A stretch of 29,312 nucleotides of DNA from IMG/VR virus record IMGVR_UViG_2778261593_000009, positions 1-29,312 of that record. One strand, given 5' to 3'. The notes beneath the pieces were generated by a model, which saw nothing but the letters and a program-made list of their open reading frames with translations, did not search any database and was not told the origin of the DNA. This document shows, piece after piece, positions 1-29,312 of the stretch. The position numbers and the translations under genes are program-made. Each line of letters begins with the position of its first letter. Positions within the stretch are counted from its first letter, which is position 1. Source of the stretch: a virus. Its lineage: Duplodnaviria; Heunggongvirae; Uroviricota; Caudoviricetes.

Positions 1-54
1 GGTATCCGTTCTGCTGAAGTGTCATGGCGTTGATTTTACGGTGACTCTTCGACA

Positions 55-85
55 GTGAAAAGAAAAAAGGCCGCAGAGCGGCCAT
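55..85 (-). terminator. Rho-independent terminator downstream of the minus-strand gene 193-642
   Basis: GC hairpin GGCCGC-aga-GCGGCC (about 69-83) directly preceded on the + strand by an A-run, i.e. followed by a U-run on the - strand. Confidence 0.5.
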
Positions 86-192
86 AACCACAGACAAAAA
101 TCAATAAGTTAGATAATTATCAAATACTTACAGACACGTAAAAACACAACTAACCACAACAAGTAACAGAGATGTGGTCACTTTGTGGATCA

Positions 193-642
193 TCAGCCAA
201 CAAATTTTGCAATGAAATACGTAGCCGCCGCTGTAAAAAGCGAAGTAAAGACGGCTATACACACGGGTATAATGATGCCACTCAACCGCCACTTCGTATT
301 ATCATCAACTTTGTCAAACCGCCGATTCATCTCATCCATAATCTTGTCAAAGCGTTTATCCATCGCTTCGGTAATCTCACCCTTCAGGCTGTTAATGTCT
401 GATTTGATCTGATCTTTCAGGTGAGCTGTATCAGATTTAAGCTCCCCTTTCAGATTCGCAATATCGCATTTAAGATCACCTTTCAGATGTGCTGTGTCTG
501 CTTTGAGCTCACCTTTCACCTCACCAACATCGGCTTTGGTTGAAAGGTTTGTAGTGCGTTCAGCAAGCGTCGCAAGGTCGTTTCTTGTTAGCGATAAATC
601 ACCTTCGAGTCGCTCAATTCGTCTTTCAAGTTTATCTGACAT
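193..642 (-). CDS. Coiled-coil protein with about six 11-residue tandem repeats (LKGELKxDxxx) and a C-terminal hydrophobic membrane anchor; function unknown
   Basis: Track ORF 193-753; start placed at internal ATG (MSDKLERRIE...) because it is immediately preceded by GGAGGTGG. Hendecad periodicity and hydrophobic C-terminus (IIIPVCIAVFTSLFTAAATYFIA) read from the translation. Confidence 0.65.
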   Translation of the reverse strand: MSDKLERRIERLEGDLSLTRNDLATLAERTTNLSTKADVGEVKGELKADTAHLKGDLKCDIANLKGELKSDTAHLKDQIKSDINSLKGEITEAMDKRFDKIMDEMNRRFDKVDDNTKWRLSGIIIPVCIAVFTSLFTAAATYFIAKFVG

Positions 643-753
643 TCCACCTCCACTATTACCGCCTCCTCCACTGAAAGATGGGCCATCATCAAAAGAGTTG
701 CTAATGCCATCACGAATGGGGGTTACGCCATGCCCGCTTTTAGCACACGCCAC

Positions 754-1143
754 TCAGATTCCCTCCCAATCTATATATCCTTTATCTCTTGCCCAACGAA
801 CAACTGTGTGAGCTGTATATGTGGATGTGAAGCCGCAATAAGAACATGACACTTCATACCGGAAATTGTAGATGCTAATGGGGCCGTTCTCCTTACGTAT
901 GGGAGTGACATATTCCCAATCATTTGAATCATCAAGTTCAGGATCAGTGCCGTGAACAACCGTATGTGGAACAAATAGATCTGGGCGTCCACACGAGAGA
1001 CAAGAGGTTTTAGCACCTCTATCTGTGAGAAATTGAATAAATAATTTGGGCGTAATTTTCTGCAAGACCTGCACATGCTCACGTTCCTTATCATTAAGAG
1101 GCCTGCCAAGATATAGAAAATCATCAAATTTAAGAGGCTTCAT
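754..1143 (-). CDS. Hypothetical protein with two CxxC motifs (putative zinc ribbon); function unknown
   Basis: Track ORF 754-1158; start placed at MKPLKFDD, preceded by GGAGAAG; CLSCG and CSYCG motifs; start overlaps the 3' end of int by about 14 nt, suggesting translational coupling. Confidence 0.55.
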   Translation of the reverse strand: MKPLKFDDFLYLGRPLNDKEREHVQVLQKITPKLFIQFLTDRGAKTSCLSCGRPDLFVPHTVVHGTDPELDDSNDWEYVTPIRKENGPISIYNFRYEVSCSYCGFTSTYTAHTVVRWARDKGYIDWEGI

Positions 1144-2122
1144 ATACGGCTTCTCCAAGAGGATTAAATTTCACCGCATCCTGCAAGTAATCCGGCGCAA
1201 GATGGGCATAAATCATCGTTGTCTGAATCTTTGCGTGCCCCAGAATTTTCTGGAGCGTCAGAATATTGCCGCCGTTCATCATGAAATGACTGGCGAAGGT
1301 GTGGCGCAGCGCATGAACAGCCTGGCCATCAGGGACATCAGGTGCGACCGTTTTGATGACATCGCGAACCAATGGATAATCCAGCGTCGGAAACACCAGT
1401 TTCCCGCCCCGTTTTTTGATCTTTTCAAACAGGCTTTCAGAAATAGGAACGGTACGGTTTTTGTTGTTCTTCGTTTTTGAAAAAGTGATTCGACAATGAA
1501 GAACACGGCGCTGCTCCAGTGCCGCTACCTCGCCCCATCGCGCCCCGGTCGACAGAAGGATTTCGACAGCCAGCCGTTCATCGGGATTTTCAGCCAGTGC
1601 ATCCAGCAACTGAACACATTCAGACTTACTCAGATATCCCATTTCGCGCTCGTTAACCTTCATTCCTTTAAGGCCTTGAACGGGGTTATCGTTAAGAAAA
1701 TGGCCGGATGAGATGAGTGCGGTAAACATCGCGCTTAACGCCCCAATCTCTCGATTTATGGTGCTGGGCTGTATCCCCTGCTCTATCCTGGACACACGTA
1801 GCTCGGTGAGCATCGTTGTATTAAGTTTATGCACGCACGGGTCATCCATTGCCTCACTCAAGCGCAGCAATTTAAGGCGCGTGTTATGCCCTGACTTCAT
1901 TAGCTGGCCGTGGTATTTCCACCACAAGTCAATAAGCACTGACAGAGGACGGCGATCAATAGAGTTTCCTTTCCACTCATTGTTATGCTGTTGCGCCAGC
2001 ACCCACCGCTCATATAAAACTGCATCCGATTTCGTTTTAAATTTTTTACGAATGCGTTTGCCTTTTCGCCCCTCCGGGCGCATGTCAAGAAGATACCCTC
2101 CCGGAATTGATTTTATGCTCAT
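1130..2122 (-). CDS. int: Phage integrase, tyrosine recombinase (P2 Int-like)
   Basis: C-terminal catalytic region ALRHTFASHF...LGHAKIQTTMIYAHL (R-H-R-Y family signature); N-terminus MSIKSIPGGYLLDMRPEGRKGKRIRKKF resembles my recollection of P2 Int, so start set at that Met rather than the upstream track start. Confidence 0.9.
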   Translation of the reverse strand: MSIKSIPGGYLLDMRPEGRKGKRIRKKFKTKSDAVLYERWVLAQQHNNEWKGNSIDRRPLSVLIDLWWKYHGQLMKSGHNTRLKLLRLSEAMDDPCVHKLNTTMLTELRVSRIEQGIQPSTINREIGALSAMFTALISSGHFLNDNPVQGLKGMKVNEREMGYLSKSECVQLLDALAENPDERLAVEILLSTGARWGEVAALEQRRVLHCRITFSKTKNNKNRTVPISESLFEKIKKRGGKLVFPTLDYPLVRDVIKTVAPDVPDGQAVHALRHTFASHFMMNGGNILTLQKILGHAKIQTTMIYAHLAPDYLQDAVKFNPLGEAVYEAS

Positions 2123-2171
2123 TCGTGAAACCCCAGCGTTACAAGACCACCATGCCCCCAGCGCTCCATGA

Positions 2172-2480
2172 TTAGCCGGGCTGTGTGCCAGTCTTGCGGG
2201 GTTTTTGAGAAGGCGATGTGCTTTTTGGCCCATCAGGGGAGAGAGACGGACTGATCTGCCCAGCAGCCTCATTTGTTTTTCCCGTCATAAGCCAATTCAT
2301 GTACTTAAAAAAGCGAGGGTGATTAACAATCTTGATAAGCACTTCGCCCCCTATGTTTTCAATCCGCCCCGTTTCATAACGACGCAAAGTGCCGATAGGC
2401 ACATCAATCAGGCCGCAAAATTCTTCGCGCGTTAAATCCTCTGATTCACGAATCACTCTAATTTTTTCACCGATAAGCAT
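2172..2480 (-). CDS. C: Immunity repressor, P2 C-like
   Basis: Position immediately upstream of int on the same strand; HTH region and C-terminal FFKYMNWLMTGKTNEAAGQISPSL resembling recalled P2 C; start taken at MLIGEKIRVI (track ORF begins at an upstream alternative start). Confidence 0.7.
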   Translation of the reverse strand: MLIGEKIRVIRESEDLTREEFCGLIDVPIGTLRRYETGRIENIGGEVLIKIVNHPRFFKYMNWLMTGKTNEAAGQISPSLSPDGPKSTSPSQKPRKTGTQPG

Positions 2481-2576
2481 TGACAGTGTTCCTATAAGTA
2501 CACTAAGCTTGCGCACAAGGTGTACTTATAAGTACACCAAGTCACAAACAACCACAGATAGCACAGGTTATCACAC
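2481..2576. promoter_or_regulatory. Divergent promoter/operator switch region between repressor and early operon
   Basis: 18-bp perfect palindrome GTGTACTTATAAGTACAC (about 2521-2538) plus a second copy of the half-site TATAAGTACAC (about 2494-2504) between two divergently transcribed genes. Confidence 0.6.
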
Positions 2577-2855
2577 ATGGCAAAAGTCCTGAACACACAC
2601 GAACAGGCAGACTTTGAGCGTTTAGCAGCGTTCTATCCCTACCGCGATGAGCATGGGTTATCAGTACTTGAAGAAAGCCTGAAAGATTACGCAAAGCGTA
2701 CCAACCAAGCTGTTAACACAGTGAAAAGACAGGCTGACAGAGGTTCAATTCCCATCAACCAGGATGAAAAGAACTCAAGACGCACAGTAAATCTCTTCGC
2801 TCTTTTCCTGAAAACAATCAGGAGCGCAGAAAAATACGTGCAGATGACAAAATAA
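2577..2855 (+). CDS. First early-operon gene; possible Cox/Apl-like small regulator (positional inference only)
   Basis: 92-aa ORF at the position occupied by cox/apl in P2/186; no sequence similarity to P2 Cox that I can recognise. Confidence 0.5.
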   Translation: MAKVLNTHEQADFERLAAFYPYRDEHGLSVLEESLKDYAKRTNQAVNTVKRQADRGSIPINQDEKNSRRTVNLFALFLKTIRSAEKYVQMTK

Positions 2856-2869
2856 CGAGGTGTCATTTT

Positions 2870-3208
2870 ATGCTGAAGCAACGCCGTAATTTTCGTACCG
2901 GAACAGAACGCCACGCTAACCGTTTCACTACCAGTGCATCACGCAGCAACATCCGCTACAGCCTGAGTGATACACACGCAACGCCGGATGGCTACCCAGT
3001 AAAACAAATCGGCGAGCACGCCTGGCTGATTGAGAAAGCTGGAATCGTGATCCACAAATGCCCACGCAATCCGTTTACCGGAAACCGCATTTTTGCATTG
3101 AGCTGCGGCGACAATCACTTCGGGCAGGATTTCACATTATACGAAGCACTACGCACGGTTGATCGTCTGCTTCGCGGGCAAAGTTTTATTAAACAGGCTG
3201 ATTTATAA
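2870..3208 (+). CDS. Hypothetical early protein
   Basis: ATG start with upstream GAGG; tightly packed in the early operon. Confidence 0.55.
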   Translation: MLKQRRNFRTGTERHANRFTTSASRSNIRYSLSDTHATPDGYPVKQIGEHAWLIEKAGIVIHKCPRNPFTGNRIFALSCGDNHFGQDFTLYEALRTVDRLLRGQSFIKQADL

Positions 3209-3218
3209 CAGGTGCTTT

Positions 3219-3497
3219 ATGACCAAAGAGCATGCACAAGGTGTATTTATCCGTTTTATTGATTTTCGCGGTGAACTGTTATTACGCGCATCAGCCATTG
3301 ACGGAGTTGTTCCATCCGAAAAAAACGCAGCTACTTACGTTTATCTGAACGGTACGTGCCTGACTGTGGAGCTTCCGTACCAGACCGTGCGAGAAATCAT
3401 TAGCGAAGCTGAAAAGGCACGTCAGATTAATAGCGATGAACCATACATCGAAATTATCTGCATGGATTCAGAAGCAGAAATCCAGAAGGCAGATTAA
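3219..3497 (+). CDS. Hypothetical early protein
   Basis: Track ORF 3159-3497 begins at TTG; first in-frame ATG (MTKEHAQG...) chosen. Confidence 0.5.
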   Translation: MTKEHAQGVFIRFIDFRGELLLRASAIDGVVPSEKNAATYVYLNGTCLTVELPYQTVREIISEAEKARQINSDEPYIEIICMDSEAEIQKAD

Positions 3498-3508
3498 AGG
3501 GCGTTGCG

Positions 3509-3751
3509 ATGGATAAAGAATATAAAACTCTCGTCAATAAAGCACTTGAGCGCTTTCATTTTCGCTTAAGCGCATCAGGCACTCATGCTGAACGCGCAGC
3601 TCAAGAGTCATTGACCAGGGCCATCAAGAGTATATACGACACGGCTTTTTACATTGACGATCCGGATGCGCTCGACGAGCTTTCCATACTCGTCTGCGCC
3701 GCAGAAAACGGGGACCACATTGAACCGTATAACCTGGGGAATATCGCATGA
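3509..3751 (+). CDS. Hypothetical early protein
   Basis: 80-aa ORF with ATG start. Confidence 0.55.
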   Translation: MDKEYKTLVNKALERFHFRLSASGTHAERAAQESLTRAIKSIYDTAFYIDDPDALDELSILVCAAENGDHIEPYNLGNIA

Positions 3752-3953
3752 GCATATTTATCTCATGGCTTGTTCTGATTATTTCGGTGGCCTGCGCTAT
3801 TGGGATTATGCGAATTATTCATTCAGTGAAAAAGATTGAGCGTTTTTTCTCTGACGAATAACAGCACAAATAAAACACCACATTAAACAAGAAAACGTGA
3901 AAACAATCCGCACTCGCGGAGGTATTCGCACACACAAATAACGAGGATACAAA

Positions 3954-4367
3954 ATGAACGCTAAAGATACAGTCACCATCACCAAACTGAAAAAAATATC
4001 AGAAATGGAAGATGCATTAGCCAGGCAGGCACTGAGAGAAGGGGTTATTCCCTTTTATGTTCGTTCAATGGCTATAGCAGAAGTCACCGCAAGTGCTGCT
4101 GGACTTATTGAAAGCCTGAACAACGAAATCAGCACTCTCAAAGCTCAATTAGCCGGCACCAACACTTCTTCCCCCAGCATTGGGAAACGGGTCTTTATCA
4201 TCAACAACCCACAACAGGAATACATCATCCTGGCAGACCTGCAGGGGAGCTACATGATTGCTGCGGTTCCAGCAAATGAGAGCGAACCGCTGAGTGATGT
4301 ACACATCATCAGACGCGACCGGATTGCGTTCATCGACATAGCAACCTCTTCCCCATTTAACGCATAA
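3954..4367 (+). CDS. Hypothetical early protein
   Basis: 137-aa ORF; ATG preceded by ACGAGGA. Confidence 0.6.
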   Translation: MNAKDTVTITKLKKISEMEDALARQALREGVIPFYVRSMAIAEVTASAAGLIESLNNEISTLKAQLAGTNTSSPSIGKRVFIINNPQQEYIILADLQGSYMIAAVPANESEPLSDVHIIRRDRIAFIDIATSSPFNA

Positions 4368-4395
4368 CCCCATGAAAAACCAAAGGAGCACAGCG

Positions 4396-4596
4396 ATGAT
4401 CAAATCATTCTTAACCGTACATTTCACATCGGGCGGCATTGAATACGACGTGGAATACAGCCTGATCGATCACGACAGAACAGCCCCCTCCCGCAGCGAG
4501 CCCGGTATTCATCACATCTGGCTTAAGAACGGGAAGCATTACGTGGCTACTAACGTGATGTATGTGCAGGTCCTGCGCAAAAAAGCAGGTAACTGA
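4396..4596 (+). CDS. Hypothetical early protein
   Basis: Start moved to MIKSFLTV because of the strong AAGGAG 7 nt upstream. Confidence 0.5.
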   Translation: MIKSFLTVHFTSGGIEYDVEYSLIDHDRTAPSRSEPGIHHIWLKNGKHYVATNVMYVQVLRKKAGN

Positions 4597-4621
4597 TGAC
4601 TCAGGTACAGGAGCCACGCAG

Positions 4622-4867
4622 ATGACCATTCTGGACTATATCGCCGCCAATCCGGGGTGTAGCGGTGGAGGAATCGCCGCAGCACTGAATACCCCAACCA
4701 CAGCCATTAATGCTGAGTTACGCCGACTCTGGCGCAGCGGTTCAGTCATAAGAAAAGAGCGCAAAACAGGCGGTCACTTTTCTTACCAGATAAACCCGAT
4801 GCCGTTCGGGTGTAGCAATCCACTTACCAACATGTTTAACCAGCTACTGAAGGAAGCCAGAGCATGA
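4622..4867 (+). CDS. Hypothetical early protein, possible winged-helix DNA-binding protein
   Basis: Start at MTILDYIAANPG preceded by AGGAG; HTH-like segment GIAAALNTPTTAINAELRRL. Confidence 0.5.
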   Translation: MTILDYIAANPGCSGGGIAAALNTPTTAINAELRRLWRSGSVIRKERKTGGHFSYQINPMPFGCSNPLTNMFNQLLKEARA

Positions 4868-5163
4868 GCGCCATCAACCACCAGGAATTACGCGAACTGG
4901 CGACTGACCTGCAACGAATGGCAACGCCTCAAAAATTACTGGCGTTTCGCGCAATGCTCTCGCCGTCTGCTGTGCTGGCGCTGCTGGATGAGCTGGAGCA
5001 CGCCAGAACCACACCTCTCGCCATTCGCCTGACACTCCGCCATGAAATCGAGGATTTCTGCGCGACGTTGGAGGCGCCAGGCGAACCGGAAACGCCGGAA
5101 GCAATACAGCAAGAGCTGCTGCAACGCATTGACAAGGTTTTTGATTTTTTTCTGAACCAGTAA
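4864..5163 (+). CDS. Hypothetical early protein
   Basis: 99-aa ORF; ATGA overlap with the upstream gene. Confidence 0.55.
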   Translation: MSAINHQELRELATDLQRMATPQKLLAFRAMLSPSAVLALLDELEHARTTPLAIRLTLRHEIEDFCATLEAPGEPETPEAIQQELLQRIDKVFDFFLNQ

Positions 5164-5285
5164 GAAACCAGAACATGCACACACAAAAAAACCGCTTGCC
5201 ATGCCGCAATCAGTCAGGTTACATTTCTGCTGCACCTCACAAAACGGGTGCCGGGTTTCGCAGCCTGCTGACTACACAAGCGCAC

Positions 5286-5307
5286 AACCGCGCCAGCGGT
5301 TTTTTTG
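5286..5307 (+). terminator. Rho-independent terminator after the early operon
   Basis: Hairpin ACCGC-gcca-GCGGT followed by a run of seven T. Confidence 0.5.
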
Positions 5308-5485
5308 TGCGTACTGTATTGCCACGTTTTTTTCGCGTCAGAATTATGGCGGGGCGTACGGGGCCGACTTCGGTCGGGCCGGGTTCTTGTGTAGCCGGTA
5401 CTGCGAACCTCGTACGTCTCGCCACCCACAGTTTCGCAGCTCTGGATGGTGAGTTTTCACAACTTACTACACAAGGGGCCACACC

Positions 5486-5716
5486 ATGGCAAACCGCAAA
5501 CCACACCGCGCTATCGCGGAGCGTCGTCACATCCAGACTGAAATCAACCGCAGACTTTTCCGCGCATCACGCGTCGCGCAAATCATGCACATCAATATGC
5601 TGCATGAGCGCAGCCACGCACTCTCAAACATTTATTCCGCCTCTGTTTTCAGCTATCTGGCGGATGATCTGCGCGAGCTTCAGCAGCTCATCCAGCAGCA
5701 AAACAAACTCCATTAA
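5486..5716 (+). CDS. Hypothetical protein
   Basis: 76-aa ORF; ATG preceded by AAGGGG. Confidence 0.45.
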   Translation: MANRKPHRAIAERRHIQTEINRRLFRASRVAQIMHINMLHERSHALSNIYSASVFSYLADDLRELQQLIQQQNKLH

Positions 5717-5788
5717 TTCCTGTTCCGGGCCTTTCCTGCACCTTGCGGCGGGAGGCCTTCGCACATCTGTAACAAGAGGATTGCCGCA

Positions 5789-6154
5789 ATGATTCTCGCC
5801 AACGACTTTCTTGAATACCTGCTCAACACAGAGCGTGATCTTGCCGTTCGCGTGCGTGAACGTTATGACATGTACCTGAAATCCCTGCCTGTACCGCAGC
5901 TCGCTGACGGAAAGATTATTATTGATGGTCGTTACATGATTGACAGCCACGAGGGAAATTACAGGCTTTACCGTATTGAAGGTGGCACCCCGTCCGTTAT
6001 TGGCATTTACCAGCGCCCATCCTCTGCGATCGTTGATGTGATTGCCGACAGCATCCGCATCACACATCACTATGCCGACACAGAAGACACCGTGCTGGAA
6101 ATTCAGCGGCTGGCTACCGTCTGCCGCGACACCCTGAATGGCATGACGAAGTAA
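5789..6154 (+). CDS. Hypothetical protein immediately upstream of the replication gene
   Basis: 121-aa ORF; ATG preceded by AGAGGA. Confidence 0.55.
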   Translation: MILANDFLEYLLNTERDLAVRVRERYDMYLKSLPVPQLADGKIIIDGRYMIDSHEGNYRLYRIEGGTPSVIGIYQRPSSAIVDVIADSIRITHHYADTEDTVLEIQRLATVCRDTLNGMTK

Positions 6155-6160
6155 ATCACT

Positions 6161-8983
6161 ATGACGGCAGAGCACATCAGGGACTGGCAACAACCGCGCC
6201 ACGCAGTGGGGCGTGAAGGAACGGGGATCCCCGCTCCTGAATCCGCGCTTTCCTCCTGGCTGGATGCCTACCGGGCAGAGAACGAGCGCCGCAAGGAAAT
6301 GGCTGATGCGGCGTTCTCCGCCACGCCGCTGGGCAACCTGATTAATAAAAGCCTGGACGCACAGGAAAAACAGGACAAAACCATCACACTGGCAGGAGAC
6401 GCCAGAAAACAGGCACGCGGCGCAGTGGATGAAGCCATGGCCTCGCTGCGCCTGCTGCCGTCCTATCTGCGCGATCCGCTTATTCGCCACCTCTCCTTCC
6501 TGCGCAAAAAACAGGAAGCCGATCGCCGGAAAGGCAAAAAGAGCTGGCAGGCGGAACGCTATGCACGCGGAACCCTGCGCAAAATATTCGAACGTCTGGA
6601 CCGCACCGATCACCGCTGGCTGACACCGGGTTATCGCTCCCTTGCCGGACGCGAACGCCTGGACGATTTGCTTTACCTGCCGCAGCTCAACAAACACCAG
6701 ATACAGACGCTGGCCACCATGACGGCGGCGATGTTCAGCAGCACCTTCGAAAAACTCTGCGATGGCTTTGGCGCGACCGATGGCGAGCTGACCATGGATG
6801 TAACGCTGAAGGCGTATCAGATGCTGGCCCGCATGGCGTTACACCTGCACGCCATGCCTCCACATTATGACGCACTGACAACAGACAAAGACCGGAGGAA
6901 CGAACCAGACACGGAGCTGCTGCCGGGCGCAATCCTTCGCCTGACCTGTGCGGAATGGTGGAAACGCAAACTGTGGCTGTTACGTTGCGAGTGGCGGGAA
7001 GAACAACTCCGCGCCGCCTGTCTGGTTTCCAGAAAAACATCACCCTATCTGAGCCAGGACGCGTTAAGCGAGTTTCGCGCACAGCGCGAGAAAACACGCG
7101 ATTTCCTGAAAAGTTTCATGCTGGAAAATGAAGACGGGTTCACGATTGATCTCGAGACGGTGTATTACGCGGGAGTAAGTAACCCGGTTCACCGTAAGGC
7201 AGAAATGATGGCCACCATGAAGGGACTGGAACTTCTGGCCGAAGCCCGTGGCGACAGAGCGGTGTTTCTGACTGTCACCTGCCCGTCAAAATACCACGCA
7301 ACAACGGAGAACGGTCATCCGAACCCCAAATGGAACGGGGCCACCATGCGCGACTCCAGCGATTACCTGGTTAACACATTTTTTGCGGCGGTCCGCAAAA
7401 AACTGAACCGCGACGGTCTGCGCTGGTATGGCATCCGCACGGTGGAGCCTCACCATGACGGCACTGTGCACTGGCATATGATGGTCTTTGCACATCCGGA
7501 CGAGATTGAAACCATCGTGTCCCACGTCTGCGATATTGCCATTCAGGAAGACCGCCACGAGCTGGGCGATGACATAACTCCGCGTTTTAAGGCGGAGTAC
7601 GTAGACGGCTCAAAAGGCACACCAACCAGCTACATCGCCACCTACATCGGAAAGAACCTGGACAGCCGCGCCGTGGATGGCATCGACCCGAAAACGGGCA
7701 AGCCACGCGTTGACCACGAAACCGGAAAATCAATGGCCGAGAGCGTGGAACGCGCCATCGGCTGGGCGCGCCTTCACCGGGTCCGCCAGTTCCAGTTCTT
7801 TGGCATTCCCTCCCGTCAGGTGTGGCGTGAACTCCGCCGCCTTGCCAGCCAGATGGCACGCAACCCGGAAGGCCCGCAACGGCTGAAGGATGACGCAATG
7901 GATGCGGTTCTTGCTGCCGCTGATGCCGGGTGTTTTGCCACCTACATTGAAAAACAGGGTGGCGTACTTGTTCCGCGCAAGGACTACCTGATTCGCACAG
8001 CCTACGACCTCGCAGATGAGCTGAACGATTACGGCGAACAGAGTGTACAGATTTACGGGATCTGGTCGCCACTCATCGGGGAATCCTCCCGTGTGTGCAC
8101 GCACCCGGATAACTGGAAGCTGGTAAGACGTAAACCGGAAGCGGAAGACAGCACCCACGAAAATGGTTTTGACCTTCAGGGCGGCCCTGCCGCCCCTTGG
8201 ACTCGTGGCAATAACTGTCCCCGTGTACAGGAAACAGGCAACAGCGGGACAGAACTGTCGGAAGAGCAACCAACACCGTGGCCGCAGATCCCTGACAGCG
8301 TTGATGTGGATGAATGGATGCGCTCACTGAAACGGCACGAACGCCGGGCGCTGATGCGTTCGCTGCGTGACAAACAGGCAAAAAACAGCAGTGATGAAAT
8401 GCAGAGCTGGACACAGAGCCGCAAACAGCCGCGACCTTTGCCTGATAACCACGAGTTACTCGCTAAAGAATGGCGGGAGTCTGCTGAATCTCTCGGCCTG
8501 CATATTGGTGAACAGCAGATGCAGCACCTGTTACGGGGCGGCAGTCTGTACGTTGACGGCAGCATCATTGCACCGCAGGGATTTGAAATTGTACGCAAAC
8601 CGGATACCCGCCCGGACAGCCGAATCACGCAGCTCTGGCAGCGCCTGAGCCGTAATCACGGCGTAAGCAGCACGGAGATCCGCCATAACCCGGTCGCCAG
8701 TTATCTGGAACAGCTAGGGGCATCAGACCCCGAAGCCGCCGCACGCCTGGCATCCACACTTCAGCAAGACCAGAACACCATGAAAACACCCGTTACCGTG
8801 CTTTCTGACATGCTGCGCGCCATCCGTGACGCAGAGCACGCACAGAGAATCAGTGAAACCACTGAACGCGCCCGCCGCAAAGCAAACCTGCTGCGGGGTG
8901 GCCTGACCAGTGGAAACAAAAAACAGACAGAAACGGGATTCACAAATCCCGTAAATGAGCAAAAAACGCGCCGCGATATATGA
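6161..8983 (+). CDS. A: Rolling-circle replication initiation endonuclease, P2 gpA-like
   Basis: HUH-type motif VEPHHDGTVHWHMMVF and paired tyrosines YIATYIGKNLD, matching the conserved motifs of P2 A protein; 940 aa. Confidence 0.85.
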   Translation: MTAEHIRDWQQPRHAVGREGTGIPAPESALSSWLDAYRAENERRKEMADAAFSATPLGNLINKSLDAQEKQDKTITLAGDARKQARGAVDEAMASLRLLPSYLRDPLIRHLSFLRKKQEADRRKGKKSWQAERYARGTLRKIFERLDRTDHRWLTPGYRSLAGRERLDDLLYLPQLNKHQIQTLATMTAAMFSSTFEKLCDGFGATDGELTMDVTLKAYQMLARMALHLHAMPPHYDALTTDKDRRNEPDTELLPGAILRLTCAEWWKRKLWLLRCEWREEQLRAACLVSRKTSPYLSQDALSEFRAQREKTRDFLKSFMLENEDGFTIDLETVYYAGVSNPVHRKAEMMATMKGLELLAEARGDRAVFLTVTCPSKYHATTENGHPNPKWNGATMRDSSDYLVNTFFAAVRKKLNRDGLRWYGIRTVEPHHDGTVHWHMMVFAHPDEIETIVSHVCDIAIQEDRHELGDDITPRFKAEYVDGSKGTPTSYIATYIGKNLDSRAVDGIDPKTGKPRVDHETGKSMAESVERAIGWARLHRVRQFQFFGIPSRQVWRELRRLASQMARNPEGPQRLKDDAMDAVLAAADAGCFATYIEKQGGVLVPRKDYLIRTAYDLADELNDYGEQSVQIYGIWSPLIGESSRVCTHPDNWKLVRRKPEAEDSTHENGFDLQGGPAAPWTRGNNCPRVQETGNSGTELSEEQPTPWPQIPDSVDVDEWMRSLKRHERRALMRSLRDKQAKNSSDEMQSWTQSRKQPRPLPDNHELLAKEWRESAESLGLHIGEQQMQHLLRGGSLYVDGSIIAPQGFEIVRKPDTRPDSRITQLWQRLSRNHGVSSTEIRHNPVASYLEQLGASDPEAAARLASTLQQDQNTMKTPVTVLSDMLRAIRDAEHAQRISETTERARRKANLLRGGLTSGNKKQTETGFTNPVNEQKTRRDI

Positions 8984-9023
8984 AGCGCGCACAAAACAGG
9001 CGAAAGCGGGAGTTCAGAATCCC
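8935..9023. promoter_or_regulatory. Two copies of an imperfect palindrome flanking the parM promoter region; candidate ParR-binding centromere/operator (parC-like)
   Basis: GGGATTcacaAATCCC (about 8935-8950) and GGGAGTTCAGAATCCC (about 9008-9023), both followed by GTAA. Confidence 0.35.
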
Positions 9024-9058
9024 GTAACCGATTAATTAATCAACATAAGGAAATCGAC

Positions 9059-10018
9059 ATGAAAATTTGTATCGACGACGGCTCCACCAACATCAAGCTG
9101 GCATGGACTGAGAACGGCGAACGCCGCAACGCCATCAGCCCGAACAGCTTCAAGTCGGAATGGTCAGCGCCGTTCGGTGGCACGCAGCCCGCGAACTACA
9201 TGCTTGATGGCGTGCGCTATGGTTTTGATCCGGTCAGCGATCGCTTTGTCCAGACGACCGACACGCAATACCAGTACAGCGATGTGAATGTTATTGCCAT
9301 TCATCATGCGCTGGTCAAATCAGGCATCACACCACAGGAGGTGGATGTGGTTGTCACCCTGCCACTGAGCGAGTATTTCGATACAAACGCACAGCCGGAC
9401 ATGGCCAACATCAGCCGCAAAAAAGCGAACGTTATGCGCCCGGTGGAGTACCAGAACGGCGAAGCATTCACTATCCGTAACGTGCGGGTTATGCCTGAAT
9501 CCATTCCGGCAGGCTTTAAAGCACTGGCTGACATGAGTCCGTTTGAATCCCTGCTGATTGTGGATTTGGGCGGAACCACGCTGGATGTGGCAAAGGTTCA
9601 GGGGCAACTGGCAGGTATCAGCCAGGTGTTTTGCGATCCACACGTAGGCGTTTCTCTGATGGCCGATGCCGTGCTGTCGGTGATGGCCACCAACGGTATG
9701 CGTACCAGTCACCACATCGCTAATACCATTATCGAACATCGCCACGATGAAGCCTGGCTGCGCCAGCACATCCACAATGACGCGCATTACGCCAGCCTGA
9801 TGGCAGTTATTCGTGAAAAGGAGGAAACACTGAAACAACGCGTGATCCGCGCGCTGGCGGGTTTTTCGGGTTACGGGCGGGTGATGGTTGTCGGTGGAGG
9901 GGCGGAGATTGTGGCACCCGCCATCCGCGAAGCCTGCGGAGTTAATGCGACTTTCATCGCGGACGGGGTGCCACAGTTTGCTCTGGTTAATGGGCTGTAC
10001 GCAATGGACAAGGAGTAA
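9059..10018 (+). CDS. parM: Actin-like segregation ATPase ParM (StbA)
   Basis: N-terminus MKICIDDGSTNIKLAW and motifs DVNVIAIHHAL, VMPESIPAG, LIVDLGGTTLD, FSGYGRVMVVGGGAE, LVNGLY closely parallel plasmid R1 ParM as I recall it. Confidence 0.85.
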   Translation: MKICIDDGSTNIKLAWTENGERRNAISPNSFKSEWSAPFGGTQPANYMLDGVRYGFDPVSDRFVQTTDTQYQYSDVNVIAIHHALVKSGITPQEVDVVVTLPLSEYFDTNAQPDMANISRKKANVMRPVEYQNGEAFTIRNVRVMPESIPAGFKALADMSPFESLLIVDLGGTTLDVAKVQGQLAGISQVFCDPHVGVSLMADAVLSVMATNGMRTSHHIANTIIEHRHDEAWLRQHIHNDAHYASLMAVIREKEETLKQRVIRALAGFSGYGRVMVVGGGAEIVAPAIREACGVNATFIADGVPQFALVNGLYAMDKE

Positions 10019-10022
10019 ACCA

Positions 10023-10334
10023 ATGACGACACCAACCAGACGGATAAGTTTCTATCTGAAGCCCGCCGCCGTCAAGAACGAAGGCGAAGCATGCGCCTGG
10101 CTGGACAGCCTTACACCAGAAGCCCGCAAAAGCGGCCAACGCGTGGCTTTTCTGGCCGGGCTGGCACTTCTGAAAATGAATCCGGCAGAGGCTTACCGAC
10201 TGGCTGCATGGGCTGATGATGAAGCGTTATCAGTGACACAGACCAGGACAGAACGCCCCGCATCACAGCCAGTATCAACCGCACAGATAACCAGCCAGAT
10301 GGCCGGGAATATCCAGGCGTTATTTCCTGAATAA
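10023..10334 (+). CDS. parR: ParR-like centromere-binding adaptor
   Basis: Small gene immediately downstream of parM with AGGAG SD; ISFYLKP...AFLAGLALL resembles the R1 ParR N-terminal pattern. Confidence 0.6.
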   Translation: MTTPTRRISFYLKPAAVKNEGEACAWLDSLTPEARKSGQRVAFLAGLALLKMNPAEAYRLAAWADDEALSVTQTRTERPASQPVSTAQITSQMAGNIQALFPE

Positions 10335-10460
10335 CACAACATCAGGGCATATTTGCCCTGATATCCCCTCTCAAACAAGGCAGCAACAAACTGCCCGTTG
10401 AATAACACAAATTACATGTTATGATTAACTCATAAGTAACCCCCGTTTGTGTCTTACGTT

Positions 10461-10835
10461 ATGAATGATCAAGATTATGGGCTTGATACCCTATTGGATA
10501 TGCACGGCTACCAGCACCACATGGATAATGGCTACTGGTGGAAGATTGAAGCCTACCGGGTCAGCCCAAGCCCATTCAGACCCCACGGGATACGTTACAA
10601 TCTGACATTACATGACCAGTACAATTCCCGCATATTTGGGATGGATAATGCTCATGGAATAAAACCACCGAAGAAGGGCCGTTTCACAGGGAAATTAACT
10701 GTTTACGACCATGTGCACCGCACAACATTTGACAAAGGCTATCCCTATGAATTCATTTCTGCGGAACAGCTTTTATCTGACTTCTTCGATAACGTAGATC
10801 GCATCATTGACGAAATCACAAGGGGGAATCAATGA
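10461..10835 (+). CDS. Hypothetical protein, first gene of a coupled two-gene module
   Basis: Track ORF starts at GTG 10449; first ATG at 10461 (MNDQDYGLD...); His/Tyr/Trp-rich; I recognise no family. Confidence 0.55.
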   Translation: MNDQDYGLDTLLDMHGYQHHMDNGYWWKIEAYRVSPSPFRPHGIRYNLTLHDQYNSRIFGMDNAHGIKPPKKGRFTGKLTVYDHVHRTTFDKGYPYEFISAEQLLSDFFDNVDRIIDEITRGNQ

Positions 10836-11209
10836 AAGCCCGTATCGGGATTATCCCTGAAAATATCCTCCGCCAGCGGCTACTGGATGTCGCCAGAGGA
10901 AAACGTAAACCACTGCCAGATGAACCAAAAGTATGGTTTTCTTCACTGCACGCTGTAGGGCAAGCTCTGAGTAACGAAAACATTGCTCTGTTACGTCTGA
11001 TGGATGAAGAAAAACCTCAAACAATGACAGAGTTGGCAGAAATGTCAGGCAGGAAACTGAGCAATCTTTCAGTAACCTTAAAAATGCTGAGCGGCTACGG
11101 TTTTGTCAGCCTGGAAAAGAAAGGCAATACCATTCTCCCGAAAGCATTATTCACCGATTTTGAAATCATCATTGATCCATCTGTCGGAACCACTCATCGG
11201 GCCGCCTGA
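10832..11209 (+). CDS. Putative winged-helix DNA-binding protein, second gene of the module
   Basis: ATGA overlap with the upstream gene; HTH-like segment MTELAEMSGRKLSNLSVTLKMLSGYGFVSLEK. Confidence 0.55.
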   Translation: MKARIGIIPENILRQRLLDVARGKRKPLPDEPKVWFSSLHAVGQALSNENIALLRLMDEEKPQTMTELAEMSGRKLSNLSVTLKMLSGYGFVSLEKKGNTILPKALFTDFEIIIDPSVGTTHRAA

Positions 11210-11384
11210 TCCCCACCAAACCAGGGCGATAATCACGCATCGCCCTGCTGCACAATAGTGCACAAAAAACGCGCTTTTTCTGCGCGCAGGTGACGGGGGA
11301 ACAGTCCGCGCTTCAGGGGTAAATGGCACCTCCTGAAAGATGCCACAGCATCATAATAGAATGAGCGCGTTGTTCACGACACAC

Positions 11385-11442
11385 GCAAAAACAAGAAAAC
11401 CCGGAACGGGTGCGCAAATTCTTTGTGCGCCCGTTCTGGGTT
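11385..11442 (-). terminator. Rho-independent terminator downstream of ogr
   Basis: Long inverted repeat CCGGAACGGGTGCGCA ... TGCGCCCGTTCTGGG preceded on the + strand by an A-rich run (U-run on the - strand). Confidence 0.55.
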
Positions 11443-11462
11443 GGACAAGCGAAGCGCGTCAG

Positions 11463-11720
11463 CTATCCAGCCTGCAACAGCTCCAGCGCCATCTGTTTTT
11501 CTTCCGGGCGCATCCGTTCAATCAACAGCTTTAACACACCGTTATCCAGCCCGCTGGGCACCAGTGTGTGCGAGTAGGTCAGATTCATCACCCAGGTATG
11601 TCCGCACTCGAGACGGGTGCAACGGTAATACACATCAGCAAACTGATCGGTTTTCCAGGCTGTTTTCTCAATCACTGCACGAGCACCACAGCAATGACAC
11701 CGCGCTTTCTGTCTGCGCAT
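11463..11720 (-). CDS. ogr: Ogr/Delta-family zinc-finger late transcription activator
   Basis: CxC(C) ... C-x4-C spacing (RCHCCGARA ... YYRCTRLECGHTW) like P2 Ogr; start at MRRQKA preceded by GGAGGTGG. Confidence 0.75.
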   Translation of the reverse strand: MRRQKARCHCCGARAVIEKTAWKTDQFADVYYRCTRLECGHTWVMNLTYSHTLVPSGLDNGVLKLLIERMRPEEKQMALELLQAG

Positions 11721-11785
11721 TTTCCACCTCCCGGAACAACGTTTTACTGCTGCTGATTTTACCCGCTCCTTCTCCATGTCGCACA

Positions 11786-12820
11786 TCACTCCGTGGCTTC
11801 ATTAAATTCAAGAATAAATTCCACCTGCCCCAGTCGCCTGATATCAGGGTCACTATTGATTCCCTCCATAATCAGGCGGCGCATCGGAATAACCTCATCT
11901 CTGTAATATGCCTCGCGGGATTTCAGCGGATCACCAAGCCCGGCCGTATTTGCGGGAATGATGCCGGCAAGTCCGGGTGGAAAACGGTGCGCAACGAGCT
12001 GATCCTGGGCACTGATGGTTTTTATATTCAGGAACTCATCTTTTGTACCTGAATCCCCGATAGGGATCACCTTAACGCCTTCTTTGTCTCCGCCAGGTAT
12101 ATTGATAAACATGGATTTAAAATTGCCCGCCCCTTTTGACGCCTCTATCTTTTTACGGAATTCCGCCTCGAGCTCGGGATCCATGTCCGGGTCAGTGGAA
12201 TACAGGATATAACCAAGATGTGCGCCGTTCTTGTAATACTTGCGGCGAAAGCGGGTGGCATCCACATTCAGCATGGCAGATTCCATCCCGTGAATATAAT
12301 CCGGGACACCGTAAACCTGCTGTTGTGGGTCATAAATTGCCACGAACACCACTTCGCCTGGCGGGTAAACGAGATCTTCCAGTGCCGCCTGCACAATCAC
12401 CGTGCCACCTTCGTTGTTGCGTCGCAGGTACAGAGAAGGCAACGTATGCAGGCGCACCACCCGCCCGAAGCCATTGCGCACTTTAAGCAGCCCCATATCC
12501 CCGAATATCAGCAGATTGGTCACTGCTGCCGCCATGGCGGCGTGTGTCATACCACCACCACCCCGAAAACCCTGCATGATCATATTCACGCGCGCACGCA
12601 ATACCGCGCCGTGATACGGTGCGATATTGGACAACATGGCGAGATCCATGCGCTCAATGGGCGGCGTGTACCAGCCGTTATAGCCATCCCAGAGCGAGCC
12701 GTAATAACAGCCCCATGCAGCGACCGGTTCCGGGTCACCAAATTCAATAAACGTCATTTTGCTGGCTGTTTTTTTTGCCACGCCATCGTGTAACACGGGG
12801 TATTTTTTCTTTTTACTCAT
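11786..12820 (-). CDS. Q: Portal protein, P2 gpQ-like
   Basis: 344 aa, the size of P2 Q; position upstream-adjacent to terminase on the strand opposite the head genes. Confidence 0.8.
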   Translation of the reverse strand: MSKKKKYPVLHDGVAKKTASKMTFIEFGDPEPVAAWGCYYGSLWDGYNGWYTPPIERMDLAMLSNIAPYHGAVLRARVNMIMQGFRGGGGMTHAAMAAAVTNLLIFGDMGLLKVRNGFGRVVRLHTLPSLYLRRNNEGGTVIVQAALEDLVYPPGEVVFVAIYDPQQQVYGVPDYIHGMESAMLNVDATRFRRKYYKNGAHLGYILYSTDPDMDPELEAEFRKKIEASKGAGNFKSMFINIPGGDKEGVKVIPIGDSGTKDEFLNIKTISAQDQLVAHRFPPGLAGIIPANTAGLGDPLKSREAYYRDEVIPMRRLIMEGINSDPDIRRLGQVEFILEFNEATE

Positions 12821-14600
12821 CTGACAGGATCCATGTTGATTTGCGCTTGTGCTTATAGTTCAGGGGTTCATTACTTGCGGCATGAGCTATGGCAAAGAAG
12901 ATGTCAGCGTGCCCGGTTTCTTCGCTACGTTCGGCGGTGAAAGTGACTTTATTGCCGCTGTTGGTGGATTCCTGACGAATGGCCAGGAATGATGCCGGAA
13001 TATCCGTGGCTTCCTCATCCCACTCAATACGGTTGGCGTAAACCAGATCCAGCATCTTCATCACCAGGCGGTTTTTGGATTCCACGCTGTAATGAATGGC
13101 CACTGTTTCACGGCGGGCAAATCCCTGAACCAGCTCAAAGACACCGTAGCCAAGACCGGTGACGTCGATGCCGATAAACGTCATGTTATAGCGCGCCTTA
13201 ATGCCGCGGATACGCTCTGCCATAAACTGGAATGACATGCTGCGCCAGTGGTGTTTTTCCAGCACGCGGAATCGTTCTGCCGCAACCAGCGGCGGTGCCA
13301 GCACAACAAATGTGGCGTTATCGCCGGAGCGCGCAGGATCAAAGCCGCCCCACACCTCACGGTTACCAAATGGCATGGGCTCTTCCGGGTGAAAATCCTC
13401 CCACGTACTGACATCAACACCACAACGCACAAGATCATCGAATTTAAAGACGCTCTCTTTGTCATCCACAAACACACACATAAACAGCATATTGAACGCT
13501 GTTTCGTTGTATCTCTCGCGCAGCTCGTTGATATCAGCAAGGTTAAAGCCGCCGGCAATGGCATCTTCCAGCGTAACCACATAGCGCCACTGACCATCCG
13601 GACATTCACGCCCACCATCGCGCAGCTCATCAAAGGATGGAAACTCAACCCCTTTTCGTTTCGGATCGCCTTTGCGCCATTCATCGCCAGACCAGAACGG
13701 GTAGCCCTGGTGTGTTTTGGATGACGGCGTGGAGAAATAGGTAATACGCCAGTGTTTATGGGTGGCCATCCCTGATGCCACTTCATTGAGACGGCGAAAA
13801 CCGGGGATCCACAGGTATTCATCAATATACAGGTGGCCGCTGTTTGACTGCGCTGTGTTACTGTTGGTCGCCAGAAAATACAGTTCAGCCAGATTACTTA
13901 ACTTAACCGGATTGCCTTTAATGGGAATGCCAAACTCTGTTTGTGCAATTTTTACAATATAAGTACGGAACACTTCGGCCTGACGTTTTGATGCCGATAA
14001 AAATATCTGTGTGTCGCCGGTTAATACTGCATCTTCAAATGCCTCAAACGCGAAGTAATACGTCGCCCCAATCTGGCGGGATTTAAGCAGGTTGCGTACA
14101 CGGCGGAATTTGTTTTCACGCAGATGCAACTGATAAGCAAACAACTTTTTCGTAAACGGCTCAAAACTTTCAGCAGTCAGTCCGGAAACGTCATTAGTTT
14201 TGCGGGGACGCTCTTTCTTACCTGCACCTTTTTCTCCGCGTTCTTCTTTTCCATAACGGCCAGGCTGGGGAATGTCCACTCCCATTCGCGCAATCTCAGC
14301 CATTCGTTCCGTGTGCTTGTTTCTGACCGACATCAGTTTGACGTGATGACCAATCAGGCGATCAAGCTCATCGTGTTCTTCCTGGGTCTTATGGTCACGT
14401 TCCGCCAGTACAGCGAGACGCCGGGCGATAACATCTTCCACGCCTTCCGTATTGAGCTGCGTGTACCACTCAAACTTTGTCGCCCAGTAATAAACAATTC
14501 GCGGGCTGTTCAGTCCGAGTTTCTTTTGTATTTCTTTTGGTGTGTGCCTTTTCAGATAGAGTGATTTTGCTGCGGCAATAACTTCTTCAGAATAAGCCAT
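12813..14600 (-). CDS. P: Terminase large (ATPase) subunit, P2 gpP-like
   Basis: 595 aa; divergent from the scaffold/capsid operon as in P2; 8-nt overlap with Q. Confidence 0.8.
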   Translation of the reverse strand: MAYSEEVIAAAKSLYLKRHTPKEIQKKLGLNSPRIVYYWATKFEWYTQLNTEGVEDVIARRLAVLAERDHKTQEEHDELDRLIGHHVKLMSVRNKHTERMAEIARMGVDIPQPGRYGKEERGEKGAGKKERPRKTNDVSGLTAESFEPFTKKLFAYQLHLRENKFRRVRNLLKSRQIGATYYFAFEAFEDAVLTGDTQIFLSASKRQAEVFRTYIVKIAQTEFGIPIKGNPVKLSNLAELYFLATNSNTAQSNSGHLYIDEYLWIPGFRRLNEVASGMATHKHWRITYFSTPSSKTHQGYPFWSGDEWRKGDPKRKGVEFPSFDELRDGGRECPDGQWRYVVTLEDAIAGGFNLADINELRERYNETAFNMLFMCVFVDDKESVFKFDDLVRCGVDVSTWEDFHPEEPMPFGNREVWGGFDPARSGDNATFVVLAPPLVAAERFRVLEKHHWRSMSFQFMAERIRGIKARYNMTFIGIDVTGLGYGVFELVQGFARRETVAIHYSVESKNRLVMKMLDLVYANRIEWDEEATDIPASFLAIRQESTNSGNKVTFTAERSEETGHADIFFAIAHAASNEPLNYKHKRKSTWILSDE

Positions 14601-14830
14601 AAACTACCTGTGGAATTTATTTTAATGGGTTTTCATCTTTTTCCGGTTCGTTCCGTAGCGTTCCGTAATATCCCATTATTTGCCGCAGGCATTTTTTTAA
14701 CGATTATCTGTTTTCGGTATTTTTCGGATATATGCGCATATCCGAAAGTACCGGAAATTAATCAGATGACGACGTTTTCATTTCTCCGTTAAATAACGCC
14801 AGTTTAATTTTTATCAGCGGATTAATTCAG
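14601..14830. promoter_or_regulatory. Divergent late promoter region between P and O
   Basis: AT-rich 230-bp intergenic region; inverted repeat TTCGGAT-n10-ATCCGAA (about 14723-14746) containing palindrome ATGCGCAT; direct repeats CGTTCCGTA. Confidence 0.5.
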
Positions 14831-15727
14831 ATGACGAAGCAGAAAACAGACTGGGTTGTGGTTGCCACATCAGGCCCCACCATCGACGGTCGGGAAATTG
14901 ATCCGAAGTGGCTGACGGATGCCGCCGAGGTTTACAACCCGGACGAGCGAGCCGCCATGCTCTGGCCATATCACGCCGATTCCGGATGGCGTGCCTTCAC
15001 CAATAACTACGGCATTGTTGATGCCCTGAAAGTCGAAAAATTTGGTGAAAAGGTGCAGCTTAAAGCACGCCTGATCCCAAATCGCTTCCTGATTGAAGCC
15101 AATAAGGCCGGGCAGAAACTTTTTACCTCCATTGAAGTGCGGGAAAACTATCTGGGCACGGGCAAATTCTTTGTGTCCGGTATCGCCGTGACGGATACCC
15201 CAGCCAGCATTAACACTACACGCCTGCAGTTTTCCATGGGGGAAGCCATCCATATGGGCAACGCAGAGGCGCTGAATTTTACGCTGCAGCCTGATGATGA
15301 GCAGGCCAAGCGCAACTTCTTCTCCCGCTTCTTCTCATCTGACAATCACCAACAGGGAATTTACCAAGCCATGAACGAAGAACAGTTCAGCCAGTTAATG
15401 GGTGCCATTAATAAAACCAGTGAACGCCTGGACGAGCTGGAAAAAAACGTCGCGCAGTTCAGCGCGAAGGATGCCCCGAAAGATACCGGTGATAACAAGC
15501 CGGAAGGCAGCACCGGCGATCAGGGGCAGGACAACGCAGAACAGAACAACAAGGACGACAAAACCTTCACGCTGACCACCGAGCAGGGCGAAAAGCTGTT
15601 CTCCACAGTGAACGCCATCGCGGAGAAGGTTACCAGTATGGAAACCGCATTTGCTGAACTCAGCAAGGACGCCACGAAGCTGCCGGGCAACAATCCGGCC
15701 GGTGGCGAAACTTTTAACCTGGTGTAA
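14831..15727 (+). CDS. O: Capsid scaffolding protein, P2 gpO-like
   Basis: 298 aa with acidic, low-complexity C-terminal half; first gene of the rightward head operon. Confidence 0.75.
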   Translation: MTKQKTDWVVVATSGPTIDGREIDPKWLTDAAEVYNPDERAAMLWPYHADSGWRAFTNNYGIVDALKVEKFGEKVQLKARLIPNRFLIEANKAGQKLFTSIEVRENYLGTGKFFVSGIAVTDTPASINTTRLQFSMGEAIHMGNAEALNFTLQPDDEQAKRNFFSRFFSSDNHQQGIYQAMNEEQFSQLMGAINKTSERLDELEKNVAQFSAKDAPKDTGDNKPEGSTGDQGQDNAEQNNKDDKTFTLTTEQGEKLFSTVNAIAEKVTSMETAFAELSKDATKLPGNNPAGGETFNLV

Positions 15728-15741
15728 CCGGAGAGAGCGCA

Positions 15742-16755
15742 ATGAATTTCACACCAGAAGCACAAAAGCTGGTTAATCGCTATATCAGCGAACTGCAAAA
15801 AACATTCAGTGACTGCGAACGCTCGAGCGATCGTTACTTTTCACTGACCGAACCGCGCAGCATTGCCCTGCGTAAAGCCCTGCTGGAAAGCACGGAGTTT
15901 CTGAGTTTCATCACCTGCATGGACGTTCCGCACCCGCAGGGGCAGGTCGTCACCGTGGGCGAATCCACACTGCGCACCGGTCGCGTGAAAAGCGGTCGTT
16001 TCGCTAAAGGTTCGGGCATCAAAGGCAACGAATTTAAACTCGTTGAAACTGATTCCTGCTGCGTGATCACCTGGGAACAACTCGCCATCTGGGCGAATGC
16101 CGGCAGCCCGCAGGAATTTTTCAACCTGATGAACTCCGCCGCCGTCACCAACTTTGCGCTGGATATGCTGCGCATTGGCTTTAACGGTAAAACAGCAGCG
16201 GAAAACTCTGACCCGGAAAGTCATCCGAACGGCGAAGACGTCAACATCGGCTGGCATGAAATCGCCAAAAAGTGGGGAGAACAGCCCGGCAATACCTCCC
16301 GTATTCTGACAGACGCCGTTACCCTGGGCGAAGGCGGCGATTATGTCGGTCTTGATGCCATGGCCTCAGACCTGATCCGCACTTACATCCCGGCACAGTA
16401 TCACAACGACCCACGACTTACCGTACTGGTCGGCGCAGACCTTGTGGCTGCTGAAGAACTACGCCTCTACAACAAAGAGGATAAGCCTACCGAAAAAGTG
16501 GCCGCACAGTTGCTGACAAAGAACATTGCAGGCCGCAAGGCTATCATTCCGCCGTTTATGCCGGGCAAACGTATGGTGGTGACCATGCTGCCAAACCTGC
16601 AGATCCTGACGCTGAAAGGCTCCCGCCGCCGCAAGGCAGAAGATGTGGGCGATCGCAAACAGTTCGAAAACTCATACTGGCGTTATGAGGGGTACGCCCT
16701 GGGCGATCCGGATTTATATGCTGCCGTGGATGAGTCTGCGGTCACCATCTCCTGA
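15742..16755 (+). CDS. N: Major capsid protein, P2 gpN-like
   Basis: Segments FNGKTAAENSD and GEGGDYVGLDA parallel recalled P2 N; synteny. Confidence 0.8.
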   Translation: MNFTPEAQKLVNRYISELQKTFSDCERSSDRYFSLTEPRSIALRKALLESTEFLSFITCMDVPHPQGQVVTVGESTLRTGRVKSGRFAKGSGIKGNEFKLVETDSCCVITWEQLAIWANAGSPQEFFNLMNSAAVTNFALDMLRIGFNGKTAAENSDPESHPNGEDVNIGWHEIAKKWGEQPGNTSRILTDAVTLGEGGDYVGLDAMASDLIRTYIPAQYHNDPRLTVLVGADLVAAEELRLYNKEDKPTEKVAAQLLTKNIAGRKAIIPPFMPGKRMVVTMLPNLQILTLKGSRRRKAEDVGDRKQFENSYWRYEGYALGDPDLYAAVDESAVTIS

Positions 16756-16772
16756 TAAACGGAGCGCACGGT

Positions 16773-17483
16773 ATGCCAACGCCAATGCAGCGACAACGTG
16801 CCCGACAGATGGATGAGCGCCGTGCGGCGCTCATGACCAGAACAGACGGGCGCGCCGTCAGCACAGAGAGTCAGCACATTAAGCTGCTGGCACTGGATAA
16901 CGATGTCAGACAACTGCACAACATGGAGCTGCTGTCTGACAAGCTGGAATTCAAGCGGAACACGCTGCTGCCCCGCTGGCTGCCACACGCACAGGCTTAT
17001 CTGGAGGGGGAACGCGTCTATCAGAATCCCATTCTGGTGTACTGCATCATCTGGCTGTTCGATACCGGGCAGTTTGAGATGGCGCTGCGGTGGGCTGACA
17101 TTGCCATTGAGCAGGGGCAAAAGACGCCGGAGAACTTCAAAAGCGAGCTGCCAACGTTTGTGGCCCATTTCATTCTTGAATGGGCAGAAGCCGAAGCTGA
17201 ACGCGGGAACAGTATCGCGCCATATTTTCAGCAGGTGTTTGAAAAAATCCGCGACAAATGGCGCGTGAATGAACGCCTTGCTGCCCGCTACTGGCGCTTT
17301 GCAGGCATCCTGCTGCTGCGCGGCGATGACGGCAAGCCACAGGCCAGCGCAATTAACGATCCGGAGAGACTGCAACAGGCCGACCAGTGCCTGGAACGGG
17401 CTGCCTGGCTGCATCCCAAAATTCAGGTGAAAACCCTGCGCCAGCGCATTGCCGCAAGACTGCGCGCGTTGCAGGGCACGTAA
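16773..17483 (+). CDS. M: Terminase small/endonuclease subunit, P2 gpM-like
   Basis: 236 aa; synteny after N; GGAG SD. Confidence 0.7.
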   Translation: MPTPMQRQRARQMDERRAALMTRTDGRAVSTESQHIKLLALDNDVRQLHNMELLSDKLEFKRNTLLPRWLPHAQAYLEGERVYQNPILVYCIIWLFDTGQFEMALRWADIAIEQGQKTPENFKSELPTFVAHFILEWAEAEAERGNSIAPYFQQVFEKIRDKWRVNERLAARYWRFAGILLLRGDDGKPQASAINDPERLQQADQCLERAAWLHPKIQVKTLRQRIAARLRALQGT

Positions 17484-17581
17484 ACGACTCCCAACAACCG
17501 GGCGGGCGCGGTGGAGGTGTGCCGGTAAAAGCCATCAGCACACTGCGGAAACCGGTCAGCCCGCCTTTCCCCGGAGTGAGC

Positions 17582-18076
17582 ATGTTTGACGGGAAAAGCA
17601 TTCACTATCAGCAGGCCATTATTCAGAACGATGGATTCTGGCCGGATATTGATGCCGGCGATTTTGAAAAGAGCCGCAGCATCCCCGCCGTCACGTCACA
17701 CGAAACGGTGCTGACGGCGCTGCTTTGCGCGGTAACAGAAATTAACACTGAACTGGCTGCACGCCGTGAATACTGGCAGGAACAGGGCCACACCCGGGCC
17801 GCCGATATTCCGGGTTACACCGTGTTGCAACCAGAACCGCGCAATACGGATGCACAACCTGAACGGATGCAGAACCACATTACAGCACTGTACACCAAGG
17901 CTGTGTATGCCCGCGCAAAGGCCGATCTTTTGCCGGAATCTGCCAGCGTGGGGCGACGCGAGGCGCAGCCCTCATCAGAAGCCAGCGAGAGCCGCCGGAC
18001 GTTGCTGGCTGAAGCGGCAATGGCGGTGCGAGCGCTGCTGGGCCGACCGCGTGCATCCATCGCGCTGATTGATTAA
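17582..18076 (+). CDS. L: Head completion protein, P2 gpL-like
   Basis: Start at MFDGKSIHYQ preceded by GGAG; 164 aa; synteny. Confidence 0.6.
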   Translation: MFDGKSIHYQQAIIQNDGFWPDIDAGDFEKSRSIPAVTSHETVLTALLCAVTEINTELAARREYWQEQGHTRAADIPGYTVLQPEPRNTDAQPERMQNHITALYTKAVYARAKADLLPESASVGRREAQPSSEASESRRTLLAEAAMAVRALLGRPRASIALID

Positions 18077-18085
18077 GGAAATGGT

Positions 18086-18559
18086 ATGACGCAACTCGCC
18101 AGCCTGACGGCATTCATTGAAAACAATCTGCCGGCACGCGCACACATTCCGTTCACCAGTGACATGGACGACATCACGCTCGTTCCGTTTACGAAGTCGC
18201 TGGGGCACGGGCAGTTATGTACGCAGGTCCGAAAATATACGGCTTTTCTGCGATGGGACGCATGGCCCTATCGTCAGCTCAATCCGGATTTGGTGTTTTC
18301 TCTGGTTGAAGCCTGGCTGGCAGACAACGGCGGCGACCTGCGCCAGCGCCTGGCACCGGATGCGCCAGCCGTTGACGTCGAAGTGGATGATGAAAATGAA
18401 GTTGCATGGCTGGAAATCAGTCTGCCGCTGGTTGATCCCATCACCCTGGTTGAGGACGAAAACGGCCCCATCCCCAGAGGCGGGAAACGTTATCAGCTGG
18501 AAAAGCCTGAAATCTGGGTGGCTCAGGCGCATCAGCTTCACTGTCAGGTGATGCCATGA
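18086..18559 (+). CDS. Tail completion protein, gpR-like
   Basis: 157 aa; synteny; AAGGAAA SD. Confidence 0.45.
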   Translation: MTQLASLTAFIENNLPARAHIPFTSDMDDITLVPFTKSLGHGQLCTQVRKYTAFLRWDAWPYRQLNPDLVFSLVEAWLADNGGDLRQRLAPDAPAVDVEVDDENEVAWLEISLPLVDPITLVEDENGPIPRGGKRYQLEKPEIWVAQAHQLHCQVMP

Positions 18560-19269
18560 CGCGCCCCGTGATTAACGAGTCACAACTCCGGCAGGTTCGC
18601 CGCGCCATCAGAGAGGCAGAGCTTCCGCCGGCAAAGGCCAGAAAGCTGCTGGTTCGCATTGCGAAATACGGCCTGATACCGGCTGCACGACGCAATGTGA
18701 AAGCACAGCGAACACCGGAGGGGGTAGCCTGGGCACCACGAAAAAGACCGGATAAAGCCAGCGGCAGGTATAAAAACAAAATGCTGCTGGGGCTGCCGAA
18801 GCTGCTGGCCATCAGGGTTGACGGCAGCGGGAAAAGTGTCCGCCTTTTCTTCAAAAAAGGGGATTACAACACCGGCTCTCATGGTGGGGCGGTCGCGTGG
18901 GTGCAACAGCACGGCGCAACCATCAAAAGCCGCGCCACAAAACGCCGGGACAGCGAAGCCATGCGCACCCGTCCCGCCACACGACGGCAGGCAGAACGCC
19001 TTCTTTCTCTGGGCTTTCGCGCCCCCGTCGGCGCAGTCAGCAAAAAAACCGGACGCAGAGGACGCAGAAAGCCTTCTCTGAAATGGATTATGGAAAACAT
19101 GAGTATGGCGCAGGCCGGACTGGTGATCAGCATTCTGAAAGGCGAGCAGAAAAAACGTGTATGGGAAATCAAAATCCCCTCCCGCGCATTTCTGGGAGCC
19201 AGCGATGCTGAATTTGCCCGCATTCTGGAAGCGCAGCTGCGCAGCCTGCATTACGGCGGCACGAGATAA
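18556..19269 (+). CDS. Virion morphogenesis / tail completion protein, gpS-like
   Basis: ATGA overlap with the upstream gene; basic C-terminal region; synteny. Confidence 0.45.
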   Translation: MTRPVINESQLRQVRRAIREAELPPAKARKLLVRIAKYGLIPAARRNVKAQRTPEGVAWAPRKRPDKASGRYKNKMLLGLPKLLAIRVDGSGKSVRLFFKKGDYNTGSHGGAVAWVQQHGATIKSRATKRRDSEAMRTRPATRRQAERLLSLGFRAPVGAVSKKTGRRGRRKPSLKWIMENMSMAQAGLVISILKGEQKKRVWEIKIPSRAFLGASDAEFARILEAQLRSLHYGGTR

Positions 19270-19288
19270 CAAAATCAGGAGACAAATT

Positions 19289-20437
19289 ATGACCTGGCCA
19301 TCTGTCACAATTGAACAGTACAACACGTTCAGTAGCTCGCCGGACGGCGTGGAAAATACGCTGCTGTTTGTGGGCAATGCACAAAACAACAAAGGTAAGG
19401 TTCTGCCGGTTAATGCCAACAGCGATCTGGATGAACTGCTGGGAACAAACGCCAGCCCGCTGAAGAACTTCCTTCGGTCTGCGCTGACCAATGCCGGACA
19501 GAATGCCTTTTTCTATGTTGCCGTTCTGCCGGAAGCCGGCAAAGGCAAAGAAGCGACGCCAGCCTGCCAGGTATGGCAGAACGCCATACTGGCGGCTCAG
19601 GAAACTGTTTCAGTTGAAGGCGTGGTGATCACCGAACCGGTCAGCACGAAGGATGACATCAACGCCATACAGGCGTTACGTCAGACCATCATCAATAAAT
19701 ATCAGCGCCGCATCTGGTTCATTCTGACCATTGCCGCCAATAACGGCAGCAAAACCTGGGCAGATTACGTTGCTGAACTGACCACGCTACAGGAAGGCAT
19801 CGCCGCCCCGCAAATCATGCTGGTTCCGGAAATTTTTGGATTTGAACCGGGCGTTCTTGCCGGCCGTCTGTGTAACAGCGCCGTCACCATTGCTGATAGT
19901 CCGGCGCGTGTGGCAACCGGAGCGCTGTCCGCACTGAAGACCACGGAACGCCCGAAAGACAGCGCAGGGCAGGCAATTGATCTCGACACTCTGCAGGCAC
20001 TGGCAACCGCCCGCTACAGCGTGCCCATGTGGTATGCCGACTATGACGGCCTTTACTGGGCTGACGGTGTAACACTTGAGGTGGAAGGCGGGGACTACAA
20101 CGTCATTGAGCATGTCCGCATTGCTGATAAGGTGGCGCGCCGCGTGCGGCTGATGGCCATCCCCAAGATTGCCGACCGCTCGCTGAACAGCACGCCGGGC
20201 AGCATTGCCGCACATGAAACGCTGTTTGCCCGCCCACTGCGTGCCATGGCGAAATCCATGCAAATTAACGGCATCACGTTTCCGGGCGAAGTGAAATCGC
20301 CCCGGAAAGGCGACGTAGTTATCACCTGGCAGGACGAAAAGACGGTCAGCATCAGCATTGTCGTCCGCCCTTACGCCTGCCCTAAAACCATCAAAGTGGG
20401 CATTCAGCTGGATAAATCTCTGGAGGAAAACGCATGA
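19289..20437 (+). CDS. Tail sheath-like structural protein
   Basis: 382 aa from MTWPSVTIEQ (AGGAG SD); followed by an overlapping about 150-aa gene, as in sheath/tube pairs. Confidence 0.45.
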   Translation: MTWPSVTIEQYNTFSSSPDGVENTLLFVGNAQNNKGKVLPVNANSDLDELLGTNASPLKNFLRSALTNAGQNAFFYVAVLPEAGKGKEATPACQVWQNAILAAQETVSVEGVVITEPVSTKDDINAIQALRQTIINKYQRRIWFILTIAANNGSKTWADYVAELTTLQEGIAAPQIMLVPEIFGFEPGVLAGRLCNSAVTIADSPARVATGALSALKTTERPKDSAGQAIDLDTLQALATARYSVPMWYADYDGLYWADGVTLEVEGGDYNVIEHVRIADKVARRVRLMAIPKIADRSLNSTPGSIAAHETLFARPLRAMAKSMQINGITFPGEVKSPRKGDVVITWQDEKTVSISIVVRPYACPKTIKVGIQLDKSLEENA

Positions 20438-20889
20438 CGACCCGCATTAACGGCATGGCGTTTGACACTTTTATCGGTGGAACGGATATCCATGTGAAAA
20501 GCATCTCACTGGACATCAGCGATGAAAGCGCCGTTGCCAAAACCCGTGGCATCCCTGACGGCAAACTGCGCGGCCCTGTCAGTGCCGAAGGTGAAATCGA
20601 AATGAGTACCCGCAGCTTTAACCAGCTCGGGGAAGTGGCTGCTCAGGCGGGATCGTGGCGTGACCTGCCGCCAATGGATTTTGTGTTTTACGCCAATACG
20701 GGAACCGAAGAAATCCGCGTTGAAGCCTTCGGTTGTGAGCTGATGCTTTCCGGCCTGTTAAGCATTGACACCGAGAGCGCAGATCTGACCACGCACAAAA
20801 TCAAGTACGTGGTGGCAAGCCCTGACTTTGTGCGTATCAACGGCGTGCCCGTTCTCTCAGAGAACGACGTGCGCGGACTGATGGGGTGA
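20434..20889 (+). CDS. Tail tube-like structural protein
   Basis: 151 aa; ATGA overlap with the upstream gene. Confidence 0.4.
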   Translation: MTTRINGMAFDTFIGGTDIHVKSISLDISDESAVAKTRGIPDGKLRGPVSAEGEIEMSTRSFNQLGEVAAQAGSWRDLPPMDFVFYANTGTEEIRVEAFGCELMLSGLLSIDTESADLTTHKIKYVVASPDFVRINGVPVLSENDVRGLMG

Positions 20890-20892
20890 ATC

Positions 20893-21189
20893 ATGCAGGA
20901 GCATGAGCGCACCATTATCACTCTGGGCATTCTGGGCGGAATCGCTGCCGCAAGTCGGGTGCTGGCTGGCGCAGAGCCGATTACGTTGCGGTTGTTTGTG
21001 GGCCGAACCCTGCTGGGGAGCGCGCTGGGTGTTTCTGCCGCTGCCCTGCTGGTTCGCTACCCGAACCTTGACCCACTGGCCATTGCCGGCGCAGGCACCG
21101 CAATGGGCGTTGCCGGTTACCAGATTGTTGAAATCTTCCTGCGTCATATGCGCCGGAAGCTGGGCGAGAAAGAGAACAAAGAGGAGTAA
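20893..21189 (+). CDS. Holin
   Basis: 98 aa with three hydrophobic segments and a highly charged C-terminus (RRKLGEKENKEE); lies upstream of the endolysin. Confidence 0.55.
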   Translation: MQEHERTIITLGILGGIAAASRVLAGAEPITLRLFVGRTLLGSALGVSAAALLVRYPNLDPLAIAGAGTAMGVAGYQIVEIFLRHMRRKLGEKENKEE

Positions 21190-21298
21190 CAGCAATGCTG
21201 TCCCGCAGGGAACAAAAAGCTGCCGCCATTGCCTGGAAAATTATCCGGGCACTGTGGCACTGGCTGCACAAACCTCAACAACCCCGTAAGGAGCAAAA

Positions 21299-21640
21299 AT
21301 GAAACTCTCTGATAAACAACAAAAATTTACCGTCATGATCGGAAAACTCATCCAGTTTGCCCATCAGCGCGGTTATGGCCTGACGTTCGGTGAAGCGTAC
21401 CGCACGCCAGAACAGGCAAAACTCAACGCACAAAAGGGATCAGGCATTGCCAACAGCCTGCACTGTCAGCGGCTGGCCGTGGATTTTAACCTGTTTATTA
21501 ACGGTGAATATCAGACCCGCACAGAGGCCTACCGCGAGCTGGGCGAGTACTGGGAATCCCTTGGTGGCGCATGGGGCGGTCGTTTTAAAAACCGCCCGGA
21601 TGGCAATCATTTCAGCCTTGAGCACGACGGCGTGCGCTGA
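21299..21640 (+). CDS. Endolysin, small zinc peptidase of the M15 type
   Basis: Motifs SLHCQRLAVDFNL and GNHFSLEH consistent with the H-x6-D ... H zinc-binding pattern. Confidence 0.6.
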   Translation: MKLSDKQQKFTVMIGKLIQFAHQRGYGLTFGEAYRTPEQAKLNAQKGSGIANSLHCQRLAVDFNLFINGEYQTRTEAYRELGEYWESLGGAWGGRFKNRPDGNHFSLEHDGVR

Positions 21641-21704
21641 TTTTACGCTTAATAAGCCTTCCTGCAGGCTTATTAAGCCCTCTTATTCTTGACTTTAAAA
21701 GGAA

Positions 21705-21998
21705 ATGATGATGAACGATAAAAACACCCAGACTACCGCAGAGAACACCATCACTTTGCAGGTCGGCGAGCATGAACTGACGTTTATCCCGACCGTTAAA
21801 GCCTACAACGATCTGCAGAACGACTTCATGCCGGATAACAAAATCGCGCCGCTGAAAAACTACCTGCGCCGCATCGTGATTAAAGAGCACCGCGATCTGC
21901 TGAACCAGTTGCTGGAAAAACCAGGAATGCCGGCCAGCCTGGCAACAGCCGTGAATAACGAGTTTGTGCCGGAAGTGGAAATCACCGTAAAAAAATAA
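21705..21998 (+). CDS. Tail assembly chaperone (gpE/lambda G-like), short form
   Basis: 97-aa gene directly upstream of the tape measure gene; ends at a slippery A-run. Confidence 0.6.
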   Translation: MMMNDKNTQTTAENTITLQVGEHELTFIPTVKAYNDLQNDFMPDNKIAPLKNYLRRIVIKEHRDLLNQLLEKPGMPASLATAVNNEFVPEVEITVKK

Positions 21999-22186
21999 AA
22001 AGCCATCTGGGGGCCATTGATCGCAATGACCTTACCCGGATGCTGATCCTGCGCCGCCACTGGCTGCCCGGCGAGGATGACTCGCCGCAGTCACTGGCTG
22101 CCGCCGTCTGGCTGGATAACCACTACTGGGAAAATATGAGCATCGCCGTCAATAACGGCATTATCCGTGCTTTTAAGGGATCGTAA
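21705..22186 (+). CDS. Tail assembly chaperone long form, made by a programmed -1 frameshift (gpE+E'/G-T-like)
   Basis: Heptamer A_AAA_AAA at 21989-21995; the -1 frame is open from there to a TAA overlapping the tape measure ATG at 22186 (extension KKIKSHLGAIDR...AFKGS). Confidence 0.55.
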
Positions 22187-24282
22187 TGTCACAACAGCGC
22201 CTTGAATTACTTCTTGAACTGACAGACCGCCTGACAAGGCCGTTGCGTGCAGCCGGGCGACAGGTTCAGGGATTTGCTGCAACAAGTCGGGGAGCCTTTC
22301 GGGACATTGCTACCGGAGGCGCTGCGCTCTGGGGAGTGGGTGCAGCCATTCAGGGGGCACTGATGCCAGCCATTGAAATGGACAGGGCGCTCGGTGAGGT
22401 GAAATCACTGGGCGTCGCAGAGTCCGGATTGCGTAAACTCAGCCGCGCCGCCGTTGATTTCACTATGGAATACGGCGGGGCTGCGCAGGATTTTGTGCGT
22501 GCTTCTTACGACATCCAGTCAGCCATTGCCGGGTTAACTGACGATGAGCTGTCCCGCTTCACCACCGCATCAGCAACGGTGGCAGCAGCAACCAAATCCA
22601 GCAGCCAGACCATTACCGCCTACATGGGCACCATGTACGGCATCTTTAAAGACCAGGCTGATGCCATGGGAAAAAGCAAATGGGTGGAGCAGGTCGCCGG
22701 GCAAACCGCCACCGCCGTGCAAATGTTTAAAACAACCGGCGATAACATGTCAGCAGCGTTCACCACGCTGGGTGCCAGTGCAAAAGCGGCCGGTATTGAT
22801 GCGGCTGAACAGTTCGCCGTGCTGGGACAACTACAGGCCACAATGAGTGGCAGCGAGGCCGGGACAAAATACAAGGCATTTCTTGCCGCAGTAGGCAGCG
22901 CCCAGAAAAAGCTGGGGCTTAATTTCGTGAATAAAGACGGCACGATGAAAAGTGTTGTCGAGATCATGAAACTTATCAGGGGTAAATTTGGTGATCTGTC
23001 AAAAGTGGCTGATTCCGATTTGCTGAAAAGCGCCTTTGGCTCCGATGAAGCTGTGGCCATGATTAAATTACTCAATGCGGACATTGGCGGACTTGAAAAG
23101 AATATCGCCACGCTGGGCAATATCAAAGGTATGGATAAGGCTGTCGAAATGGCGCAGGCCATGGCTGATCCATGGGAACAGGCCGCCGCAATTATTAACG
23201 GCATTCGCATCGAAATCGGCACGCAGTTGCTGCCTGTTCTGTACCCGTTTATCCAGAAAAGCAACGAAGGCGGTAAATCCTTTGTTGCCTGGTTACGTCT
23301 GTATCCCAATATCACACGGGCTATTGGTTTACTGTCTGCCGCCCTGCTGGGCATTGCCGCAGTGGGTGCCGTTGTCAACATTATGGTGGGTGTGGCGAAG
23401 TTTGTCTGGACAGGACTGCGGCTGGTCTGGCTGGCAGCAGTTGCACCCCTGAAGATTCTCATTCTGCTGAAACGCACACTGACGGCTACCATGTGGGCGT
23501 TCACTGTAGTTGCCCGAACGGTCAGGGCGCTGTATCTGGCCATGTCCATTGCTATGGGAACATACAACGTCAAAGCAAAAATTCAGCTGGCGCTGCTGAA
23601 ATTACAGCGCGCCGGACTCTGGCTTTATTCTGTTGCGCTGGGTGCCGCCGGCATAGCAATGAAAATCTACACCGCAGTCACCAGCGGAGCTGCAATTGCA
23701 ACACAGTTACTTTTCAGCCCCATCACATTAATCATCCTGGCACTGGCTGCGCTGGGCGTGGGCATTTATTTCCTGATCACCCGCTGGGATGAGATTAAAG
23801 CCGCGCTGATGGATACCGCCGCCTTTCAGTGGGTGGCTGAAATGGTCGGCAGTATGGGGGCATGGTTCGGCAATGCATGGAACACAATCCAGGACGGCTG
23901 GAATGCACTGGTTAACTATTTTTCCACGCATTCACCTCTGGACGCCCTGAAGGATATCGCCGGCGGCATCCTGAACATTTTCAGTAACCTCTGGGAACTG
24001 GTGAAACAGTCCTTCAGTGATTCATGGGGCTGGATTGTAGGCAAGCTCAACATGATCCCCGGCGTCAATATCGACACACCGGAAAGCACAGGAAGTGGCG
24101 AAGGCTCCGTATTAACCGGCGGCAAAGCCATCAGTGCGGGACCGGGCGGCATTGCGGCAGAGATGCAGAACAACAGCGAAAACCAGACCACCATCGACAA
24201 CTCCCGTCGTGTGGTTAACGTCAATGTGCAGGATCCATCCCCTGCCCGTCTTAACGAGTGGATGGAGCTGCATGCATACTGA
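22186..24282 (+). CDS. Tail tape measure protein
   Basis: 698 aa; helical N-terminal part and a long hydrophobic, Ala/Gly/Leu-rich central region typical of tape measure proteins. Confidence 0.8.
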   Translation: MSQQRLELLLELTDRLTRPLRAAGRQVQGFAATSRGAFRDIATGGAALWGVGAAIQGALMPAIEMDRALGEVKSLGVAESGLRKLSRAAVDFTMEYGGAAQDFVRASYDIQSAIAGLTDDELSRFTTASATVAAATKSSSQTITAYMGTMYGIFKDQADAMGKSKWVEQVAGQTATAVQMFKTTGDNMSAAFTTLGASAKAAGIDAAEQFAVLGQLQATMSGSEAGTKYKAFLAAVGSAQKKLGLNFVNKDGTMKSVVEIMKLIRGKFGDLSKVADSDLLKSAFGSDEAVAMIKLLNADIGGLEKNIATLGNIKGMDKAVEMAQAMADPWEQAAAIINGIRIEIGTQLLPVLYPFIQKSNEGGKSFVAWLRLYPNITRAIGLLSAALLGIAAVGAVVNIMVGVAKFVWTGLRLVWLAAVAPLKILILLKRTLTATMWAFTVVARTVRALYLAMSIAMGTYNVKAKIQLALLKLQRAGLWLYSVALGAAGIAMKIYTAVTSGAAIATQLLFSPITLIILALAALGVGIYFLITRWDEIKAALMDTAAFQWVAEMVGSMGAWFGNAWNTIQDGWNALVNYFSTHSPLDALKDIAGGILNIFSNLWELVKQSFSDSWGWIVGKLNMIPGVNIDTPESTGSGEGSVLTGGKAISAGPGGIAAEMQNNSENQTTIDNSRRVVNVNVQDPSPARLNEWMELHAY

Positions 24283-24622
24283 TAAACCGCTTTACATTGA
24301 TTTGCTCATCACCGGCCGCAATCTCACGCTGAACAGCGCCAGTGAGCCGGTGTTATGCAACAACAGGGAAAGTATTGCCCAGGACTGCCAGCACGCCATC
24401 ATTGAGAGCGGACTGGCAACGCGCCTGCTGGCTGAAAAAAGCCCGACACTTCGTGCTGACATCATGATGCAGATGACGCTGCTGATTGAAGATGATGAGC
24501 GCATCACACCCGGCACGGTCAGTGTGACAGAAGAAACCCCGCTTTCTGGTCGCCTGCTGATTAGCGCCCACACCGAAGATTTTTTTGAACCCCTGACTTT
24601 TACGGTATCTCTTGATGATTAA
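24272..24622 (+). CDS. Putative baseplate wedge protein (gpW/Gp25-like)
   Basis: 116 aa from MHTDKPLYID; sits directly upstream of the J-like gene in the conserved W-J-I-H-G order. Confidence 0.4.
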   Translation: MHTDKPLYIDLLITGRNLTLNSASEPVLCNNRESIAQDCQHAIIESGLATRLLAEKSPTLRADIMMQMTLLIEDDERITPGTVSVTEETPLSGRLLISAHTEDFFEPLTFTVSLDD

Positions 24623-25799
24623 CGGCAAACCCACCGCAGATTACGAGCGCATTCTGGCTGATAACGGCATGCCGGTAACCGAAGAACAGGCACGCGCTGA
24701 ATTTGAAGCCATTGTCAAAGACGAAGGGCTTATCACCAACACATCCCGCATGTCGCCGTTCTGGCGACTGATTACAGCTATCACCACAAAACCCGTGATG
24801 TGGCTGAAAGATGCGCTGGTTAATGTGGTGATGAAAAACCTGTTTCTGGCTGATGCCAGCGGTGTATTCGTTGATGTTTTTGCCTGGGCGGTAAACCTGC
24901 AACGCAAGGCCGCCACGCACGCAGCCGGCGTGATTCGTTTCACCAAAAACGACATTGATCGCGCAGTTACCGTGCCGGCCGGTACGCAGATTCAGACAGA
25001 ACGCATTAACGGCGTGATTTATACGCTGACCGTTGTCAGGGATACCGTTATTCCGGCAGGAACACTCAGCATGAACATCGATGTTTCTGCAGAACAGGCC
25101 GGAGCCGGCTTTAACCTTGCGCCGGGATATTACCGCATCCTTCCGGTGGCGATTGATGGTATTGCCGGTGTTGAGAACGATGAAAACTGGCTGACCACAC
25201 CGGGTGCCAACGAAGAAAGCGATGACGAGCTGCGTGATCGTGTTCGTAATCAGTTTAATCTTGCCGGCGCTTATCACACCGATGCCGTTTACCGGGGATT
25301 AATTGCCGGCGTTGCCGGCATCAGTGCCGACCGCATCTATTTTCTGCATGACGCACCACGCGGCCCCGGCACAGCAAATGCTTACATTCTGCTGGATACC
25401 GGCATCGCATCCGAACCGTTCGTTGATGCAGTAAACGCATTCATTAACGATGAAGGTCATCACGGACACGGTGATGATCTGCGCTGTTTTTCCATGCCTG
25501 AAACACGCCACACCCTGACCGTGACACTCTGGTTATATGCAACGCTGAACCTCAGCGATGAGGAAATTCAGACGTTATTGCGCAATGTGGAAAATCTGGT
25601 TCGCTGTGCATTTCGAGAAAACAGCGATTATGACGTTCAGAAAACATGGCCGTATAGCCGTTTCAGCATGTCCAGACTGGGCGAAGAGATCCACCAGGTA
25701 TTTCCACAGGTGGAGTCGGTTACATTTTCTCTTCCGGATATTCTCAGTGATCTGGCTGTTCCTCGTCTGGAATCCCTTACTGTGGAGGTGAGCGCATGA
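24615..25799 (+). CDS. Baseplate J-like protein
   Basis: 394 aa; synteny upstream of the I-like and tail fibre genes. Confidence 0.7.
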   Translation: MINGKPTADYERILADNGMPVTEEQARAEFEAIVKDEGLITNTSRMSPFWRLITAITTKPVMWLKDALVNVVMKNLFLADASGVFVDVFAWAVNLQRKAATHAAGVIRFTKNDIDRAVTVPAGTQIQTERINGVIYTLTVVRDTVIPAGTLSMNIDVSAEQAGAGFNLAPGYYRILPVAIDGIAGVENDENWLTTPGANEESDDELRDRVRNQFNLAGAYHTDAVYRGLIAGVAGISADRIYFLHDAPRGPGTANAYILLDTGIASEPFVDAVNAFINDEGHHGHGDDLRCFSMPETRHTLTVTLWLYATLNLSDEEIQTLLRNVENLVRCAFRENSDYDVQKTWPYSRFSMSRLGEEIHQVFPQVESVTFSLPDILSDLAVPRLESLTVEVSA

Positions 25800-26431
25800 A
25801 ACTTCCGGAGATCCCTGAATTCCCGCTCCCCACCTGGATGAATAAAGGTGAGCCGTTAACGCTGGCACATTCATCGCATCGCTACTGGGAAAAGGTATAC
25901 AGCTGGCTGACGTGGCCACTACAGCAGATTGATGTCGACACCTGCGCAGAGCCTTTACTTAACCTGCTGGCTTATCAGCGCAATATCACCCGATTTAAAG
26001 GTGAGCCGGTTTCATTATTTCGCTTAAGAGTGAAACACGCGTTTATTAACGCTCAGGACTCTGGCGAACGCGCCGGCTTCGAACGCATCTTTAAGCGTCT
26101 TGGCGTGGGAGACGTTAAAACACTGGAACGGCAACTGCAGCATGACTGGGACGTTATTTTACTGCGCATTAATGACACCCAGTTAAGTGAAAACAACGCG
26201 CTGATGATGCAGCTCGTGCGCCAGTATGGTCGTACCTGCAGGCGCTATTTCTTTCAGGTAATCAATACAACCACTGCCCGGATGACAGCCGGCACATTCG
26301 ATGGCCATTACAGGTATCACACAGCAGAAGCAACGGTGAGAAAGGACACCATCTGGTTAACCGCTTCGCTACAGGCAGGACATTACGGCCTGTCCGTGGA
26401 ACATTACACATTACAGGCAGATGAAGCATGA
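25796..26431 (+). CDS. Tail protein I-like (baseplate)
   Basis: 211 aa; ATGA overlaps with both neighbours; synteny. Confidence 0.6.
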   Translation: MKLPEIPEFPLPTWMNKGEPLTLAHSSHRYWEKVYSWLTWPLQQIDVDTCAEPLLNLLAYQRNITRFKGEPVSLFRLRVKHAFINAQDSGERAGFERIFKRLGVGDVKTLERQLQHDWDVILLRINDTQLSENNALMMQLVRQYGRTCRRYFFQVINTTTARMTAGTFDGHYRYHTAEATVRKDTIWLTASLQAGHYGLSVEHYTLQADEA

Positions 26432-28128
26432 GCACGATTATTACTGAACAGTACGAACACTGGTGCGCAAATCAAATCATCAGCGGAAAAGCTGCGCGCC
26501 CGGATACATTTGTTTTTGCATATATTCCGGGACAGGATGAATCCGCAGAGATCCCCCGCGATGAGATACTCCCTGATGAATCCATGATTCAGTATCGTGC
26601 GCCGGTCACCCAGTACGGCCTCCTGTCGCCGAACGCGACCGCGTTTTCCATCATTCTGGACACGACAGTCGGCGACTTCGAATACAACTGGATCGGTCTG
26701 CTGAACGAAGAAAGCGGCGTGCTCTGCATGATTGCACACACACCTCGTCAGCAAAAAATTAAAACAGCGAACGGCGTGCAGGGAAACAACCTGATCCGCA
26801 CATTTTCCATGGAGTTTGACGGCGCAGCCGCAGCAATGCATATCGATGTCAGCGCTGATGTCTGGCAGATTGATTTCACTGCACGCCTTGCAGGAATGGA
26901 TGAGGCCCGCCGGCTGCTGGCGTTTGATCACTACGGTGAAGCCGCTTTTCTGGGGGATGGTTTTCAGGTCAGCTATCAGGACGGTACCGCTACTGTTGCC
27001 GCCGGCGTGGGGTATGTGGGAGGTCTGCGCGTCAGTCTGCGCGAACCTTACAGCCTGCCGGCTGCGGTCGGGGATACCCTCTGGATTGATGCAAGCTGGC
27101 AGGGATTTGTTACCGGCGAATGGAATACCGTTTTTACGTTCTGCGCCCGCCAGGAACATGCGTCTTATACAGACGGTAACGGCTTCCGACACTTTGTCGC
27201 GCCACTTGCAAAAATGACAGGAGACGGCCCACAGGACCTGCGCCCGGAGACACCCGACGAAGAACAAAGCAATGCACTGGCAGAGCACGAAAAATCCCGC
27301 CATCATCCGGACGCAACACTGAAGGAGAAAGGCTTTGCGCAGTACAGCAACGCCACCGACAGCGACGCAGAAGACCGCGCCGCCACATCAAAGGCAGTAA
27401 AAGCCGCAATGGATAAAGCAAAAGACGCTGTTGAGCGCGACGGCGACACCATGACCGGGGAGCTGAAAATCCGTGGTGTTAATGCACTGAGGATTTTCAA
27501 CGAAGCTTTTGGCCTGATTTTTCGTCGTTCTGAAGAGTGCCTGCATCTTATTCCCACCCGGGAAAATCAGGGCGAAAATGGCGATATTGGTCCCCTGCGT
27601 CCGTTCACTATTAATCTGCGGACGGGTGAAATATCCATGTCGCATAAAGTGTCTGTTGGTGGCGGTTCTCAGGTGAATGGTGCGCTGGGTATCGGCGTTC
27701 AGAACGCGCTGGGTGGAAACTCAATTGCTTTTGGGGATAACGATACCGGCCTGAAACAGAATGGTGATGGCCTGCTGGATGTTTATGCCAATAGCGTGCA
27801 TGTGTTGCGTTTTCAGGCTGGCAGTATCCAGAGTAATAAACCTGTAAACGTTACCGGGCGGGTAACACCGTCAGACTACGGAAACTTTGATGCCCGTTAC
27901 CAGACCAAAACAGGCGGAGTGCAGGATGTGCGTTATGGTTCCGAAATGTATTACAACCCGGGAGGTAACCAGATATCCTGGACATTTCGCTCACCTTCAG
28001 GCCATGGATTATCTGGTATTAATGTGCAGGAAACCGGAAGTGATTCGGCAGATAACATCGGCGGCGTGTATTACCGACCGCTTCAGAAACTGATTAACGG
28101 CACCTGGTATAACGTGGCGAGTGTTTAA
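26428..28128 (+). CDS. Tail fibre protein, P2 gpH-like
   Basis: Segment AEHEKSRHHPDATLKEKGFAQYSNATDSDAEDRAATSKAVKAAMDKA matches the conserved motif of P2 H/Mu S-type fibres. Confidence 0.85.
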   Translation: MSTIITEQYEHWCANQIISGKAARPDTFVFAYIPGQDESAEIPRDEILPDESMIQYRAPVTQYGLLSPNATAFSIILDTTVGDFEYNWIGLLNEESGVLCMIAHTPRQQKIKTANGVQGNNLIRTFSMEFDGAAAAMHIDVSADVWQIDFTARLAGMDEARRLLAFDHYGEAAFLGDGFQVSYQDGTATVAAGVGYVGGLRVSLREPYSLPAAVGDTLWIDASWQGFVTGEWNTVFTFCARQEHASYTDGNGFRHFVAPLAKMTGDGPQDLRPETPDEEQSNALAEHEKSRHHPDATLKEKGFAQYSNATDSDAEDRAATSKAVKAAMDKAKDAVERDGDTMTGELKIRGVNALRIFNEAFGLIFRRSEECLHLIPTRENQGENGDIGPLRPFTINLRTGEISMSHKVSVGGGSQVNGALGIGVQNALGGNSIAFGDNDTGLKQNGDGLLDVYANSVHVLRFQAGSIQSNKPVNVTGRVTPSDYGNFDARYQTKTGGVQDVRYGSEMYYNPGGNQISWTFRSPSGHGLSGINVQETGSDSADNIGGVYYRPLQKLINGTWYNVASV

Positions 28129-28130
28129 CA

Positions 28131-28682
28131 ATGTTGCATTTAAAAAATATTACTGCGGGTAATCCGAAAACCGCGGAACAATATCAGCTGACAAAACAAT
28201 ATGGTGTCACCTGGCTTTTTTCGGAAGACGGCAAAAACTGGTATGAAGAACAGAAGAACTTTGCCAGTGACACCATAAAAATGGTTTACACCGGAGACGG
28301 GCGCGTGGTGTGGGTCGGTAAGGATGTGACAGGTATTGAACCACGTAACGCCAGTGTTATTGAAGTTCCTGATATTACCGCTAACCGCCGCATTACCGCA
28401 CCGGGTTACTGGTTCTACCGCAATGATGAATTTGTTTTTGACTACAAACTTAAAGCGGAAGATGAGCGTGATGCACTGTTAAAACAGGCCAGCATCATGA
28501 CCAGCGAATGGGAAAAAGACCTGCTGCTGGGATTAATCAGCGACGAAGACAGGGAAAAACTGAAAGCCTGCCGTATTTATACAAAAACGTTACGGGAGAT
28601 GACATTCAGCCAGGTTACAGATAAAGCATCGTATGCCGCGATTGTATGGCCAGAATTACCGCAGAACATTAGCGAGAATTAA
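28131..28682 (+). CDS. Tail fibre assembly protein (Tfa, gpG-like)
   Basis: 183 aa directly downstream of the fibre gene; C-terminal AAIVWPELP motif typical of Tfa chaperones. Confidence 0.8.
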   Translation: MLHLKNITAGNPKTAEQYQLTKQYGVTWLFSEDGKNWYEEQKNFASDTIKMVYTGDGRVVWVGKDVTGIEPRNASVIEVPDITANRRITAPGYWFYRNDEFVFDYKLKAEDERDALLKQASIMTSEWEKDLLLGLISDEDREKLKACRIYTKTLREMTFSQVTDKASYAAIVWPELPQNISEN

Positions 28683-28688
28683 GAAGTA

Positions 28689-29312
28689 ATGAGCGCATTA
28701 TTGACGAAAGCATTTGAAAAGTGGGTTGCTGAATGCGCAGCCAGCAATTTACCTGCACGCCCTGACGCTATTATTTTTGCTCTGATGGAGCGGGAACCAA
28801 CGCGCGAAGATAATACCGTTCCGGAAGAAAAAATCACATATGCTGTGAATGAACTGACCTACGGCCAGTTAAGCCCGGACAATATTGTGTGTAGCGCAGT
28901 TGTTCCTGATGACTGTGCATTCAGCTATGACTGGATTTGTCTCATCCATCAGGCCAGCGGAACACTATGCGGCGTAATAAAAACGCCTGTTCGACAAAAA
29001 GTGACAGGCGAGTCACTTATTCGTAATTTCACGATTATATACAGCGGCATTGCTCAGGCTGCGCAAATTACCGTTCCTCCACAGAGCTGGCAGATAGATC
29101 TTTATCCAGAGCTGATATCAATGCTGAAAACCCCTAACCGTTTGTCAGAAATTGCAGCAGAAGGGAAAGAAGCGCAACAGGAATCCCGCGACAATCTGGG
29201 GTTGAAAACTGCTGCAACGATGGATGTACAAACAGACATTTACGACCGTACCGAAGGCCGCCTGGCAATACCCGGTGCATTCGGATACGGAGCTATCTTC
29301 CGCTCAGAAAAA
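28689..29312 (+). CDS. Second tail fibre protein, N-terminal part (truncated by window end)
   Basis: N-terminus MSALLTKAFEKWVAECAASNLPARPDAIIFALME parallels that of the first fibre (MSTIITEQYEHWCANQIISGKAARPDTFVFAYIP); open to the window end. Confidence 0.65.
   Translation, partial: MSALLTKAFEKWVAECAASNLPARPDAIIFALMEREPTREDNTVPEEKITYAVNELTYGQLSPDNIVCSAVVPDDCAFSYDWICLIHQASGTLCGVIKTPVRQKVTGESLIRNFTIIYSGIAQAAQITVPPQSWQIDLYPELISMLKTPNRLSEIAAEGKEAQQESRDNLGLKTAATMDVQTDIYDRTEGRLAIPGAFGYGAIFRSEK

What the first reader, a model, noticed from the sequence alone, without database searches (positions are those of the whole stretch)
193..1143. Integrase-distal cargo pair: zinc-ribbon protein plus membrane-anchored hendecad coiled-coil protein
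Two genes lie downstream of int on the same strand, the first overlapping the int 3' end, between int and the presumed left attachment site. The pair looks more AT-rich than the phage core and ends at its own terminator. The double-CxxC protein plus a tail-anchored coiled-coil protein resembles no canonical P2 gene I know, so it is a candidate moron such as superinfection exclusion, abortive infection or a membrane effector.
Basis: partly seen in the sequence, partly recalled or inferred. Interest (0 to 1): 0.65.

Follow-up and report, generated by a model that had tools for sequence, protein, structure and literature searches.

The report
Prophage zinc-ribbon plus membrane-stalk gene pair
Two uncharacterised genes at the edge of a P2-like E. 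coli prophage form a conserved, mobile pair (a small zinc-ribbon protein and a membrane-anchored coiled-coil stalk) that many temperate phages of enteric bacteria carry inside their lysogeny operons; this makes it a good but untested candidate for a new prophage protection system.

Summary
Both genes lie inside the prophage. attL, a ~27-bp core containing the host ihfA terminator, is at window ~55-83. ORF2 (754-1143, minus strand) is a 129-aa protein with four cysteines invariant in 68 family representatives. It has no Pfam, PADLOC, NCBIfam or structural relative. ORF1 (193-753) reads: N-terminal leader, poly-glycine tether, hendecad coiled coil, C-terminal transmembrane helix. It resembles DUF1640/CCDC90 and XhlA, but scores below both Pfam thresholds.

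The pairing held in all 12 lineage groups I examined. These span P2-like, 186-like, P22-like and siphoviral prophages of Enterobacterales. The pair usually sits in the same gene string as the maintenance repressor (C/cI-int, or mnt at P22's sieA position).

A 96.7%-identical sister prophage lacks the pair. At the same site, [zinc ribbon + leader] is swapped as a cassette, with a breakpoint at the glycine linker. Stalk length varies in exact 11-residue steps.

My best reading (about 40%) is a lysogen-expressed membrane module for phage exclusion or abortive infection, in which the zinc-ribbon protein docks on the tethered leader. The function is untested. I rate it a new variant of a known kind, of moderate interest.

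The parts
1..83 (.). Host flank: the btuC-ihfA intergenic region. The window starts just after the btuC stop codon.
   Evidence: 100% match over 1-83 in nearly all of the 5,426 complete E. coli genomes. The empty site in K-12 continues ...ggccgcagagcggcc|tttttagttagatcag into the ihfA stop.
55..83 (.). attL core, about 27 bp: tgaaa(a)gaaaaaaggccgcagagcggcc.
   Evidence: The same sequence, with one indel, recurs at attR next to ihfA in strain STEC388 (L024 ~10460-10487) and in the empty site.
59..83 (-). Intrinsic terminator: stem GGCCGC-TCT-GCGGCC at 83-69, then a T-run. It is the ihfA terminator and part of the att core, and it ends the C-int-ORF2-ORF1 gene string.
   Evidence: Terminator scan. 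Present in the empty site and at attR. No other minus-strand terminator was predicted between 2516 and 84.
193..753 (-). ORF1 ('B'), 186 aa: a tail-anchored protein built as leader, poly-Gly, coiled coil, TM. The GTG start abuts the ORF2 stop, with a GGGAGGG Shine-Dalgarno 8 nt upstream.
   Evidence: CCDC90-like/DUF1640 at E 4.4e-6, 27.1 bits (below the GA of 33.5). phrog_9415 1.4e-12 and phrog_6324 6.7e-11. dN/dS is 0.16 for the coil and 0.14-0.19 for the TM segment.
670..753 (-). Leader peptide (residues 1-28, MACAKSGHGVTPIRDGISNSFDDGPSFS). It is fast-evolving and co-inherited with ORF2.
   Evidence: The frame stays open and the start abuts or overlaps the upstream stop in every lineage examined. 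phrog_6324 aligns to residues 17-66. Leader identity tracks ORF2 identity (rho 0.73) but not the rest of B (rho 0.17). dN/dS is 0.4-3.2 on few sites.
643..669 (-). Poly-glycine tether GGGGNSGGG (residues 29-37). It is also the recombination breakpoint of the allele swap and is Shine-Dalgarno-like for the internal ATG.
   Evidence: A Gly-rich run is present in 11 of the 12 lineage groups. The identity profile against L026 switches from 50-70% to 92-98% here.
640..642 (-). Internal ATG (Met38), the alternative start that RefSeq uses. A short isoform without the leader is possible.
   Evidence: RefSeq CDS in STEC388 and many other genomes. GGAGGTGGA lies just upstream. A Met follows the Gly run in most lineages, but not in the P22-like one.
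289..642 (-). Coiled-coil stalk (residues 38-155), about 10 hendecads, roughly 17 nm if fully helical.
   Evidence: 11/3 periodicity p=0.002 and lag-11 identity 33%. Register printed.
529..546 (-). LSTKAD (residues 70-75). It matches the beta-layer motif [aliphatic]-A-T-K-[polar]-[DE] described for the start of the DUF1640 stalk.
   Evidence: Sequence. Motif as given in PMC4786415. TKAD or TKSD is conserved across the long-stalk homologues but absent from the short SPN3UB/P22-type partners.
414..518 (-). 33-bp tandem repeats encoding LKGELKxDxAx hendecads. Copy number is polymorphic between strains.
   Evidence: TRF: period 33, 3.2 copies, score 112. The segment between TKAD and AMDKRFD is 20, 31, 42, 53, 64 or 75 aa in 34 of 35 homologues.
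211..279 (-). C-terminal transmembrane anchor (about residues 159-181), preceded by the conserved DDNTKW motif. It has two alleles.
   Evidence: Hydropathy. W155 and R145 are invariant in alignment A5. Identity to L026 drops to 60% at 201-260.
754..1143 (-). ORF2 ('A'), 129 aa: a cytosolic C4 zinc-ribbon protein of the phrog_4293 family. It has no Pfam family.
   Evidence: phrog_4293 7.4e-27. No Pfam, NCBIfam or PADLOC hit. 68 representatives at 50% identity among 1.84 billion proteins. dN/dS 0.14-0.29.
991..1002 (-). First zinc knuckle, C48-L-S-C51.
   Evidence: Invariant in 68 sequences.
835..846 (-). Second zinc knuckle, C100-S-Y-C103-G, followed by a helix containing invariant W117.
   Evidence: Invariant in 68 sequences. 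In the AlphaFold model, strands 94-100 and 106-110 and helix 111-120 have pLDDT 83-90.
1130..2122 (-). Tyrosine integrase (context). Its last 14 nt overlap the ORF2 start.
   Evidence: Int_N 1.5e-28 and Phage_integrase 3.9e-20. Junction sequence.
2172..2480 (-). C/CI-type HTH repressor (context), first gene of the leftward lysogeny operon.
   Evidence: HTH_3 and phrog_147 3.3e-30. RefSeq homologues are 102-103 aa.

Best explanation
The pair is a mobile two-gene accessory operon of temperate Enterobacterales phages. In this window it forms the 3' end of the leftward lysogeny gene string (C repressor, int, ORF2, ORF1, att-core terminator), so it should be made in the lysogen. B (ORF1) is inserted into the inner membrane by its C-terminal helix. 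It projects a DUF1640/XhlA-like hendecad coiled-coil stalk, probably trimeric, about 17 nm into the cytoplasm. At the tip, a flexible poly-glycine tether carries a short, fast-evolving leader peptide. A (ORF2) is a soluble C4 zinc-ribbon protein translated just upstream, with its stop abutting the B start. I infer that A docks on the cognate leader, so that [A + leader] is the specificity or sensing module and [stalk + TM] is the membrane-acting module. The most likely role is prophage-conferred protection against other phages, either superinfection exclusion or abortive infection. In that model a signal received by A/leader changes the state of the XhlA/holin-like membrane anchor. Shown here: anatomy, prophage location, cargo status, conservation of the pairing, lysogeny-operon context, cassette swapping and stalk-length polymorphism. 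Inferred: co-transcription, A-leader binding, trimeric state, and the anti-phage function.
For: (1) The pair lies inside the prophage. The host match ends at position 83, and the att core is shared by attL, attR and attB.
(2) It is accessory. A sister prophage 96.7% identical over window 2891-25000 has int 167 bp from the host pheL gene and no pair. Only 39 of 5,426 E. coli genomes carry it. GC is 43.7% against 52.6%.
(3) Both genes are real. dN/dS is 0.14-0.29 for A and 0.14-0.19 for the coil and TM of B. Four Cys are invariant in 68 representatives.
(4) The pairing is obligate. In all 12 lineage groups examined, the gene immediately downstream of the zinc-ribbon gene encodes leader, Gly-rich run (11 of 12), coiled coil and C-terminal TM, with start and stop abutting or overlapping.
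(5) The context is lysogeny or immunity operons. C-int-A-B in E. coli, Salmonella, Klebsiella and Serratia. cI-...-A-B-int in Dickeya and Yersinia 186-like prophages. A Mnt-like RHH gene followed by A-B, between immI and gene 16 in P22-like phages, which is where P22 has sieA (PMC10883804). Next to arc/ant in SPN3UB. No minus-strand terminator or promoter was predicted between C and the pair.
(6) There is cassette swapping. Against L026, C/int are 97-100% identical, ORF2 plus leader 50-70%, and the stalk 92-98%. Three unrelated [A + leader] alleles occupy the same site. Leader identity correlates with A identity (rho 0.73) but not with the rest of B (rho 0.17).
(7) Stalk length varies in exact hendecad steps, and the TM alleles recombine independently.
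(8) B partners match XhlA PF10779 (E 8e-7 to 2e-4), phrog_689 'holin' and phrog_1193 'hemolysin'. In PBSX, XhlA is a membrane protein needed together with holin XhlB for lysis (PMC5589764).
Against: There are no functional data of any kind. PADLOC gives ORF2 nothing, and gives ORF1 only low-scoring coiled-coil hits. The DUF1640 and XhlA matches are below Pfam gathering thresholds, and coiled coils attract spurious matches. A-leader docking rests only on co-inheritance, which physical adjacency of the coding segments could partly explain. I could not run a complex prediction. Leader dN/dS is about 0.4-3 on few sites, so it does not by itself prove translation, and RefSeq often starts B at the internal ATG. 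B exposes almost nothing to the periplasm, unlike the multi-pass SieA. Co-transcription with C/int is inferred from scans, not shown.
Confidence: 0.4

Rival explanations
1. Lysogenic-conversion factor aimed at host physiology rather than at other phages. In this reading it is a cytoplasm-facing membrane scaffold, as MCUR1/CCDC90B are in mitochondria, or like the E. coli tail-anchored coiled-coil proteins ElaB, YqjD and Flk. It would recruit a host component through A or the leader.
For: NCBI names homologues DUF1640/CCDC90 family, and the beta-layer motif and C-terminal TM fit that family. In Dickeya the pair sits next to another tail-anchored protein with an Flk_N domain in the same operon. 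The lysogeny-operon context fits any lysogen-expressed function.
Against: Allelic hypervariability of [A + leader] between otherwise 97-100% identical prophages, and the repeat-number polymorphism, are more typical of conflict systems than of modules that target a conserved host component. The DUF1640 match is sub-threshold and there is no head domain. No PDB relative was found.
Confidence: 0.18
2. Regulator of the phage's own lysis-lysogeny, immunity or excision circuit. For example, it might sequester or release a regulator at the membrane.
For: The pair is always found in immunity or lysogeny modules: C/cI-int operons, the mnt operon of P22-like phages, and next to arc/ant in SPN3UB. A is a zinc ribbon, a fold common in nucleic-acid-binding and regulatory proteins. 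Its weak structural neighbours are NrdR, TFIIS and eIF2-beta ribbons, none significant.
Against: A sister phage with the same body and a functional-looking C-int module does without the pair. Different alleles sit behind the same 97-100% identical C/int, which argues against tight co-adaptation with the regulatory circuit. In Providencia the pair sits next to ogr, away from the immunity genes.
Confidence: 0.13
3. Lysis accessory: an XhlA-like holin partner or antiholin that tunes lysis timing.
For: Short B partners match XhlA (26-30 bits), phrog_689 'holin' and phrog_1193. Two possible translation starts in B (GTG 753 and ATG 642) recall dual-start holins.
Against: The pair is not in a lysis cassette. 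The phage's holin and M15 peptidase lie in the late region, about 20 kb away in the sister prophage annotation. The pair is oriented and placed with the lysogeny genes. No holin or endolysin is adjacent in any of the contexts examined. XhlA scores are below threshold.
Confidence: 0.1
4. Selfish addiction (toxin-antitoxin-like) module with no benefit to the host: B is a membrane toxin and A is its antidote.
For: The two genes are tightly coupled, with the putative neutraliser first. In the closest relative (99.3% identical, strain 300709) an IS3 insertion truncates the TM anchor of B. There is allelic diversity.
Against: No TA family hit. The IS insertion is a single event. This rival overlaps heavily with an abortive-infection reading and is hard to separate from it without experiments.
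Confidence: 0.08

Closest known systems
DUF1640 / CCDC90-like family (Pfam PF07798; MCUR1, CCDC90B, yeast Fmp32, and prokaryotic homologues)
   Same: Single C-terminal TM anchor with the bulk of the protein on the cytoplasmic or matrix side. A long non-heptad coiled-coil stalk. The beta-layer motif at the start of the stalk (LSTKAD here, against [aliphatic]-A-T-K-[polar]-[DE], PMC4786415). NCBI annotates homologues as 'DUF1640 domain-containing' or 'CCDC90 family protein'.
   Different: The window protein scores 27.1 bits, below the gathering score of 33.5. There is no globular head domain; in its place are a 28-aa leader and a poly-Gly tether. Profile search gave no match to any solved structure beyond generic coiled coils. 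It is phage-borne and obligately paired with a zinc-ribbon gene.
XhlA of Bacillus prophage PBSX (Pfam PF10779)
   Same: A small phage-encoded protein with an N-terminal coiled coil, a D-x-N-x-K-W-like motif and a C-terminal TM. The short B partners in SPN3UB-like and P22-like phages match the HMM over nearly its full length (E 8e-7 to 2e-4).
   Different: All scores are below the gathering score of 34.7 (window ORF1 scores 15.3 bits). XhlA lies in a lysis cassette with holin XhlB and endolysin XlyA and is needed for lysis (PMC5589764). The present pair lies in lysogeny operons, has a zinc-ribbon partner and has no adjacent holin or endolysin.
P22 SieA superinfection-exclusion protein
   Same: Prophage-expressed inner-membrane function. 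In P22-like prophages the pair occupies the equivalent slot, downstream of mnt and between immI and gene 16 (PMC10883804).
   Different: No sequence similarity was seen in any search. SieA is a single inner-membrane protein acting on the ejection proteins. B is tail-anchored with almost no periplasmic exposure, and needs or accompanies a soluble partner.
P2 non-essential lysogenic-conversion genes old, tin and fun(Z) (from my own knowledge of P2)
   Same: Non-essential cargo in a P2-family prophage, of lower GC than the phage core and absent from close relatives.
   Different: They sit at a different genomic position (between int and attL, rather than after gene A or in the tail region). There is no homology. 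Here there is no promoter of its own detectable by a simple scan.
E. coli tail-anchored coiled-coil proteins (ElaB/YqjD/YgaM DUF883; Flk) (from my own knowledge)
   Same: The same topology: a cytoplasmic coiled coil followed by a C-terminal TM.
   Different: No detectable homology. Those proteins are chromosomal, single genes without a zinc-ribbon partner.

Membership tests
DUF1640 / CCDC90-like (PF07798) | Pfam HMM score at or above the gathering threshold (33.5 bits) | tested here: not met
   27.1 bits, E 4.4e-6, covering profile positions 75-154 only. Several close homologues do carry a precomputed PF07798 hit.
DUF1640 / CCDC90-like (PF07798) | C-terminal single transmembrane anchor | tested here: met
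   Hydropathy maximum 2.17 at residues 159-177, with few residues after the hydrophobic stretch. Conserved in all partners.
DUF1640 / CCDC90-like (PF07798) | Beta-layer motif [aliphatic]-A-T-K-[polar]-[DE] at the start of the stalk (PMC4786415) | tested here: met
   L70-S-T-K-A-D75. TKAD or TKSD is conserved in the long-stalk members of A5. The Dickeya homologue has six tandem ATKADLQxx nonads.
DUF1640 / CCDC90-like (PF07798) | N-terminal globular head domain preceding the stalk | tested here: not met
   Only a 28-aa variable leader, a 9-aa Gly run and about 32 aa of coil precede the motif. The Pfam match does not cover profile positions 1-74.
DUF1640 / CCDC90-like (PF07798) | Trimeric coiled coil | not testable with these tools
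   Hendecad periodicity is shown, but the oligomeric state is not.
XhlA (PF10779) | Pfam HMM score at or above the gathering threshold (34.7 bits) | tested here: not met
   Window ORF1 scores 15.3 bits. Short partners score 21.9-29.6 bits.
XhlA (PF10779) | Location in a lysis cassette next to a holin and an endolysin | tested here: not met
   No holin or endolysin adjoins the pair in any of the contexts examined. The phage's holin and M15 peptidase are in the late region.
C4 zinc ribbon (ORF2) | Two CxxC knuckles conserved across the family, on a beta-hairpin scaffold | tested here: met
   C48, C51, C100 and C103 are invariant in 68 sequences. The model places the second knuckle between strands 94-100 and 106-110. 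The best, non-significant structural neighbours are zinc ribbons.
C4 zinc ribbon (ORF2) | Binds zinc | not testable with these tools
   Needs metal analysis of purified protein.
Moron (autonomous phage cargo unit) | Absent from close relatives, with atypical base composition | tested here: met
   The sister prophage lacks it. GC is 43.7% against 52.6%. It occurs in unrelated phage types.
Moron (autonomous phage cargo unit) | Own promoter and own terminator | tested here: not met
   No minus-strand sigma-70-like site was found between 2516 and 84. The only terminator is the att-core/ihfA hairpin. The scan is crude, so a weak promoter cannot be excluded.
Known anti-phage defence systems (PADLOC-DB v2.0.0) | HMM match to a catalogued defence protein | tested here: not met
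   ORF2 has no hit at E<=1. ORF1 has only weak coiled-coil matches (ZorA, LmuB and similar, 11-19 bits).
Superinfection exclusion / abortive infection (functional class) | Reduces plating or productive infection of a challenging phage | not testable with these tools
   Only positional and evolutionary arguments are available.

The most novel reading that the evidence does not exclude
The pair is a previously unrecognised kind of prophage immunity device, a 'tethered-ligand' sensor. A hypervariable leader peptide is held on a glycine leash at the tip of a length-polymorphic alpha/beta coiled-coil stalk anchored in the inner membrane. A cognate zinc-ribbon protein reads it. Engagement or release, triggered by an incoming phage component, switches the XhlA-like anchor into a membrane-damaging or DNA-entry-blocking state. 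Two translation starts in B (with and without the leader) could add a holin/antiholin-like layer of control.
Probability: 0.22. Interest if true: 0.78.

Novelty: new variant of a known kind. Interest (0 to 1): 0.55.

Why it matters
If the pair is protective, it adds a new and compact two-gene system to the prophage-encoded defence and exclusion repertoire. It is missed by PADLOC-DB v2.0.0 and is unannotated or inconsistently annotated in RefSeq. Its architecture (zinc ribbon, tethered leader, coiled-coil stalk of variable length) is not described for any defence system I know of.

It would also give the first functional handle on the bacterial side of the DUF1640/MCUR1 and XhlA-like tail-anchored coiled-coil proteins, whose prokaryotic role is unknown.

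Even without a function, the natural series of hendecad copy numbers (1 to 6 units) and the Dickeya array of six ATKADLQ nonads are ready-made material for studying non-heptad and beta-layer coiled coils.

The clean cassette swap at a glycine linker is a neat example of modular evolution.

All of these points can be tested directly with cloned genes and standard phage panels.

Tried and rejected
Searches that found nothing for ORF2:
- Pfam, NCBIfam and PADLOC gave no hit.
- PDB sequence searches gave nothing for ORF2, and only generic coiled coils for ORF1 and for the B-family profile.

Searches for more loci that failed:
- The single genome-contig scan, run with the enterobacterial alignment, returned one spurious Patescibacteria hit.
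- Four viral-contig scans and both metagenome scans with distant family members found nothing.
- The third homologous-protein search, with the 68-sequence profile, added only one protein.

Literature searches for DUF1640, XhlA with defence, the sieA locus, and tail-anchored prophage proteins found no paper on this pair.

Ideas considered and rejected:
- The pair as host genes: rejected by att mapping.
- ORF2 as an Ogr/Delta-type activator or an Int accessory factor: rejected because the length and Cys spacing differ, Ogr/Delta genes are annotated elsewhere in related prophages, and the pair is not int-linked in P22-like and SPN3UB-like phages.
- The 'VTPIR' string shared by ORF2 and the ORF1 leader as meaningful: rejected because it is not conserved in ORF2 homologues.
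- tRNA or Rfam elements in the region: none apart from the host STnc540 remnant.
Full report
**What is there.**
On the minus strand the left end of the window reads, in order:
- a C/CI-type HTH repressor (2172-2480);
- a tyrosine integrase (1130-2122);
- ORF2 (754-1143, 129 aa);
- ORF1 (193-753, 186 aa from a GTG; 149 aa from the internal ATG at 642).

The ORF2 ATG lies 14 nt inside the end of int. The ORF1 GTG follows the ORF2 TGA with no gap, and a GGGAGGG Shine-Dalgarno sequence lies 8 nt upstream.
- ORF2 has two CxxC knuckles.
- ORF1 ends in a strongly hydrophobic helix (residues ~159-181).
- The ORF1 helical part has hendecad rather than heptad periodicity. The 11/3 period gives p=0.002 against 20,000 shuffles, while 3.5 is not significant. 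Residue identity at lag 11 is 33%.
- There is a 33-bp tandem repeat at 414-518.
- The pair is 43.7% GC, against a prophage mean of 52.6% (sd 4.0). Only 0.9% of equal-sized windows are as low.

**Where the prophage ends.**
Window 1-83 matches the btuC-ihfA intergenic region of nearly all of the 5,426 complete E. coli genomes. In an empty site (K-12) the sequence ...gaaaagaaaaaaggccgcagagcggcc runs on into the ihfA stop codon. In the window it is followed at position 84 by phage DNA. In strain STEC388, which carries a prophage with the same integration module, the same ~27-bp core recurs next to ihfA at attR.

So attL is at ~55-83 and both genes lie inside the prophage.

The 'own terminator' is the att core itself. 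The hairpin at 69-83 is the ihfA terminator, present in attB and regenerated at attR. Because attP must contain the core, the phage does carry this hairpin downstream of ORF1 in its free form too.

**It is cargo.**
- A prophage 96.7% identical over window 2891-25000 is integrated at pheA with a different C-int module. Its integrase lies 167 bp from the host pheL gene, with nothing in between.
- Only 39 of 5,426 complete E. coli genomes have any part of the pair, always on the chromosome.
- The phage itself belongs to the P2 family. It has GPA replication endonuclease, and the sister prophage annotation lists P2-family capsid, GPO scaffold, gpM, Cox and Ogr/Delta genes.

**ORF2.**
It has no Pfam, NCBIfam or PADLOC match. 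It belongs to phrog_4293, of unknown function (7.4e-27).

An exhaustive HMMER search of 1.84 billion cluster representatives found 68 relatives, all 83-180 aa. In a 68-sequence alignment (the window protein, five close homologues and 62 of these representatives) the four cysteines and W117 are invariant. Every named member comes from Enterobacterales and is annotated 'hypothetical': Escherichia, Salmonella, Klebsiella, Hafnia, Serratia, Dickeya, Providencia, Citrobacter and Yersinia, plus Enterobacter phage records by tblastn.

dN/dS against three homologues is 0.14-0.29, so it is a real gene under purifying selection.

**ORF1.**
The sequence reads, from the N-terminus:
- leader MACAKSGHGVTPIRDGISNSFDDGPSFS;
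- tether GGGGNSGGG;
- MSDKLERRIERLE..., a coil that includes LSTKAD;
- about ten hendecads;
- ...DDNTKW;
- the transmembrane helix.

It matches Pfam CCDC90-like/DUF1640 at E 4.4e-6 but below the gathering score (27.1 against 33.5 bits), and XhlA only weakly. NCBI nevertheless names homologues 'DUF1640 domain-containing' or 'CCDC90 family'.

LSTKAD fits the beta-layer motif [aliphatic]-A-T-K-[polar]-[DE]. Hartmann et al. report that motif at the start of the stalk of DUF1640 membrane proteins (PMC4786415). The head domain of that family is missing.

The shorter partners in other phages match XhlA over nearly its whole length (E 8e-7 to 2e-4, below threshold), as well as phrog_689 'holin' and phrog_1193 'hemolysin'. 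In PBSX, XhlA is a membrane protein needed together with holin XhlB and the endolysin for lysis (PMC5589764).

Neither the single sequence nor the family profile finds a solved structure beyond generic coiled coils.

**The pairing is conserved.**
I examined every distinct zinc-ribbon lineage for which I could obtain DNA. In each one the gene immediately downstream encodes a leader, a Gly-rich run (absent only in Yersinia), a coiled coil and a C-terminal TM. Its start abuts or overlaps the upstream stop.

The lineage groups were:
- three alleles at the btuC-ihfA site (window type, L026 type, L041 type);
- Klebsiella L017 and L030;
- Serratia L045;
- Dickeya L043;
- Yersinia L046;
- Providencia L047;
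- P22-like L020-22;
- SPN3UB and the ST101-KPC2phi6.1 type (L018, L019);
- the distant L023.

The contexts differ, but most are lysogeny or immunity modules:
- C, int, A, B, prophage end (E. coli, Salmonella, Klebsiella, Serratia);
- cI, (other membrane proteins), A, B, int (Dickeya and Yersinia 186-like prophages);
- a Mnt-like RHH gene, then A and B, between the immI genes and ejection gene 16 in P22-like prophages;
- next to arc/ant in SPN3UB;
- next to ogr in Providencia, the one case away from the immunity genes.

The P22-like slot is the one that holds sieA in P22. That placement is from my knowledge of the P22 map; the sieA-orf59a-mnt cluster is mentioned in PMC10883804.

In the window no minus-strand terminator or sigma-70-like promoter was predicted between C and the pair. 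I therefore infer co-transcription from the repressor promoter, as is known for P2 C-int. This is an inference.

**Modular evolution.**
Compared with L026, a prophage at the same site, C and int are 97-100% identical. ORF2 plus the leader (1160-640) drop to 50-70%, the stalk (620-261) returns to 92-98%, and the TM segment (260-201) drops to 60%.

At this one site there are at least three unrelated [zinc ribbon + leader] alleles: 129-132 aa, 166 aa and 116 aa zinc ribbons. In blastn, 15 E. coli genomes match the whole pair and most of the remaining 24 match only window 193-663 or 193-671, which places the breakpoint at the glycine linker.

Across eight loci, leader identity tracks zinc-ribbon identity (Spearman rho 0.73) but not the rest of its own protein (rho 0.17). 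Zinc ribbon against the rest of B gives rho 0.03. The pairs are not independent, so the p-value is only indicative.

The simplest reading is that the zinc-ribbon protein and the leader form one functional unit, probably a binding pair, joined by a flexible tether to an exchangeable stalk-and-anchor unit.

The stalk is length-polymorphic in exact register. The segment between TKAD and AMDKRFD is 20, 31, 42, 53, 64 or 75 residues in 34 of 35 homologues, which corresponds to 1-6 hendecads. The two TM alleles occur with both leader types.

**Is the leader translated?**
Evidence for:
- the frame is open back to the upstream stop in every lineage;
- start codons abut or overlap that stop;
- the P22-like partner has no Met after the Gly run;
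- phrog_6324 aligns across leader, Gly run and first coil.

Evidence against:
- leader dN/dS is 0.4-3.2 on few sites;
- RefSeq frequently starts at the internal ATG, which has GGAGG-like Gly codons just upstream.

Both isoforms may exist. This is unresolved.

**Mechanism.**
My best-supported model, at about 40%, is a lysogen-expressed membrane module used in phage-phage conflict.
- B anchors in the inner membrane and holds the leader about 17 nm into the cytoplasm.
- A binds the leader.
- [A + leader] provides specificity.
- The XhlA-like anchor provides the membrane effect.

The arguments for a conflict role are the position in prophage-expressed operons (including the sieA slot), the cargo status, the mobility among unrelated temperate phages, and the allelic and length hypervariability.

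The arguments against are the absence of any experiment, the absence of any catalogued defence homologue, the sub-threshold family matches, and B's negligible periplasmic exposure.

The rivals are:
- a host-directed conversion scaffold (0.18);
- a regulator of the phage's own immunity or excision circuit (0.13);
- a lysis accessory (0.10);
- a purely selfish toxin-antitoxin-like module (0.08).

In the closest relative of the window (99.3% identical, strain 300709) an IS3 element truncates the TM anchor of ORF1. That fits a dispensable or costly membrane protein, but it is a single event.

**Novelty and verdict.**
The components resemble known kinds: a zinc ribbon, and a DUF1640/XhlA-like tail-anchored coiled coil. 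The overall category, prophage accessory genes in lysogeny operons, is familiar. The specific two-gene architecture, its obligate pairing and its cassette behaviour are, as far as my database and literature searches show, undescribed.

I classify it as a new variant of a known kind, with interest 0.55. It is a well-defined and directly testable candidate, not an established system.

Noticed in passing
window 9059-10334: A plasmid-type actin-like partition module sits just downstream of the GPA replication gene (6161-8983). It comprises ParM (StbA_N 4e-82 and the ParM C-terminal domain) plus a Plasmid_stab_B protein. This is the position where P2 carries its tin/old cargo (from my own knowledge of P2). 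A partition system in an integrating P2-family prophage is unusual (also annotated in the sister prophage).
   Followed up: partly
window 10449-11209: Two further small ORFs follow the partition module. One has an HVO_A0114/MarR-like winged helix (1e-15) and the other has no family. They look like more cargo of unknown role.
   Followed up: no
window 2486-2503 and 2520-2537: Two copies of an 18-bp palindrome (GTGTACTTATAAGTACAC-like), 34 bp apart, lie in the divergent region between the C repressor and the rightward early gene. They are probably the repressor operators.
   Followed up: no
window 1-124; L002 1501-1659: The integration site lies inside the Rfam sRNA family STnc540 (RF02082). That family covers the 3' end of ihfA and its terminator. 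It scores 67.4 bits in the empty site but only 21.9 bits in the window, because the prophage splits it. The att core regenerates the ihfA terminator at attR.
   Followed up: partly
window 751-756; L037 3998-4003: ORF2 and ORF1 are in the same reading frame, separated only by TGA followed directly by GTG. The Salmonella allele is arranged the same way. Other alleles overlap by 4 to roughly 26 nt. Read-through would give a zinc-ribbon-to-stalk fusion. I did not test this.
   Followed up: no
L035 603-2256 (E. coli strain 300709): In the closest relative of the window's left end (99.3% identical), an IS3-family element is inserted in the TM-coding end of ORF1. The C-terminal anchor is replaced by ...PVCIEPPRESWRLNSLRKR*. 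In strain 2-1 an IS1203 element instead interrupts int.
   Followed up: yes
L043 2804-5063 (Dickeya zeae 186-like prophage): The B homologue here carries six tandem 9-residue ATKADLQxx units, an array of beta-layer motifs in nonad spacing. The same cI-int operon also encodes a signal-peptide protein and a second tail-anchored protein with an Flk_N domain.
   Followed up: partly
L024 8627-10199 (E. coli STEC388, attR end of the related prophage): The attR-proximal end carries other cargo. A DUF2971 protein and a Hok/Gef family toxin gene flank the ogr/Delta gene, all upstream of ihfA.
   Followed up: no
window 754-1143 and RefSeq records: Annotation is inconsistent. ORF2 is left unannotated in many RefSeq E. 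coli genomes and in the Salmonella assemblies. ORF1 is variously called from the GTG, from other upstream starts or from the internal ATG, giving products of 112-192 aa. The window's ORF2 also has a 3-residue deletion (DD---SNDWEY) relative to all six close homologues.
   Followed up: partly
L045 994-3447; L046 5187-6266: Other cargo travels with the pair in related prophages. In Serratia there is a VasI-domain protein between the repressor and int, and a 278-aa membrane protein after int. In Yersinia there is a 359-aa PIN_12 protein after int.
   Followed up: no

What the first reader, a model, noticed from the sequence alone, without database searches (positions are those of the whole stretch)
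385..545. 33-bp tandem DNA repeats encoding the hendecad protein repeats
The coding sequence of gene 193-642 contains about five imperfect 33-bp direct repeats, seen on the + strand as units like GATCTTTCAGGTGAGCTGTATCAGATTTAAGCTC. Each encodes one 11-residue unit of the pattern LKGELKxDxxx. Such arrays can change length by slipped-strand or recombination events and 11-residue periodicity is unusual for a phage cargo protein.
Basis: seen in the sequence. Interest (0 to 1): 0.4.

Follow-up and report, generated by a model that had tools for sequence, protein, structure and literature searches.

The report
Variable hendecad stalk, prophage membrane protein
The 33-bp repeats are real and encode the 11-residue units of a coiled-coil stalk in a membrane-anchored prophage protein of the DUF1640/Bdr kind; the stalk gains and loses whole units between strains, which is typical of this large family whose bacterial function is still unknown.

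Summary
Confirmed, but ordinary in kind. On the minus strand, window 379-543 holds five in-register 33-bp units. One is a "neck" unit (STKADVGEVKG) and four are hLKxDxxxLKG units. A second pair of 33-bp units lies at 313-378. Lag-33 identity is 0.62, against 0.28±0.04 in codon shuffles.

Hydrophobic periodicity of the stalk peaks at 3.68 residues (11/3), with almost no power at 3.5. AlphaFold gives one long helix, broken exactly at the LSTKAD motif.

Close homologues (P2-like prophages of E. coli, a divergent Logan contig of unnamed host (L011), plus homologue proteins named from Salmonella and Citrobacter) have stalk segments of 25, 36, 47, 58, 69 or 80 residues. That is 1-6 units in exact 11-residue steps. 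Prophage ends that are at least 99% identical differ by ±66 bp inside the array.

The protein has a beta-layer neck, a hendecad stalk and a C-terminal membrane helix. That is the architecture of the DUF1640/CCDC90-like family. It also resembles the Borrelia prophage Bdr proteins, which have 11-residue repeats, variable copy number, an inner-membrane location and no known function. At least 694 clusters of relatives exist.

The gene probably starts at GTG 753 (186 aa), not ATG 642. It lies last in an int-orf129-gene string at attL. Its biological role remains inferred. This is a new member of a known kind.

The parts
193..753 (-). Probable full gene (186 aa): GTG start directly after the TGA of the upstream gene, stop TGA at 193-195.
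   Evidence: The ORF is open from 753. A GGGAGGG Shine-Dalgarno-like sequence lies 7 nt upstream of the GTG. The extended start abuts or overlaps the upstream gene's stop in three different locus types. Five of the six GVTPIR codons differ only at synonymous third positions between the window and L011, and there are no indels.
193..642 (-). Short form of the gene as read by the first stage and as annotated for most RefSeq homologues (149 aa, MSDK...KFVG).
   Evidence: RefSeq names the homologues 'DUF1640 domain-containing protein' or 'CCDC90 family protein'.
643..753 (-). N-terminal extension of 37 codons: a conserved GVTPIR motif and a GGGGNSGGG glycine linker. Its Gly codons also form the SD-like GGAGGTGGA sequence in front of ATG 642.
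   Evidence: AlphaFold2 pLDDT is below 50 and no secondary structure is predicted.
547..642 (-). Short N-terminal helix ('head', aa 1-32 of the short form) with roughly heptad spacing of L/I residues.
   Evidence: AlphaFold2 helix 38-70 of the 186-aa form. Periodicity peak at 3.60, not significant on its own.
529..546 (-). LSTKAD, a candidate beta-layer neck (aa 33-38).
   Evidence: It matches the motif [aliphatic]-A-T-K-[polar]-[DE] reported for DUF1640 at the start of the stalk (PMC4786415); the L004 allele reads LATKAD. The only break in the AlphaFold2 helix falls on S-T of this motif. In profile-to-PDB alignments TKAD aligns with the TK[AED][ED] of 7o92, 5apz and 6h9l.
379..543 (-). The array of the finding: five in-register 33-bp units, made of the neck unit STKADVGEVKG and four hLKxDxxxLKG hendecads.
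313..378 (-). Second pair of 33-bp units (EITEAMDKRFD, KIMDEMNRRFD), 70% identical to each other. One unit is absent in the other allele class.
208..279 (-). C-terminal hydrophobic helix (aa 122-145, GIIIPVCIAVFTSLFTAAATYFIA), the membrane anchor. Only KFVG follows it.
   Evidence: Kyte-Doolittle maximum of 2.17 at residue 122. AlphaFold2 helix 151-185. 96 of 121 relatives have a C-terminal hydrophobic segment.
754..1143 (-). Upstream partner gene (129 aa, phrog_4293, four invariant Cys in CxxC...CxxC). It overlaps the end of int by 14 nt and its stop abuts GTG 753.
1130..2272 (-). P2-type tyrosine integrase, first gene of the int-orf129-DUF1640 string.
   Evidence: Pfam Int_N and Phage_integrase. 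Same order in every related locus.
59..83 (-). Intrinsic-terminator-like hairpin GGCCGCTCTGCGGCC followed by a T-run. It lies in host DNA at the attL junction, 110 nt downstream of the gene.
   Evidence: Window 1-83 is 100% identical to prophage-free E. coli, including K-12 MG1655.

Best explanation
The repeats are the coding units of a coiled-coil stalk.

The gene lies at the left end of a P2-like prophage, between int and attL. It encodes a tail-anchored inner-membrane protein built as follows:
- a short N-terminal part: a disordered, Gly-linked peptide plus a 32-residue helix;
- an LSTKAD beta-layer 'neck';
- a stalk of 11-residue (hendecad) units with core residues at a/e/h (L, I/T, L);
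- a single C-terminal transmembrane helix.

Eleven residues make three helical turns. Adding or removing a whole 33-bp unit therefore lengthens or shortens the stalk by about 1.6 nm without changing the register or the orientation of what sits on top.

Unequal recombination or replication slippage between the similar units produces alleles with 1 to 6 units.

Shown here: the periodicity, the hendecad hydrophobic pattern, the helix prediction, the exact 11-residue length polymorphism, the recent ±66-bp events, the family resemblance, and the operon-like arrangement with int.

Inferred, not shown:
- parallel trimer formation, from the beta-layer motif and from trimeric relatives of known structure;
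- cytoplasmic orientation of the stalk, from the absence of a signal peptide and the four-residue tail after the anchor;
- expression in the lysogen together with int;
- the role, which I take to be a membrane-anchored scaffold or spacer that presents its N-terminal part at a set distance from the inner membrane, as proposed for MCUR1/CCDC90B-type proteins, acting as a lysogenic-conversion (cargo) function.
For: Repeats and register.

Hendecad rather than heptad: for stalk aa 39-118 the peak period is 3.68 with power 95.9, above the 99th percentile of shuffle maxima (85.7); power at 3.50 is 3.9.

AlphaFold2 (mean pLDDT 69): helix 38-70, break at 71-72 (S-T of LSTKAD), helix 73-146, break, helix 151-185.

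Length polymorphism: 25/36/47/58/69/80 aa. Unit indels occur in prophage ends that are at least 99% identical.

Family:
- PF07798 CCDC90-like is the best Pfam hit for the window protein (E = 3.7e-6) and matches 18 of 24 close homologues.
- RefSeq names homologues DUF1640 or CCDC90 family.
- tblastn against plasmids hits 64 Borrelia/Borreliella records out of 76; every Borrelia/Borreliella row among the 40 shown lies on 'Bdr family repetitive protein' genes (best E = 9e-6).
- B. miyamotoi Bdr carries VKSDLKSDIMS repeats plus a C-terminal anchor, and an Aliivibrio plasmid DUF1640 protein carries VRSELKQDIVN repeats.
- There are 694 representative clusters at E <= 1e-3. Of 121 small ones, 113 are 11-periodic, 58 have the neck motif and 96 have a C-terminal hydrophobic segment. 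Examples such as P0046 read ATKADISDLRG / ELKADIANLRG x n / TM.

Solved relatives by profile: 7o92 (E = 7.6e-4), 5apz (0.033), 6h9l (0.088). Two of the three (7o92, 6h9l) are deposited with three chains, and their TK-x-[DE] aligns with TKAD. Beta-layers are triangular three-chain structures, and DUF1640 is reported to carry the motif at the start of its stalk (PMC4786415).

Context: the order is int, then orf129, then this gene, with overlapping or abutting stop/start junctions and no promoter-like site on the minus strand between them. A terminator follows at 59-83. The order is the same in all related loci.
Against: The window protein scores below Pfam's gathering threshold for PF07798 (27.3 vs 33.5 bits). 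It matches only profile positions 77-157, the stalk, so it lacks the CCDC90-type head.

Similarity between repetitive coiled coils can be inflated by shared composition and periodicity. Homology to Bdr and to MCUR1-type proteins is therefore less certain than the E-values suggest.

Oligomeric state, topology and expression were not tested. The AlphaFold2 model is a monomer of moderate confidence, and Foldseek against the PDB found nothing.

Weak matches to apolipoprotein 11/22-mer repeats leave a membrane-surface amphipathic helix possible.

No functional evidence exists for any bacterial member. Bdr function has been unknown since the 1990s (PMC10016077).

In complete E. coli genomes the copy number is almost uniform: 35 of the 39 listed copies are 438 bp. 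The array is therefore not hypervariable.
Confidence: 0.65

Rival explanations
1. The 11/22-residue repeats form an amphipathic '3-11' helix that lies on the membrane surface, as in apolipoproteins, alpha-synuclein or LEA proteins, rather than a coiled-coil stalk. Unit number would then set the membrane area covered.
For: Pfam Apolipoprotein A1/A4/E is the second-best hit (E = 1.1e-4) and is found in 15 of 24 homologues and in the relatives scanned. The only PDB sequence hits of the single protein are ApoA-IV (E = 0.03). There is a 22-residue super-period (lag 66).
Against: All apolipoprotein scores are far below the family threshold (22-48 vs 90 bits). The hydrophobic face is narrow (L, I/T, L per 11 residues), and four of every 11 residues are charged (E/D, K, D, K). 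A beta-layer neck motif, specific to three-chain coiled coils, precedes the repeats. Profile hits are to beta-layer coiled-coil constructs, two of the three deposited with three chains.
Confidence: 0.1
2. It is a lysis-associated membrane protein of the XhlA, holin-accessory or spanin type. The two possible starts (GTG 753 and ATG 642) would give long and short isoforms, as in dual-start holins.
For: Weak hits to XhlA (PF10779, E = 0.012), to a PHROG 'hemolysin' family (phrog_1193, E = 0.0017) and to Rz-like spanin PHROGs (E = 0.02-0.1). The layout is a coiled coil plus a C-terminal TM helix. There are two in-frame starts, each with an SD-like sequence.
Against: All scores are below thresholds and cover only the generic coiled-coil/TM part. 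The gene sits after int at the prophage end, on the strand of the repressor-integrase genes, not among the late genes on the + strand (15-28 kb). The better PHROG matches are families of unknown function (phrog_9415, E = 1.1e-11).
Confidence: 0.07
3. Together with the upstream zinc-ribbon-like protein it forms a prophage-encoded anti-phage or superinfection-exclusion module, in which stalk length is tuned by repeat number.
For: It lies at a prophage end next to int, a typical cargo position. It forms a translationally coupled pair with a small four-Cys protein in most loci. The gene neighbourhood is variable: a different upstream gene in L003 and none annotated in L002. Alleles are length-polymorphic.
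Against: There is no specific PADLOC match. The hits are weak and fall on the coiled-coil parts of ZorA, LmuB and LeoBC (E >= 1.5e-4), and the partner has none. The partner has no informative fold match. The DUF1640 gene persists where the partner is replaced or not annotated, so the pair is not obligatory. No experimental data exist.
Confidence: 0.12
4. The periodicity is a chance or compositional effect of a lysine/leucine-rich coiled coil, and the length differences among homologues are assembly errors.
For: Repetitive regions can be mis-assembled. The repeat finder found no family.
Against: Lag-33 identity of 0.62 exceeds every one of 5000 codon-preserving shuffles (maximum 0.42). TRF score is 112. 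Length classes recur on many independent contigs and in complete genomes: P0018 on 10 contigs and P0005 on 150 contigs, and the 405-bp allele in a complete chromosome. The arrays are 200 bp or shorter and imperfect, which makes them easy to assemble.
Confidence: 0.01

Closest known systems
DUF1640 / CCDC90-like family (Pfam PF07798; human MCUR1 and CCDC90B, yeast Put6/Put7, many prokaryotic members). From my own recollection, Adlakha et al. 2019 (Structure 27:464, not held in the library) describe these as trimeric 'head-neck-stalk-anchor' membrane proteins.
   Same: It is the best Pfam match and the RefSeq name of homologues. The beta-layer motif at the start of the stalk is as reported for DUF1640 (PMC4786415). 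It has a coiled-coil stalk and a C-terminal TM anchor. Relatives that pass the Pfam threshold (P0054 at 49.3 bits, P0087 at 40.4 bits) have the same ATKxD neck, ELKxDIAxLR(G/T/A) hendecads and TM helix.
   Different: The window protein is below the gathering score and matches only the stalk part of the profile. It has no CCDC90-type head. Instead it has a 32-residue helix preceded by a probable disordered Gly-linked peptide. It is prophage-borne. The eukaryotic members act as mitochondrial inner-membrane scaffolds (PMC7519068; bioRxiv 10.1101/2025.10.14.682030), a role that cannot be transferred directly.
Bdr (Borrelia direct repeat) proteins of cp32 prophages and linear plasmids
   Same: Sequence hits from the window protein go to bdr genes, and the repeat motif is nearly the same (VKSDLKSDIMS vs LKGELKSDTAH). 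Both have a C-terminal hydrophobic anchor. Both show repeat-number differences between strains: bdrT has about 9 repeats in one strain and about 6 in an otherwise 99.4% identical gene of another (PMC3303823). Bdr proteins are inner-membrane associated and counted among prophage 'lysogenic conversion' genes of unknown function (PMC3303823, PMC10016077, PMC2525819).
   Different: Only 26-35% identity, concentrated in the repeats. The Bdr N-terminal domain model (NCBIfam NF040499) does not match the window protein. The B. miyamotoi and B. burgdorferi Bdr proteins examined lack a clear [aliphatic]-A-T-K-x-[DE] neck. Bdr genes form large paralogous families within a cell, whereas this gene is single-copy in a P2-like prophage and present in 39 of 5426 complete E. 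coli genomes.
Beta-layer coiled coils of known structure (Tcar0761 constructs 5apz/5apt, 7o92/7oah, and 6h9l, which by my recollection is the archaeal family member Kcr-0859)
   Same: The profile of the window protein and its homologues finds these as its top three PDB sequences, with TKAD aligned on their TK[AED][ED] motifs. 6h9l also has 11-residue units (ATKEDIEALRK).
   Different: E-values are marginal (7.6e-4 to 0.09). In Tcar0761 the motif recurs every 9 residues and forms repeated beta-layers. Here Thr is replaced by Leu/Ile in the later units, and AlphaFold2 predicts a continuous helix there.
DUF1640 proteins of other phages and plasmids (Liberibacter phages SC1/SC2/FP2, a Klebsiella phage record, an Aliivibrio fischeri conjugative plasmid)
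   Same: tblastn hits at 32-41% identity and the same repeat type. They are mobile-element cargo.
   Different: Different elements and gene neighbourhoods. None has a known function.

Membership tests
DUF1640 / CCDC90-like (PF07798) | Pfam HMM score at or above the gathering threshold (33.5 bits) | tested here: not met
   27.3 bits, E = 3.7e-6, matching profile positions 77-157 only. 18 of 24 close homologues match at E <= 1e-3, best 6.2e-8. More distant relatives P0054 (49.3 bits) and P0087 (40.4 bits) pass.
DUF1640 / CCDC90-like (PF07798) | Beta-layer neck motif [aliphatic]-A-T-K-[polar]-[DE] at the start of the stalk | tested here: met
   LSTKAD at aa 33-38; LATKAD in the L004/L008 alleles. 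The motif definition is from PMC4786415. The AlphaFold2 helix break falls at S-T. This is a match by sequence and monomer model only.
DUF1640 / CCDC90-like (PF07798) | Coiled-coil stalk followed by a C-terminal transmembrane anchor | tested here: met
   Hendecad periodicity of 3.68. Helices 73-146 and 151-185. Hydrophobic segment at aa 122-145.
DUF1640 / CCDC90-like (PF07798) | CCDC90-type N-terminal head domain | tested here: not met
   Profile positions 1-76 are unmatched. The N-terminal part is one 32-residue helix plus a disordered extension.
DUF1640 / CCDC90-like (PF07798) | Parallel trimer | not testable with these tools
   Only monomer prediction is available. Inferred from the beta-layer motif and from PDB relatives, two of the top three deposited with three chains.
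Bdr family (Borrelia) | Detectable sequence similarity to Bdr proteins | tested here: inconclusive
   tblastn hit 64 Borrelia/Borreliella plasmid records; every such row among the 40 shown is on a bdr gene, best E = 9e-6 at 34% identity over 66% of the query. The similarity lies mostly in the repeats, so convergence of repetitive coiled coils cannot be excluded.
Bdr family (Borrelia) | Central tandem repeats of about 11 residues with copy number varying between strains | tested here: met
   Window and homologues: 1-6 units. B. miyamotoi Bdr has its best self-lag at 11. Bdr repeat-number variation is reported in PMC3303823.
Bdr family (Borrelia) | Conserved Bdr N-terminal domain (NCBIfam NF040499 and relatives) | tested here: not met
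   No hit for the window protein. Homologue P0021 gave only E = 0.13 (12.2 bits vs cut-off 40) on a repeat segment.
Bdr family (Borrelia) | C-terminal hydrophobic anchor and inner-membrane location | tested here: inconclusive
   The anchor is present in the sequence. Location was not tested. Bdr location is from the literature.
Apolipoprotein A1/A4/E 11/22-mer repeats (PF01442) | Pfam score at or above 90 bits | tested here: not met
   22.4 bits. ApoA-IV chains in the PDB match at E = 0.03 only.
XhlA haemolysin / phage lysis accessory (PF10779) | Pfam score at or above 34.7 bits and a position in a lysis cassette | tested here: not met
   16.2 bits. The gene lies between int and attL, not among the late genes.
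Known anti-phage defence systems (PADLOC-DB 2.0) | Specific match of the protein or its neighbour to a defence-system model | tested here: not met
   Only weak coiled-coil matches (ZorA, LmuB, LeoBC; E >= 1.5e-4). The neighbour has none.

The most novel reading that the evidence does not exclude
The P2-like prophage gene is a true enterobacterial counterpart of the Borrelia Bdr proteins and of the prokaryotic DUF1640 proteins. Its unit-number polymorphism would be functional: a membrane-anchored 'ruler' whose stalk length (about 1.6 nm per unit, 1-6 units) sets how far a short N-terminal bait peptide is held from the inner membrane. This could be part of a lysogen-expressed exclusion or defence function together with the coupled zinc-ribbon protein. 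If so, E. coli lysogens would be a tractable system for resolving the function of Bdr/DUF1640 proteins, which is still unknown.
Probability: 0.12. Interest if true: 0.6.

Novelty: new member of a known kind. Interest (0 to 1): 0.3.

Why it matters
Nothing here overturns current knowledge. The repeats are the normal building blocks of a widespread family of membrane-anchored coiled-coil proteins.

The case is useful in three modest ways.

First, it is a clean natural example of why hendecad stalks evolve by whole-unit indels. Only multiples of 33 bp are seen, although any multiple of 3 bp would keep the reading frame. Near-identical prophages show recent ±2-unit events.

Second, it ties an E. 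coli, Salmonella and Citrobacter P2-like prophage cargo gene to the Borrelia Bdr proteins and to the MCUR1/CCDC90B family. No function is known for the bacterial and phage members. A genetically tractable lysogen could be used to find one.

Third, it suggests that RefSeq-style annotation truncates the protein by 37 residues.

Tried and rejected
1. The repeat finder with exact 7-nt seeds found no direct-repeat family. This is a method limitation; TRF and autocorrelation both find the array.

2. Stop-codon readthrough fusing the upstream 129-aa protein to this one. The idea came from the two ORFs being in frame and separated only by TGA. I rejected it because in the L004/L008 loci the ORFs are in different frames, and in L003 a different upstream gene overlaps the start by 8 nt. 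In all cases the extended start codon sits at the upstream stop. That fits translational coupling at a genuine upstream start instead.

3. The 'VTPIR' motif shared by the N-terminal extension and the upstream protein, read as a partial duplication. The local alignment score is not significant (p about 0.09 by shuffling).

4. Foldseek of the AlphaFold2 model against the PDB found nothing (best E = 5), as expected for a single long helix. afdb50 was not available.

5. Single-sequence search of the PDB found only marginal ApoA-IV hits.

6. PADLOC found no specific defence-system match for the protein or its neighbour.

7. NCBIfam gave no family above cut-off.

8. The neighbour protein has only 7 homologue clusters, all hypothetical. 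Its AlphaFold2 model has pLDDT 65. Foldseek gave only insignificant zinc-ribbon-like hits such as aIF2-beta, Rpa12/Rpb9 and NrdR (E >= 0.75).

9. The primary Bdr papers and Adlakha et al. 2019 are not held in the library. What I say about them beyond the cited reviews rests on my own recollection.

10. The + strand ORFs overlapping the array (421-543 and 494-811) were dismissed as by-products of the repeat, but they were not searched against any database.
Full report
**1. The observation**

The window's left end carries a minus-strand ORF.

Tandem Repeats Finder reports one strong array in the whole 29-kb window. It lies at 414-518 with period 33, 3.2 copies, 73% matches, no indels and score 112.

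Autocorrelation of 380-560 gives identity 0.574 at lag 33 and 0.591 at lag 66. The maximum over all lags in 5000 shuffles was 0.466.

Lag 33 is a multiple of three, so I repeated the test with codon-preserving shuffles. For 379-543 the observed value is 0.621 (0.636 at lag 66), against a mean of 0.284, sd 0.041 and maximum 0.424.

Written in 33-nt register from ATG 642, the whole soluble part falls into 11-residue lines:
- STKADVGEVKG (511-543)
- ELKADTAHLKG (478-510)
- DLKCDIANLKG (445-477)
- ELKSDTAHLKD (412-444)
- QIKSDINSLKG (379-411)
- EITEAMDKRFD and KIMDEMNRRFD (313-378), a second repeat type

The four LK units are 58-79% identical in DNA. Alternate units are the closest, which gives the 66-bp super-period. 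The neck unit is 52-55% identical to the LK units. The two MDKRFD units are 70% identical to each other.

**2. What the repeats encode**

The hydrophobic power spectrum of stalk residues 39-118 peaks at 3.68 residues per turn, which is 11/3. Its power is 95.9, above the 99th percentile of shuffle maxima (85.7). Power at the heptad value of 3.50 is 3.9. The core positions are L, I/T and L at spacing 4-3-4, the a/e/h pattern of hendecads.

AlphaFold2 was run on the 186-aa form with 24 homologues (mean pLDDT 69). It gives:
- a disordered N-terminus (1-37);
- a helix at 38-70;
- a two-residue break exactly at S-T of LSTKAD;
- one continuous helix at 73-146 covering all the repeats;
- a short break;
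- a helix at 151-185 containing the hydrophobic segment GIIIPVCIAVFTSLFTAAATYFIA.

LSTKAD (LATKAD in another allele) fits the motif [aliphatic]-A-T-K-[polar]-[DE]. [quoted passage not shown] A beta-layer is a triangular three-chain structure in trimeric coiled coils (PMC4786415).

The neck unit is in register with the later units and similar to them (x-[T/L/I]-K-x-D-h-x-x-h-K-G). The array therefore looks like a series of one ancestral unit, in which Thr was replaced by Leu/Ile downstream. That last point is my inference.

**3. Copy-number variation**

The homologue search returned 38 clusters from E. coli, Salmonella and Citrobacter. Where both anchors are present, the segment from TKAD to AMDKR is 25, 36, 47, 58 (the window), 69 or 80 residues and nothing in between. 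That corresponds to 1 to 6 LK units.

A second 11-residue difference (KRFDKIMDEMNRRFDK vs KRFDK) separates two C-terminal allele classes.

The DNA shows recent events.
- L008 and L004 are 98.8-99.9% identical in several kb of flanks. They differ by 66 bp: L008 has three tandem copies of the GAGCTTAAAGCAGATATTGC(G/T)CATCTGAAAGGT unit where L004 has one; two are identical and the third differs by one base.
- L009 and L002 are 99.1-99.5% identical and differ by a clean 66-bp deletion of two units.

Only multiples of 33 bp occur, although any multiple of 3 bp would keep the frame. This is what is expected if recombination or slippage happens between units and if only whole hendecads (three helical turns) are tolerated.

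The array is not hypervariable. 39 of 5426 complete E. coli genomes carry the gene, and 35 of those 39 copies are 438 bp long.

**4. What family it belongs to**

- *Pfam and RefSeq.* The best Pfam match is PF07798 (CCDC90-like, formerly DUF1640) at E = 3.7e-6. The score of 27.3 bits is below the 33.5-bit threshold and covers only profile positions 77-157. 18 of 24 close homologues match it. RefSeq calls the homologues 'DUF1640 domain-containing protein' or 'CCDC90 family protein'.
- *Representative library.* An exhaustive search finds 694 clusters at E <= 1e-3. Of the 121 small ones among the top 150, 113 have their best self-similarity at lag 11, 22 or 33. 58 carry the neck motif and 96 have a C-terminal hydrophobic segment. 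Written out, they look just like the window protein. P0046, for example, reads ATKADISDLRG, EVKEDIANLRG, ELKADIANLRG and so on, then a TM helix. P0054 and P0087 also pass the Pfam threshold over the full profile.
- *Plasmids.* In the plasmid collection, 64 of 76 matching records are Borrelia/Borreliella, and every such row among the 40 shown is on a 'Bdr family repetitive protein' gene (best E = 9e-6).
- *Bdr and Aliivibrio sequences.* B. miyamotoi Bdr has VKSDLKSDIMS repeats and a C-terminal anchor. An Aliivibrio fischeri plasmid DUF1640 protein has VRSELKQDIVN repeats.
- *Phages.* Liberibacter phages and a Klebsiella phage record also encode relatives.
- *Solved structures.* A profile of the close homologues finds three PDB sequences first: 7o92 (E = 7.6e-4), 5apz (Tcar0761, E = 0.033) and 6h9l (E = 0.088). 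Two of them (7o92, 6h9l) are deposited with three chains. Their TK-x-[DE] aligns on TKAD.

*Literature on Bdr.* These proteins are encoded on cp32 prophages and other plasmids and are counted among 'lysogenic conversion' genes. They are inner-membrane associated. They differ in repeat number between strains: bdrT has about 9 repeats against about 6 in an otherwise 99.4% identical gene. They have no known function (PMC3303823, PMC10016077, PMC2525819).

*Literature on the eukaryotic members.* MCUR1, CCDC90B, Put6 and Put7 are matrix-facing inner-membrane coiled-coil scaffolds (PMC7519068; bioRxiv 10.1101/2025.10.14.682030).

From my own recollection of Adlakha et al. 2019 (not held in the library), the family is described as trimeric 'head-neck-stalk-anchor' proteins with several head types.

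The window protein has the neck, stalk and anchor but not the CCDC90-type head. It also lacks the Bdr N-terminal domain. I therefore file it as a member of the broad DUF1640/Bdr-like kind with a minimal head. I do not file it as a strict member by curated thresholds.

**5. Context and gene limits**

The window is a P2-like prophage. It encodes a C-type repressor, a Cox-like protein, an A-type nickase, portal, terminase, major head protein, tape measure and tail fibre.

Window 1-83 is 100% identical to prophage-free E. coli, including K-12. Related loci show btuC immediately to the left. The gene is therefore the last one before attL.

The order is int (1130-2272), a 129-aa gene (754-1143) and then this gene, all on the minus strand. 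int and the 129-aa gene overlap by 14 nt. The TGA of the 129-aa gene is followed directly by GTG 753, which opens an in-frame 37-codon extension of the ORF. No promoter-like site was found between them on that strand. A terminator-like hairpin in host DNA follows at 59-83.

The extension is very probably translated, for four reasons.
- It is open in five divergent variants.
- Its start codon sits at the upstream stop in three different configurations: TGA-GTG in frame, stop plus 1 nt plus ATG out of frame, and ATG overlapping a different upstream gene by 8 nt.
- A GGGAGGG sequence lies 7 nt upstream of GTG 753.
- Between the window and the 46%-identical L011 homologue there are no indels, and five of the six GVTPIR codons differ only at synonymous third positions.

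The out-of-frame configuration argues against stop-codon readthrough. The likely product is 186 aa: a disordered peptide with a conserved GVTPIR motif and a GGGGNSGGG linker in front of the helix. ATG 642 may still serve as a second start.

**6. Mechanism**

My best explanation is a tail-anchored inner-membrane protein whose cytoplasmic part is a parallel, probably trimeric, coiled coil. Its length is set by the number of 33-bp units at about 1.6 nm per unit (11 x about 0.15 nm, from standard helix geometry). Length changes by unequal recombination or slippage, which preserves the register.

Oligomer state, topology, expression in the lysogen and biological role are inferred, not shown. Because of its position and strand, I think it is a lysogen-expressed cargo protein acting as a membrane scaffold or spacer. 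No data support any specific activity.

Rivals:
- a membrane-surface amphipathic 11/22-mer helix (weak apolipoprotein matches);
- an XhlA- or spanin-like lysis accessory (weak hits, wrong genomic position);
- a defence or exclusion module with the zinc-ribbon neighbour (no PADLOC support).

**7. Verdict**

However, the feature is the normal architecture of a large known family, and repeat-number variation is already known for its Borrelia members.

It is a new member of a known kind and of modest interest. Its value lies in offering a tractable E. coli prophage representative of a family whose bacterial function is unknown, and in a probable 37-codon correction of the gene start.

Noticed in passing
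window 643-753 (-): The ORF continues in frame 37 codons upstream of ATG 642 to GTG 753, which directly follows the TGA of the upstream gene. The extension (GVTPIR motif plus a GGGGNSGGG linker) shows synonymous-only changes and no indels in a 46%-identical homologue. The annotated start is therefore probably too far downstream.
   Followed up: yes
window 754-1143 (-): The neighbour gene is 129 aa and matches phrog_4293 (unknown function). It has four invariant Cys (CLSCG...CSYCG), so it looks like a zinc ribbon. Only 7 homologue clusters exist, all hypothetical. It appears translationally coupled to both int and the DUF1640 gene. There was no informative fold match, and it is replaced by a different gene in some loci (L003).
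   Followed up: partly
window 1-83: This stretch is host chromosome, 100% identical to prophage-free E. coli including K-12, in the intergenic region upstream of btuC. The attL junction lies at about 83, inside or next to a GC-rich terminator hairpin (69-83 plus a T-run) that would also terminate the prophage int-orf-DUF1640 transcript.
   Followed up: partly
window 9059-10018 (+): A full-length ParM-type actin-like plasmid segregation protein (Pfam StbA_N 274 bits and ParM C-terminal 230 bits) lies between the A-type replication gene and the portal gene. An integrating P2-like prophage would not be expected to need a partition system.
   Followed up: no
window 10832-11209 (+): A small winged-helix protein (Pfam HVO_A0114, 57.8 bits) with weak PADLOC matches to CasR/CARF-associated regulators (E = 5e-5). 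It sits in the same variable region upstream of the portal gene. The adjacent 128-aa ORF (10449-10835) has no match.
   Followed up: no
P0039, P0041, P0044, P0047 (representative-library hits): Four very large proteins (1723-3006 aa) also match the window protein. Three of them (P0039, P0041, P0044) show 22/25-residue repeats such as LRGEIDANLATARNDLQANVTI or LRGDLQSNVTTLRGEMASNT, and they match through those repeats. They may be fibre-like proteins using a related repeat.
   Followed up: no
window 6161-8983 (+): The P2 A-type 'nicking at origin' replication protein is 940 aa here and matches phrog_91 end to end. Whether this is unusually long was not checked.
   Followed up: no

What the first reader, a model, noticed from the sequence alone, without database searches (positions are those of the whole stretch)
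2481..2576. Immunity switch with an 18-bp perfect palindrome and a repeated half-site
GTGTACTTATAAGTACAC is a perfect palindrome and its half-site TATAAGTACAC recurs about 34 bp away, between the divergent repressor and early-operon starts. P2 C is known to bind direct repeats and 186 CI inverted repeats; this operator has features of both, so the repressor-operator geometry may be hybrid.
Basis: partly seen in the sequence, partly recalled or inferred. Interest (0 to 1): 0.4.

Follow-up and report, generated by a model that had tools for sequence, protein, structure and literature searches.

The report
P2-type prophage switch, palindromic operators
This is the lysis/lysogeny switch of a P2-family prophage, in which the repressor's two binding sites, 34 bp apart around the early promoter, are each an 18-20 bp palindrome; the layout is ordinary, but it suggests that a repressor family described as binding direct repeats mostly uses conventional palindromic sites.

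Summary
Window 2519-2538 is a perfect 20-bp palindrome (GGTGTACTTATAAGTACACC). Its right half plus centre recurs 34 bp upstream at 2493-2503. The upstream copy (2486-2503) is itself 7/9 dyad-symmetric.

The region is the intergenic switch between a 102-aa P2 C-type repressor (2172-2480, minus) and a Cox-like gene (2577-2855, plus). The layout matches phage WΦ: a -35 TTGACA overlapping the repressor start codon, O1 filling the 18-nt promoter spacer, a -10 TAAGCT, and O2 at about +3 to +22.

In relatives keeping the recognition helix GT(L/M)RRYETG (60-100% identity; E. coli, Salmonella, Klebsiella, Yersinia, Edwardsiella, Providencia), both sites are conserved while the spacers diverge. Yersinia carries a mirror-symmetric double change that keeps the palindrome perfect. 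O1's two dyad mismatches fall within the repressor's Shine-Dalgarno sequence.

Ten of 16 operator classes in this family show a ≥7/9 dyad at the O2 position. P2 and WΦ, the two classes studied experimentally, do not.

Most likely one symmetric dimer binds each site, and the two dimers together occlude Pe. The "P2/186 hybrid" reading is not supported: the repressor is purely C-type. This is an uncharacterised immunity class and a mild variant of a known switch. Nothing here is experimentally tested.

The parts
2172..2480 (-). Immunity repressor gene, P2 C type (102 aa, MLIGEKIR...; recognition helix GTLRRYETG)
   Evidence: ORF. The ATG at 2480 matches the 102-aa homologues P0001-P0014. PDB P2 C E=2.5e-15; phrog_147 E=5.7e-30; AF2 model matches 2xcj_A at rmsd 1.3 A.
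2480..2485 (+). Pe -35 hexamer TTGACA, overlapping the repressor start codon by one base (inferred)
   Evidence: Invariant CATTGAC in all 12 aligned relatives. Same position as the annotated Pe -35 of P2 and as TTGACA in WΦ.
2486..2503 (.). Operator O1, GTGTTCCTATAAGTACAC, 7/9 dyad-symmetric, filling the whole 18-nt spacer of Pe
   Evidence: 11 of 18 positions are invariant in relatives. Same place as WΦ O1.
2490..2493 (-). Shine-Dalgarno AGGA of the repressor gene (TCCT on the plus strand), inside the left arm of O1
   Evidence: Read from the sequence. CCT at 2491-2493 is invariant in relatives. The two dyad mismatches of O1 (2490, 2492) fall within this tetranucleotide.
2504..2509 (+). Pe -10 hexamer TAAGCT (inferred); transcription start expected near 2516
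   Evidence: TA...T is invariant, consensus TAAnnT, in relatives. It lies 18 nt after the -35. The consensus scan did not call it.
2519..2538 (.). Operator O2, perfect 20-bp palindrome GGTGTACTTATAAGTACACC, about +3 to +22 of the Pe transcript
   Evidence: 12 of 18 core positions are invariant in relatives, and Yersinia has a mirror-symmetric double change.
2565..2573 (-). Probable Pc extended -10, TGATAACCT on the minus strand (start near 2558); AGG at 2565-2567 on the plus strand doubles as the cox Shine-Dalgarno (inferred)
   Evidence: The motif TGnTA[ACT]CCT is conserved in nearly all classes. In WΦ the same motif (rc of L001 1178-1186) lies 7 nt upstream of a position that reproduces both published numbers: Pc start 60 nt from O2 and an 82-nt transcript overlap.
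2577..2855 (+). Cox-like first gene of the early operon (92 aa)
   Evidence: phrog_575 'Cox-like excisionase and repressor' E=1.1e-7, and phrog_11533 over the full length. No Pfam hit.
1130..2122 (-). Tyrosine integrase downstream of the repressor (context)
   Evidence: Pfam Int_N 1.5e-28 and Phage_integrase 3.9e-20.

Best explanation
The interval is the Pe/Pc genetic switch of a P2-family (P88/Xuanwuvirus-like) prophage that belongs to an uncharacterised immunity class. The 102-aa C-type repressor most likely forms a symmetric dimer, as P2 C does. One dimer binds each of two 18-20-bp dyad-symmetric sites (arms GTGTAC/GTACAC, arm centres about 12 bp apart). O1 occupies the entire spacer between the -35 and -10 of the early promoter Pe. 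O2 lies 34 bp (about 3.2 helical turns) downstream, just after the start site. Occupation of both sites, probably cooperative and with DNA bending as measured for WΦ C, excludes RNA polymerase from Pe and silences cox and the early operon. The repressor's own convergent promoter Pc (near 2558-2573) stays active. O1 is a degraded palindrome because the same bases must also serve as promoter spacer and, on the other strand, as the repressor's ribosome-binding site. O2 is free of those constraints and stays perfect. Shown here: the sequence anatomy, homology of the proteins, conservation and co-variation. Inferred: the promoters, stoichiometry, cooperativity and repression.
For: The repeat and palindrome are real and non-random. 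The repressor is a P2 C homologue by sequence and by model, and the next gene is Cox-like. The architecture can be superimposed on WΦ, where half-site mutations abolish repression and the spacing is 34 bp. In 12 relatives at 60-100% repressor identity, O1, O2, the -35 and the TA..T of the -10 are conserved, whereas 0 of 9 bases between the -10 and O2 and 1 of 27 bases after O2 are invariant. Yersinia O2 is GTGTTCTTATAAGAACAC, changed on both arms at mirror positions, and the palindrome there extends to about 30 bp. Operator arms change together with the recognition helix across classes: RRYET with GTGTAC, KKYET with GGTTCA, KNYE with GGTCAC. Ten of 16 classes have a ≥7/9 dyad at the O2 offset; in 7 of them at most 0.25% of shuffles score as high. 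Mirror positions are complementary in 96 of 117 cells against 52.7±4.6 in column shuffles. P2 C is a symmetric dimer whose helices are 26 A apart, as in P22 c2, which binds palindromes; the model's next-best structural match is the P22 c2-operator complex. WΦ C can bind a single 'half-site', as expected if each site holds a dimer. The P2 C footprint suggests four monomers.
Against: There are no binding or expression data for this class. The three members studied experimentally (P2, P2 Hy dis, WΦ) are described as recognising non-palindromic direct repeats, and P2 and WΦ O2 score only 3/9 and 4/9 as dyads. Close relatives carry single asymmetric changes in O2 (L002 ..GTACAT, L003 GTGTGC.., L048 ..AAGCACAC), so perfect symmetry is not obligatory. 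O1 is only 7/9. The O2 18-mers were chosen as the best dyad within a 17-offset zone, and many loci are related, which inflates some counts. The consensus promoter scan found no sigma-70 site, so Pe and Pc rest on homology.
Confidence: 0.75

Rival explanations
1. Pure direct-repeat recognition, as proposed for P2 C. Only the shared 11-nt unit TATAAGTACAC is read, by one helix of each dimer. The other helix makes non-specific contacts, and the palindromy of O2 is incidental.
For: This is the published model for the family. O1 and O2 share the right arm and centre exactly, while their left arms differ. WΦ and P2 O2 lack dyad symmetry.
Against: The O2 left arm is as conserved as the right arm across 60-100% relatives. 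The Yersinia change is mirrored on both arms. Ten of 16 classes have significant dyads at the same offset. In L059 O2 resembles the reverse complement of O1, so orientation is not kept. O1's deviations are explained by the overlapping Shine-Dalgarno sequence.
Confidence: 0.12
2. The palindromes act mainly at the RNA level. One option is a 5' hairpin on the Pe transcript. Another is pairing of the O2 copy with the O1 copy in the Pc leader, which would bury the repressor's ribosome-binding site and control translation or stability.
For: The Pe leader folds into an 8-bp hairpin at O2 (-16.7 kcal/mol for 65 nt, z -4.0). The Pc leader pairs O2 with O1 over the AGGA (-27.7 kcal/mol, z -3.2).
Against: Any palindrome folds by construction. 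RNA structure does not explain why O1 and O2 carry the same sequence, why O1 sits exactly in the untranscribed Pe spacer, or why the arms co-vary with the recognition helix. At the homologous WΦ sites the function is repressor binding. This could be an additional layer rather than the main function.
Confidence: 0.05
3. The palindrome is a promoter or other-factor element. It could be bidirectional TATAAG -10 boxes for Pe and Pc, or the binding site of Cox or a host protein such as IHF, rather than the C operator.
For: The centre CTTATAAG reads TATAAG on both strands. Cox must act somewhere near Pc.
Against: The invariant TTGACA plus TAAnnT 18 nt later already gives Pe in every relative, and matches the annotated or mapped promoters of P2 and WΦ. 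In other classes the O2 centre is not -10-like, for example GGTCACGTGTAAGTGACC. Cox proteins vary independently, and the region after O2, where P2 and WΦ Cox boxes lie, is the variable one.
Confidence: 0.04
4. This is a true hybrid of P2 C-type and 186 CI-type operator logic, for example with long-range looping or multi-dimer wheels.
For: Inverted and direct repeats coexist.
Against: The repressor has no CI-like oligomerisation domain: it is 102 aa and residues 84-96 are predicted to be disordered. No further sites with 2 or fewer mismatches exceed chance in 29 kb. No cII-like gene lies between the repressor and cox.
Confidence: 0.03

Closest known systems
Phage WΦ C repressor / O1-O2 operator (immunity class III of P2-like coliphages)
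   Same: A ~100-aa C-type repressor sits between int and cox. The -35 TTGACA abuts or overlaps the C start codon, O1 lies in the Pe spacer, and O2 lies 34 bp downstream of O1. The Pc -10 motif TGnTAnCCT is conserved.
   Different: Protein identity is only 38%, and the operator sequence is unrelated (TATTGGTGAC). WΦ sites are described as 10-bp direct repeats; its O2 is 4/9 dyad-symmetric, although its O1 is 7/9. The intergenic region is 152 vs 96 bp, and the Pe/Pc overlap is 82 nt vs about 43 nt predicted here.
Phage P2 C repressor / O1-O2 (PDB 2XCJ)
   Same: Same protein family and fold. Same gene order, the same -35 overlapping the C start, and two sites flanking the Pe -10.
   Different: P2 sites are 8-bp non-palindromic repeats (GTTTAGAT) 22 bp apart. 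Here the sites are 18-20-bp palindromes 34 bp apart. Identity is 39-46%.
P22 c2, 434 and lambda CI N-terminal domains on adjacent operators
   Same: Works alike: an HTH dimer sits on a 14-18-bp dyad-symmetric site, with two neighbouring sites overlapping a promoter. P22 c2-operator complexes are the next-best structural match, and helix spacing is 26 A as in P2 C.
   Different: Those repressors carry a C-terminal oligomerisation and RecA-cleavage domain, use three sites and control divergent promoters. This repressor has a single domain, and its promoters converge.
Restriction-modification controller proteins (C.Esp1396I, C.AhdI, C.BclI)
   Same: Small XRE-type dimers bind two tandem palindromic sites as a tetramer. 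The P2 C structure paper cites them as structural relatives, and they appear among the fold matches.
   Different: Centre-to-centre distance is about 15 bp rather than 34 bp, and the biological role differs. They are not homologous beyond the HTH fold.
Phage 186 CI
   Same: It is the immunity repressor of a P2-related phage with convergent promoters, and it binds inverted repeats.
   Different: It is a two-domain protein of about 190 aa that forms a wheel of dimers with distal FL/FR sites. None of these features is present here.

Membership tests
P2 C-type immunity repressor / C-Cox switch (Peduoviridae) | A repressor of about 100 aa that is homologous to P2 C and has an N-terminal HTH | tested here: met
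   phmmer against the PDB finds P2 C (2L49/2XCJ) at E=2.5e-15 over residues 3-98. phrog_147 scores 5.7e-30. The AF2 model matches 2xcj_A at TM 0.85 and rmsd 1.3 A.
P2 C-type immunity repressor / C-Cox switch (Peduoviridae) | Gene order int - C, then cox transcribed the opposite way, with Cox-like as the first early gene | tested here: met
   Integrase at 1130-2122(-), C at 2172-2480(-), Cox-like at 2577-2855(+).
P2 C-type immunity repressor / C-Cox switch (Peduoviridae) | Two repeated repressor sites at the early promoter Pe | tested here: met
   O1 at 2486-2503 lies between the -35 and -10. O2 at 2519-2538 follows the predicted start, 34 bp from O1. Both are conserved in relatives.
P2 C-type immunity repressor / C-Cox switch (Peduoviridae) | Convergent (face-to-face) promoters Pe and Pc with overlapping transcripts | tested here: inconclusive
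   Pe (TTGACA-18-TAAGCT) and Pc (TGATAACCT on the minus strand) are inferred from conservation and from WΦ and P2 positions. The consensus scan found none. No start sites are mapped.
P2 C-type immunity repressor / C-Cox switch (Peduoviridae) | Operator half-sites are non-palindromic direct repeats. This is a property reported for the studied members, not a definition of the family. | tested here: not met
   O2 is a perfect 20-bp palindrome and O1 is 7/9 dyad-symmetric. The same holds for 10 of 16 classes.
P2 C-type immunity repressor / C-Cox switch (Peduoviridae) | The repressor binds the sites and represses Pe; the immunity specificity | not testable with these tools
   This needs EMSA or footprinting, reporter fusions and superinfection tests.
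186 CI-type switch | A two-domain repressor of about 190 aa with a C-terminal oligomerisation domain | tested here: not met
   The protein has 102 aa and a single HTH domain plus a disordered tail.
186 CI-type switch | Distal flanking operators (FL/FR) and a cII-dependent establishment promoter | tested here: not met
   No further GTGTAC-N6-GTACAC sites above chance in 29 kb: 6 matches with 3 or fewer mismatches against 6.7 expected, and the only ones with 1 or fewer are O1 and O2. No cII-like ORF follows cox; the next gene is DUF4761.

The most novel reading that the evidence does not exclude
P2 C-family repressors are, as a rule, ordinary palindrome binders: one symmetric dimer per 18-bp dyad site, with two sites 28-34 bp apart. 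Under this reading, the 'non-palindromic direct repeats' of P2 and WΦ are the better-kept arms of degenerate dyads. O1 is always degraded because it also encodes the promoter spacer and the repressor's ribosome-binding site. This window's class, with a perfect O2, would then be the natural substrate for resolving the direct-repeat paradox raised by the symmetric P2 C dimer structure. A more speculative addition is that pairing of the O2 and O1 copies in the Pc leader RNA masks the repressor's Shine-Dalgarno sequence and tunes C translation.
Probability: 0.5. Interest if true: 0.55.

Novelty: new variant of a known kind. Interest (0 to 1): 0.4.

Why it matters
The P2 C repressor is cited as a rare prokaryotic repressor that reads non-palindromic direct repeats with a symmetric dimer, and how it does so has been open since the 2010 crystal structure. 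This prophage class occurs in about 2% of complete E. coli genomes and also in Salmonella. Related operators occur in Klebsiella, Yersinia, Edwardsiella and Providencia. Here a C-type repressor faces two tandem palindromes at the positions of the WΦ half-sites. Most other immunity classes of the family show the same plan.

If confirmed, the paradox largely disappears, because P2 itself would be the atypical member. The palindromic O2 would be a good substrate for a repressor-DNA co-crystal. The helix-to-arm correspondences (RRYET with GTGTAC, KKYET with GGTTCA, KNYE with GGTCAC) would give a small recognition code for predicting prophage immunity groups from sequence. For genome annotation, this is simply the switch of a P2-like prophage.

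Tried and rejected
- **DNA similarity in sequenced phages:** a megablast of the switch against 50,697 phage records found nothing. The closest isolated phages have repressors at 52% identity or less, so no characterised phage shares this immunity type.
- **Papers that could not be read:** Karlsson 2006 (seven immunity classes) and Liu & Haggård-Ljungquist 1999 (WΦ switch) are not held. No supplement is held for Nilsson 2011. I therefore cannot exclude that dyad symmetry in some classes was noted there, or that this class equals tentative class VIII or X. ΦECO5 of UTI89 (class IX) was fetched and is a different class, though it also has a palindromic O2.
- **Literature search:** the operator sequence gave only irrelevant hits. 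Two keyword searches found no paper on palindromic C-family operators.
- **Promoters and terminators:** the consensus scan found none, so Pe and Pc rest on homology.
- **Distal operators:** none above chance.
- **Species-representative genomes:** this scan returned only two loci. The metagenome scan added no new operator variants in this class.
- **Alternative Pc -10:** TGCTATCTG (reverse complement of 2553-2561) was rejected because it is not conserved in L004 or other relatives.
- **RNA hairpin as the main function:** rejected (and the reasoning under rivals).

Full report
**1. The observation**

The plus strand at 2480-2541 reads TTGACA GTGTTCCTATAAGTACAC TAAGCT TGCGCACAAG GTGTACTTATAAGTACAC CAAG.
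- The 11-mer TATAAGTACAC occurs at 2493-2503(+), 2527-2537(+) and 2520-2530(-). It occurs nowhere else in the 29.3-kb window, even with one mismatch allowed (expected 0.16; 0 of 100 shuffles reached three).
- The repeat finder extends the direct repeat to 22 nt (2486-2507 vs 2520-2541, 86% identical, spacing 34). It also reports a perfect inverted repeat with arms 2519-2528 and 2529-2538, which is a 20-bp palindrome.
- This is the only perfect palindrome with arms of 8 nt or more in the window. Markov simulations give 0.043 palindromes with 10-nt arms per window.
- The upstream copy is itself dyad-symmetric at 7 of 9 mirror pairs.

**2. Context**

- The interval 2481-2576 is exactly the gap between two divergent genes.
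- On the minus strand, 2172-2480 encodes a 102-aa protein. It matches the solved P2 C immunity repressor (2L49/2XCJ, E=2.5e-15 over residues 3-98) and phrog_147.
- An AlphaFold model (pLDDT about 90 for residues 1-70, tail disordered) superimposes on 2xcj_A (rmsd 1.3 A, TM 0.85). The next-best match is the P22 c2 repressor-operator complex.
- Downstream of the repressor lies a tyrosine integrase.
- On the plus strand, 2577-2855 encodes a 92-aa protein that hits 'Cox-like excisionase and repressor' (phrog_575, 1.1e-7). A DUF4761 gene follows.
- The replication region of the window (about 6000-11300) is 97% identical to phage P88 / Xuanwuvirus.

This is therefore the C/Cox switch of a P2-family prophage.
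- The switch DNA has no megablast match among 50,697 phage records.
- The nearest repressors of isolated phages are 52% identical or less; P2 C is 39-46% identical and WΦ C 38%.
- The complete switch is present at 97-99.8% identity in 119 of 5,426 complete E. coli genomes, and also in a Salmonella genome.

**3. Anatomy compared with the studied switches**

In WΦ the sequence reads CAT-TTGACA-gtaacc-TATTGGTGAC-t-TATATT, and a second TATTGGTGAC lies 34 bp downstream. The literature gives 10-bp half-sites 34 bp apart flanking the Pe -10. In P2 the annotated Pe -35 likewise overlaps the C start codon.

The window has the same plan:
- TTGACA at 2480-2485 overlaps the C start codon by one base.
- O1 fills the entire 18-nt spacer.
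- TAAGCT at 2504-2509 is the likely -10.
- O2 begins about 3 nt after the expected start site near 2516.

For Pc, I noticed a minus-strand motif TGnTA[ACT]CCT conserved in almost every class.
- In WΦ (TGTTACCCT, the reverse complement of L001 1178-1186) it lies 7 nt upstream of position 1171.
- That position reproduces both published figures: the Pc start 60 nt from O2 and an 82-nt Pe/Pc overlap.
- In the window the motif is TGATAACCT (reverse complement of 2565-2573). This predicts a Pc start near 2558 and an overlap of about 43 nt, close to P2's roughly 35 nt.

These promoter assignments are inferences. The consensus scan called no promoter.

**4. Comparative test within this repressor type**

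I fetched the switch regions of homologues at 89, 83, 77, 74, 71, 68-69, 65 and 60% identity. They come from E. coli, Salmonella, Klebsiella, Yersinia, Edwardsiella and Providencia, together with 71 viral and 20 metagenomic loci. All members that keep the recognition helix GT(L/M)RRYETG keep both sites.

In the 12-sequence alignment, conservation tracks the proposed elements:

| Segment | Invariant positions |
|---|---|
| O1 | 11 of 18 |
| O2 | 12 of 18 |
| CATTGAC (start codon plus -35) | all |
| TA...T of the -10 | all three |
| Between the -10 and O2 | 0 of 9 |
| The 27 bases after O2 | 1 |

- O1-O2 spacing is 33 or 34 bp.
- Klebsiella and Providencia have the identical perfect palindrome.
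- Yersinia has GTGTTCTTATAAGAACAC: an A to T change on the left arm is mirrored by T to A on the right arm, inside a palindrome of about 30 bp. That is what selection on a dyad predicts.
- Symmetry is not absolute. Salmonella and Edwardsiella carry one or two central mismatches, and three close relatives carry single asymmetric transitions in O2 (L002, L003, L048).

**5. Why O1 is imperfect**

O1 differs from the ideal dyad at 2490 and 2492. These two bases lie within TCCT, whose complement AGGA is the Shine-Dalgarno sequence of the repressor gene, 9 nt upstream of its ATG. CCT at 2491-2493 is invariant in all relatives. O1 is therefore constrained three ways: as promoter spacer, as operator and as ribosome-binding site. 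O2 is not. The equivalent position in other classes also carries TCC or CCT.

**6. The same plan in other immunity classes**

I scored the best 18-bp dyad in the 110 nt after the -35 for 16 operator classes. Ten have a ≥7/9 dyad at offsets 35-41, the O2 position. For each of these ten, 5.6% or fewer of shuffles score as high; for seven of them the figure is 0.25% or less. Examples are:
- GGTTCATAATTATGAACC
- GGTCACGTGTAAGTGACC
- AAGGTGCTTCATTAAGCACCTT
- AGTCACCATAAGGTGACT
- TGGAACCTATATAGGTTCCA, in the repressor class of the 'P2' record from strain T22; L-413C gave an identical repressor match but its switch was not inspected
- TTCTTCACCACATGGTGAAGAA, in ΦECO5 of UTI89

A weaker dyad sits right after the -35, at the O1 position. 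Mirror positions are complementary in 96 of 117 cells for 13 class representatives, against 52.7±4.6 after column shuffling.

The arms change together with the recognition helix. In one class (L059) O2 resembles the reverse complement of O1, so relative orientation is not preserved.

P2 and WΦ are two of the three members studied experimentally; the third, P2 Hy dis, was not examined here. Their O2 sites score 3/9 and 4/9. However, WΦ O1 is AGTAAC-N6-GTGACT (7/9). The WΦ 'half-site' ...GGTGAC(C) equals the right arm of the GGTCAC-N6-GTGACC sites used by classes that share its helix, GT[IV]KNYE.

Caveats: the 18-mers were picked as the best dyad within a zone, the classes are not fully independent, and the phiT5282H/SEN5 class shows only a partial dyad.

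**7. Mechanism**

Published data frame the mechanism:
- P2 C is a symmetric dimer with recognition helices 26 A apart, similar to palindrome binders. The authors had to propose that one helix reads the repeat and the other binds non-specifically.
- WΦ C binds a single half-site in vitro, but both sites are needed for repression in vivo. It bends DNA and tolerates 24-28-bp spacing.
- The P2 C footprint suggests four monomers.

The most economical reading is that one dimer sits on each dyad site and that the two dimers together, probably cooperatively, block RNA polymerase at Pe. O2 would lie at about +21 to +40 of the predicted Pc transcript. That position could give negative autoregulation at high repressor levels, which is an inference only. 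Cox presumably acts in the variable stretch 2540-2575, near Pc.

**8. Rivals**

- **Pure direct-repeat reading:** disfavoured by left-arm conservation, by the mirrored change in Yersinia and by the cross-class dyads.
- **RNA-level role:** the palindromes do fold, and in the Pc leader O2 can pair with O1 over the Shine-Dalgarno sequence. But an RNA role cannot explain why O1 and O2 share a sequence, why O1 sits in the untranscribed spacer, or why arms co-vary with the helix. It remains possible as a secondary layer.
- **Promoter or Cox-site role for the palindrome:** this does not generalise to other classes.
- **Hybrid with 186 CI:** excluded by protein size and domain content, and by the absence of distal sites.

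**9. Novelty and verdict**

This is a member of the P2 C/Cox switch family with WΦ-like geometry, from an immunity class that has no characterised representative. The new element is that its operators are tandem palindromes, and that this appears to be the majority condition in a family described as binding non-palindromic direct repeats. No paper in the held library says so. Two key older papers could not be read.

Interest is moderate. The switch itself is ordinary. The reinterpretation is testable and would matter to a small field. Everything beyond sequence anatomy, homology and conservation is inference.

Noticed in passing
window 2172-2306 (3' third of the repressor gene): 116 of 235 E. 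coli genomes that match share only this part, which encodes the conserved C-terminal tail ...TGKTNEAAGQISPSLSPDG..., at 84-100% identity. Their HTH part, operators and cox differ. This implies a recombination junction inside the C gene that delimits the exchangeable immunity module.
   Followed up: partly
window 2478-2558, minus strand (predicted Pc leader RNA): The O2 and O1 copies can pair with each other in the C mRNA leader (MFE -27.7 kcal/mol, z -3.2). This buries the repressor's Shine-Dalgarno AGGA. It may be a by-product of tandem palindromes or a translational control.
   Followed up: partly
window 2565-2573; L001 (WΦ) 1178-1186: The minus-strand motif TGnTA[ACT]CCT is conserved across nearly all C-family classes. 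In WΦ it fits the published Pc start. In the window it overlaps the cox Shine-Dalgarno (AGG 2565-2567), so one hexamer may serve as Pc -10 on one strand and as ribosome-binding site on the other.
   Followed up: partly
window 2560-2573 and 2650-2663: AGCACAGGTTATCA recurs as AGCATGGGTTATCA inside the cox-like ORF (12/14 identical, spacing 90). This may be chance, or a second copy of the Pc/SD-like motif.
   Followed up: no
window 2540-2576: CACAG/CACAC-type pentamers recur at intervals of about 9-10 bp (CCACAGATAGCACAGGTTATCACAC) in the variable stretch next to the predicted Pc. These are candidate Cox boxes, by analogy with the 20-bp-spaced repeats in WΦ (L001 1135-1169).
   Followed up: no
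L003 (NZ_JBQPOM010000071.1, 'Vagococcus sp. WN89Y'): An assembly labelled as a Gram-positive Vagococcus carries this enterobacterial prophage switch, with a 98% identical repressor. Contamination or mislabelling is likely.
   Followed up: no
L048 (IMGVR_UViG_2751185973_000015): A close relative (repressor 96% identical) has T to C changes in both O1 (GTGTCCC) and O2 (AAGCACAC). It could be an operator-weakened or decaying prophage.
   Followed up: no
window 193-1158, minus strand: Two ORFs lie downstream of the integrase, at the prophage end. The 134-aa ORF has no Pfam hit. The 186-aa ORF is a Gly-rich, coiled-coil protein with a C-terminal hydrophobic stretch and only weak CCDC90-like similarity. 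Both are probably cargo genes.
   Followed up: no
window 6000-11300: This stretch is 97% identical to Escherichia phage P88 / Xuanwuvirus (replication endonuclease, ParM-like and partition-like genes), although the immunity region has no phage match. The prophage is mosaic.
   Followed up: partly
L091 (NC_041848.1, 'Escherichia phage P2' from strain T22): This record is named P2 but carries a different repressor and operator from canonical P2 (NC_001895): CCTATATAGG repeats 34 bp apart, with a perfect 20-bp palindromic O2. L-413C, R18C and P24B2 gave the same tblastn identity and E-value to the window repressor, so they may share this repressor class; their sequences were not compared directly.
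   Followed up: partly

Follow-up and report, generated by a model that had tools for sequence, protein, structure and literature searches.

The immI region of phages P1 and P7 (c4 RNA - icd - ant) is the founding member of the Rfam C4 family. The c4 antisense RNA is excised from a transcript that also bears its target, its a' and b' sequences pair with a2 and b2 at the ribosome-binding site of the open reading frame that comes first downstream, thus preventing the synthesis of the anti-repressor, and differences in the a and b sequences give rise to heteroimmunity (PMC12197685). In P4 the immunity region shows the order PLE - seqA - cI/CI RNA - seqC - epsilon - alpha, and both the C4 RNAs of P1/P7 and the CI RNA of P4 are substrates of RNase P (PMC5499578). 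The isrK - orf45/STnc1160 - anrP region of the Salmonella prophage Gifsy-1 is the founding member of the Rfam isrK family. There the isrK promoter drives the downstream genes, whose translation is blocked, and a processed STnc1160 RNA derives from read-through; over-expression of IsrK induces the prophage via the anti-repressor, an activation attributed to a structural switch and not to titration of the C4-like RNA (PMC4825925).

The DNA analysed here in its entirety (the window, 29,312 nucleotides) represents a P88-like (Xuanwuvirus, P2-family) E. coli prophage, which is complete with gpA, P88-like structural genes and a C/Cox switch. On the evidence presented below, an intergenic island of this P88-like prophage is in all likelihood a phage antisense-RNA immunity cassette of the P1 c4 / P4 cI type, and the cassette is an ordinary, unannotated member of a known family.

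The intergenic island and the IsrK-type RNA

An initial annotation of the window had pointed out a noncoding gap that might act as a regulatory checkpoint, a small RNA locus or a protein-binding array. The gap measures 322 nt, from the stop of the ORF at 4864-5163 to the ATG of the ORF at 5486-5716. The rho-independent terminator (AACCGC/GCGGTT stem at 5286-5301, T-run to 5306) and the UUCG hairpin (CCGAC-UUCG-GUCGG, 5364-5377) were both found where they had been described. The repeat CTACACAAG occurs three times in the 29-kb window and no more, as had been reported, at 5272 and 5467 on the plus strand and inverted at 5386; shuffled sequences gave an expectation of 0.19 copies and none of 100 shuffles reached three. 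The second repeat, GTTTCGCAGC, was likewise recovered as exact copies at 5255 and 5431. Counted over the whole window as a 10-mer with one mismatch it was not above chance (4 found, 3.06 expected), and its significance lies in its position and covariation. An inverted partial copy of this motif, CTGCGAA at 5401-5407, was missing from the initial list, and its presence makes each motif a three-membered set of two direct copies and one complementary copy.

A search of the entire window against Rfam returned two families above the gathering score, isrK and C4, both matched over their full length and together occupying the island, which bears out the suggestion of a small RNA locus. A tRNA/tmRNA scan gave no match. 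A permissive Rfam scan added a single model, RF03163 (c4-a1b1), which describes the a1 and b1 targets of C4 and scored 20.3 bits at 5219-5271, under its gathering score of 46.7; the isrK model describes this stretch better, and the a1 and b1 sites are present all the same.

The IsrK-type leader/decoy RNA, the counterpart of P4 seqA, was located at 5232-5306 on the plus strand (RF01394, 64.1 bits with a gathering score of 50, model positions 1-77 of 77). According to the Rfam consensus and the fold, it consists of a 5' hairpin, a second hairpin presenting b1, the a1 site in single-stranded form and, after it, an intrinsic terminator. Members of the family have a promoter of their own and a terminator with partial read-through; the hairpins and the terminator are present here, and a promoter-like site precedes them. 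The terminator (5286-5306, plus strand; 6-bp stem, GCCA loop and T-run) was returned by the terminator scan, the Rfam consensus and the fold, and its U-run is the sole sequence feature in line with Hfq binding. Its position is presumably that of the P4 terminator t1 (Briani et al. 2000).

Upstream of this RNA, a consensus scan predicted a sigma-70 promoter, P_isrK, at 5196-5225 on the plus strand (-35 TTGCCA at 5196-5201, 18-nt spacer, -10 TACATT at 5220-5225), with a consensus match of 9/12. An A-tract at 5185-5193 lies where a proximal UP element would be, and 7 nt separate the end of the -10 hexamer from the first base of the isrK match (5232). A promoter-like hexamer pair is kept at the equivalent position in every lineage, with differing sequences. 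Neither a LexA box nor repressor operators were found at the isrK promoter. Another promoter-like site, at 5319-5347, was considered as a promoter for C4 and rejected, as its start would land inside the C4 closing stem and its -35 spacing is lost in lambdoid and P4 relatives.

The region also contains a 21-nt inverted repeat, I1, on the plus strand, with the left arm at 5179-5199 and the right arm, corresponding to the 3' half of the terminator and its T-run, at 5292-5312 (90% complementary). In the minimum free energy (MFE) fold of 5164-5312 the I1 helix replaces the terminator (z = -3.56). I1 is present in all P2-like cassettes, where it is invariant and so provides no covariation, and it was not found in the lambdoid or P4 versions. 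It might represent the UP element and -35 hexamer, or a long-range helix in transcripts coming from the early promoter. A function as antiterminator for early-promoter transcripts would fit the thermodynamics, but was not retained in view of the missing covariation, its absence from other lineages and a pairing with the 3' half of the terminator instead of the 5' half, which is kinetically unfavourable.

The C4 RNA and its pairing sites

The second RNA, a C4 / CI-type antisense RNA, was found at 5342-5429 on the plus strand (RF01695) with a score of 83.2 bits, well beyond the gathering score of 45, over model positions 1-87 of 87 (E = 3.4e-15); its mature form is predicted at about 5347-5427. 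Hairpin 1 (5364-5377), which is the UUCG hairpin of the initial annotation, and hairpin 2 (5378-5399) sit inside a 17-bp closing stem, which is followed by an ACC-type 3' tail (A-CC) resembling the acceptor end of a tRNA. The MFE structure (-47.6 kcal/mol, z = -3.95) is the same as the consensus structure. The architecture of the family is therefore complete, with the closing stem, the two hairpins, a' in the loop of hairpin 2 and b' in the 3' single-stranded junction.

Covariance and structure across relatives, proposed earlier as a check, gave a positive outcome, since hairpin 1 of C4 and the a/b sites co-vary. Hairpin 1 carries compensatory changes: 96-97% of its pairs are canonical, and each position shows 4-6 pair types. 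Register-free folding recovered the closing stem in 97% of the 164 cassettes, which present 80 different stem sequences, the shuffle control being weak as 62% of shuffles also reach at least 10 pairs. Pair counts for the closing stem at fixed offsets in distant genera gave 72.7% canonical pairs vs 66% when shifted by one, a weak result explained by indels in those genera.

The recognition sequence a' (CUUGUGUAG, 5386-5394, plus strand) occupies the 12-nt loop of hairpin 2 and reads CTTGTGTAG as DNA; it is complementary to a1 in IsrK and to a2 downstream. The recognition sequence b' (CUGCGAA, 5401-5407, plus strand) lies unpaired in the junction that links hairpin 2 to the closing stem. Their targets are found on both sides of C4 on the same strand, with perfect complements of 9 nt for a and 7 nt for b. 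On the upstream side, b1 (UUCGCAG, 5257-5263) is carried by the loop that caps the second hairpin of IsrK, inside the GTTTCGCAGC copy at 5255-5264, and a1 (CUACACAAG, 5272-5280) is single-stranded, 5 nt 5' of the terminator stem. On the downstream side, b2 (UUCGCAG, 5433-5439) starts 4 nt past the C4 match, inside the GTTTCGCAGC copy at 5431-5440, and a2 (CUACACAAG, 5467-5475) overlaps the Shine-Dalgarno sequence AAGGGG (5473-5478) of a 76-aa gene. As in other C4 members, a' and b' are hence complementary to a2 and b2 at a ribosome-binding site and to a1 and b1 upstream.

Among relatives a' is hypervariable, and a1 and a2 change to match. The comparison covered about 200 related cassettes, whose loops came in more than 100 different sequences; these loops matched their own flanks in 61-99% of cases vs 1-4% for the flanks of others, pairing being scored as the longest Watson-Crick complement and counted from at least 7 nt. 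In the viral-contig set (88 unique cassettes, 40 a'/b' combinations) the cognate and non-cognate values were 61% vs 3.5% for a1, 85% vs 3.6% for a2, 97% vs 3.0% for b1 and 99% vs 1.2% for b2. The replicate set, consisting of 115 cassettes from species-representative genomes with 87 a'/b' combinations, gave 63-87% cognate vs 2-4% non-cognate matches (cognate values of 63% for a1, 63% for a2, 87% for b1 and 86% for b2, with non-cognate values of 3.7% for a1, about 4% for a2, 3% for b1 and 2% for b2), and in 64 of its 72 genome loci a2 directly adjoins or overlaps the Shine-Dalgarno sequence and start codon. A score based on the best ungapped pairing with G-U allowed was discarded for its poor separation (cognate mean 8.4 vs non-cognate 7.2 of 9). 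Whole-segment duplex energies with the closely related P88 RNA were not discriminating either (-32.8 vs -35.5 kcal/mol) and were not used as evidence. In the latter comparison GGGUUUC was common to both b sites, and this shared sequence makes some cross-reaction between specificities possible. An equivalent b1-b' pairing was proved in Gifsy-1 by compensatory mutants (PMC4825925). By analogy with the known systems, we infer that the variable a' and b' sequences would define RNA immunity specificities.

These data also bear on the idea of a protein-binding array, in which a protein made early by the phage would bind the repeats as operators or iterons, and the island would serve as an origin or as a control region acting at the level of DNA. 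A 9-mer present three times and a 10-mer present twice in 220 bp, with helix-turn-helix genes (MarR-like) directly upstream of the island, would suit such a role. However, the motifs differ in nearly every relative within an almost invariant scaffold, each locus remaining complementary to the loops of its own adjacent RNA; variation with retained complementarity is the signature of RNA-RNA pairing and not of an operator. A DNA-binding protein encoded elsewhere would need to co-vary with the motifs, whereas the neighbouring genes are freely swapped between relatives. Moreover, the operator-like repeats of the phage repressor (TATAAGTACAC, two copies, at 2493 and 2527) were not found in the island, and the origin in the P2 family lies inside gene A (P2 record). 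A protein-binding array is therefore extremely unlikely.

The island might also work as a cis-acting attenuator only, in which the terminator and alternative leader structures would restrict read-through from the early promoter into the replication genes, with C4 as a decayed or inert copy devoid of any role in trans. The terminator is real, the 21-nt upstream segment of I1 can pair with its 3' half in upstream-derived transcripts, and the MFE structure of the leader (5232-5500) is extensively folded in cis, forming a helix of a1/b1 with a'/b' like the b1-b' helix of Gifsy-1, a result that equally favours the antisense reading. On the other hand, the C4 score (83 bits) equals the highest among relatives and all target sites are perfect, and a three-way complementarity retained in this manner makes a decayed C4 copy unlikely. 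Of 5,426 complete E. coli genomes, about 1,150 contain the cassette at no less than 80% identity. The upstream arm shows no covariation and is missing from other lineages. The cis and trans roles are in any case compatible, as both operate in Gifsy-1. We regard a purely cis-acting attenuator as improbable and retain the antisense-RNA immunity cassette.

The 205-aa frame and the downstream genes

A 205-aa ORF (5175-5792) crosses the island, and the initial annotation had indicated that a conserved coding frame in this position would speak against a noncoding region. In this case the 205-aa ORF, or a shorter one starting from the ATG at 5346, would be a real "Ash family" gene and the repeats and hairpins would be incidental to its coding sequence. 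The 205-aa ORF gives a marginal match to Pfam Phage_ASH (PF10554; 26.6 bits with a cut-off of 26), and "ash family protein" is the RefSeq/GenBank label for the stretch. In 24 of 25 P2-like relatives the frame from ATG 5346 runs for about 148 codons before it closes, with a stop overlapping the ATG of ORF121. Gifsy-1 orf45, which starts from the equivalent ATG, is translated, and its translation is coupled to the anti-repressor (PMC4825925).

Although the frame is open in relatives, selection at the protein level was not found. Where the ASH frame overlaps ORF76, 21% of the differences are synonymous vs 24% in the control frame and 58% in the ORF76 frame. When the ORF76 protein was held fixed, about 35% of synonymous-codon permutations left the alternate frame stop-free, so that the openness of the 148-codon frame is within chance and selection for it is not significant. 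Variation in the isrK-C4 region is concentrated in the a/b sites and compensates base pairs, which is not a pattern imposed by a protein. The Phage_ASH profile also matches the obsolete P4 "cI protein" CDS, the functional product of P4 cI being an RNA according to Forti et al. (1995), as this work is cited in PMC5499578 and PMC4825925. Finally, P4 and lambdoid phages have the "ASH" frame in phase with the following gene, which is not the case here. With a marginal score and no protein-level selection, Phage_ASH does not behave as a translated, selected domain, and a protein-coding island appears very unlikely; a leader ORF whose translation is functional but whose product is not is possible.

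The product of the first gene following the island (5486-5716, plus strand) is 76 aa long, belongs to the epsilon ("Derepression") family and is a predicted anti-repressor (PF25738, 31.3 bits with a cut-off of 27; 29% identity with P4 epsilon over 66 aa, E = 1e-8). Its frame bears a coding signature by the measure used above, with 58% of differences synonymous vs 21-24% in the other two frames. The proteins encoded downstream in other cassettes belong to the Rha, Bro-N or epsilon family, all of anti-repressor type. ORF121, of unknown function (5789-6154), and the rolling-circle replication initiator gpA (6161-8983; Pfam Phage_GPA, 431.8 bits) follow on the plus strand, and no promoter-like sites were found on this strand between 5347 and 6500. 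ORF121 and gpA are likely to lie under the same gate as the 76-aa gene, a co-regulation suggested by their common strand, the lack of an intervening promoter-like site and the parallel with P4, in which epsilon and alpha follow the CI RNA. As gpA is essential for lytic growth, the early-operon transcripts must somehow escape the gate.

The phage repressor (2172-2516, minus strand) shares 39% identity with P2 C (E = 2e-23). P2 is not known to be inducible. P88 is induced by mitomycin C (PMC5285337), and the P4 anti-repressor binds P2 C (PMC2995052). From homology at 29% identity, the epsilon-like protein could act on the repressor of its own phage. The regulatory checkpoint between early and replication genes suggested in the initial annotation is thus upheld in spirit: the early accessory genes lie on one side of the cassette and the epsilon-like gene, followed by ORF121 and gpA, on the other, and homologous cassettes in P4, P1 and Gifsy-1 gate such downstream genes.

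Proposed mechanism and comparison with known systems

In the mechanism that we propose, a constitutive promoter at 5196-5225 would initiate transcription at about 5232; most transcripts would stop at the IsrK terminator and the remainder would read through. Cleavage by RNase P and 3' trimming would then yield C4 as a stable RNA some 80 nt long, the a' and b' sequences of which would pair with a2 and b2 on read-through or early-operon mRNA, either of its own prophage or of a superinfecting phage of the same specificity. This pairing would occlude the ribosome-binding site of the epsilon-like anti-repressor, and the loss of translation, possibly with induced termination, would keep ORF121 and gpA down as well. 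Pairing of C4 with a1 and b1 on nascent or free IsrK could provide feedback on C4 synthesis, and the short IsrK would serve as a decoy able to titrate C4. An excess of IsrK or a depletion of C4 would allow the epsilon-like protein to be made, the P2-C-type repressor would be inactivated and the prophage would enter lytic growth. The three model systems differ in their dominant outcome, and by analogy translation may be blocked here as it is in P1, termination may be induced as it is in P4, or IsrK may act in trans by structural switching as it does in Gifsy-1.

About one fifth of complete E. coli genomes carry the cassette at 80% identity or more. The locus is left blank or called a pseudo "ash family protein", so that the immunity RNA is missed and a probably spurious protein family is propagated. 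One survey of P4-like satellites used Phage_ASH to mark "epsilon", and in P4 this profile overlies the CI RNA, not epsilon. If the proposed mechanism is correct, an RNA-gated anti-repressor of the epsilon type acting on a P2-C-type repressor would offer a concrete induction route for P88-like phage. The a'/b' specificities are numerous and apparently reassort, which points to a large natural repertoire of orthogonal antisense RNA-target pairs. A broader and rather doubtful proposal is that P88-like P2-family phages and P4-like satellites share an interchangeable RNA-immunity module, with a two-part address of independently reassorting a and b sites, and that in the helper-type phage this module gates the phage's own epsilon-type anti-repressor and replication initiator. 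Were this true, RNA alone could bring about mutual silencing or induction, whether between helper and satellite or between prophages in the same cell: a matching C4/CI RNA would block the anti-repressor and replication of the other element, a matching IsrK/seqA decoy would trigger its induction, and conflicts between helper and satellite or between prophages would gain an RNA-level layer.

The overall genome plan is that of P2 and 186. P2 has the C repressor, Cox and gpA in the early operon, the 186 equivalents being cI, apl and A. A scan of both genomes with the isrK and C4 models gave no match in either, which indicates that the cassette is an addition in the P88-like branch. The anti-repressor of 186, in contrast, is Tum, under LexA control, and P2 has no annotated anti-repressor of its own.

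With P1 the locus shares, on the basis of the literature and of membership in the Rfam family, the arrangement proposed here of a second tier under a protein repressor; unlike the present case, Icd and Ant do not belong to the epsilon family and P1 has no downstream replication gene. Gifsy-1 displays the promoter, IsrK, the terminator, the C4-like RNA and the anti-repressor in the same layout, and lambdoid relatives show about 70% identity with the window over isrK and C4. Gifsy-1 differs in its lambdoid context, in its Rha-type anti-repressor and in orf45, which is short and ends before anrP, whereas the equivalent frame here has 148 codons.

In P4 the seqA region and the CI RNA match the isrK and C4 models with the order and strand seen here, the P4 a' and b' sequences (CCUGUGAA / UUCUCAC) have complementary sites to either side, and an epsilon-family gene and then a replication gene follow in the same operon, an arrangement that recurs here. 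In P4 the CI RNA causes premature termination in the leader; here a terminator, which might depend on C4, directly follows a1. There are also differences. The spacer from IsrK to C4 measures 35 nt here and 107 nt in P4; P4 carries a 64-aa ORF between seqC and epsilon, while the epsilon homolog is the first gene here; and the replication gene encodes a rolling-circle initiator instead of a primase-helicase (alpha). P4 is a helper-dependent satellite with CI RNA as its sole immunity factor, whereas here a complete P2-like phage encodes a C-type repressor. The locus adds a modest twist to a known family, namely a P4-style RNA immunity module in a helper-type phage, directly upstream of the replication gene.

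RNA families and structure of the noncoding island

The noncoding island reported in the initial annotation is a gap of 322 nt between the stop codon of the ORF at 4864-5163 and the ATG of the ORF at 5486-5716, in a plus-strand operon that is tightly packed elsewhere, and all the elements listed for it were found in place. An Rfam scan of the whole window at curated thresholds returned exactly two matches, both full-length, on the plus strand and within the island: isrK (RF01394) at 5232-5306, with 64.1 bits against a gathering score of 50, and the C4 antisense RNA (RF01695) at 5342-5429, with 83.2 bits against a gathering score of 45. A permissive scan added only a sub-threshold match to RF03163 ("a1, b1 targets of C4 antisense RNA"), and a tRNA/tmRNA scan of the window returned none. 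Weinberg et al. 2010 (PMC2864571) had already listed C4 and the a1b1 element beside it, and both have Rfam entries.

The intrinsic terminator at 5286-5306 (plus strand) is the IsrK terminator, and the CCGAC-UUCG-GUCGG hairpin at 5364-5377 on the same strand is hairpin 1 of C4. When folded alone, C4 adopted the consensus structure (-47.6 kcal/mol, z = -3.95). Among the collected cassettes, 96-97% of hairpin 1 pairs were canonical with 4-6 pair types at each position, and the long stem around both hairpins was present in 97% of 164 distinct cassettes, formed by 80 different stem sequences. The cassette scaffold behaves as a structured RNA, and the earlier suggestion of a small RNA locus was borne out by the isrK and C4 matches.

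A promoter-like site at 5196-5225 (TTGCCA, 18-nt spacer, TACATT) ends 7 nt ahead of the IsrK start, a position kept in all lineages compared. Since neither a LexA box nor the operator-like repeats of the phage's main switch were found in this candidate isrK promoter, it is probably constitutive in the lysogen. Positions 5179-5199, upstream of the promoter, form a 21-nt inverted repeat (90% complementary) with 5292-5312, which cover the 3' half of the terminator and its T-run. In the minimum free energy (MFE) structure of 5164-5312 (z = -3.56) the repeat helix replaces the terminator, an arrangement possible only in transcripts coming from the early promoter. The repeat is conserved yet invariant in P2-like cassettes and missing from the lambdoid and P4 versions, and the A-tract of its upstream arm would also fit an UP element.

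Complementarity and covariation of the recognition sequences

The motif CTACACAAG occurs as direct copies at 5272 and 5467 and as a reverse complement at 5386, with no further copies in 29 kb; this count of three compares with 0.19 expected and was reached in 0 of 100 shuffles of the window. Copies of GTTTCGCAGC are located at 5255 and 5431, and its inverted partner, CTGCGAA at 5401-5407, had previously been overlooked. The inverted elements, both on the plus strand, are the C4 recognition sequences: a', the inverted CTTGTGTAG at 5386, lies in the loop of C4 hairpin 2, and b' (CTGCGAA) in the single-stranded junction preceding the 17-bp closing stem. The upstream pair of direct copies represents the a1/b1 targets within IsrK and the downstream pair the b2/a2 targets, with a2 (5467-5475) overlapping the Shine-Dalgarno sequence AAGGGG (5473-5478) and the ATG at 5486 beginning 7 nt further on.

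All 13 annotated relatives examined (P88, a Citrobacter phage, five E. coli prophages, five lambdoid phages and P4) carried their own distinct a' and b', with the four flanking sites altered to match at each locus. Larger cassette sets were gathered by the invariant scaffold pattern, and a match was defined as an uninterrupted Watson-Crick complement of at least 7 nt, either to the cassette's own flanks (cognate) or to those of other loci (non-cognate). Viral contigs gave 88 unique cassettes with 40 a'/b' combinations, in which cognate and non-cognate matches amounted to 61% vs 3.5% for a1, 85% vs 3.6% for a2, 97% vs 3.0% for b1 and 99% vs 1.2% for b2. An independent set of 115 cassettes with 87 combinations, from species-representative genomes of Pseudomonas, enterobacteria, Burkholderiales, Xanthomonadales and a few Alphaproteobacteria, gave 63-87% vs 2-4%; a Shine-Dalgarno sequence and start codon adjoin a2 in 64 of 72 loci from species-representative genomes. 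This covariation fits RNA-RNA recognition and, together with the structured-RNA scaffold, speaks against the protein-binding array that had been offered as another explanation of the island.

The two determinants were also found in different associations (loci L003, L031, L053 and others): a' CTTTGGTTG occurs with three different b', and the b' of the window, CTGCGAA, accompanies four or more different a'. This points to recombination that exchanges one half of the specificity code independently of the other. In some viral contigs the C4 cassette is duplicated in tandem, as judged from more than one scaffold match (at 7051 and 7920 in locus L058) or from N-terminal peptides recurring within one long ORF (three in-frame copies of the N-terminus of the downstream ORF in locus L096).

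The 205-aa reading frame and the Phage_ASH family

The initial annotation had recognised that a real protein encoded by the 205-aa ORF (5175-5792, plus strand) would speak against a noncoding island. This ORF showed a marginal match to Pfam Phage_ASH (PF10554; 26.6 bits against a cut-off of 26) exactly over the isrK-C4 DNA, and the island stretch is labelled "ash family protein" in some records. Read from ATG 5346, the frame has no stop for about 148 codons in 24 of the 25 P2-like relatives. Within the overlap with the 76-aa gene, the synonymous share of differences was 21% in the 205-aa ORF frame and 24% in a control frame vs 58% in the 76-aa frame, and with the 76-aa protein held fixed the alternate frame was stop-free in about 35% of synonymous-codon permutations. 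The openness of the ATG 5346 frame is statistically unremarkable, with no protein-level selection. The Phage_ASH profile strongly matched (59.7 bits) the obsolete "cI protein" CDS of P4, which functions through an RNA product, CI RNA (cited in PMC5499578 and PMC4825925). On the basis of the synonymous shares, the permutations and this match, the 205-aa ORF was rejected as a selected protein.

PF10554 itself appears to be a translation of isrK-C4-a2 DNA, the DNA beneath it corresponding to 5220-5501 in the window, 8330-8521 on the minus strand in P4 and 2503-2793 in the lambdoid phage locus L006. The true P4 epsilon matches PF25738 alone and not PF10554, which also matches lambdoid "antirepressor" CDSs in their N-terminal extensions. 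One survey of P4-like satellites took PF10554 as an "epsilon" marker (PMC8628076). In Stx and related lambdoid phages (L004-L008, about 2141-3306), CDSs of about 383 aa annotated as "antirepressor", "peptidase" or "Rha" span the isrK and C4 genes; their true start is likely the ATG just past a2, which would leave a protein of about 181 aa with a Rha domain.

By analogy with Gifsy-1 orf45, which begins at the equivalent ATG, the frame from ATG 5346 could be a leader ORF that is translated without yielding a functional product. ATG 5346 is contained in the 5' arm of the C4 closing stem, and the frame (5346-5792) crosses the entire epsilon-like gene, its stop sharing an ATGA with the ORF121 start at 5789.

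Phage context, proposed mechanism and known systems

The E. coli UMNK88 chromosome contains the island with 100% identity, and phages of Xuanwuvirus (P88-like, Peduoviridae) share about 99% identity with it. Matches with at least 80% identity occur in about 1,150 of 5,426 complete E. coli genomes, where RefSeq either gives no annotation or shows an "ash family protein" marked as pseudo. The gene order is integrase, C-type repressor, Cox-like gene, early accessory genes, cassette, 76-aa gene, ORF121, the replication initiator gpA and ParM. The repressor is 39% identical to P2 C, which is bound by the P4 anti-repressor (PMC2995052), and the 76-aa protein belongs to Pfam "Derepression", sharing 29% identity over 66 aa with P4 epsilon (E = 1e-8). 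In other lineages the gene past a2 is of the Rha, Bro-N or epsilon type.

Direct repeats of TATAAGTACAC (2493-2503 and 2527-2537) between the divergent repressor (2172-2516, minus strand) and the Cox-like gene (2577-2855) are probably the operator of this P2-type repressor, a type that binds direct repeats. The ParM-type actin-like segregation genes (StbA_N/ParM, 9059-10334) directly follow gpA, as in P88, and hint that the phage may have a plasmid-like mode of maintenance or that they serve in DNA segregation. A GC-rich hairpin, GGCCUUUCC...GGGAGGCC, lies in the 72 nt that separate the epsilon-like gene from ORF121 (5717-5788); no U-run comes after it, and it matched no Rfam family even at permissive thresholds.

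The sequence analysis itself shows which RNA families are present and how they fold, that their recognition and target sites are complementary and covary, that a2 overlaps the ribosome-binding site, and which genes lie downstream. The terminator at 5286-5306 occupies the position of P4 t1, which lies just past seqA; Briani et al. (2000) reportedly found that t1 depends on CI RNA to terminate efficiently and takes part in CI autoregulation. We propose that most transcripts would end at 5306, yielding short IsrK, and that C4 would be released by RNase P from transcripts that read through, a cleavage documented for P1/P7 C4 and P4 CI (PMC5499578). By pairing with a2/b2, C4 would then keep the epsilon-like gene from being translated, in the way that P1 c4 acts on ant (PMC12197685), and might additionally promote termination, as does P4 CI RNA (summarised in PMC4825925). 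Short IsrK, bearing the same a1/b1 sites, would compete for C4. As gpA is essential, transcripts from the early promoter would have to pass this gate for it to be expressed. In Gifsy-1 the b1-b' helix was proven by compensatory mutants, the translational block was shown, and IsrK in trans activates, the prophage being induced through the anti-repressor (PMC4825925); the predicted MFE structure of the window's leader forms the same cis helix.

The arrangement resembles that of P4, where isrK (seqA region) is followed by C4 (CI RNA), epsilon and alpha; P2 and 186 gave no match to either RNA family. As both families are already in Rfam and the antisense mechanism has been worked out in P1/P7, P4 and Gifsy-1, the locus is a real but ordinary, well-behaved further case of the C4/IsrK kind. 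It goes modestly past the textbook in placing a P4-style cassette and an epsilon-type gene directly upstream of the replication initiator in a helper-type P2-family phage, in having been systematically left blank or mis-annotated, and in its a and b specificities, which are very diverse and seem to reassort.

What the first reader, a model, noticed from the sequence alone, without database searches (positions are those of the whole stretch)
8930..9058. Paired imperfect palindromes upstream of parM, candidate centromere/operator
Two related 16-bp palindromes (GGGATTcacaAATCCC and GGGAGTTCAGAATCCC, each followed by GTAA) lie about 73 bp apart, one inside the 3' end of the Rep gene and one just before parM. 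This is the expected place for a ParR-bound parC site, though R1 parC uses ten direct iterons, so the architecture here would differ.
Basis: seen in the sequence. Interest (0 to 1): 0.4.

Follow-up and report, generated by a model that had tools for sequence, protein, structure and literature searches.

The report
Two-box candidate centromere of prophage ParMR
Two matching 16-bp boxes exactly 73 bp apart, just upstream of an actin-like partition operon in a very common E. coli P2-type prophage, are conserved across distant relatives. They are most likely the DNA site where the partition adaptor ParR binds, an unusually small variant of a plasmid centromere.

Summary
CGGGATTCACAAATCCCGTAA (8934-8954) and CGGGAGTTCAGAATCCCGTAA (9007-9027) lie 73 bp apart. 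One is in the last codons of the gpA-type Rep gene and the other is 35 nt before parM. They are the only two copies in the 29-kb window.

The window is an integrated P88-like (Xuanwuvirus) P2-family prophage, found in 1372 of 5426 complete E. coli genomes. The order gpA-parM-parR is kept in phages of Hafnia, Plesiomonas, Serratia and Enterobacter.

- A GGG-N10-CCC pair with 73/73/72 bp spacing, at the same distance from the parM ATG, survives in three further lineages. The spacer and the overlapping reading frames there are unalignable.
- Hairpin strength is not conserved, so this is a duplex DNA site, not an RNA element.
- The P2-type origin (hairpin plus nick site) maps about 720 bp upstream, inside gpA.
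- The ParR N-terminal strand TRRISFYL is invariant wherever the boxes occur. Lineages with NRKISFYL lack the boxes and carry IncL/M-like iterons instead.

Best reading (confidence about 0.6): a minimal bipartite ParR-binding parC. It is not R1-type, because an R1 iteron matrix does not find it. ParR binding and the promoter are untested, so the operator role stays open. Moderately interesting: a new variant of a known kind.

The parts
8917..8954 (+). Repeat unit 1: A-rich left flank CAAAAAACAGACAGAAAC, then box 1 GGGATTCACAAATCCC (8935-8950), then GTAA. It lies inside the last 22 codons of the Rep ORF.
   Evidence: Box arms conserved in 135 E. coli-type loci and in L298. GGG-N10-CCC kept in L004 and L007.
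8951..9007 (.). 57-bp spacer between the boxes. It contains the Rep stop codon (8981-8983) and a GC-rich/ATATAT centre. Its length is conserved (57, 57, 56 bp) but its sequence is not.
   Evidence: The spacer centre is the most diverged part between the E. coli type and L298.
8990..9027 (+). Repeat unit 2: A-rich left flank CACAAAACAGGCGAAAGC, then box 2 GGGAGTTCAGAATCCC (9008-9023), then GTAA. It is intergenic and ends 31 nt before the parM ATG.
   Evidence: Population consensus GGGATTT(C/A)A(G/A)AATCC(C/T); the window variant is rare, 2 of 135.
9035..9051 (+). Conserved ATTAATCAA element (9035-9043) and the parM ribosome-binding site AAGGA (9047-9051). It could be a weak -10 region, but this is unproven.
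   Evidence: ATTAATCAA is present upstream of parM in the window, L009, L004 and L007. No promoter is called by the scan.
9059..10018 (+). parM, actin-like partition ATPase (319 aa).
   Evidence: Pfam StbA_N E 4.4e-82 and ParM C-terminal domain E 1.3e-68. R1 ParM structure 1MWK E 9.3e-93. 46.5% identity to an R1-type ParM, at most 52% to any plasmid ParM.
10023..10334 (+). parR, the adaptor predicted to bind the boxes (103 aa). N-terminal strand TRRISFYLKP and a C-terminal NIxALFPE tail.
   Evidence: Pfam Plasmid_stab_B E 1.6e-24. A profile of 20 alleles hits pB171 StbB/ParR 2JD3, E 3.6e-6. The N-terminal strand is invariant across alleles down to 44% identity.
6161..8983 (+). gpA-family rolling-circle Rep (940 aa). 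Its roughly 140-aa C-terminal tail overlaps unit 1.
   Evidence: Pfam Phage_GPA E 1.8e-129. P2 A aligns only to residues 77-800. The tail is not homologous to the Hafnia ORF that overlaps the boxes there.
8179..8218 (+). P2-type origin: hairpin GGGCGGC-CCT-GCCGCCC, then the nick-site homologue CTT|GGACTCGTGGCAATAACTGT. It is listed only to show that ori is elsewhere; it is not part of the feature.
   Evidence: P2 nick annotated at 29892. Alignment with P2, L004, L007 and L008.

Best explanation
The two 38-bp units (8917-8954 and 8990-9027) are the cis-acting ParR-binding site, a parC-type centromere, of a ParMRC partition cassette carried by a P88-like P2-family prophage. Each unit has a 16-bp GGGATT-N4-AATCCC box at its core.

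**Proposed mechanism (inferred)**
1. ParR is a ribbon-helix-helix dimer. Its N-terminal strand TRRISFYL enters the major groove.
2. ParR binds each box as a dimer of dimers. The half-sites GGGATT and AATCCC are centred one helical turn apart.
3. Binding may spread over the A-rich flank of each unit.
4. The two boxes lie 73 bp apart, about seven helical turns, so they face the same side of the helix. Together they would form one small bent or wrapped ParR-DNA complex.
5. The C-terminal ParR tails (NIxALFPE) capture the ends of ParM filaments, which push the bound DNA circles apart.

The cassette ends the rightward early operon of an integrating phage, directly after the replication gene. It therefore most likely acts on excised or incoming circular phage genomes, not on a resident plasmid.

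**Shown here:** gene identities, the repeat, its uniqueness, its conservation and spacing, and its independence from coding sequence, hairpin formation and ori.

**Inferred:** that ParR is the binder, the stoichiometry, and the substrate.
For: 1. **Position.** The boxes sit directly upstream of parM-parR, where characterised ParMRC systems have parC (PMC2241845, PMC9426499). ParM and ParR identities are solid.
2. **Conservation across lineages**:

| Lineage | ParM identity | Box 1 | Box 2 | Spacing | Box 2 start before ATG |
|---|---|---|---|---|---|
| Window (E. coli) | 100% | GGGATTCACAAATCCC | GGGAGTTCAGAATCCC | 73 | 51 |
| L298 (Hafnia) | 94% | GGGATTCATGAATCCC | GGGATTTGAAAATCCC | 73 | 51 |
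| L004 (Hafnia) | 62% | GGGATTGAGGAAACCC | GGGTTCATTAAATCCC | 73 | 55 |
| L007 (Plesiomonas) | 63% | GGGACAACAAAAACCC | GGGACAACACTAACCC | 72 | 59 |

   A pair at that spacing arises in 18, 0 and 4 of 200,000 shuffles for the window, L004 and L007.
3. **DNA-level constraint.** The reading frame over the boxes differs in each lineage. The Rep stop is in the spacer (window), 10 nt after box 1 (L007), inside box 2 (L298), or a separate 167-aa ORF ends in box 2 (L004). The overlapping proteins are not homologous (E 0.41).
4. **Pattern of variation.** In 135 E. coli-type loci the box arms are nearly fixed while the box centre varies. Against L298 the arms and A-rich flanks are kept while the spacer centre diverges.
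5. **Concerted change.** The two boxes of one lineage resemble each other more than they resemble boxes of other lineages. This is expected for sites of an element-encoded binder that co-evolves with them.
6. **Match to ParR.** TRRISFYL is invariant in every lineage with the boxes, even where the rest of ParR falls to 35-57% identity. Serratia/Enterobacter phages with NRKISFYL have no GGG-N10-CCC upstream of parM. They have inverted 19-bp arms containing ATTTTTCT, which resemble the iterons of IncL/M and IncFIA plasmids, whose ParR strand is NRKCSFYI.
7. **Repeats travel with parM.** In those phages the repeats stay with parM even when a methylase gene separates it from gpA.
8. **Precedents for small centromeres.** pB171 ParR, the solved relative hit, binds just two 10-bp repeats (PMC9426499). 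[quoted passage not shown]
Against: - No binding data exist; the link to ParR is positional and correlative.
- The strand-to-box correlation amounts to one evolutionary switch.
- All ParR proteins characterised so far bind direct repeats, usually more of them (PMC9426499). Four ParR dimers may be too few to build the ring or helix seen for R1 and pSK41.
- An R1 iteron matrix does not single out the region.
- No promoter is detected in or beside the boxes, unlike plasmid parC sites. The classical operator half of parC function is therefore unsupported.
- gpA is also conserved next to the boxes in every lineage that has them, so linkage to gpA is not formally broken within that subfamily.
- In the E. 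coli type both boxes also score as terminator-like hairpins on the minus strand.
Confidence: 0.6

Rival explanations
1. The boxes bind a different sequence-specific protein: gpA at an accessory site, another phage regulator (Cox, C repressor, Ogr), or a host factor. They would control read-through or expression from gene A into parMR rather than acting as a centromere.
For: - gpA is adjacent in all four box-bearing lineages.
- Some rolling-circle initiators use a second, distant binding locus (abstract of PMC1851628, listed).
- No direct evidence ties ParR to the boxes.
Against: - The P2-type ori hairpin and nick site are conserved about 720 bp upstream, at 8179-8218.
- The box sequence changes between lineages in step, which argues against a conserved host factor.
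- No further copies occur near the early or late promoters or anywhere else in 29 kb. Sites for Cox, C or Ogr would be expected there.
- In the Serratia/Enterobacter phages the parM-upstream repeats follow parM, not gpA.
Confidence: 0.15
2. The boxes are tandem intrinsic terminators for leftward (minus-strand) transcription. They would shield gene A and the early operon from antisense transcripts coming from the late or accessory region.
For: - On the minus strand both E. coli-type boxes form 7-8 bp GC-rich hairpins followed by T-rich tracts and are called terminator-like.
- The small palindromes upstream of parM in the Serratia phage are called the same way.
- Hairpin energies are -11 and -10.4 kcal/mol.
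Against: - Hairpins are weak or absent in L004 and L007 (-4.6 to -6.7 kcal/mol, z -0.45 to -2.2), and no terminator is called there. The GGG-N10-CCC pair and its spacing are nevertheless kept.
- Tandem terminators have no reason to keep a fixed 72-73 bp spacing.
- All genes from 2577 to 11209 are on the plus strand, and a stronger minus-strand terminator-like hairpin already lies at 10338-10365.
Confidence: 0.1
3. The boxes act as RNA hairpins in a polycistronic A-parM transcript, serving processing, stability or translational control of parM.
For: - The gap between Rep and parM is only 75 nt, no plus-strand terminator is called, and read-through is likely.
- The E. coli-type hairpins are stable.
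- The CCC to CCT variant of box 2 would keep a G-U pair.
Against: - Hairpin potential is not conserved in L004 or L007.
- The common T5C change in box 1 (45 of 135 loci) breaks a pair and is not compensated.
- There is no Rfam match in the region.
- A fixed 73-nt spacing has no obvious RNA rationale.
Confidence: 0.07
4. The pair is a functionless leftover of a local duplication.
For: The two 38-nt units are direct repeats of each other.
Against: - The pair is retained with the same spacing and position in lineages whose spacer and flanks have diverged beyond alignment.
- Arms are conserved while centres vary in 135 loci.
Confidence: 0.04

Closest known systems
parC of plasmid R1 (ParMRC, type II partition)
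   Same: - It lies immediately upstream of a homologous parM-parR pair. ParM hits the R1 ParM structure at E 9e-93 and is 46.5% identical to an R1-type ParM.
- It has two repeat blocks separated by a core of similar size: 39 bp in R1 (PMC2241845), 35 bp between the 38-nt units here.
- The top strand is rich in A and C.
   Different: - R1 has ten 11-bp direct iterons in two sets of five, flanking the par promoter (PMC2241845; seen in L095). Here there are two 38-nt units, each built around a 16-bp box with dyad symmetry.
- An R1-iteron matrix does not detect the region, and no promoter is evident.
- Half of the site overlaps the coding end of the replication gene of an integrating phage.
ParR binding site of plasmid pB171 par1
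   Same: - pB171 ParR (StbB, PDB 2JD3) is the only solved relative of this ParR found here (E 3.6e-6).
- It binds a very small site, two 10-bp repeats upstream of parM (PMC9426499).
   Different: The pB171 repeats are described as direct repeats. Here the two sites are 73 bp apart, and in the E. coli type each is internally palindromic.
srpC of SXT/R391 integrative conjugative elements (srpMRC)
   Same: - It is a type II-like partition cassette on an element that normally sits integrated in the chromosome.
- The centromere lies upstream of the actin-like gene. [quoted passage not shown]
   Different: - SrpR has no detectable homology to ParR (PMC4489591), whereas this ParR is a bona fide StbB/ParR.
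- The host element there is an ICE, not a phage.
AlpA-AlpC-alpS of the Corynebacterium prophage CGP3
   Same: An integrated prophage encodes an actin-like filament protein and an adaptor that binds repeats at its own operon. The system is needed for efficient replication of the excised phage DNA (PMC4446434).
   Different: - The gene order is reversed (adaptor first).
- There are 24 short TTAAnnG repeats.
- The proteins are only distantly related to ParM and ParR.

Membership tests
Type II (ParMRC) partition locus | Actin-like ParM ATPase | tested here: met
   Pfam StbA_N E 4.4e-82 and ParM C-terminal domain E 1.3e-68. R1 ParM 1MWK E 9.3e-93 over residues 2-316.
Type II (ParMRC) partition locus | Small ParR adaptor gene directly downstream of parM, with an N-terminal ribbon-helix-helix domain and a C-terminal ParM-binding tail | tested here: met
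   - Pfam Plasmid_stab_B E 1.6e-24.
- Profile hit to the pB171 ParR structure 2JD3, E 3.6e-6.
- Conserved N-terminal strand and C-terminal N-x3-LFP tail, aligned with R1, IncL/M, IncFIA and IncI ParR.
- The fold itself was not confirmed: the AF2 monomer has pLDDT 61 and Foldseek found nothing.
Type II (ParMRC) partition locus | Repeated cis site (parC) upstream of parM | tested here: met
   There are two 38-nt units or 16-bp boxes. They are unique in the window and conserved with fixed spacing in four lineages.
Type II (ParMRC) partition locus | ParR binds parC specifically and cooperatively | not testable with these tools
   This needs EMSA, footprinting or ChIP. The only support is correlative: an invariant TRRISFYL strand wherever the boxes occur, and a different strand with different repeats in the Serratia/Enterobacter phages.
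Type II (ParMRC) partition locus | The cassette stabilises an unstable replicon, and parC exerts incompatibility | not testable with these tools
   This needs a genetic experiment.
Type II (ParMRC) partition locus | The par promoter lies within parC and is autoregulated by ParR | tested here: inconclusive
   No sigma-70-like site is called in the window, L004, L007 or L009. The IncFIA promoter is called, but the proven R1 promoter is missed by the same scan.
R1-type parC | Ten 11-bp direct iterons (A-rich, ending in CCC) in two sets of five | tested here: not met
   A weight matrix built from the ten iterons of an R1-type plasmid (L095) places none of its top 25 window hits in 8910-9030. Only two repeat units exist.
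Intrinsic (rho-independent) terminator | GC-rich hairpin followed by a U-run, conserved in relatives | tested here: not met
   - On the plus strand there is no T-run.
- On the minus strand the boxes are called in the E. coli type only.
- No terminator is called and the hairpins are weak in L004 and L007.
P2-type replication origin (gpA nick site) | Hairpin plus the conserved nick sequence CTC|GGAGTCCTGTCAATAACTGT inside gene A | tested here: not met
   That sequence and its hairpin map to 8179-8218, not to the boxes.
Curated RNA families (Rfam 15) | Match at gathering score | tested here: not met
   There is no match in 8900-9060. The only window matches are isrK and C4, at 5232-5429.

The most novel reading that the evidence does not exclude
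A minimal, two-box ParR centromere, half of it written over the end of the replication gene, lets a normally integrating P2-type phage actively position or segregate its circular genomes. These could be replication products, incoming DNA before integration, or an occasional episomal state. On this reading a quarter of E. coli strains carry a working plasmid-type centromere and actin motor inside a chromosomal prophage. It would also be the first ParR known to use widely spaced sites, here 73 bp apart (palindromic in the E. coli type), rather than arrays of adjacent direct iterons.
Probability: 0.25. Interest if true: 0.65.

Novelty: new variant of a known kind. Interest (0 to 1): 0.45.

Why it matters
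- **Prevalence.** P88-like prophages sit in about 25% of complete E. coli genomes, and their ParM is under strong constraint: 98-99.7% protein identity against 95-97% DNA identity. In six literature searches of the held library I found no study of this cassette or its centromere.
- **Experiments become direct.** A defined 110-bp cis site makes the question testable. One can ask whether a plasmid-type actin segregation machine works on an integrating phage, and at what stage: replication, lysogenisation or an episomal carrier state.
- **Mechanism.** For partition biology it would be a natural minimal parC, with two sites seven helical turns apart. That is useful for asking how few ParR dimers suffice to cap a ParM filament.
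- **Evolution.** It also shows a centromere and a protein tail sharing the same DNA. The Rep reading frame runs into the site and stops at a different place in each lineage.

Tried and rejected
- **R1-type iterons.** A weight matrix from ten R1-type iterons does not find the region, so membership of the R1 parC type is rejected.
- **gpA origin.** Rejected after mapping the P2 nick site and hairpin to 8179-8218.
- **Conserved hairpin or cruciform.** Single boxes and the whole 111-nt region fold well only in the E. coli type (z -3.6 and -4.9). They do not in L004 or L007 (z -0.7 and -1.8).
- **Further copies.** None in the window by pattern or profile search.
- **Scan of viral contigs with CGGGATTNNNNAATCCCG.** It returned many P88-like loci with the 73-bp pair, plus single matches that were not examined and could be chance hits in so large a collection. 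It was not informative beyond that.
- **More intermediate lineages.**
  - The genome-contig scan gave only close relatives.
  - The viral-contig scan returned only E. coli-type loci.
  - The metagenome scan gave E. coli-type loci and plasmid-type loci.
  - A homologue search with the Plesiomonas ParR found only itself.
- **ParR structure.** The AF2 monomer was low confidence (pLDDT 61, N-terminal strand not formed). Foldseek against the PDB gave nothing below E 5.
- **Promoter scans.** No site was called, but the negative is weak because the scan also misses the R1 promoter.
- **Rep tail as the source of conservation.** Protein homology between the E. coli Rep tail and the Hafnia ORF covering the boxes was rejected (E 0.41).
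- **Liu and Haggard-Ljungquist 1994 (PMC332061).** The paper is not held. The annotated P2 record was used instead.
Full report
**1. What is in the sequence**

One search shows CGGGATTCACAAATCCCGTAA at 8934-8954 and CGGGAGTTCAGAATCCCGTAA at 9007-9027. Start-to-start spacing is 73 bp.
- The first lies in the last codons of a 940-aa ORF (6161-8983).
- The second lies in the 75-bp gap before an ORF starting at 9059.
- The repeat is longer than the finding says. Units of 38 nt (8917-8954 and 8990-9027) are 74% identical, each with an A-rich left flank, the 16-bp box and GTAA.
- Pattern searches and a profile of the 38-nt unit find no other copy in 29 kb.

**2. Context**

Gene identities:
- The upstream ORF is a gpA-family rolling-circle initiator (Pfam Phage_GPA, E 1.8e-129).
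- The next ORF is ParM (R1 ParM structure, E 9e-93).
- The next, 10023-10334, is a StbB/ParR adaptor (Pfam E 1.6e-24; a profile of 20 alleles hits the pB171 ParR structure 2JD3 at E 3.6e-6).

Layout of the window:
- It begins with an integrase (1130-2272, minus strand) and a repressor.
- All ORFs assigned above between 2577 and 11209 are on the plus strand.
- These are followed by ogr, portal and terminase on the minus strand.

The layout is that of a P2-type prophage, with parMR at the far end of the early operon, right after the replication gene.

Identity and prevalence:
- DNA searches identify it as a P88-like phage (Xuanwuvirus).
- It is present in 1372 of 5426 complete E. coli genomes, at 1541 chromosomal places and 2 plasmid places.
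- ParM is at least 95% identical within this group and at most 52% identical to any plasmid ParM; it is 46.5% identical to an R1-type ParM.

**3. Comparative test**

Protein searches and contig look-ups found the same gpA-parM-parR arrangement in phages of Hafnia (L004), Plesiomonas (L007), Serratia (L008, L092) and Enterobacter (L090), and in the metagenomic contig L094. A second Hafnia lineage is L298/L299, with ParM 94% identical but upstream DNA only 79% identical.

| Lineage | ParM identity | Box 1 | Box 2 | Spacing (bp) | Box 2 start before ATG (nt) |
|---|---|---|---|---|---|
| Window (E. coli) | 100% | GGGATTCACAAATCCC | GGGAGTTCAGAATCCC | 73 | 51 |
| L298 (Hafnia) | 94% | GGGATTCATGAATCCC | GGGATTTGAAAATCCC | 73 | 51 |
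| L004 (Hafnia) | 62% | GGGATTGAGGAAACCC | GGGTTCATTAAATCCC | 73 | 55 |
| L007 (Plesiomonas) | 63% | GGGACAACAAAAACCC | GGGACAACACTAACCC | 72 | 59 |

- The spacers (57, 57 and 56 bp) cannot be aligned between the E. coli type, L004 and L007.
- A pair at that spacing arises in 18, 0 and 4 of 200,000 shuffles of the respective upstream regions.
- The reading frame across the boxes differs in every lineage, and the overlapping proteins are not homologous. The constraint is therefore on the DNA.
- In 135 E. coli-type loci (91 distinct sequences) the arms GGGATT and AATCC(C/T) are nearly fixed, while the centre of box 2 flips between CAG and AAA. The window's GGGAGT is a rare variant, 2 of 135.
- Against L298, the arms and the A-rich flanks are conserved, and the centre of the spacer is the most diverged part.

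**4. What it is not**

- *Not a conserved hairpin.* Folding energies are -11 and -10.4 kcal/mol in the E. coli type but -4.6 to -6.7 in L004 and L007, with z-scores near background. The 111-nt region as a whole behaves the same way. The frequent T5C change in box 1 breaks a pair without compensation.
- *Not a curated RNA family.* There is no Rfam match there.
- *Not the replication origin.* The annotated P2 nick site (29892) and its flanking hairpin align to 8179-8218 inside gpA, in the window and in L004, L007 and L008.
- *Not R1-type iterons.* A matrix from the ten iterons of an R1-type plasmid puts none of its best 25 hits in the region.

**5. Link to ParR**

- The N-terminal strand TRRISFYL(K/N)P is invariant in every ParR from a lineage with the boxes. 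That includes E. coli-type alleles whose remainder has diverged to 44-57% identity, and the Plesiomonas protein at 35%.
- The Serratia/Enterobacter phages have NRKISFYL and no GGG-N10-CCC upstream of parM. Instead they carry two 19-bp inverted arms, GGGAACGAAATAGAAAAAT and ATTTTTCTATTTCGTTCCC, flanked by small palindromes.
- The ATTTTTCT core of those arms matches the iterons of IncL/M and IncFIA plasmids, whose ParR strand is NRKCSFYI.
- In L090 and L094 these repeats stay with parM although a methylase gene separates parM from gpA.

Across this ParM clade the DNA upstream of parM therefore holds lineage-specific repeats that change together with ParR. This is correlative evidence, and the strand switch is a single event.

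**6. Mechanism proposed**

- ParR dimers are ribbon-helix-helix by homology to 2JD3. Two dimers would bind each box, whose half-sites are centred about 10 bp apart.
- The 73-bp spacing, about seven helical turns, puts the two boxes on one face of the helix. That suits a single bent or wrapped complex, comparable in outline to the U-shaped R1 ParR-parC complex with two bound blocks and an unbound core (PMC2241845).
- The conserved C-terminal N-x3-LFP tail would hold the ParM filament end.
- The substrate is probably the circular phage genome after excision or infection, since the cassette belongs to the early operon of an integrating phage.

Precedents:
- CGP3 AlpAC/alpS is needed for efficient prophage replication (PMC4446434).
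- pB171 ParR binds only two 10-bp repeats (PMC9426499).

**7. Open points**

- Binding is untested.
- No promoter is called in or near the boxes in any lineage. The same scan finds the IncFIA par promoter but misses the proven R1 one, so the operator role is undecided.
- On the minus strand the E. coli-type boxes look like terminators. I rank that reading low because the hairpins are not conserved while the spacing is.

**8. Verdict**

The interpretation as a ParR site is the best-supported reading (about 0.6), but it rests on position, conservation and covariation only. It is a new architectural variant of a known kind of element, in a very common prophage, and of moderate interest.

Noticed in passing
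window 5232-5306 and 5342-5429 (+): Rfam matches above gathering score to the isrK Hfq-binding sRNA (64.1 bits) and the C4 antisense RNA (83.2 bits). They lie side by side in the early region between ORFs 4864-5163 and 5789-6154. The inverted ACAAAAAAACCGC words at 5183(+) and 5298(-), which also appear in L009 and on one strand in L004 and L007, belong to this region.
   Followed up: partly
window 8179-8218 (+): A P2-type replication origin lies inside gene A. It has the hairpin GGGCGGC-CCT-GCCGCCC followed by the nick-site homologue CTT|GGACTCGTGGCAATAACTGT. It is conserved with P2 and with the Hafnia, Plesiomonas and Serratia phages.
   Followed up: yes
window 8560-8983 (Rep residues about 800-940): - The Rep protein carries a tail of about 140 aa that is absent from P2 A, since the alignment stops at residue 800.
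- The tail is not homologous to the separate 167-aa ORF at the same place in Hafnia L004.
- The Rep reading frame ends at a different point relative to the boxes in each lineage: in the spacer, after box 1, or inside box 2.
- This suggests the tail is an incidental read-through over the cis site.
   Followed up: partly
window 10023-10334 (parR), with a breakpoint near 10077: - ParR is far more variable than ParM within E. coli-type phages. Alleles range from 96% down to 44% identity, while ParM stays at 91% or more.
- Many related phages match the window only up to about 10077, in mid-parR.
- The variation lies in helices 1-2 and the linker. The N-terminal strand and the C-terminal tail are kept.
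- The E. coli ParR (103 aa) also lacks a helix of about 10 residues that is present in the Hafnia L004, Plesiomonas, Serratia and plasmid proteins.
   Followed up: partly
window 10338-10365: A palindrome with 9-bp perfect arms, ATCAGGGCA-TATT-TGCCCTGAT, lies 4 nt after the parR stop. It is called terminator-like on the minus strand. Homology among P88-like phages ends just beyond it, at about 10362-10377, so it marks the right edge of the par module.
   Followed up: no
L297 (NZ_CP148288.1, whole record): A 34,461-bp circular record deposited as an E. coli plasmid is a complete P88-like phage genome. It includes the integrase, Cox, gpA, ParM, ParR and the structural genes. It could be an excised or episomal form, or an assembly of induced phage DNA. 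Only 2 of 1543 places in complete E. coli genomes are on plasmids.
   Followed up: partly
L008 4863-4968, L092, L090, L094 (upstream of parM): The Serratia/Enterobacter P2-like phages have a different and striking parM-upstream structure. It has 19-bp inverted arms with IncL/M-like ATTTTTCT iterons, about 28 nt between them, and small GC-rich palindromes outside them. Single-strand folding gives z = -8.1 in L008.
   Followed up: partly
L002 (NZ_JBQPOM010000071.1): A 226-kb contig labelled Vagococcus sp. carries a ParM 98% identical to the E. coli phage protein. This looks like contamination or a mislabelled assembly rather than a phage of a Gram-positive host.
   Followed up: no
window 10449-11209 (+): Two overlapping accessory genes sit between parR and ogr: a 128-aa protein with no Pfam match and a 125-aa winged-helix protein (HVO_A0114 family, E 1e-15). 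This slot holds different cargo in relatives: HicAB, a KAP NTPase, a DUF3800 protein, an Rrf2 regulator and SSB.
   Followed up: no

Follow-up and report, generated by a model that had tools for sequence, protein, structure and literature searches.

The ParMRC system is a textbook actin-like machine for plasmid segregation, and its occurrence in integrating phages poses the question of what use a segregation motor can be to a virus that integrates into the host chromosome. The question is raised here by a 29,312-nucleotide stretch of phage DNA, referred to below as the window, in which a parMR cassette was found next to a P2-type replication gene. It can be tested directly, since roughly 24% of the complete E. 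coli genomes contain the lineage and P88 and phiSM are phages that can be induced and cultured.

The original P88 paper did not mention the partition genes. They were flagged in the phage-plasmid survey of Pfeifer et al. (2020), in which both episomal and integrative states were suggested. The cassette is a fixed feature of the common P88-type phages of E. coli, and entries in GenBank, RefSeq and PHROGs carry its annotation. Because its occurrence is annotated and the episomal hypothesis for P88 is already published, what the window contributes is a mosaic case with some comparative detail rather than a discovery.

Table 1. Position and annotation of the features of the window discussed in the text.
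Feature	Position	Strand	Description
Tyrosine integrase	1130–2272 (longest ORF)	−	NCBIfam Xer/integrase matches; STEC388 homologue annotated as 330 aa
gpA, P2-type rolling-circle replication endonuclease	6161–8983	+	940 aa; PF05840, 1.8e-129
Candidate parC site 1	8917–8954	+	38-nt repeat, inside the last gpA codons
Candidate parC site 2	8990–9027	+	second 38-nt repeat, within the 75-bp gpA–parM spacer
parM	9059–10018	+	319 aa; Pfam StbA_N and ParM C-terminal domains, PHROG phrog_691 "partition protein"
parR	10023–10334	+	103 aa; PF10784 Plasmid_stab_B, phrog_2515; predicted centromere-binding adaptor
Hairpin, perfect 9-bp stem ATCAGGGCA-tatt-TGCCCTGAT	10341–10362	+	directly 3′ of parR
Promoter-like site	10398–10425		precedes the next cassette
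Portal and large terminase, start of the packaging/late region	11786–14600	−	Pfam domain matches
Portal gene	11786–12820	−	Pfam Phage_portal
Large terminase gene	12813–14600	−	Pfam Terminase_6N/6C and gpP-like Terminase_5

The ParM and ParR proteins

Both parM and parR were confirmed as intact genes by Pfam domain matches, and the coordinates given for them in the original prediction proved exact (Table 1). The pair had also been placed between a replication gene and the packaging genes of a phage with an integrase. This placement is correct: the cassette is located directly 3′ of gpA and 5′ of the portal and terminase genes, and the tyrosine recombinase gene is present on the minus strand. 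The parR ATG is at position 10023, leaving a gap of 4 nt after the parM stop codon.

The two ParM domains cover the full length of the protein (StbA_N, 4.4e-82; ParM C-terminal, 1.3e-68), and the R1 ParM structure 1mwk was aligned with residues 2–316 with an E-value of 9.3e-93. Identity to R1 ParM was 46% (147/317). The ATPase motifs, whose loss had been named beforehand as evidence against a partition function, were all retained on alignment, namely DDGSTN (residues 6–11; phosphate-1, DxG), PESIPAG (146–152; region of the catalytic Glu), DLGGTT (169–174; phosphate-2, DxGGxT) and GGGAE (279–283; adenosine motif, GGGA); these four motifs are identical to those of R1 and invariant across the four-sequence alignment. 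The NCBIfam search gave sub-threshold matches only for ParM and none for ParR and gpA. In the neighbour-joining tree, the prophage ParMs formed one clade apart from the ParMs of IncF, IncI and D6, and all plasmid ParMs found were less than 60% identical to the prophage protein.

ParR was attributed to the StbB/ParR family (PF10784 Plasmid_stab_B, 1.6e-24). A search of PDB sequences with the single ParR sequence returned no match to any solved structure; a profile of five ParR proteins, with that of the window placed first, matched pB171 ParR (2JD3) over residues 1–85 with an E-value of 4.8e-12. The N-terminal strand TRRISFYLKP is common to the aligned plasmid and prophage homologues, and the N-terminus is predicted to be of the ribbon-helix-helix (RHH) family DNA-binding type. 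At the extreme C-terminus, the motif N-[AI]-x-x-L-F-P is kept in most of the eight aligned ParR homologues, the exceptions being the proteins of the IncI plasmid pCMY-136 and of D6; it is also present in a divergent second parR allele. The ParR of the E. coli lineage is missing part of the middle region that is present in all other aligned homologues, and the window ParR is 103 aa long compared with 112–140 aa in the plasmid versions. The original prediction described both proteins as close in sequence to the R1 pair, which is overstated. ParM is homologous at the identity given above, but ParR showed 17–30% identity to the aligned plasmid and phage-plasmid ParR/StbB proteins. The plasmid loci taken in place of R1 for the comparison of ParR and parC were of the IncI and IncFIA/FIC types. 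ParM is a homologue of R1 ParM, and ParR is a homologous adaptor with a profile matching pB171 ParR.

A comparison of the window with six relatives gave parM dN/dS values of 0–0.08 in all pairs, which indicates strong purifying selection; the corresponding parR values were 0.09–0.45. Between the window and P88, parM differs by 21 synonymous changes and one non-synonymous change. The reading frames were intact in seven of the eight sequences compared, and in the phage 503458 parM is frameshifted and reads 136 aa only. The ParM/ParR pair is real and complete and, as far as the sequences allow us to judge, almost certainly functional, since the motifs are intact and parM is under such selection. 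The full-length ParM with its nucleotide-binding motifs and the adjacent ParR with a predicted RHH-type N-terminus correspond to the two proteins of a type II ParMRC system.

Candidate centromere and putative operon

A search for direct and inverted repeats revealed two 38-nt repeats that are 74% identical and located 73 bp apart. The first contains the palindrome ACGGGATT-CACA-AATCCCGT (8933–8952), and the second contains GCGGGAGT-TCAG-AATCCCGT, just 5′ of the parM ribosome-binding site; in P88-type relatives, the latter is a perfect palindrome, ACGGGATT-TCAG-AATCCCGT. Across the 29.3 kb of the window, the pattern CGGGA-N8-TCCCG has two occurrences versus 0.01 expected, and the spacing is indeed N8, with no match to CGGGA-N9-TCCCG. 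The pair of CGGGA-N8-TCCCG sites at the gpA/parM junction is a candidate centromere, the core of which is kept in seven relatives. Two 26-nt repeats (GCGGGACAAC...CCCG), 72 bp apart, were found at the same position in the Plesiomonas prophage L011, whose ParR shares the N-terminal strand with the window ParR. Different inverted repeats are located 5′ of parM in Serratia and Enterobacter, and no repeat comparable to the E. coli or Plesiomonas pair was found in this region in Hafnia. The palindromes of the E. coli element, when read on the minus strand, also fit the pattern of a hairpin followed by a T-run, as in a terminator, and for this reason they may not be ParR sites.

The plasmid systems R1/R100 and pB171 have the same order of parM followed by parR, and their sites are located 5′ of parM, as are the candidate sites in the window. 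However, the plasmids are theta-replicating, whereas the carrier in the window is an integrating phage with rolling-circle replication. The plasmid relatives examined contain AT-rich repeat arrays in 270–500 bp of non-coding DNA 5′ of parM; the window has two palindromes and a spacer of 75 bp. The parC of R1 consists of ten 11-bp iterons, and the window palindromes are unlike that array. In addition, one palindrome is located inside gpA and a separate parM promoter was not detected, unlike in plasmid ParMRC systems.

A strict scan of the gpA–parM interval revealed neither a sigma-70-like promoter nor a plus-strand terminator. As all genes from 2577 to 10334 are on the plus strand with short gaps, these data fit a single early operon. 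The hairpin at 10341–10362 probably marks the operon end, and similar hairpins were found 3′ of parR in L014 and L015. A presumed P2 ori nick sequence had no match in the window; as the sequence queried may not be the right one, this result is uninformative on the origin. A weak promoter overlooked by the strict scan could permit the expression of parMR in lysogens.

Distribution of the cassette and mosaic structure of the phage

The cassette was found in 1304 of 5426 complete E. coli genomes (24%), at 1450 chromosomal sites versus 2 plasmid sites. DNA of the gpA type, matching at ≥80% of its length, was present in 1321 genomes, a ratio to parMR of about 1:1 in this species, so that almost all copies of this gpA type come with the cassette. 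Three of the seven PLSDB matches were rejected as episomes: a 1.4-Mb record on size alone, an IncHI2 record that is a plasmid–chromosome chimera with ribosomal and aro/phe genes beside the prophage, and a 26.8-kb record that is a linear, IS1-ridden fragment. Three more (228–542 kb) were outside this check, and pZ1323PEC0009-2 was the only phage-sized circle among the matches inspected.

Among phage records with a gpA replicon, 14 of 382 carry parMR, which indicates that phages of the P2, 186 and HP1 types are without it. All P88/Xuanwuvirus records found contain the cassette, with a frameshift in one of them. ParM relatives with 54–63% identity are encoded by P2-like prophages of Plesiomonas, Hafnia, Serratia and Enterobacter. 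The order gpA–parM–parR is kept in the elements of E. coli, Citrobacter, Salmonella and Plesiomonas. In Hafnia, Serratia and Enterobacter, the gpA gene is separated from parM by a longer spacer or by small ORFs, one or two in number. The position of the cassette is retained across five genera, down to 54% ParM identity. Sequence comparison thus identifies parMR as conserved gpA-linked backbone and not as variable cargo. The original prediction considered the system unusual for the P2 family, and this is true in that it is rare among gpA phages but not within the P88/Xuanwuvirus lineage. The same prediction had stated that routine occurrence in the lineage would refute it, and parMR is indeed routine there, as it is found in the P88/Xuanwuvirus records, in about one in four complete E. 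coli genomes, and throughout a deep clade of P2-like prophages from other Enterobacterales.

The closest phage to this part of the window is P88 (genus Xuanwuvirus, Peduoviridae), whose genes SF19_gp17 and gp18 (NC_026014) are the counterparts of parM and parR. The ParM proteins are 99.7% identical at the amino-acid level, the DNA of the region 8900–10362 is 96.7% identical, and the gene order gpA–parM–parR and both palindromes are common to the two phages. The P88-type match spans only 2904–11363, with 91–96% DNA identity (~95% over the early region 2900–11350), or ~27% of the 25-kb query, and identity to most P88-type phage records stops between ~10330 and ~10377. A search of 50,697 phage records gave no near match for the integrase/immunity end or for the whole late region. 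The head genes are of the P2 type, and the tail module resembles that of HP1 (DUF2586, HP1 Orf24) and not that of P88. Thus, the element is a mosaic sharing the replication/partition module of P88.

Genome-wide nucleotide similarity to P88, as needed for membership in Xuanwuvirus, was not found. The features of P2-like phages (Peduoviridae in a broad sense) are present, namely gpA, the Q-P/O-N-M cluster, a contractile tail and a tyrosine integrase. The minus-strand portal and terminase genes face plus-strand genes for the GPO scaffold, the P2 capsid and the gpM small terminase, and Baseplate_J and tail-fibre domains are located beyond the head gene cluster. The interval between parR and portal is a variable cargo hotspot bordered by parMR, which we take to be the counterpart of the tin/old region in P2. 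None of the PADLOC defence models was matched by ParM, ParR or the 128-aa neighbour, and the 125-aa neighbour had weak wHTH-type matches only. Immediately to the left of position 1 lies btuC (strain STEC388, in which the integrase is likewise annotated); since the window starts next to this chromosomal gene, the prophage is integrated in an Escherichia chromosome.

Possible role of parMR in the phage life cycle

We consider it about an even chance (probability near 0.5) that parMR is a functional type II segregation cassette at the tail of the early replication operon, serving the free circular phage genome rather than the integrated prophage. P2 gpA is a cis-acting nickase, and P2 replication gives rise to monomeric circles, which are the substrate for packaging. 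Upon infection or induction, an early promoter would drive the transcription of cox and the following genes up to gpA–parM–parR, and rolling-circle replication by gpA would produce monomeric circular copies. ParR dimers may bind both CGGGA-N8-TCCCG palindromes on each circle, and the conserved ParR C-terminal tail would capture ParM-ATP filaments as they grow. A filament elongating between two circles with bound ParR would push the copies apart, so that phage genomes are distributed over the cell and to both daughters, presumably at this stage. The pay-off may be better replication and packaging, as with AlpAC of CGP3. Alternatively or in addition, fewer cells may end up without the phage before it has integrated or once it has been excised. 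In the lysogen, the immunity repressor would silence the early operon including parMR. The positioning of phage DNA by an actin-like filament, which was the second option of the original prediction, is plausible.

By analogy, the closest functional precedent for parMR is the AlpC/AlpA/alpS system of CGP3, an integrated prophage of C. glutamicum that encodes the actin-like AlpC and a co-transcribed DNA-binding adaptor AlpA (Donovan et al. 2015, PMC4446434). The AlpA sites (alpS) are located upstream of the alp operon. AlpC/AlpA are subject to early induction, and the excised CGP3 circle does not replicate efficiently without them (PMC4446434). CGP3 differs from the window in host phylum and phage type, and the likeness is one of function and layout, not of sequence comparison. 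The window proteins are clear members of the R1 family of ParM/ParR known from their genes alone, whereas AlpAC was studied functionally. A literature search on ParM in P2-like prophages and on P88 revealed no experiment on the parMR cassette in any phage. The benefit of separating genomes is not obvious, because the lytic cycle is short. The candidate centromere comprises two sites only, which speaks against segregation.

The original prediction also suggested an extrachromosomal phage-plasmid, that is, that P88-type phages persist for many generations as a low-copy circle with parMR as a stability function. Pfeifer et al. grouped P88 with phage-plasmids on the basis of its partition and replication genes, and the record pZ1323PEC0009-2 is a complete P88-type genome with an integrase, presented as a circular 34,461-bp "plasmid". 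However, the attP junction of this record is split, i.e., integrated, in 442 of 442 matching genomes, and the start of the record is only 18 bp away from the att crossover, which is where an assembler would be expected to open the circle of an excised prophage. The sole Plesiomonas contig with a ParM relative is also phage-sized (32,167 bp, with an integrase at its end), but the window copy is integrated beside btuC and the chromosomal sites in E. coli far outnumber the plasmid ones. Known phage-plasmids lend some weight to such a life cycle. The P1-like D6 encodes StbA/StbB with a ParM of the same family (47.8% identity), and a likeness to StbA of P88 is remarked on in its annotation; the P2-like Burkholderia phage KS14 is a proven plasmid prophage that combines a P2-like virion module with plasmid lysogeny (PMC3091744). 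Both are kept as plasmids, whereas the window element is integrated, and the plasmid life of KS14 rests on a RepB-type initiator and ParA, without the gpA and the tyrosine integrase that the window has (PMC3091744). The only replication gene found is gpA, an HUH endonuclease. Neither the scan of the early ORFs nor the annotation of P88 and its relatives revealed an initiator of the plasmid type; the other early ORFs scanned gave HTH, DUF4761, DUF4754, MarR-like, Ead/Ea22 and Ash matches or none. As gpA, by analogy with P2, would belong to a repressor-silenced operon, stable plasmid replication in the repressed state is hard to reconcile with this. Thus, of the features of a phage-plasmid, the partition system is present, and extrachromosomal maintenance and a plasmid-type initiator were not found; with integration at btuC and the distribution of sites, the extrachromosomal option is weak and we regard it as unlikely.

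It is still less probable that parMR acts in the lysogen on other targets, through partition incompatibility with or exclusion of incoming plasmids and phages that have a related centromere, or as a host "fitness factor". The cassette borders the cargo hotspot, the lineage is common in E. coli, and a paper on C. rodentium prophages counts the partition protein of phiSM among "fitness" genes, by annotation only. However, neither protein matches PADLOC defence models, an independent parMR promoter was not detected in the scan, and parMR belongs to the gpA-linked backbone. Cross-reaction with plasmid centromeres is unlikely, because the plasmid ParMs are so divergent (<60% identity) and the centromere regions examined look unrelated. 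An inert passenger, left over from an old plasmid recombination and now in decay, could account for the frameshifted parM of the phage 503458 and for the part missing from the middle region of the E. coli-lineage ParR. Selection and synteny in effect refute this reading, namely the low parM dN/dS in all pairs with the excess of synonymous changes relative to P88, the frames intact in 7/8 sequences and the position kept across five genera.

Segregation of the free circular genome remains the preferred reading of the cassette. In broader terms, it is possible, although somewhat short of an even chance, that a P2-like clade of Enterobacterales has hard-wired ParMR to gpA, with the motor positioning or segregating replicating circles or serving a transient plasmid phase. 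If this is true, the centromere would have shrunk to two palindromes that in part lie within the end of gpA, and the system would be a Gram-negative, R1-family counterpart of AlpAC of CGP3 that roughly one in four E. coli genomes carries.

The parMR cassette and its genomic surroundings

The original prediction placed parM and parR at 9059–10334, and these coordinates proved to be exact. The ParM protein was aligned end to end with the solved structure of R1 ParM (1mwk, E = 9.3e-93), and 147 of 317 positions in this alignment were identical. The nucleotide-binding motifs DDGSTN (6–11), PESIPAG (146–152), DLGGTT (169–174) and GGGAE (279–283) are all kept; they are also invariant when aligned with ParMs from the phage D6 and from one plasmid each of the IncI and IncF types. 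ParR as a single-sequence query gave no match among solved structures, and a five-sequence profile including it matched the pB171 ParR (2JD3) over residues 1–85 (E = 4.8e-12). The motif N-[AI]-x-x-L-F-P at its extreme C-terminus is common to most aligned homologues; in R1, this end of ParR is the ParM contact site, as seen in the structure of ParM with a ParR peptide. The pair was originally described as close to that of R1, which is correct at the family level; the closeness was overstated because ParM is only about 46% identical and ParR only 17–30% identical to the aligned plasmid ParRs. PHROGs has a separate family for each protein, namely phrog_691 for ParM and phrog_2515, with a profile of exactly 103 positions, for ParR. 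Judging from the conserved sequence features, the cassette is almost certainly functional.

Features of the window around the parMR cassette
Feature	Position	Strand	Description
Divergent HTH repressor and tyrosine integrase		-	
Small early genes before gpA		+	DUF4761, DUF4754, MarR-like wHTH, Ead/Ea22, Ash
gpA, P2-type replication endonuclease	6161–8983		upstream of parM; 940 aa; PF05840, 1.8e-129
38-nt repeat, copy 1	8917–8954		within last gpA codons; palindrome ACGGGATT-CACA-AATCCCGT
38-nt repeat, copy 2	8990–9027		starts 73 bp from start of copy 1; palindrome GCGGGAGT-TCAG-AATCCCGT
parM	9059–10018	+	319 aa; Pfam StbA_N 4.4e-82 and ParM C-terminal domain 1.3e-68, both full domain length
parR	10023–10334	+	103 aa; ATG 4 bases past parM stop; PF10784 (StbB/ParR family) 1.6e-24
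Hairpin after parR	10341–10362		close to where DNA identity with most P88-type phages stops
Promoter-like site, extended -10	10398–10425		ahead of cassette following parR
Two-gene cassette	10449–11209		downstream of parR
Portal and large terminase	past the 10449–11209 cassette	-	facing plus-strand GPO scaffold, P2-family capsid and gpM small terminase
Late genes after head cluster			HP1-type tail (DUF2586, HP1 Orf24), then tape measure, Baseplate_J, tail fibre

The ParR of the E. coli lineage (103 aa) has the conserved middle segment RLPxLLAELL...ISSVLP missing or replaced. This segment is present in all other aligned ParRs (116–140 aa), both of plasmids and of prophages (including loci L011, from Plesiomonas, L012, L014 and L015).

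As predicted, parMR lies between gpA and the portal and terminase genes of an integrase-bearing element, and the gene content (gpA, P2-type head, HP1-type tail) assigns this element to the P2/HP1 group. Part of the region 1–3000 was matched in all 5426 complete E. coli genomes, and in the strain STEC388 the chromosomal btuC is the gene directly left of window position 1; therefore, the window copy is a prophage integrated into an Escherichia-type chromosome. Two cargo genes, encoding a coiled-coil DUF1640/CCDC90-like protein (186-aa ORF) and a 134-aa phrog_4293 protein, are located between the btuC-side junction and the integrase (193–1158, minus strand). Another variable cargo spot (10398–11209) separates parR from the portal gene. 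Here it holds a 128-aa protein that matches no family and, overlapping with it, a 125-aa winged-helix protein (HVO_A0114/MarR-like, phrog_11214), for which PADLOC gave nothing but weak wHTH matches; in relatives it contains ClpX zinc-finger-like genes, HicAB, a KAP NTPase or a membrane protein. The Pfam GPA domain spans just residues 179–503 of gpA. The tblastn matches of gpA to other P2-like phages stop around residue 700–800, so its C-terminal 150–240 residues or so are lineage-specific; the first of the two candidate parC palindromes lies in the last codons of this part.

Likeness to P88-type phages is confined to the early, replication and partition stretch (2904–11363), where 91–96% of the DNA is identical. 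For the integrase and immunity end (about 1–2900) and the whole late region (about 11,400–29,312), a search of 50,697 phage records gave no near match. Only 41 of the 5426 E. coli genomes contained at least 80% of the length of the late region, which mixes P2-type head genes with the HP1-type tail. On these sequence comparisons, the prophage is a mosaic, and the juxtaposition of a P88-like segment with an unlike integrase end and late genes argues that the replication/partition module moves as a unit between virion modules.

Distribution and conservation of parMR in P2-like phages

The segment 8900–10450 (1.55 kb) showed 94–97% identity to 14 phage records (about 11 distinct phages, several having one entry in GenBank and another in RefSeq), all of them P88-type, i.e., Xuanwuvirus or close. 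They include P88, whose ParM is 99.7% identical to that of the window, P884B11, 520873, 503458 and Citrobacter phiSM. Cassette DNA was found in 1304 of the 5426 complete E. coli genomes and gpA-type DNA (at least 80% of length) in 1321; thus, parMR accompanies almost every gpA copy. In RefSeq, one gene is consistently named 'plasmid segregation protein ParM' and the other 'plasmid partitioning/stability family protein', beside 'replication endonuclease'. It follows from this distribution and from the RefSeq and PHROGs annotation that parMR is a routine feature of the P88 lineage, a circumstance that the original prediction itself named as a refutation. Within the P2 group as a whole, parMR has a restricted distribution: a gpA homologue is present in 382 phage records, among them those of Peduovirus, Fels-2/SopEPhi-like, Klebsiella, Yersinia, Vibrio and Burkholderia phages, whereas ParM of the window type was found in only 16, the 14 P88-type records and two entries of the P1-like phage-plasmid D6 (47.8% ParM identity).

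ParM homologues were also collected from a large protein collection, and genomic context was looked up for those 54–63% identical. In Plesiomonas shigelloides (63%), Hafnia (62%), Serratia (58%) and Enterobacter ludwigii (54%), gpA precedes parM, either immediately or with one or two small ORFs between them; ParR comes next, and portal and terminase genes lie beyond. The checked homologues with 49–50% identity belong to an integrative conjugative element (Dickeya) and an integrated plasmid (Mangrovibacter). Both chromosomal loci carry ParMR of about 50% identity outside a phage, the former with TraG, TraU and an integrase and the latter with Rep3, ParAB and umuDC. All plasmid ParMs in PLSDB were less than 60% identical, except for six records holding P88-type DNA. 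A neighbour-joining tree was built from 109 ParMs; being without bootstrap, it is only indicative. In it, all prophage ParMs including that of the window form a single clade apart from IncF, IncI and D6. The present analysis adds that parMR is linked to gpA throughout a deep clade of P2-like prophages in enterobacteria. The simplest reading of these sequences would be an old acquisition by one P2-like branch, after which parMR and gpA descended together for a long time.

A further addition is the strong selection on parM. Its differences from six relatives are almost all synonymous (pairwise dN/dS 0–0.08; 21 synonymous and one non-synonymous change against P88), and parR gave values of 0.09–0.45, its changes clustering in the linker. 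The phage vB_EcoM-569R5 has a second parR allele (2625–2939 of its locus, corresponding to 10077–10334): DNA identity ends at 10077 and the protein is divergent past residue 18, but MTTPTRRISFYLKP of the N-terminal strand and NIQTLFPE at the C-terminus are kept. About 44% of cassette-bearing E. coli genomes match only to 10077 (at least 80% query coverage in 742 of 1305 records). The parM of the phage 503458 is frameshifted, its first reading frame being only 136 aa; it could be a pseudogene or reflect sequencing errors, and small indels occur elsewhere in the same record.

Candidate centromere and expression

The spacer between gpA and parM measures only 75 bp, and the sole notable feature at this junction is the 38-nt direct repeat. 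The 29.3-kb window has exactly two CGGGA-N8-TCCCG sites (0.01 expected), both of them here; both palindrome cores are conserved in seven relatives, and the second copy is a perfect palindrome in most. The Plesiomonas prophage, whose ParR has the same N-terminal strand (TRRISFYLNP) as that of the window, carries two 26-nt repeats (GCGGGACAAC...CCCG) 72 bp apart at the same position. Serratia and Enterobacter have another strand (NRKISFYLKP) and other inverted repeats; no comparable repeat was seen in Hafnia. These patterns allow us to regard the two palindromes as probable ParR sites. A rival reading takes them for minus-strand terminators, since on that strand they fit the pattern of a hairpin with a T-run. 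As ParR sites, they would form an atypical candidate centromere overlapping the gpA end, also an addition of this work, unlike the examined plasmid relatives with AT-rich multi-copy repeats in 270–500 bp of non-coding DNA.

A consensus scan of the gpA–parM interval revealed neither a sigma-70-type promoter nor a plus-strand terminator, and the genes at 2577–10334 all share the plus strand, with little space between them. The P2 early operon serves as a model here. By this analogy, parMR is probably the distal end of an early transcript; its products would be made along with gpA after infection or induction and would be repressed in the lysogen.

Possible plasmid state and probable role

The possibility of an extrachromosomal phage-plasmid, also raised in the original prediction, found little confirmation: the window copy is integrated at btuC, and in complete E. 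coli genomes the cassette occupies 1450 chromosomal places versus two on plasmids. The one phage-sized circular record, pZ1323PEC0009-2 (NZ_CP148288.1; 34,461 bp), contains a complete P88-type genome including the integrase. Its attP junction is split in 442 of 442 matching genomes, and it starts 18 bp from the att crossover, as expected if the assembler closed an excised prophage. It was deposited as a non-mobilisable plasmid from a cat E. coli isolate. In addition, the P2-like plasmid prophage KS14 of Burkholderia has a RepB initiator and ParA and no gpA (PMC3091744), whereas gpA is the only replication function found in the window. The evidence is mostly against a regular plasmid state, and a facultative plasmid lifestyle seems unlikely, being less probable than a role in segregation or positioning.

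Six other PLSDB 'plasmid' matches were obtained, three of them 228–542 kb in size; the other three were assessed. A 1.4-Mb record was rejected as an episome on size, an IncHI2 record because ffh, rpsP, trmD, pheA and tyrA adjoin its sopE-bearing prophage, and a third as a linear IS1-ridden fragment. The IncHI2 record just named is the 272-kb Salmonella pS2122_1 (NZ_CP110658.1, 1–41437); it carries an IS26-bounded P88-type prophage with parMR and sopE beside ffh, rpsP, rimM, trmD, rplS, aroF, tyrA and pheA, and is either a plasmid–chromosome cointegrate or a misassembly.

The parMR finding is real and correctly placed. Both parMR in P88-type phages, an annotated, lineage-wide feature, and the episomal hypothesis are already in print (Pfeifer et al. 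2020). The P88 paper leaves the partition genes unmentioned, in the C. rodentium prophage paper the phiSM partition protein only appears in a list, as a 'fitness' gene, and the D6 GenBank record itself notes likeness to 'phage P88 StbA'. A literature search found no published functional test of P88-type parMR. Functionally, the nearest precedent comes from the integrated prophage CGP3: its AlpAC, an actin-like protein with an adaptor, is induced early, binds upstream of the operon that encodes it and is required for efficient replication of the excised CGP3 circle (PMC4446434). The most likely role of parMR, with a probability of about 0.5, is the segregation or positioning of free circular phage genomes made by gpA after infection or induction. 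The interest of the system would rise if experiments showed that P2-type replication includes a step driven by actin-like filaments or that the phage truly leads a dual life.

Follow-up and report, generated by a model that had tools for sequence, protein, structure and literature searches.

Background

The closest described counterparts of the locus reported here are the TumE-TumA toxin-antitoxin (TA) systems. Six gammaproteobacterial DUF6516 genes were toxic in Escherichia coli and were neutralized by the adjacent gene, and TumE from Allochromatium tepidum lowered the incorporation of 35S-methionine (Durairaj et al., Nature 2023; PMC10584680). An RNase activity of TumE was proposed, and left unproven, in this founding paper. 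The six validated pairs belong to subcluster 1a, in which TumE is mostly located downstream of its partner, and the synthetic TumA fragments were 289 to 388 bp in length, including vector overlaps (PMC10584680); by our estimate, these fragment lengths would correspond to validated TumA partners of roughly 76 to 109 amino acids (aa). No later functional work on the TumE family, and no defense phenotype for TumE or DUF6516, was found in the literature searched.

HigBA, MqsRA, and HicAB are type II TA systems in which the toxin gene comes first and the DNA-binding antitoxin is the larger protein. To our knowledge, TumE has no sequence or fold relationship to the toxins of these systems and has a fold of its own.

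Temperate phages related to P2 have an interval between gpA and gpQ that is a cos-adjacent defense hotspot, where the genes old and tin are located in P2 itself (Rousset et al. 2022; PMC9122126). The presence of this hotspot in P2-like phages is likewise supported by PMC13586616.

Gene content and position of the module

The window analyzed here is the whole 29,312-nt stretch of IMG/VR record IMGVR_UViG_2778261593_000009 (Caudoviricetes). Two open reading frames (ORFs) were read on the plus strand, one from a GTG at 10449 or an ATG at 10461 to 10835 and one from 10832 to 11209. The ATG at 10461 was taken as the true start of the first ORF because ATGAATGATC is kept in the Salmonella copy of the locus, in which the upstream GTG is not kept, and because gene callers give a length of 124 aa for a homologue with 94% identity. 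Gene 1 (10461 to 10835, 124 aa) and gene 2 (10832 to 11209, 125 aa) overlap by the ATGA at 10832 to 10835, and the translationally coupled two-gene module described in the first-pass annotation is present as described. A Shine-Dalgarno-like AGGGGG, read from the sequence, precedes gene 2 on the plus strand (10821 to 10826, within the end of gene 1 and 5 nt before the ATG at 10832), and no comparable motif was read ahead of gene 1. With 149 and 210 database homologues, respectively (E ≤ 0.001), genes 1 and 2 are considered real genes rather than chance ORFs.

Upstream of the module are ORFs predicted to encode a replication protein (Phage_GPA, 6161 to 8983), ParM (StbA_N/ParM_N, 9059 to 10018), and a Plasmid_stab_B/ParR-like protein (10023 to 10334). 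Downstream are Ogr_Delta on the minus strand (11463 to 11789) and then the portal and large terminase genes. This order (GPA, ParM/ParR, module, Ogr, portal) is the cargo position of the P2 gpA-gpQ hotspot, in agreement with the earlier placement of the pair after parMR and before ogr/Q, where P2 carries tin and old (PMC9122126). The P2 cos core sequence was absent from the window at up to 3 mismatches. The ParM and Plasmid_stab_B pair (9059 to 10334) is of a plasmid type, located inside a P2-like prophage, and is conserved in P88-like phages.

The GC content of the module was 0.443, versus 0.567 in the left flank with the replication and partition genes and 0.523 in the whole window, and only 2.8% of equally long segments were as AT rich, bearing out the AT richness noted from the sequence. 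An Rfam scan of 10200 to 11500 for RNA antitoxins or riboswitches returned only a subthreshold snoRNA match, which was taken as chance. Beyond the stop codon of gene 2, a hairpin with a 9-bp stem (CAGGGCGAT...ATCGCCCTG, 11222 to 11247) lies in conserved backbone and lacks a T run. A terminator-like site on the minus strand (GCGCGC...GCGCGT followed by TTTTT, 11287 to 11269) would halt leftward transcription ahead of the cassette.

Family membership of gene 1

Gene 1 had no significant match when it was scanned directly against Pfam, NCBIfam, PADLOC, and PHROGs. With hmmscan against Pfam, neither the 124-aa nor the 128-aa form matched any family even at E ≤ 10, and the gathering threshold of 23.4 bits for PF20126 was not reached. 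PF20126, which is named "Toxin TumE" in Pfam, has a model length of 81 positions. Taken alone, these empty scans would suggest a protein of no family, a reading that is overturned by the annotations of homologues. A homology search with gene 1 returned 149 proteins (E ≤ 0.001) with 50 to 94% identity, nearly all of which had precomputed PF20126 assignments, and several were named "toxin-antitoxin system TumE family protein" or "DUF6516 family protein." One of these (P0012), which is 60 to 62% identical to gene 1 depending on the alignment, scored 33.8 bits against PF20126 (cutoff, 23.4 bits). The Salmonella homologue with 94% identity (P0001) failed the local Pfam scan and had only a precomputed TumE match labeled weak. 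Among 39 close relatives of gene 1, 14 matched PF20126 at E ≤ 0.01 and 25 were missed. Since so few reach this level, the clade of gene 1 lies at the edge of the Pfam TumE model, which, judged by these scores, has a sensitivity gap for it.

A profile of the clade was searched against 1.84 billion representatives and matched 1,010 clusters (50% identity) at E ≤ 0.001. All 10 remote representatives sampled were above the Pfam TumE threshold (23.6 to 40.7 bits), and a hidden Markov model (HMM) built from these 10 Pfam-positive TumE sequences alone scored gene 1 at 140.5 bits (E = 1.5e-45). Because all the sampled representatives are Pfam positive and their HMM recovers gene 1 at this score, gene 1 (10461 to 10835, plus strand) is placed in the TumE/DUF6516 family, and this membership is regarded as established, by transitive homology at the level of sequence. 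The gene is hence annotated as a tumE-like gene encoding a predicted toxin, on the basis of its PF20126-bearing homologues, the HMM score of 140 bits, and the AlphaFold2 (AF2) model. The first-pass annotation recognized no known toxin family in this protein, and a placement outside the known toxin families is not supported by this result. No homology of gene 1 to a phage structural or regulatory protein was found. When distant TumE sequences were used as queries, the six validated proteins, sought by organism name, were not among the 120 matches listed.

Predicted fold and invariant residues of gene 1

The 124 residues of gene 1 include 8 His, 9 Tyr, and 2 Trp, consistent with its initial description as a 124-aa protein rich in these residues. 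The AF2 model (pLDDT, 82; pTM, 0.77) has an alpha+beta arrangement that combines a beta-sheet with a helix at the N terminus and a long helix at the C terminus, and no structural relative of the predicted fold was found in the PDB. Twelve residues (H42, H51, D62, H65, D83, H84, H86, D91, Y46, Y96, R45, and R57) were invariant in 39 sequences. In a more divergent set of 20 sequences with 27 to 46% identity, D62, H65, D83, and H84 were kept in at least 90% and H86 in 20 of 20, so that the motifs D62-N-A-H65 and D83-H84-x-H86 are retained across this range. The DNAH and DHxH motifs likely form a metal-binding or catalytic site, judging from this pattern of conservation. Such an assignment is consistent with DeepFRI predictions for TumE (PMC10584680).

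The winged-helix partner and its pairing with TumE

Gene 2 (10832 to 11209, plus strand) is annotated as a winged-helix gene of the HVO_A0114 family, based on matches to PF25212 and phrog_11214, on fold matches, and on its pairing with TumE. Residues 31 to 103 matched PF25212 (HVO_A0114) at 57.8 bits, above the gathering threshold of 27.6 bits, and the protein matched phrog_11214 at 1e-19, with weaker matches to MarR/ArsR-type families. In the AF2 model (pLDDT, 84), the winged helix spans residues ~39 to 105, and the best PDB fold matches were ArsR/SmtB/CzrA/MarR repressors. The description of the second protein as a 125-aa winged-helix protein is therefore upheld by PF25212, by the model, and by the ArsR/SmtB/MarR fold matches. 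Additional elements are a conserved N-terminal strand-helix (residues 2 to 21) and a C-terminal strand. In source databases, homologues of gene 2 are called either "HVO_A0114 family putative DNA-binding protein" or "MarR family transcriptional regulator." Scans of gene 2 against PADLOC gave just weak generic helix-turn-helix (HTH) matches to CasR/CARF regulators.

TumE was directly followed, on its own strand, by a homologue of gene 2 in every locus compared, whether genomic (85 of 85), distant metagenomic (4 of 4), or viral (IMG/VR; 18 of 18). The genomic loci include 80 species-representative genomes, which belong to Enterobacterales, Legionella, Vibrio, Alteromonadales, and Burkholderiales, among other groups. 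The metagenomic loci, which include deltaproteobacterial ones, had gaps of 5 to 15 nt between TumE and the partner in the gene calls. The pairs span Gamma-, Beta-, and Deltaproteobacteria, and the flanking genes vary from locus to locus. TumE and the winged-helix gene are thus an obligate unit of two genes only. Gene 2 is predicted to be the antitoxin and the autorepressor of the operon, that is, TumA in the functional sense.

Predicted promoter and operator-like palindrome

A sigma-70-like promoter (TTGAAT-16 nt-TATGAT, with TG before the -10 hexamer) was predicted at 10398 to 10425 on the plus strand by a consensus scan, with 9 of 12 positions matched, in a scan whose sites were no more numerous than in shuffled sequences. 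This site, whose two hexamers are retained in the Salmonella copy, is the sole promoter-like one upstream of the module. An operator-like palindrome (TTATGA-TTAAC-TCATAA, 10419 to 10435) overlaps the -10 hexamer and is a motif found across the family. In the window, the palindrome has a single perfect copy (10420 to 10434), versus 0.05 expected.

Among 85 distinct regions upstream of TumE homologues, 77 contained the motif TAT(G/C)A-N5-T(C/G)ATA with at most 1 mismatch, preceding the start codon by a median of 28 nt, versus a background of 0.007 per region in the rest of the same loci. Most of the eight upstream regions that failed this count had the motif at two mismatches. Because a general statistic for the best palindrome of a region gave only weak separation between upstream and control regions, the specific motif count was used instead. 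An earlier operator candidate, ATAACA-N9-TGTTAT, which falls between the -35 and -10 hexamers, was set aside when the comparison across loci put the conserved palindrome a few bases further on.

Two variants of the palindrome were found, TTATGA...TCATAA in 28 loci, mostly of Enterobacterales, and TTATCA...TGATAA in 48 loci. The change from G to C between clades is symmetric in both half-sites, and this joint change fits a dimeric DNA-binding protein. The position of the palindrome over the -10 hexamer suggests autorepression by the winged-helix protein at a putative operator. The predicted recognition helix of gene 2 is S77-N-L-S-x81-T-L-K84, in which residue 81 is encoded at 11072 to 11074 of the window. 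Where the operator is of the TATCA/TGATA type, this residue was always Arg (46 of 46 loci); where it is of the TATGA/TCATA type, the residue varied (V, N, A, T, and others). Residue 81 may be a specificity determinant, which is offered as a lead, as the association is confounded by clade structure and phylogeny.

Mobility and distribution of the cassette

Comparison with P88-like (Xuanwuvirus) prophages of E. coli (L086 and L087) revealed a swapped cargo cassette at 10371 to 11204 (plus strand). Backbone identity of 96% ends at 10370 and restarts at 11205, and an ead/Ea22-like gene occupies the place of the cassette in the E. coli prophages. A stretch shared with P2-like prophages of Salmonella (L001 to L004), 10398 to 11232 on the plus strand, extends from the promoter to 23 bases past the stop codon of gene 2. 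It was 87% identical at the DNA level over 835 bp, whereas the backbones of these prophages were only 66 to 72% identical. In P2-like prophages from IMG/VR and E. coli, the module proteins were 80 to 97% identical, versus 30 to 53% for the portals and 36 to 60% for GPA, and the module was always located in the interval from GPA to the portal. The pair thus recurs at the same locus in other P2-like prophages, of Salmonella, E. coli, and IMG/VR, a check that had been proposed from the sequence. A cassette of ~0.83 kb is horizontally mobile between unrelated P2-like backbones.

Related modules with 76 to 79% DNA identity were found in 13 to 16 of 5,426 complete E. coli genomes, and the close E. 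coli copies were chromosomal in 17 of 17 places. The module is not core to related phages, given this low frequency and its absence from prophages that are otherwise 96% identical. No related module was found in 50,697 deposited phage genomes. TumE homologues were found on 31 plasmids, 12 of them conjugative.

Several features of the surrounding prophage were also observed. An exact 12-nt direct repeat, TGAATAACACAA, occurs at 10328 to 10339 and 10399 to 10410, 71 nt apart. The first copy lies on the stop codon of the parR-like gene, in phage backbone, and is found in the E. coli prophage L086 as well. The second copy lies on the -35 hexamer of the module, and TGAATAAC likewise starts the Salmonella copy. 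From its placement, the repeat may represent microhomology at the junction of the cassette. The prophage has a mosaic structure in which 7301 to 10370 (replication and ParMR) is 96% identical to E. coli P88-like prophages and the region from 11364 onward (ogr, portal, and terminase) has no blastn match to them; this distribution of identity suggests recombination at or near the hotspot or cos region. Another IMG/VR record, IMGVR_UViG_2648501669_000002, was 98.9% identical to window positions 6464 to 16832 (10.4 kb), with an identical TumE protein, and probably represents the same or a sister prophage, to judge by this identity. In E. coli TUM9803 (NZ_CP135671.1; locus L094, 5042 to 6534), the TumE/HVO_A0114 pair and a convergent pair encoding a RelE-family toxin and an HTH protein are stacked in the gpA-gpQ hotspot.

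Comparison with described systems

The pair in the window resembles TumE-TumA in the homology and similar size of gene 1 and in its arrangement as a bicistron with a predicted DNA-binding partner. The alpha+beta model of gene 1 may also correspond to the fold described for TumE, two helices packed on an antiparallel sheet, for which no PDB relative was reported (PMC10584680). It differs in that the toxin gene comes first, whereas TumE is mostly downstream in PMC10584680. The partner is a 125-aa winged-helix protein of the HVO_A0114 family, in contrast to validated partners with inferred lengths of ~76 to 109 aa, one class of which is RelB-like. In addition, the window copy is phage borne and has no direct Pfam match. 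Judged by fragment lengths, the partner in the window is probably of a different class from the validated TumAs. Because the window pair differs in gene order and partner, the experimental demonstration of toxicity and neutralization stops at subcluster 1a.

The nearest annotated relatives are E. coli pairs in RefSeq (for example, WP_029490435.1 and WP_029400441.1 in strain TUM9803), which RefSeq labels as a TumE family toxin and an HVO_A0114 family DNA-binding protein. These pairs have the same genes, the same order, the same 4-nt overlap, and the same gpA-gpQ hotspot location, with 76 to 79% DNA identity and 80 to 90% protein identity to the window pair. They differ in being carried by other prophage backbones, and their names are automatic annotations.

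With HigBA, MqsRA, and HicAB, the window pair shares the gene order and the predicted autorepression from a palindrome at the promoter. Generic features of type II TA systems are present, namely, small coupled genes, a palindrome at a predicted promoter of their own, a patchy distribution, and mobility as a unit. Like P2 old and tin and other cargo of the gpA-gpQ interval, the pair is cos proximal, variable, and AT rich and has its own promoter, as predicted; it differs from these genes in having no homology to Old (ATPase-TOPRIM) or Tin.

Proposed function and alternatives

The reading that we favor, with a probability of roughly 0.78, is that the module is a TA-like operon of the type II kind from the TumE-TumA superfamily, one that is self-contained and moves horizontally and that a P2-like (P88/Xuanwuvirus-related) prophage carries among the accessory cargo of its gpA-gpQ hotspot. 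In such an operon, TumE would act as a growth-arresting toxin that blocks translation, by analogy with A. tepidum TumE, and it would probably do so via a metal-dependent hydrolytic site that the conserved motifs DNAH and DHxH would form. The winged-helix protein would bind and neutralize TumE through its conserved N-terminal strand-helix extension, and a dimer of the same protein on the palindrome would repress the operon. Translational coupling, together with a good ribosome-binding site for gene 2 only, would hold the antitoxin level with the toxin or ahead of it. If the partner were lost or titrated, on loss of the prophage or on infection by another phage, TumE would be freed, and the cell would stop growing. 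As for the earlier proposal of a new TA pair, the TA reading is retained as the best one, and the novelty is not, since the name TumE dates from 2023 and is already applied to the E. coli homologues in RefSeq.

A pair that is not a TA system at all, with a small nontoxic enzyme or nucleic acid-binding protein next to its dedicated transcriptional repressor, has in its favor a toxin-first architecture that falls outside the experimentally validated set, a partner that resembles an ordinary ArsR/MarR-type regulator, and the lack of a TumE call for gene 1 in the direct Pfam scan. This arrangement is highly improbable given the strong homology to experimentally toxic proteins (PMC10584680), and strict mobility as two genes, with no third, regulated target, is a habit of TA systems that is seldom seen in regulator-enzyme pairs. 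What role a TA-like operon would serve in the prophage is a separate matter. Addiction, in which cells that lose the prophage are killed and the pair forms a plasmid-style stability region with the adjacent ParM/ParR genes, appears unlikely to be the main one. The pair does directly follow ParM and Plasmid_stab_B, its translational coupling and predicted autoregulation are typical of addiction modules, and the plasmid-borne TumE homologues (31 plasmids, 12 conjugative) fit such a role. However, the same cassette occurs in P2-like prophages of Salmonella and E. coli without ParM/ParR, and P88-like prophages have ParM/ParR without the cassette; because each is found without the other, their association is not conserved. 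The exclusively chromosomal location of the close E. coli copies (17 of 17 places) also argues against addiction.

Anti-phage defense as the main role, by abortive infection or superinfection exclusion like that of P2 old and tin, with a competing phage triggering the release of TumE, has a better claim than addiction and is still somewhat doubtful. The gpA-gpQ hotspot holds many cargo systems that are proven to be defensive (PMC9122126 and PMC13586616), and the closest relatives of the pair (at least 80% protein identity, with flanks that could be judged) lie in this same hotspot of divergent P2-like prophages. Other neighbors point the same way, including the RelE/HTH pair that adjoins the E. 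coli TUM9803 pair and the NACHT, RlaP, nucleotidyltransferase, and BrnT-like genes that adjoin distant family members. In Helicase+DUF2290, a validated anti-phage system, the DUF2290 protein had a weak HHpred match to DUF6516/TumE (probability of 87.8%, E = 2.9, across the whole Pfam model; PMC9122126 supplement), and this link between profiles hints at a TumE-like fold serving as a defense effector. Set against these observations, location in the hotspot is circumstantial, as an ead/Ea22-like gene occupies the same site elsewhere, and the literature searched held no such phenotype for TumE/DUF6516. PADLOC-DB 2.0 had no model for gene 1 or its 39 relatives (no match for gene 1 or for 37 of the 39, and for the other 2 single matches with E > 0.03 that were considered spurious). 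A defensive role is compatible with the TA mechanism, as it concerns what the pair is for and not how it works.

A more specific version of the preferred TA-like operon combines several of these elements. The toxin-first TumE and HVO_A0114 pair would be a distinct branch of the superfamily that acts as an abortive-infection system of the P2 hotspot, and TumE would be a metal-dependent nuclease (DNAH/DHxH) with a fold that has no solved relative and that is perhaps reused in Helicase+DUF2290. We consider this combination speculative and rather less probable than a defensive role in general.

Implications

The family of the window pair is already known (2023), and close homologues are already annotated; what the locus adds is a phage-borne, toxin-first version with an HVO_A0114 partner. 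Because the Pfam TumE model misses gene 1 and about two-thirds of its close relatives, such a pair is easily mistaken for novel by a reader or an annotation pipeline. The loci compared here define a large and coherent subarchitecture, with the toxin first, an HVO_A0114 partner, and a palindromic putative operator in two clade-linked variants. They also provide experimental handles in the form of a putative operator sequence, candidate catalytic residues, and a natural predicted promoter. For P2-like phages, TumE modules join the list of cargo exchanged at the gpA-gpQ hotspot. If the pair is defensive, a TA family would be tied to phage exclusion, a result that would be useful and, given the hotspot, unsurprising.
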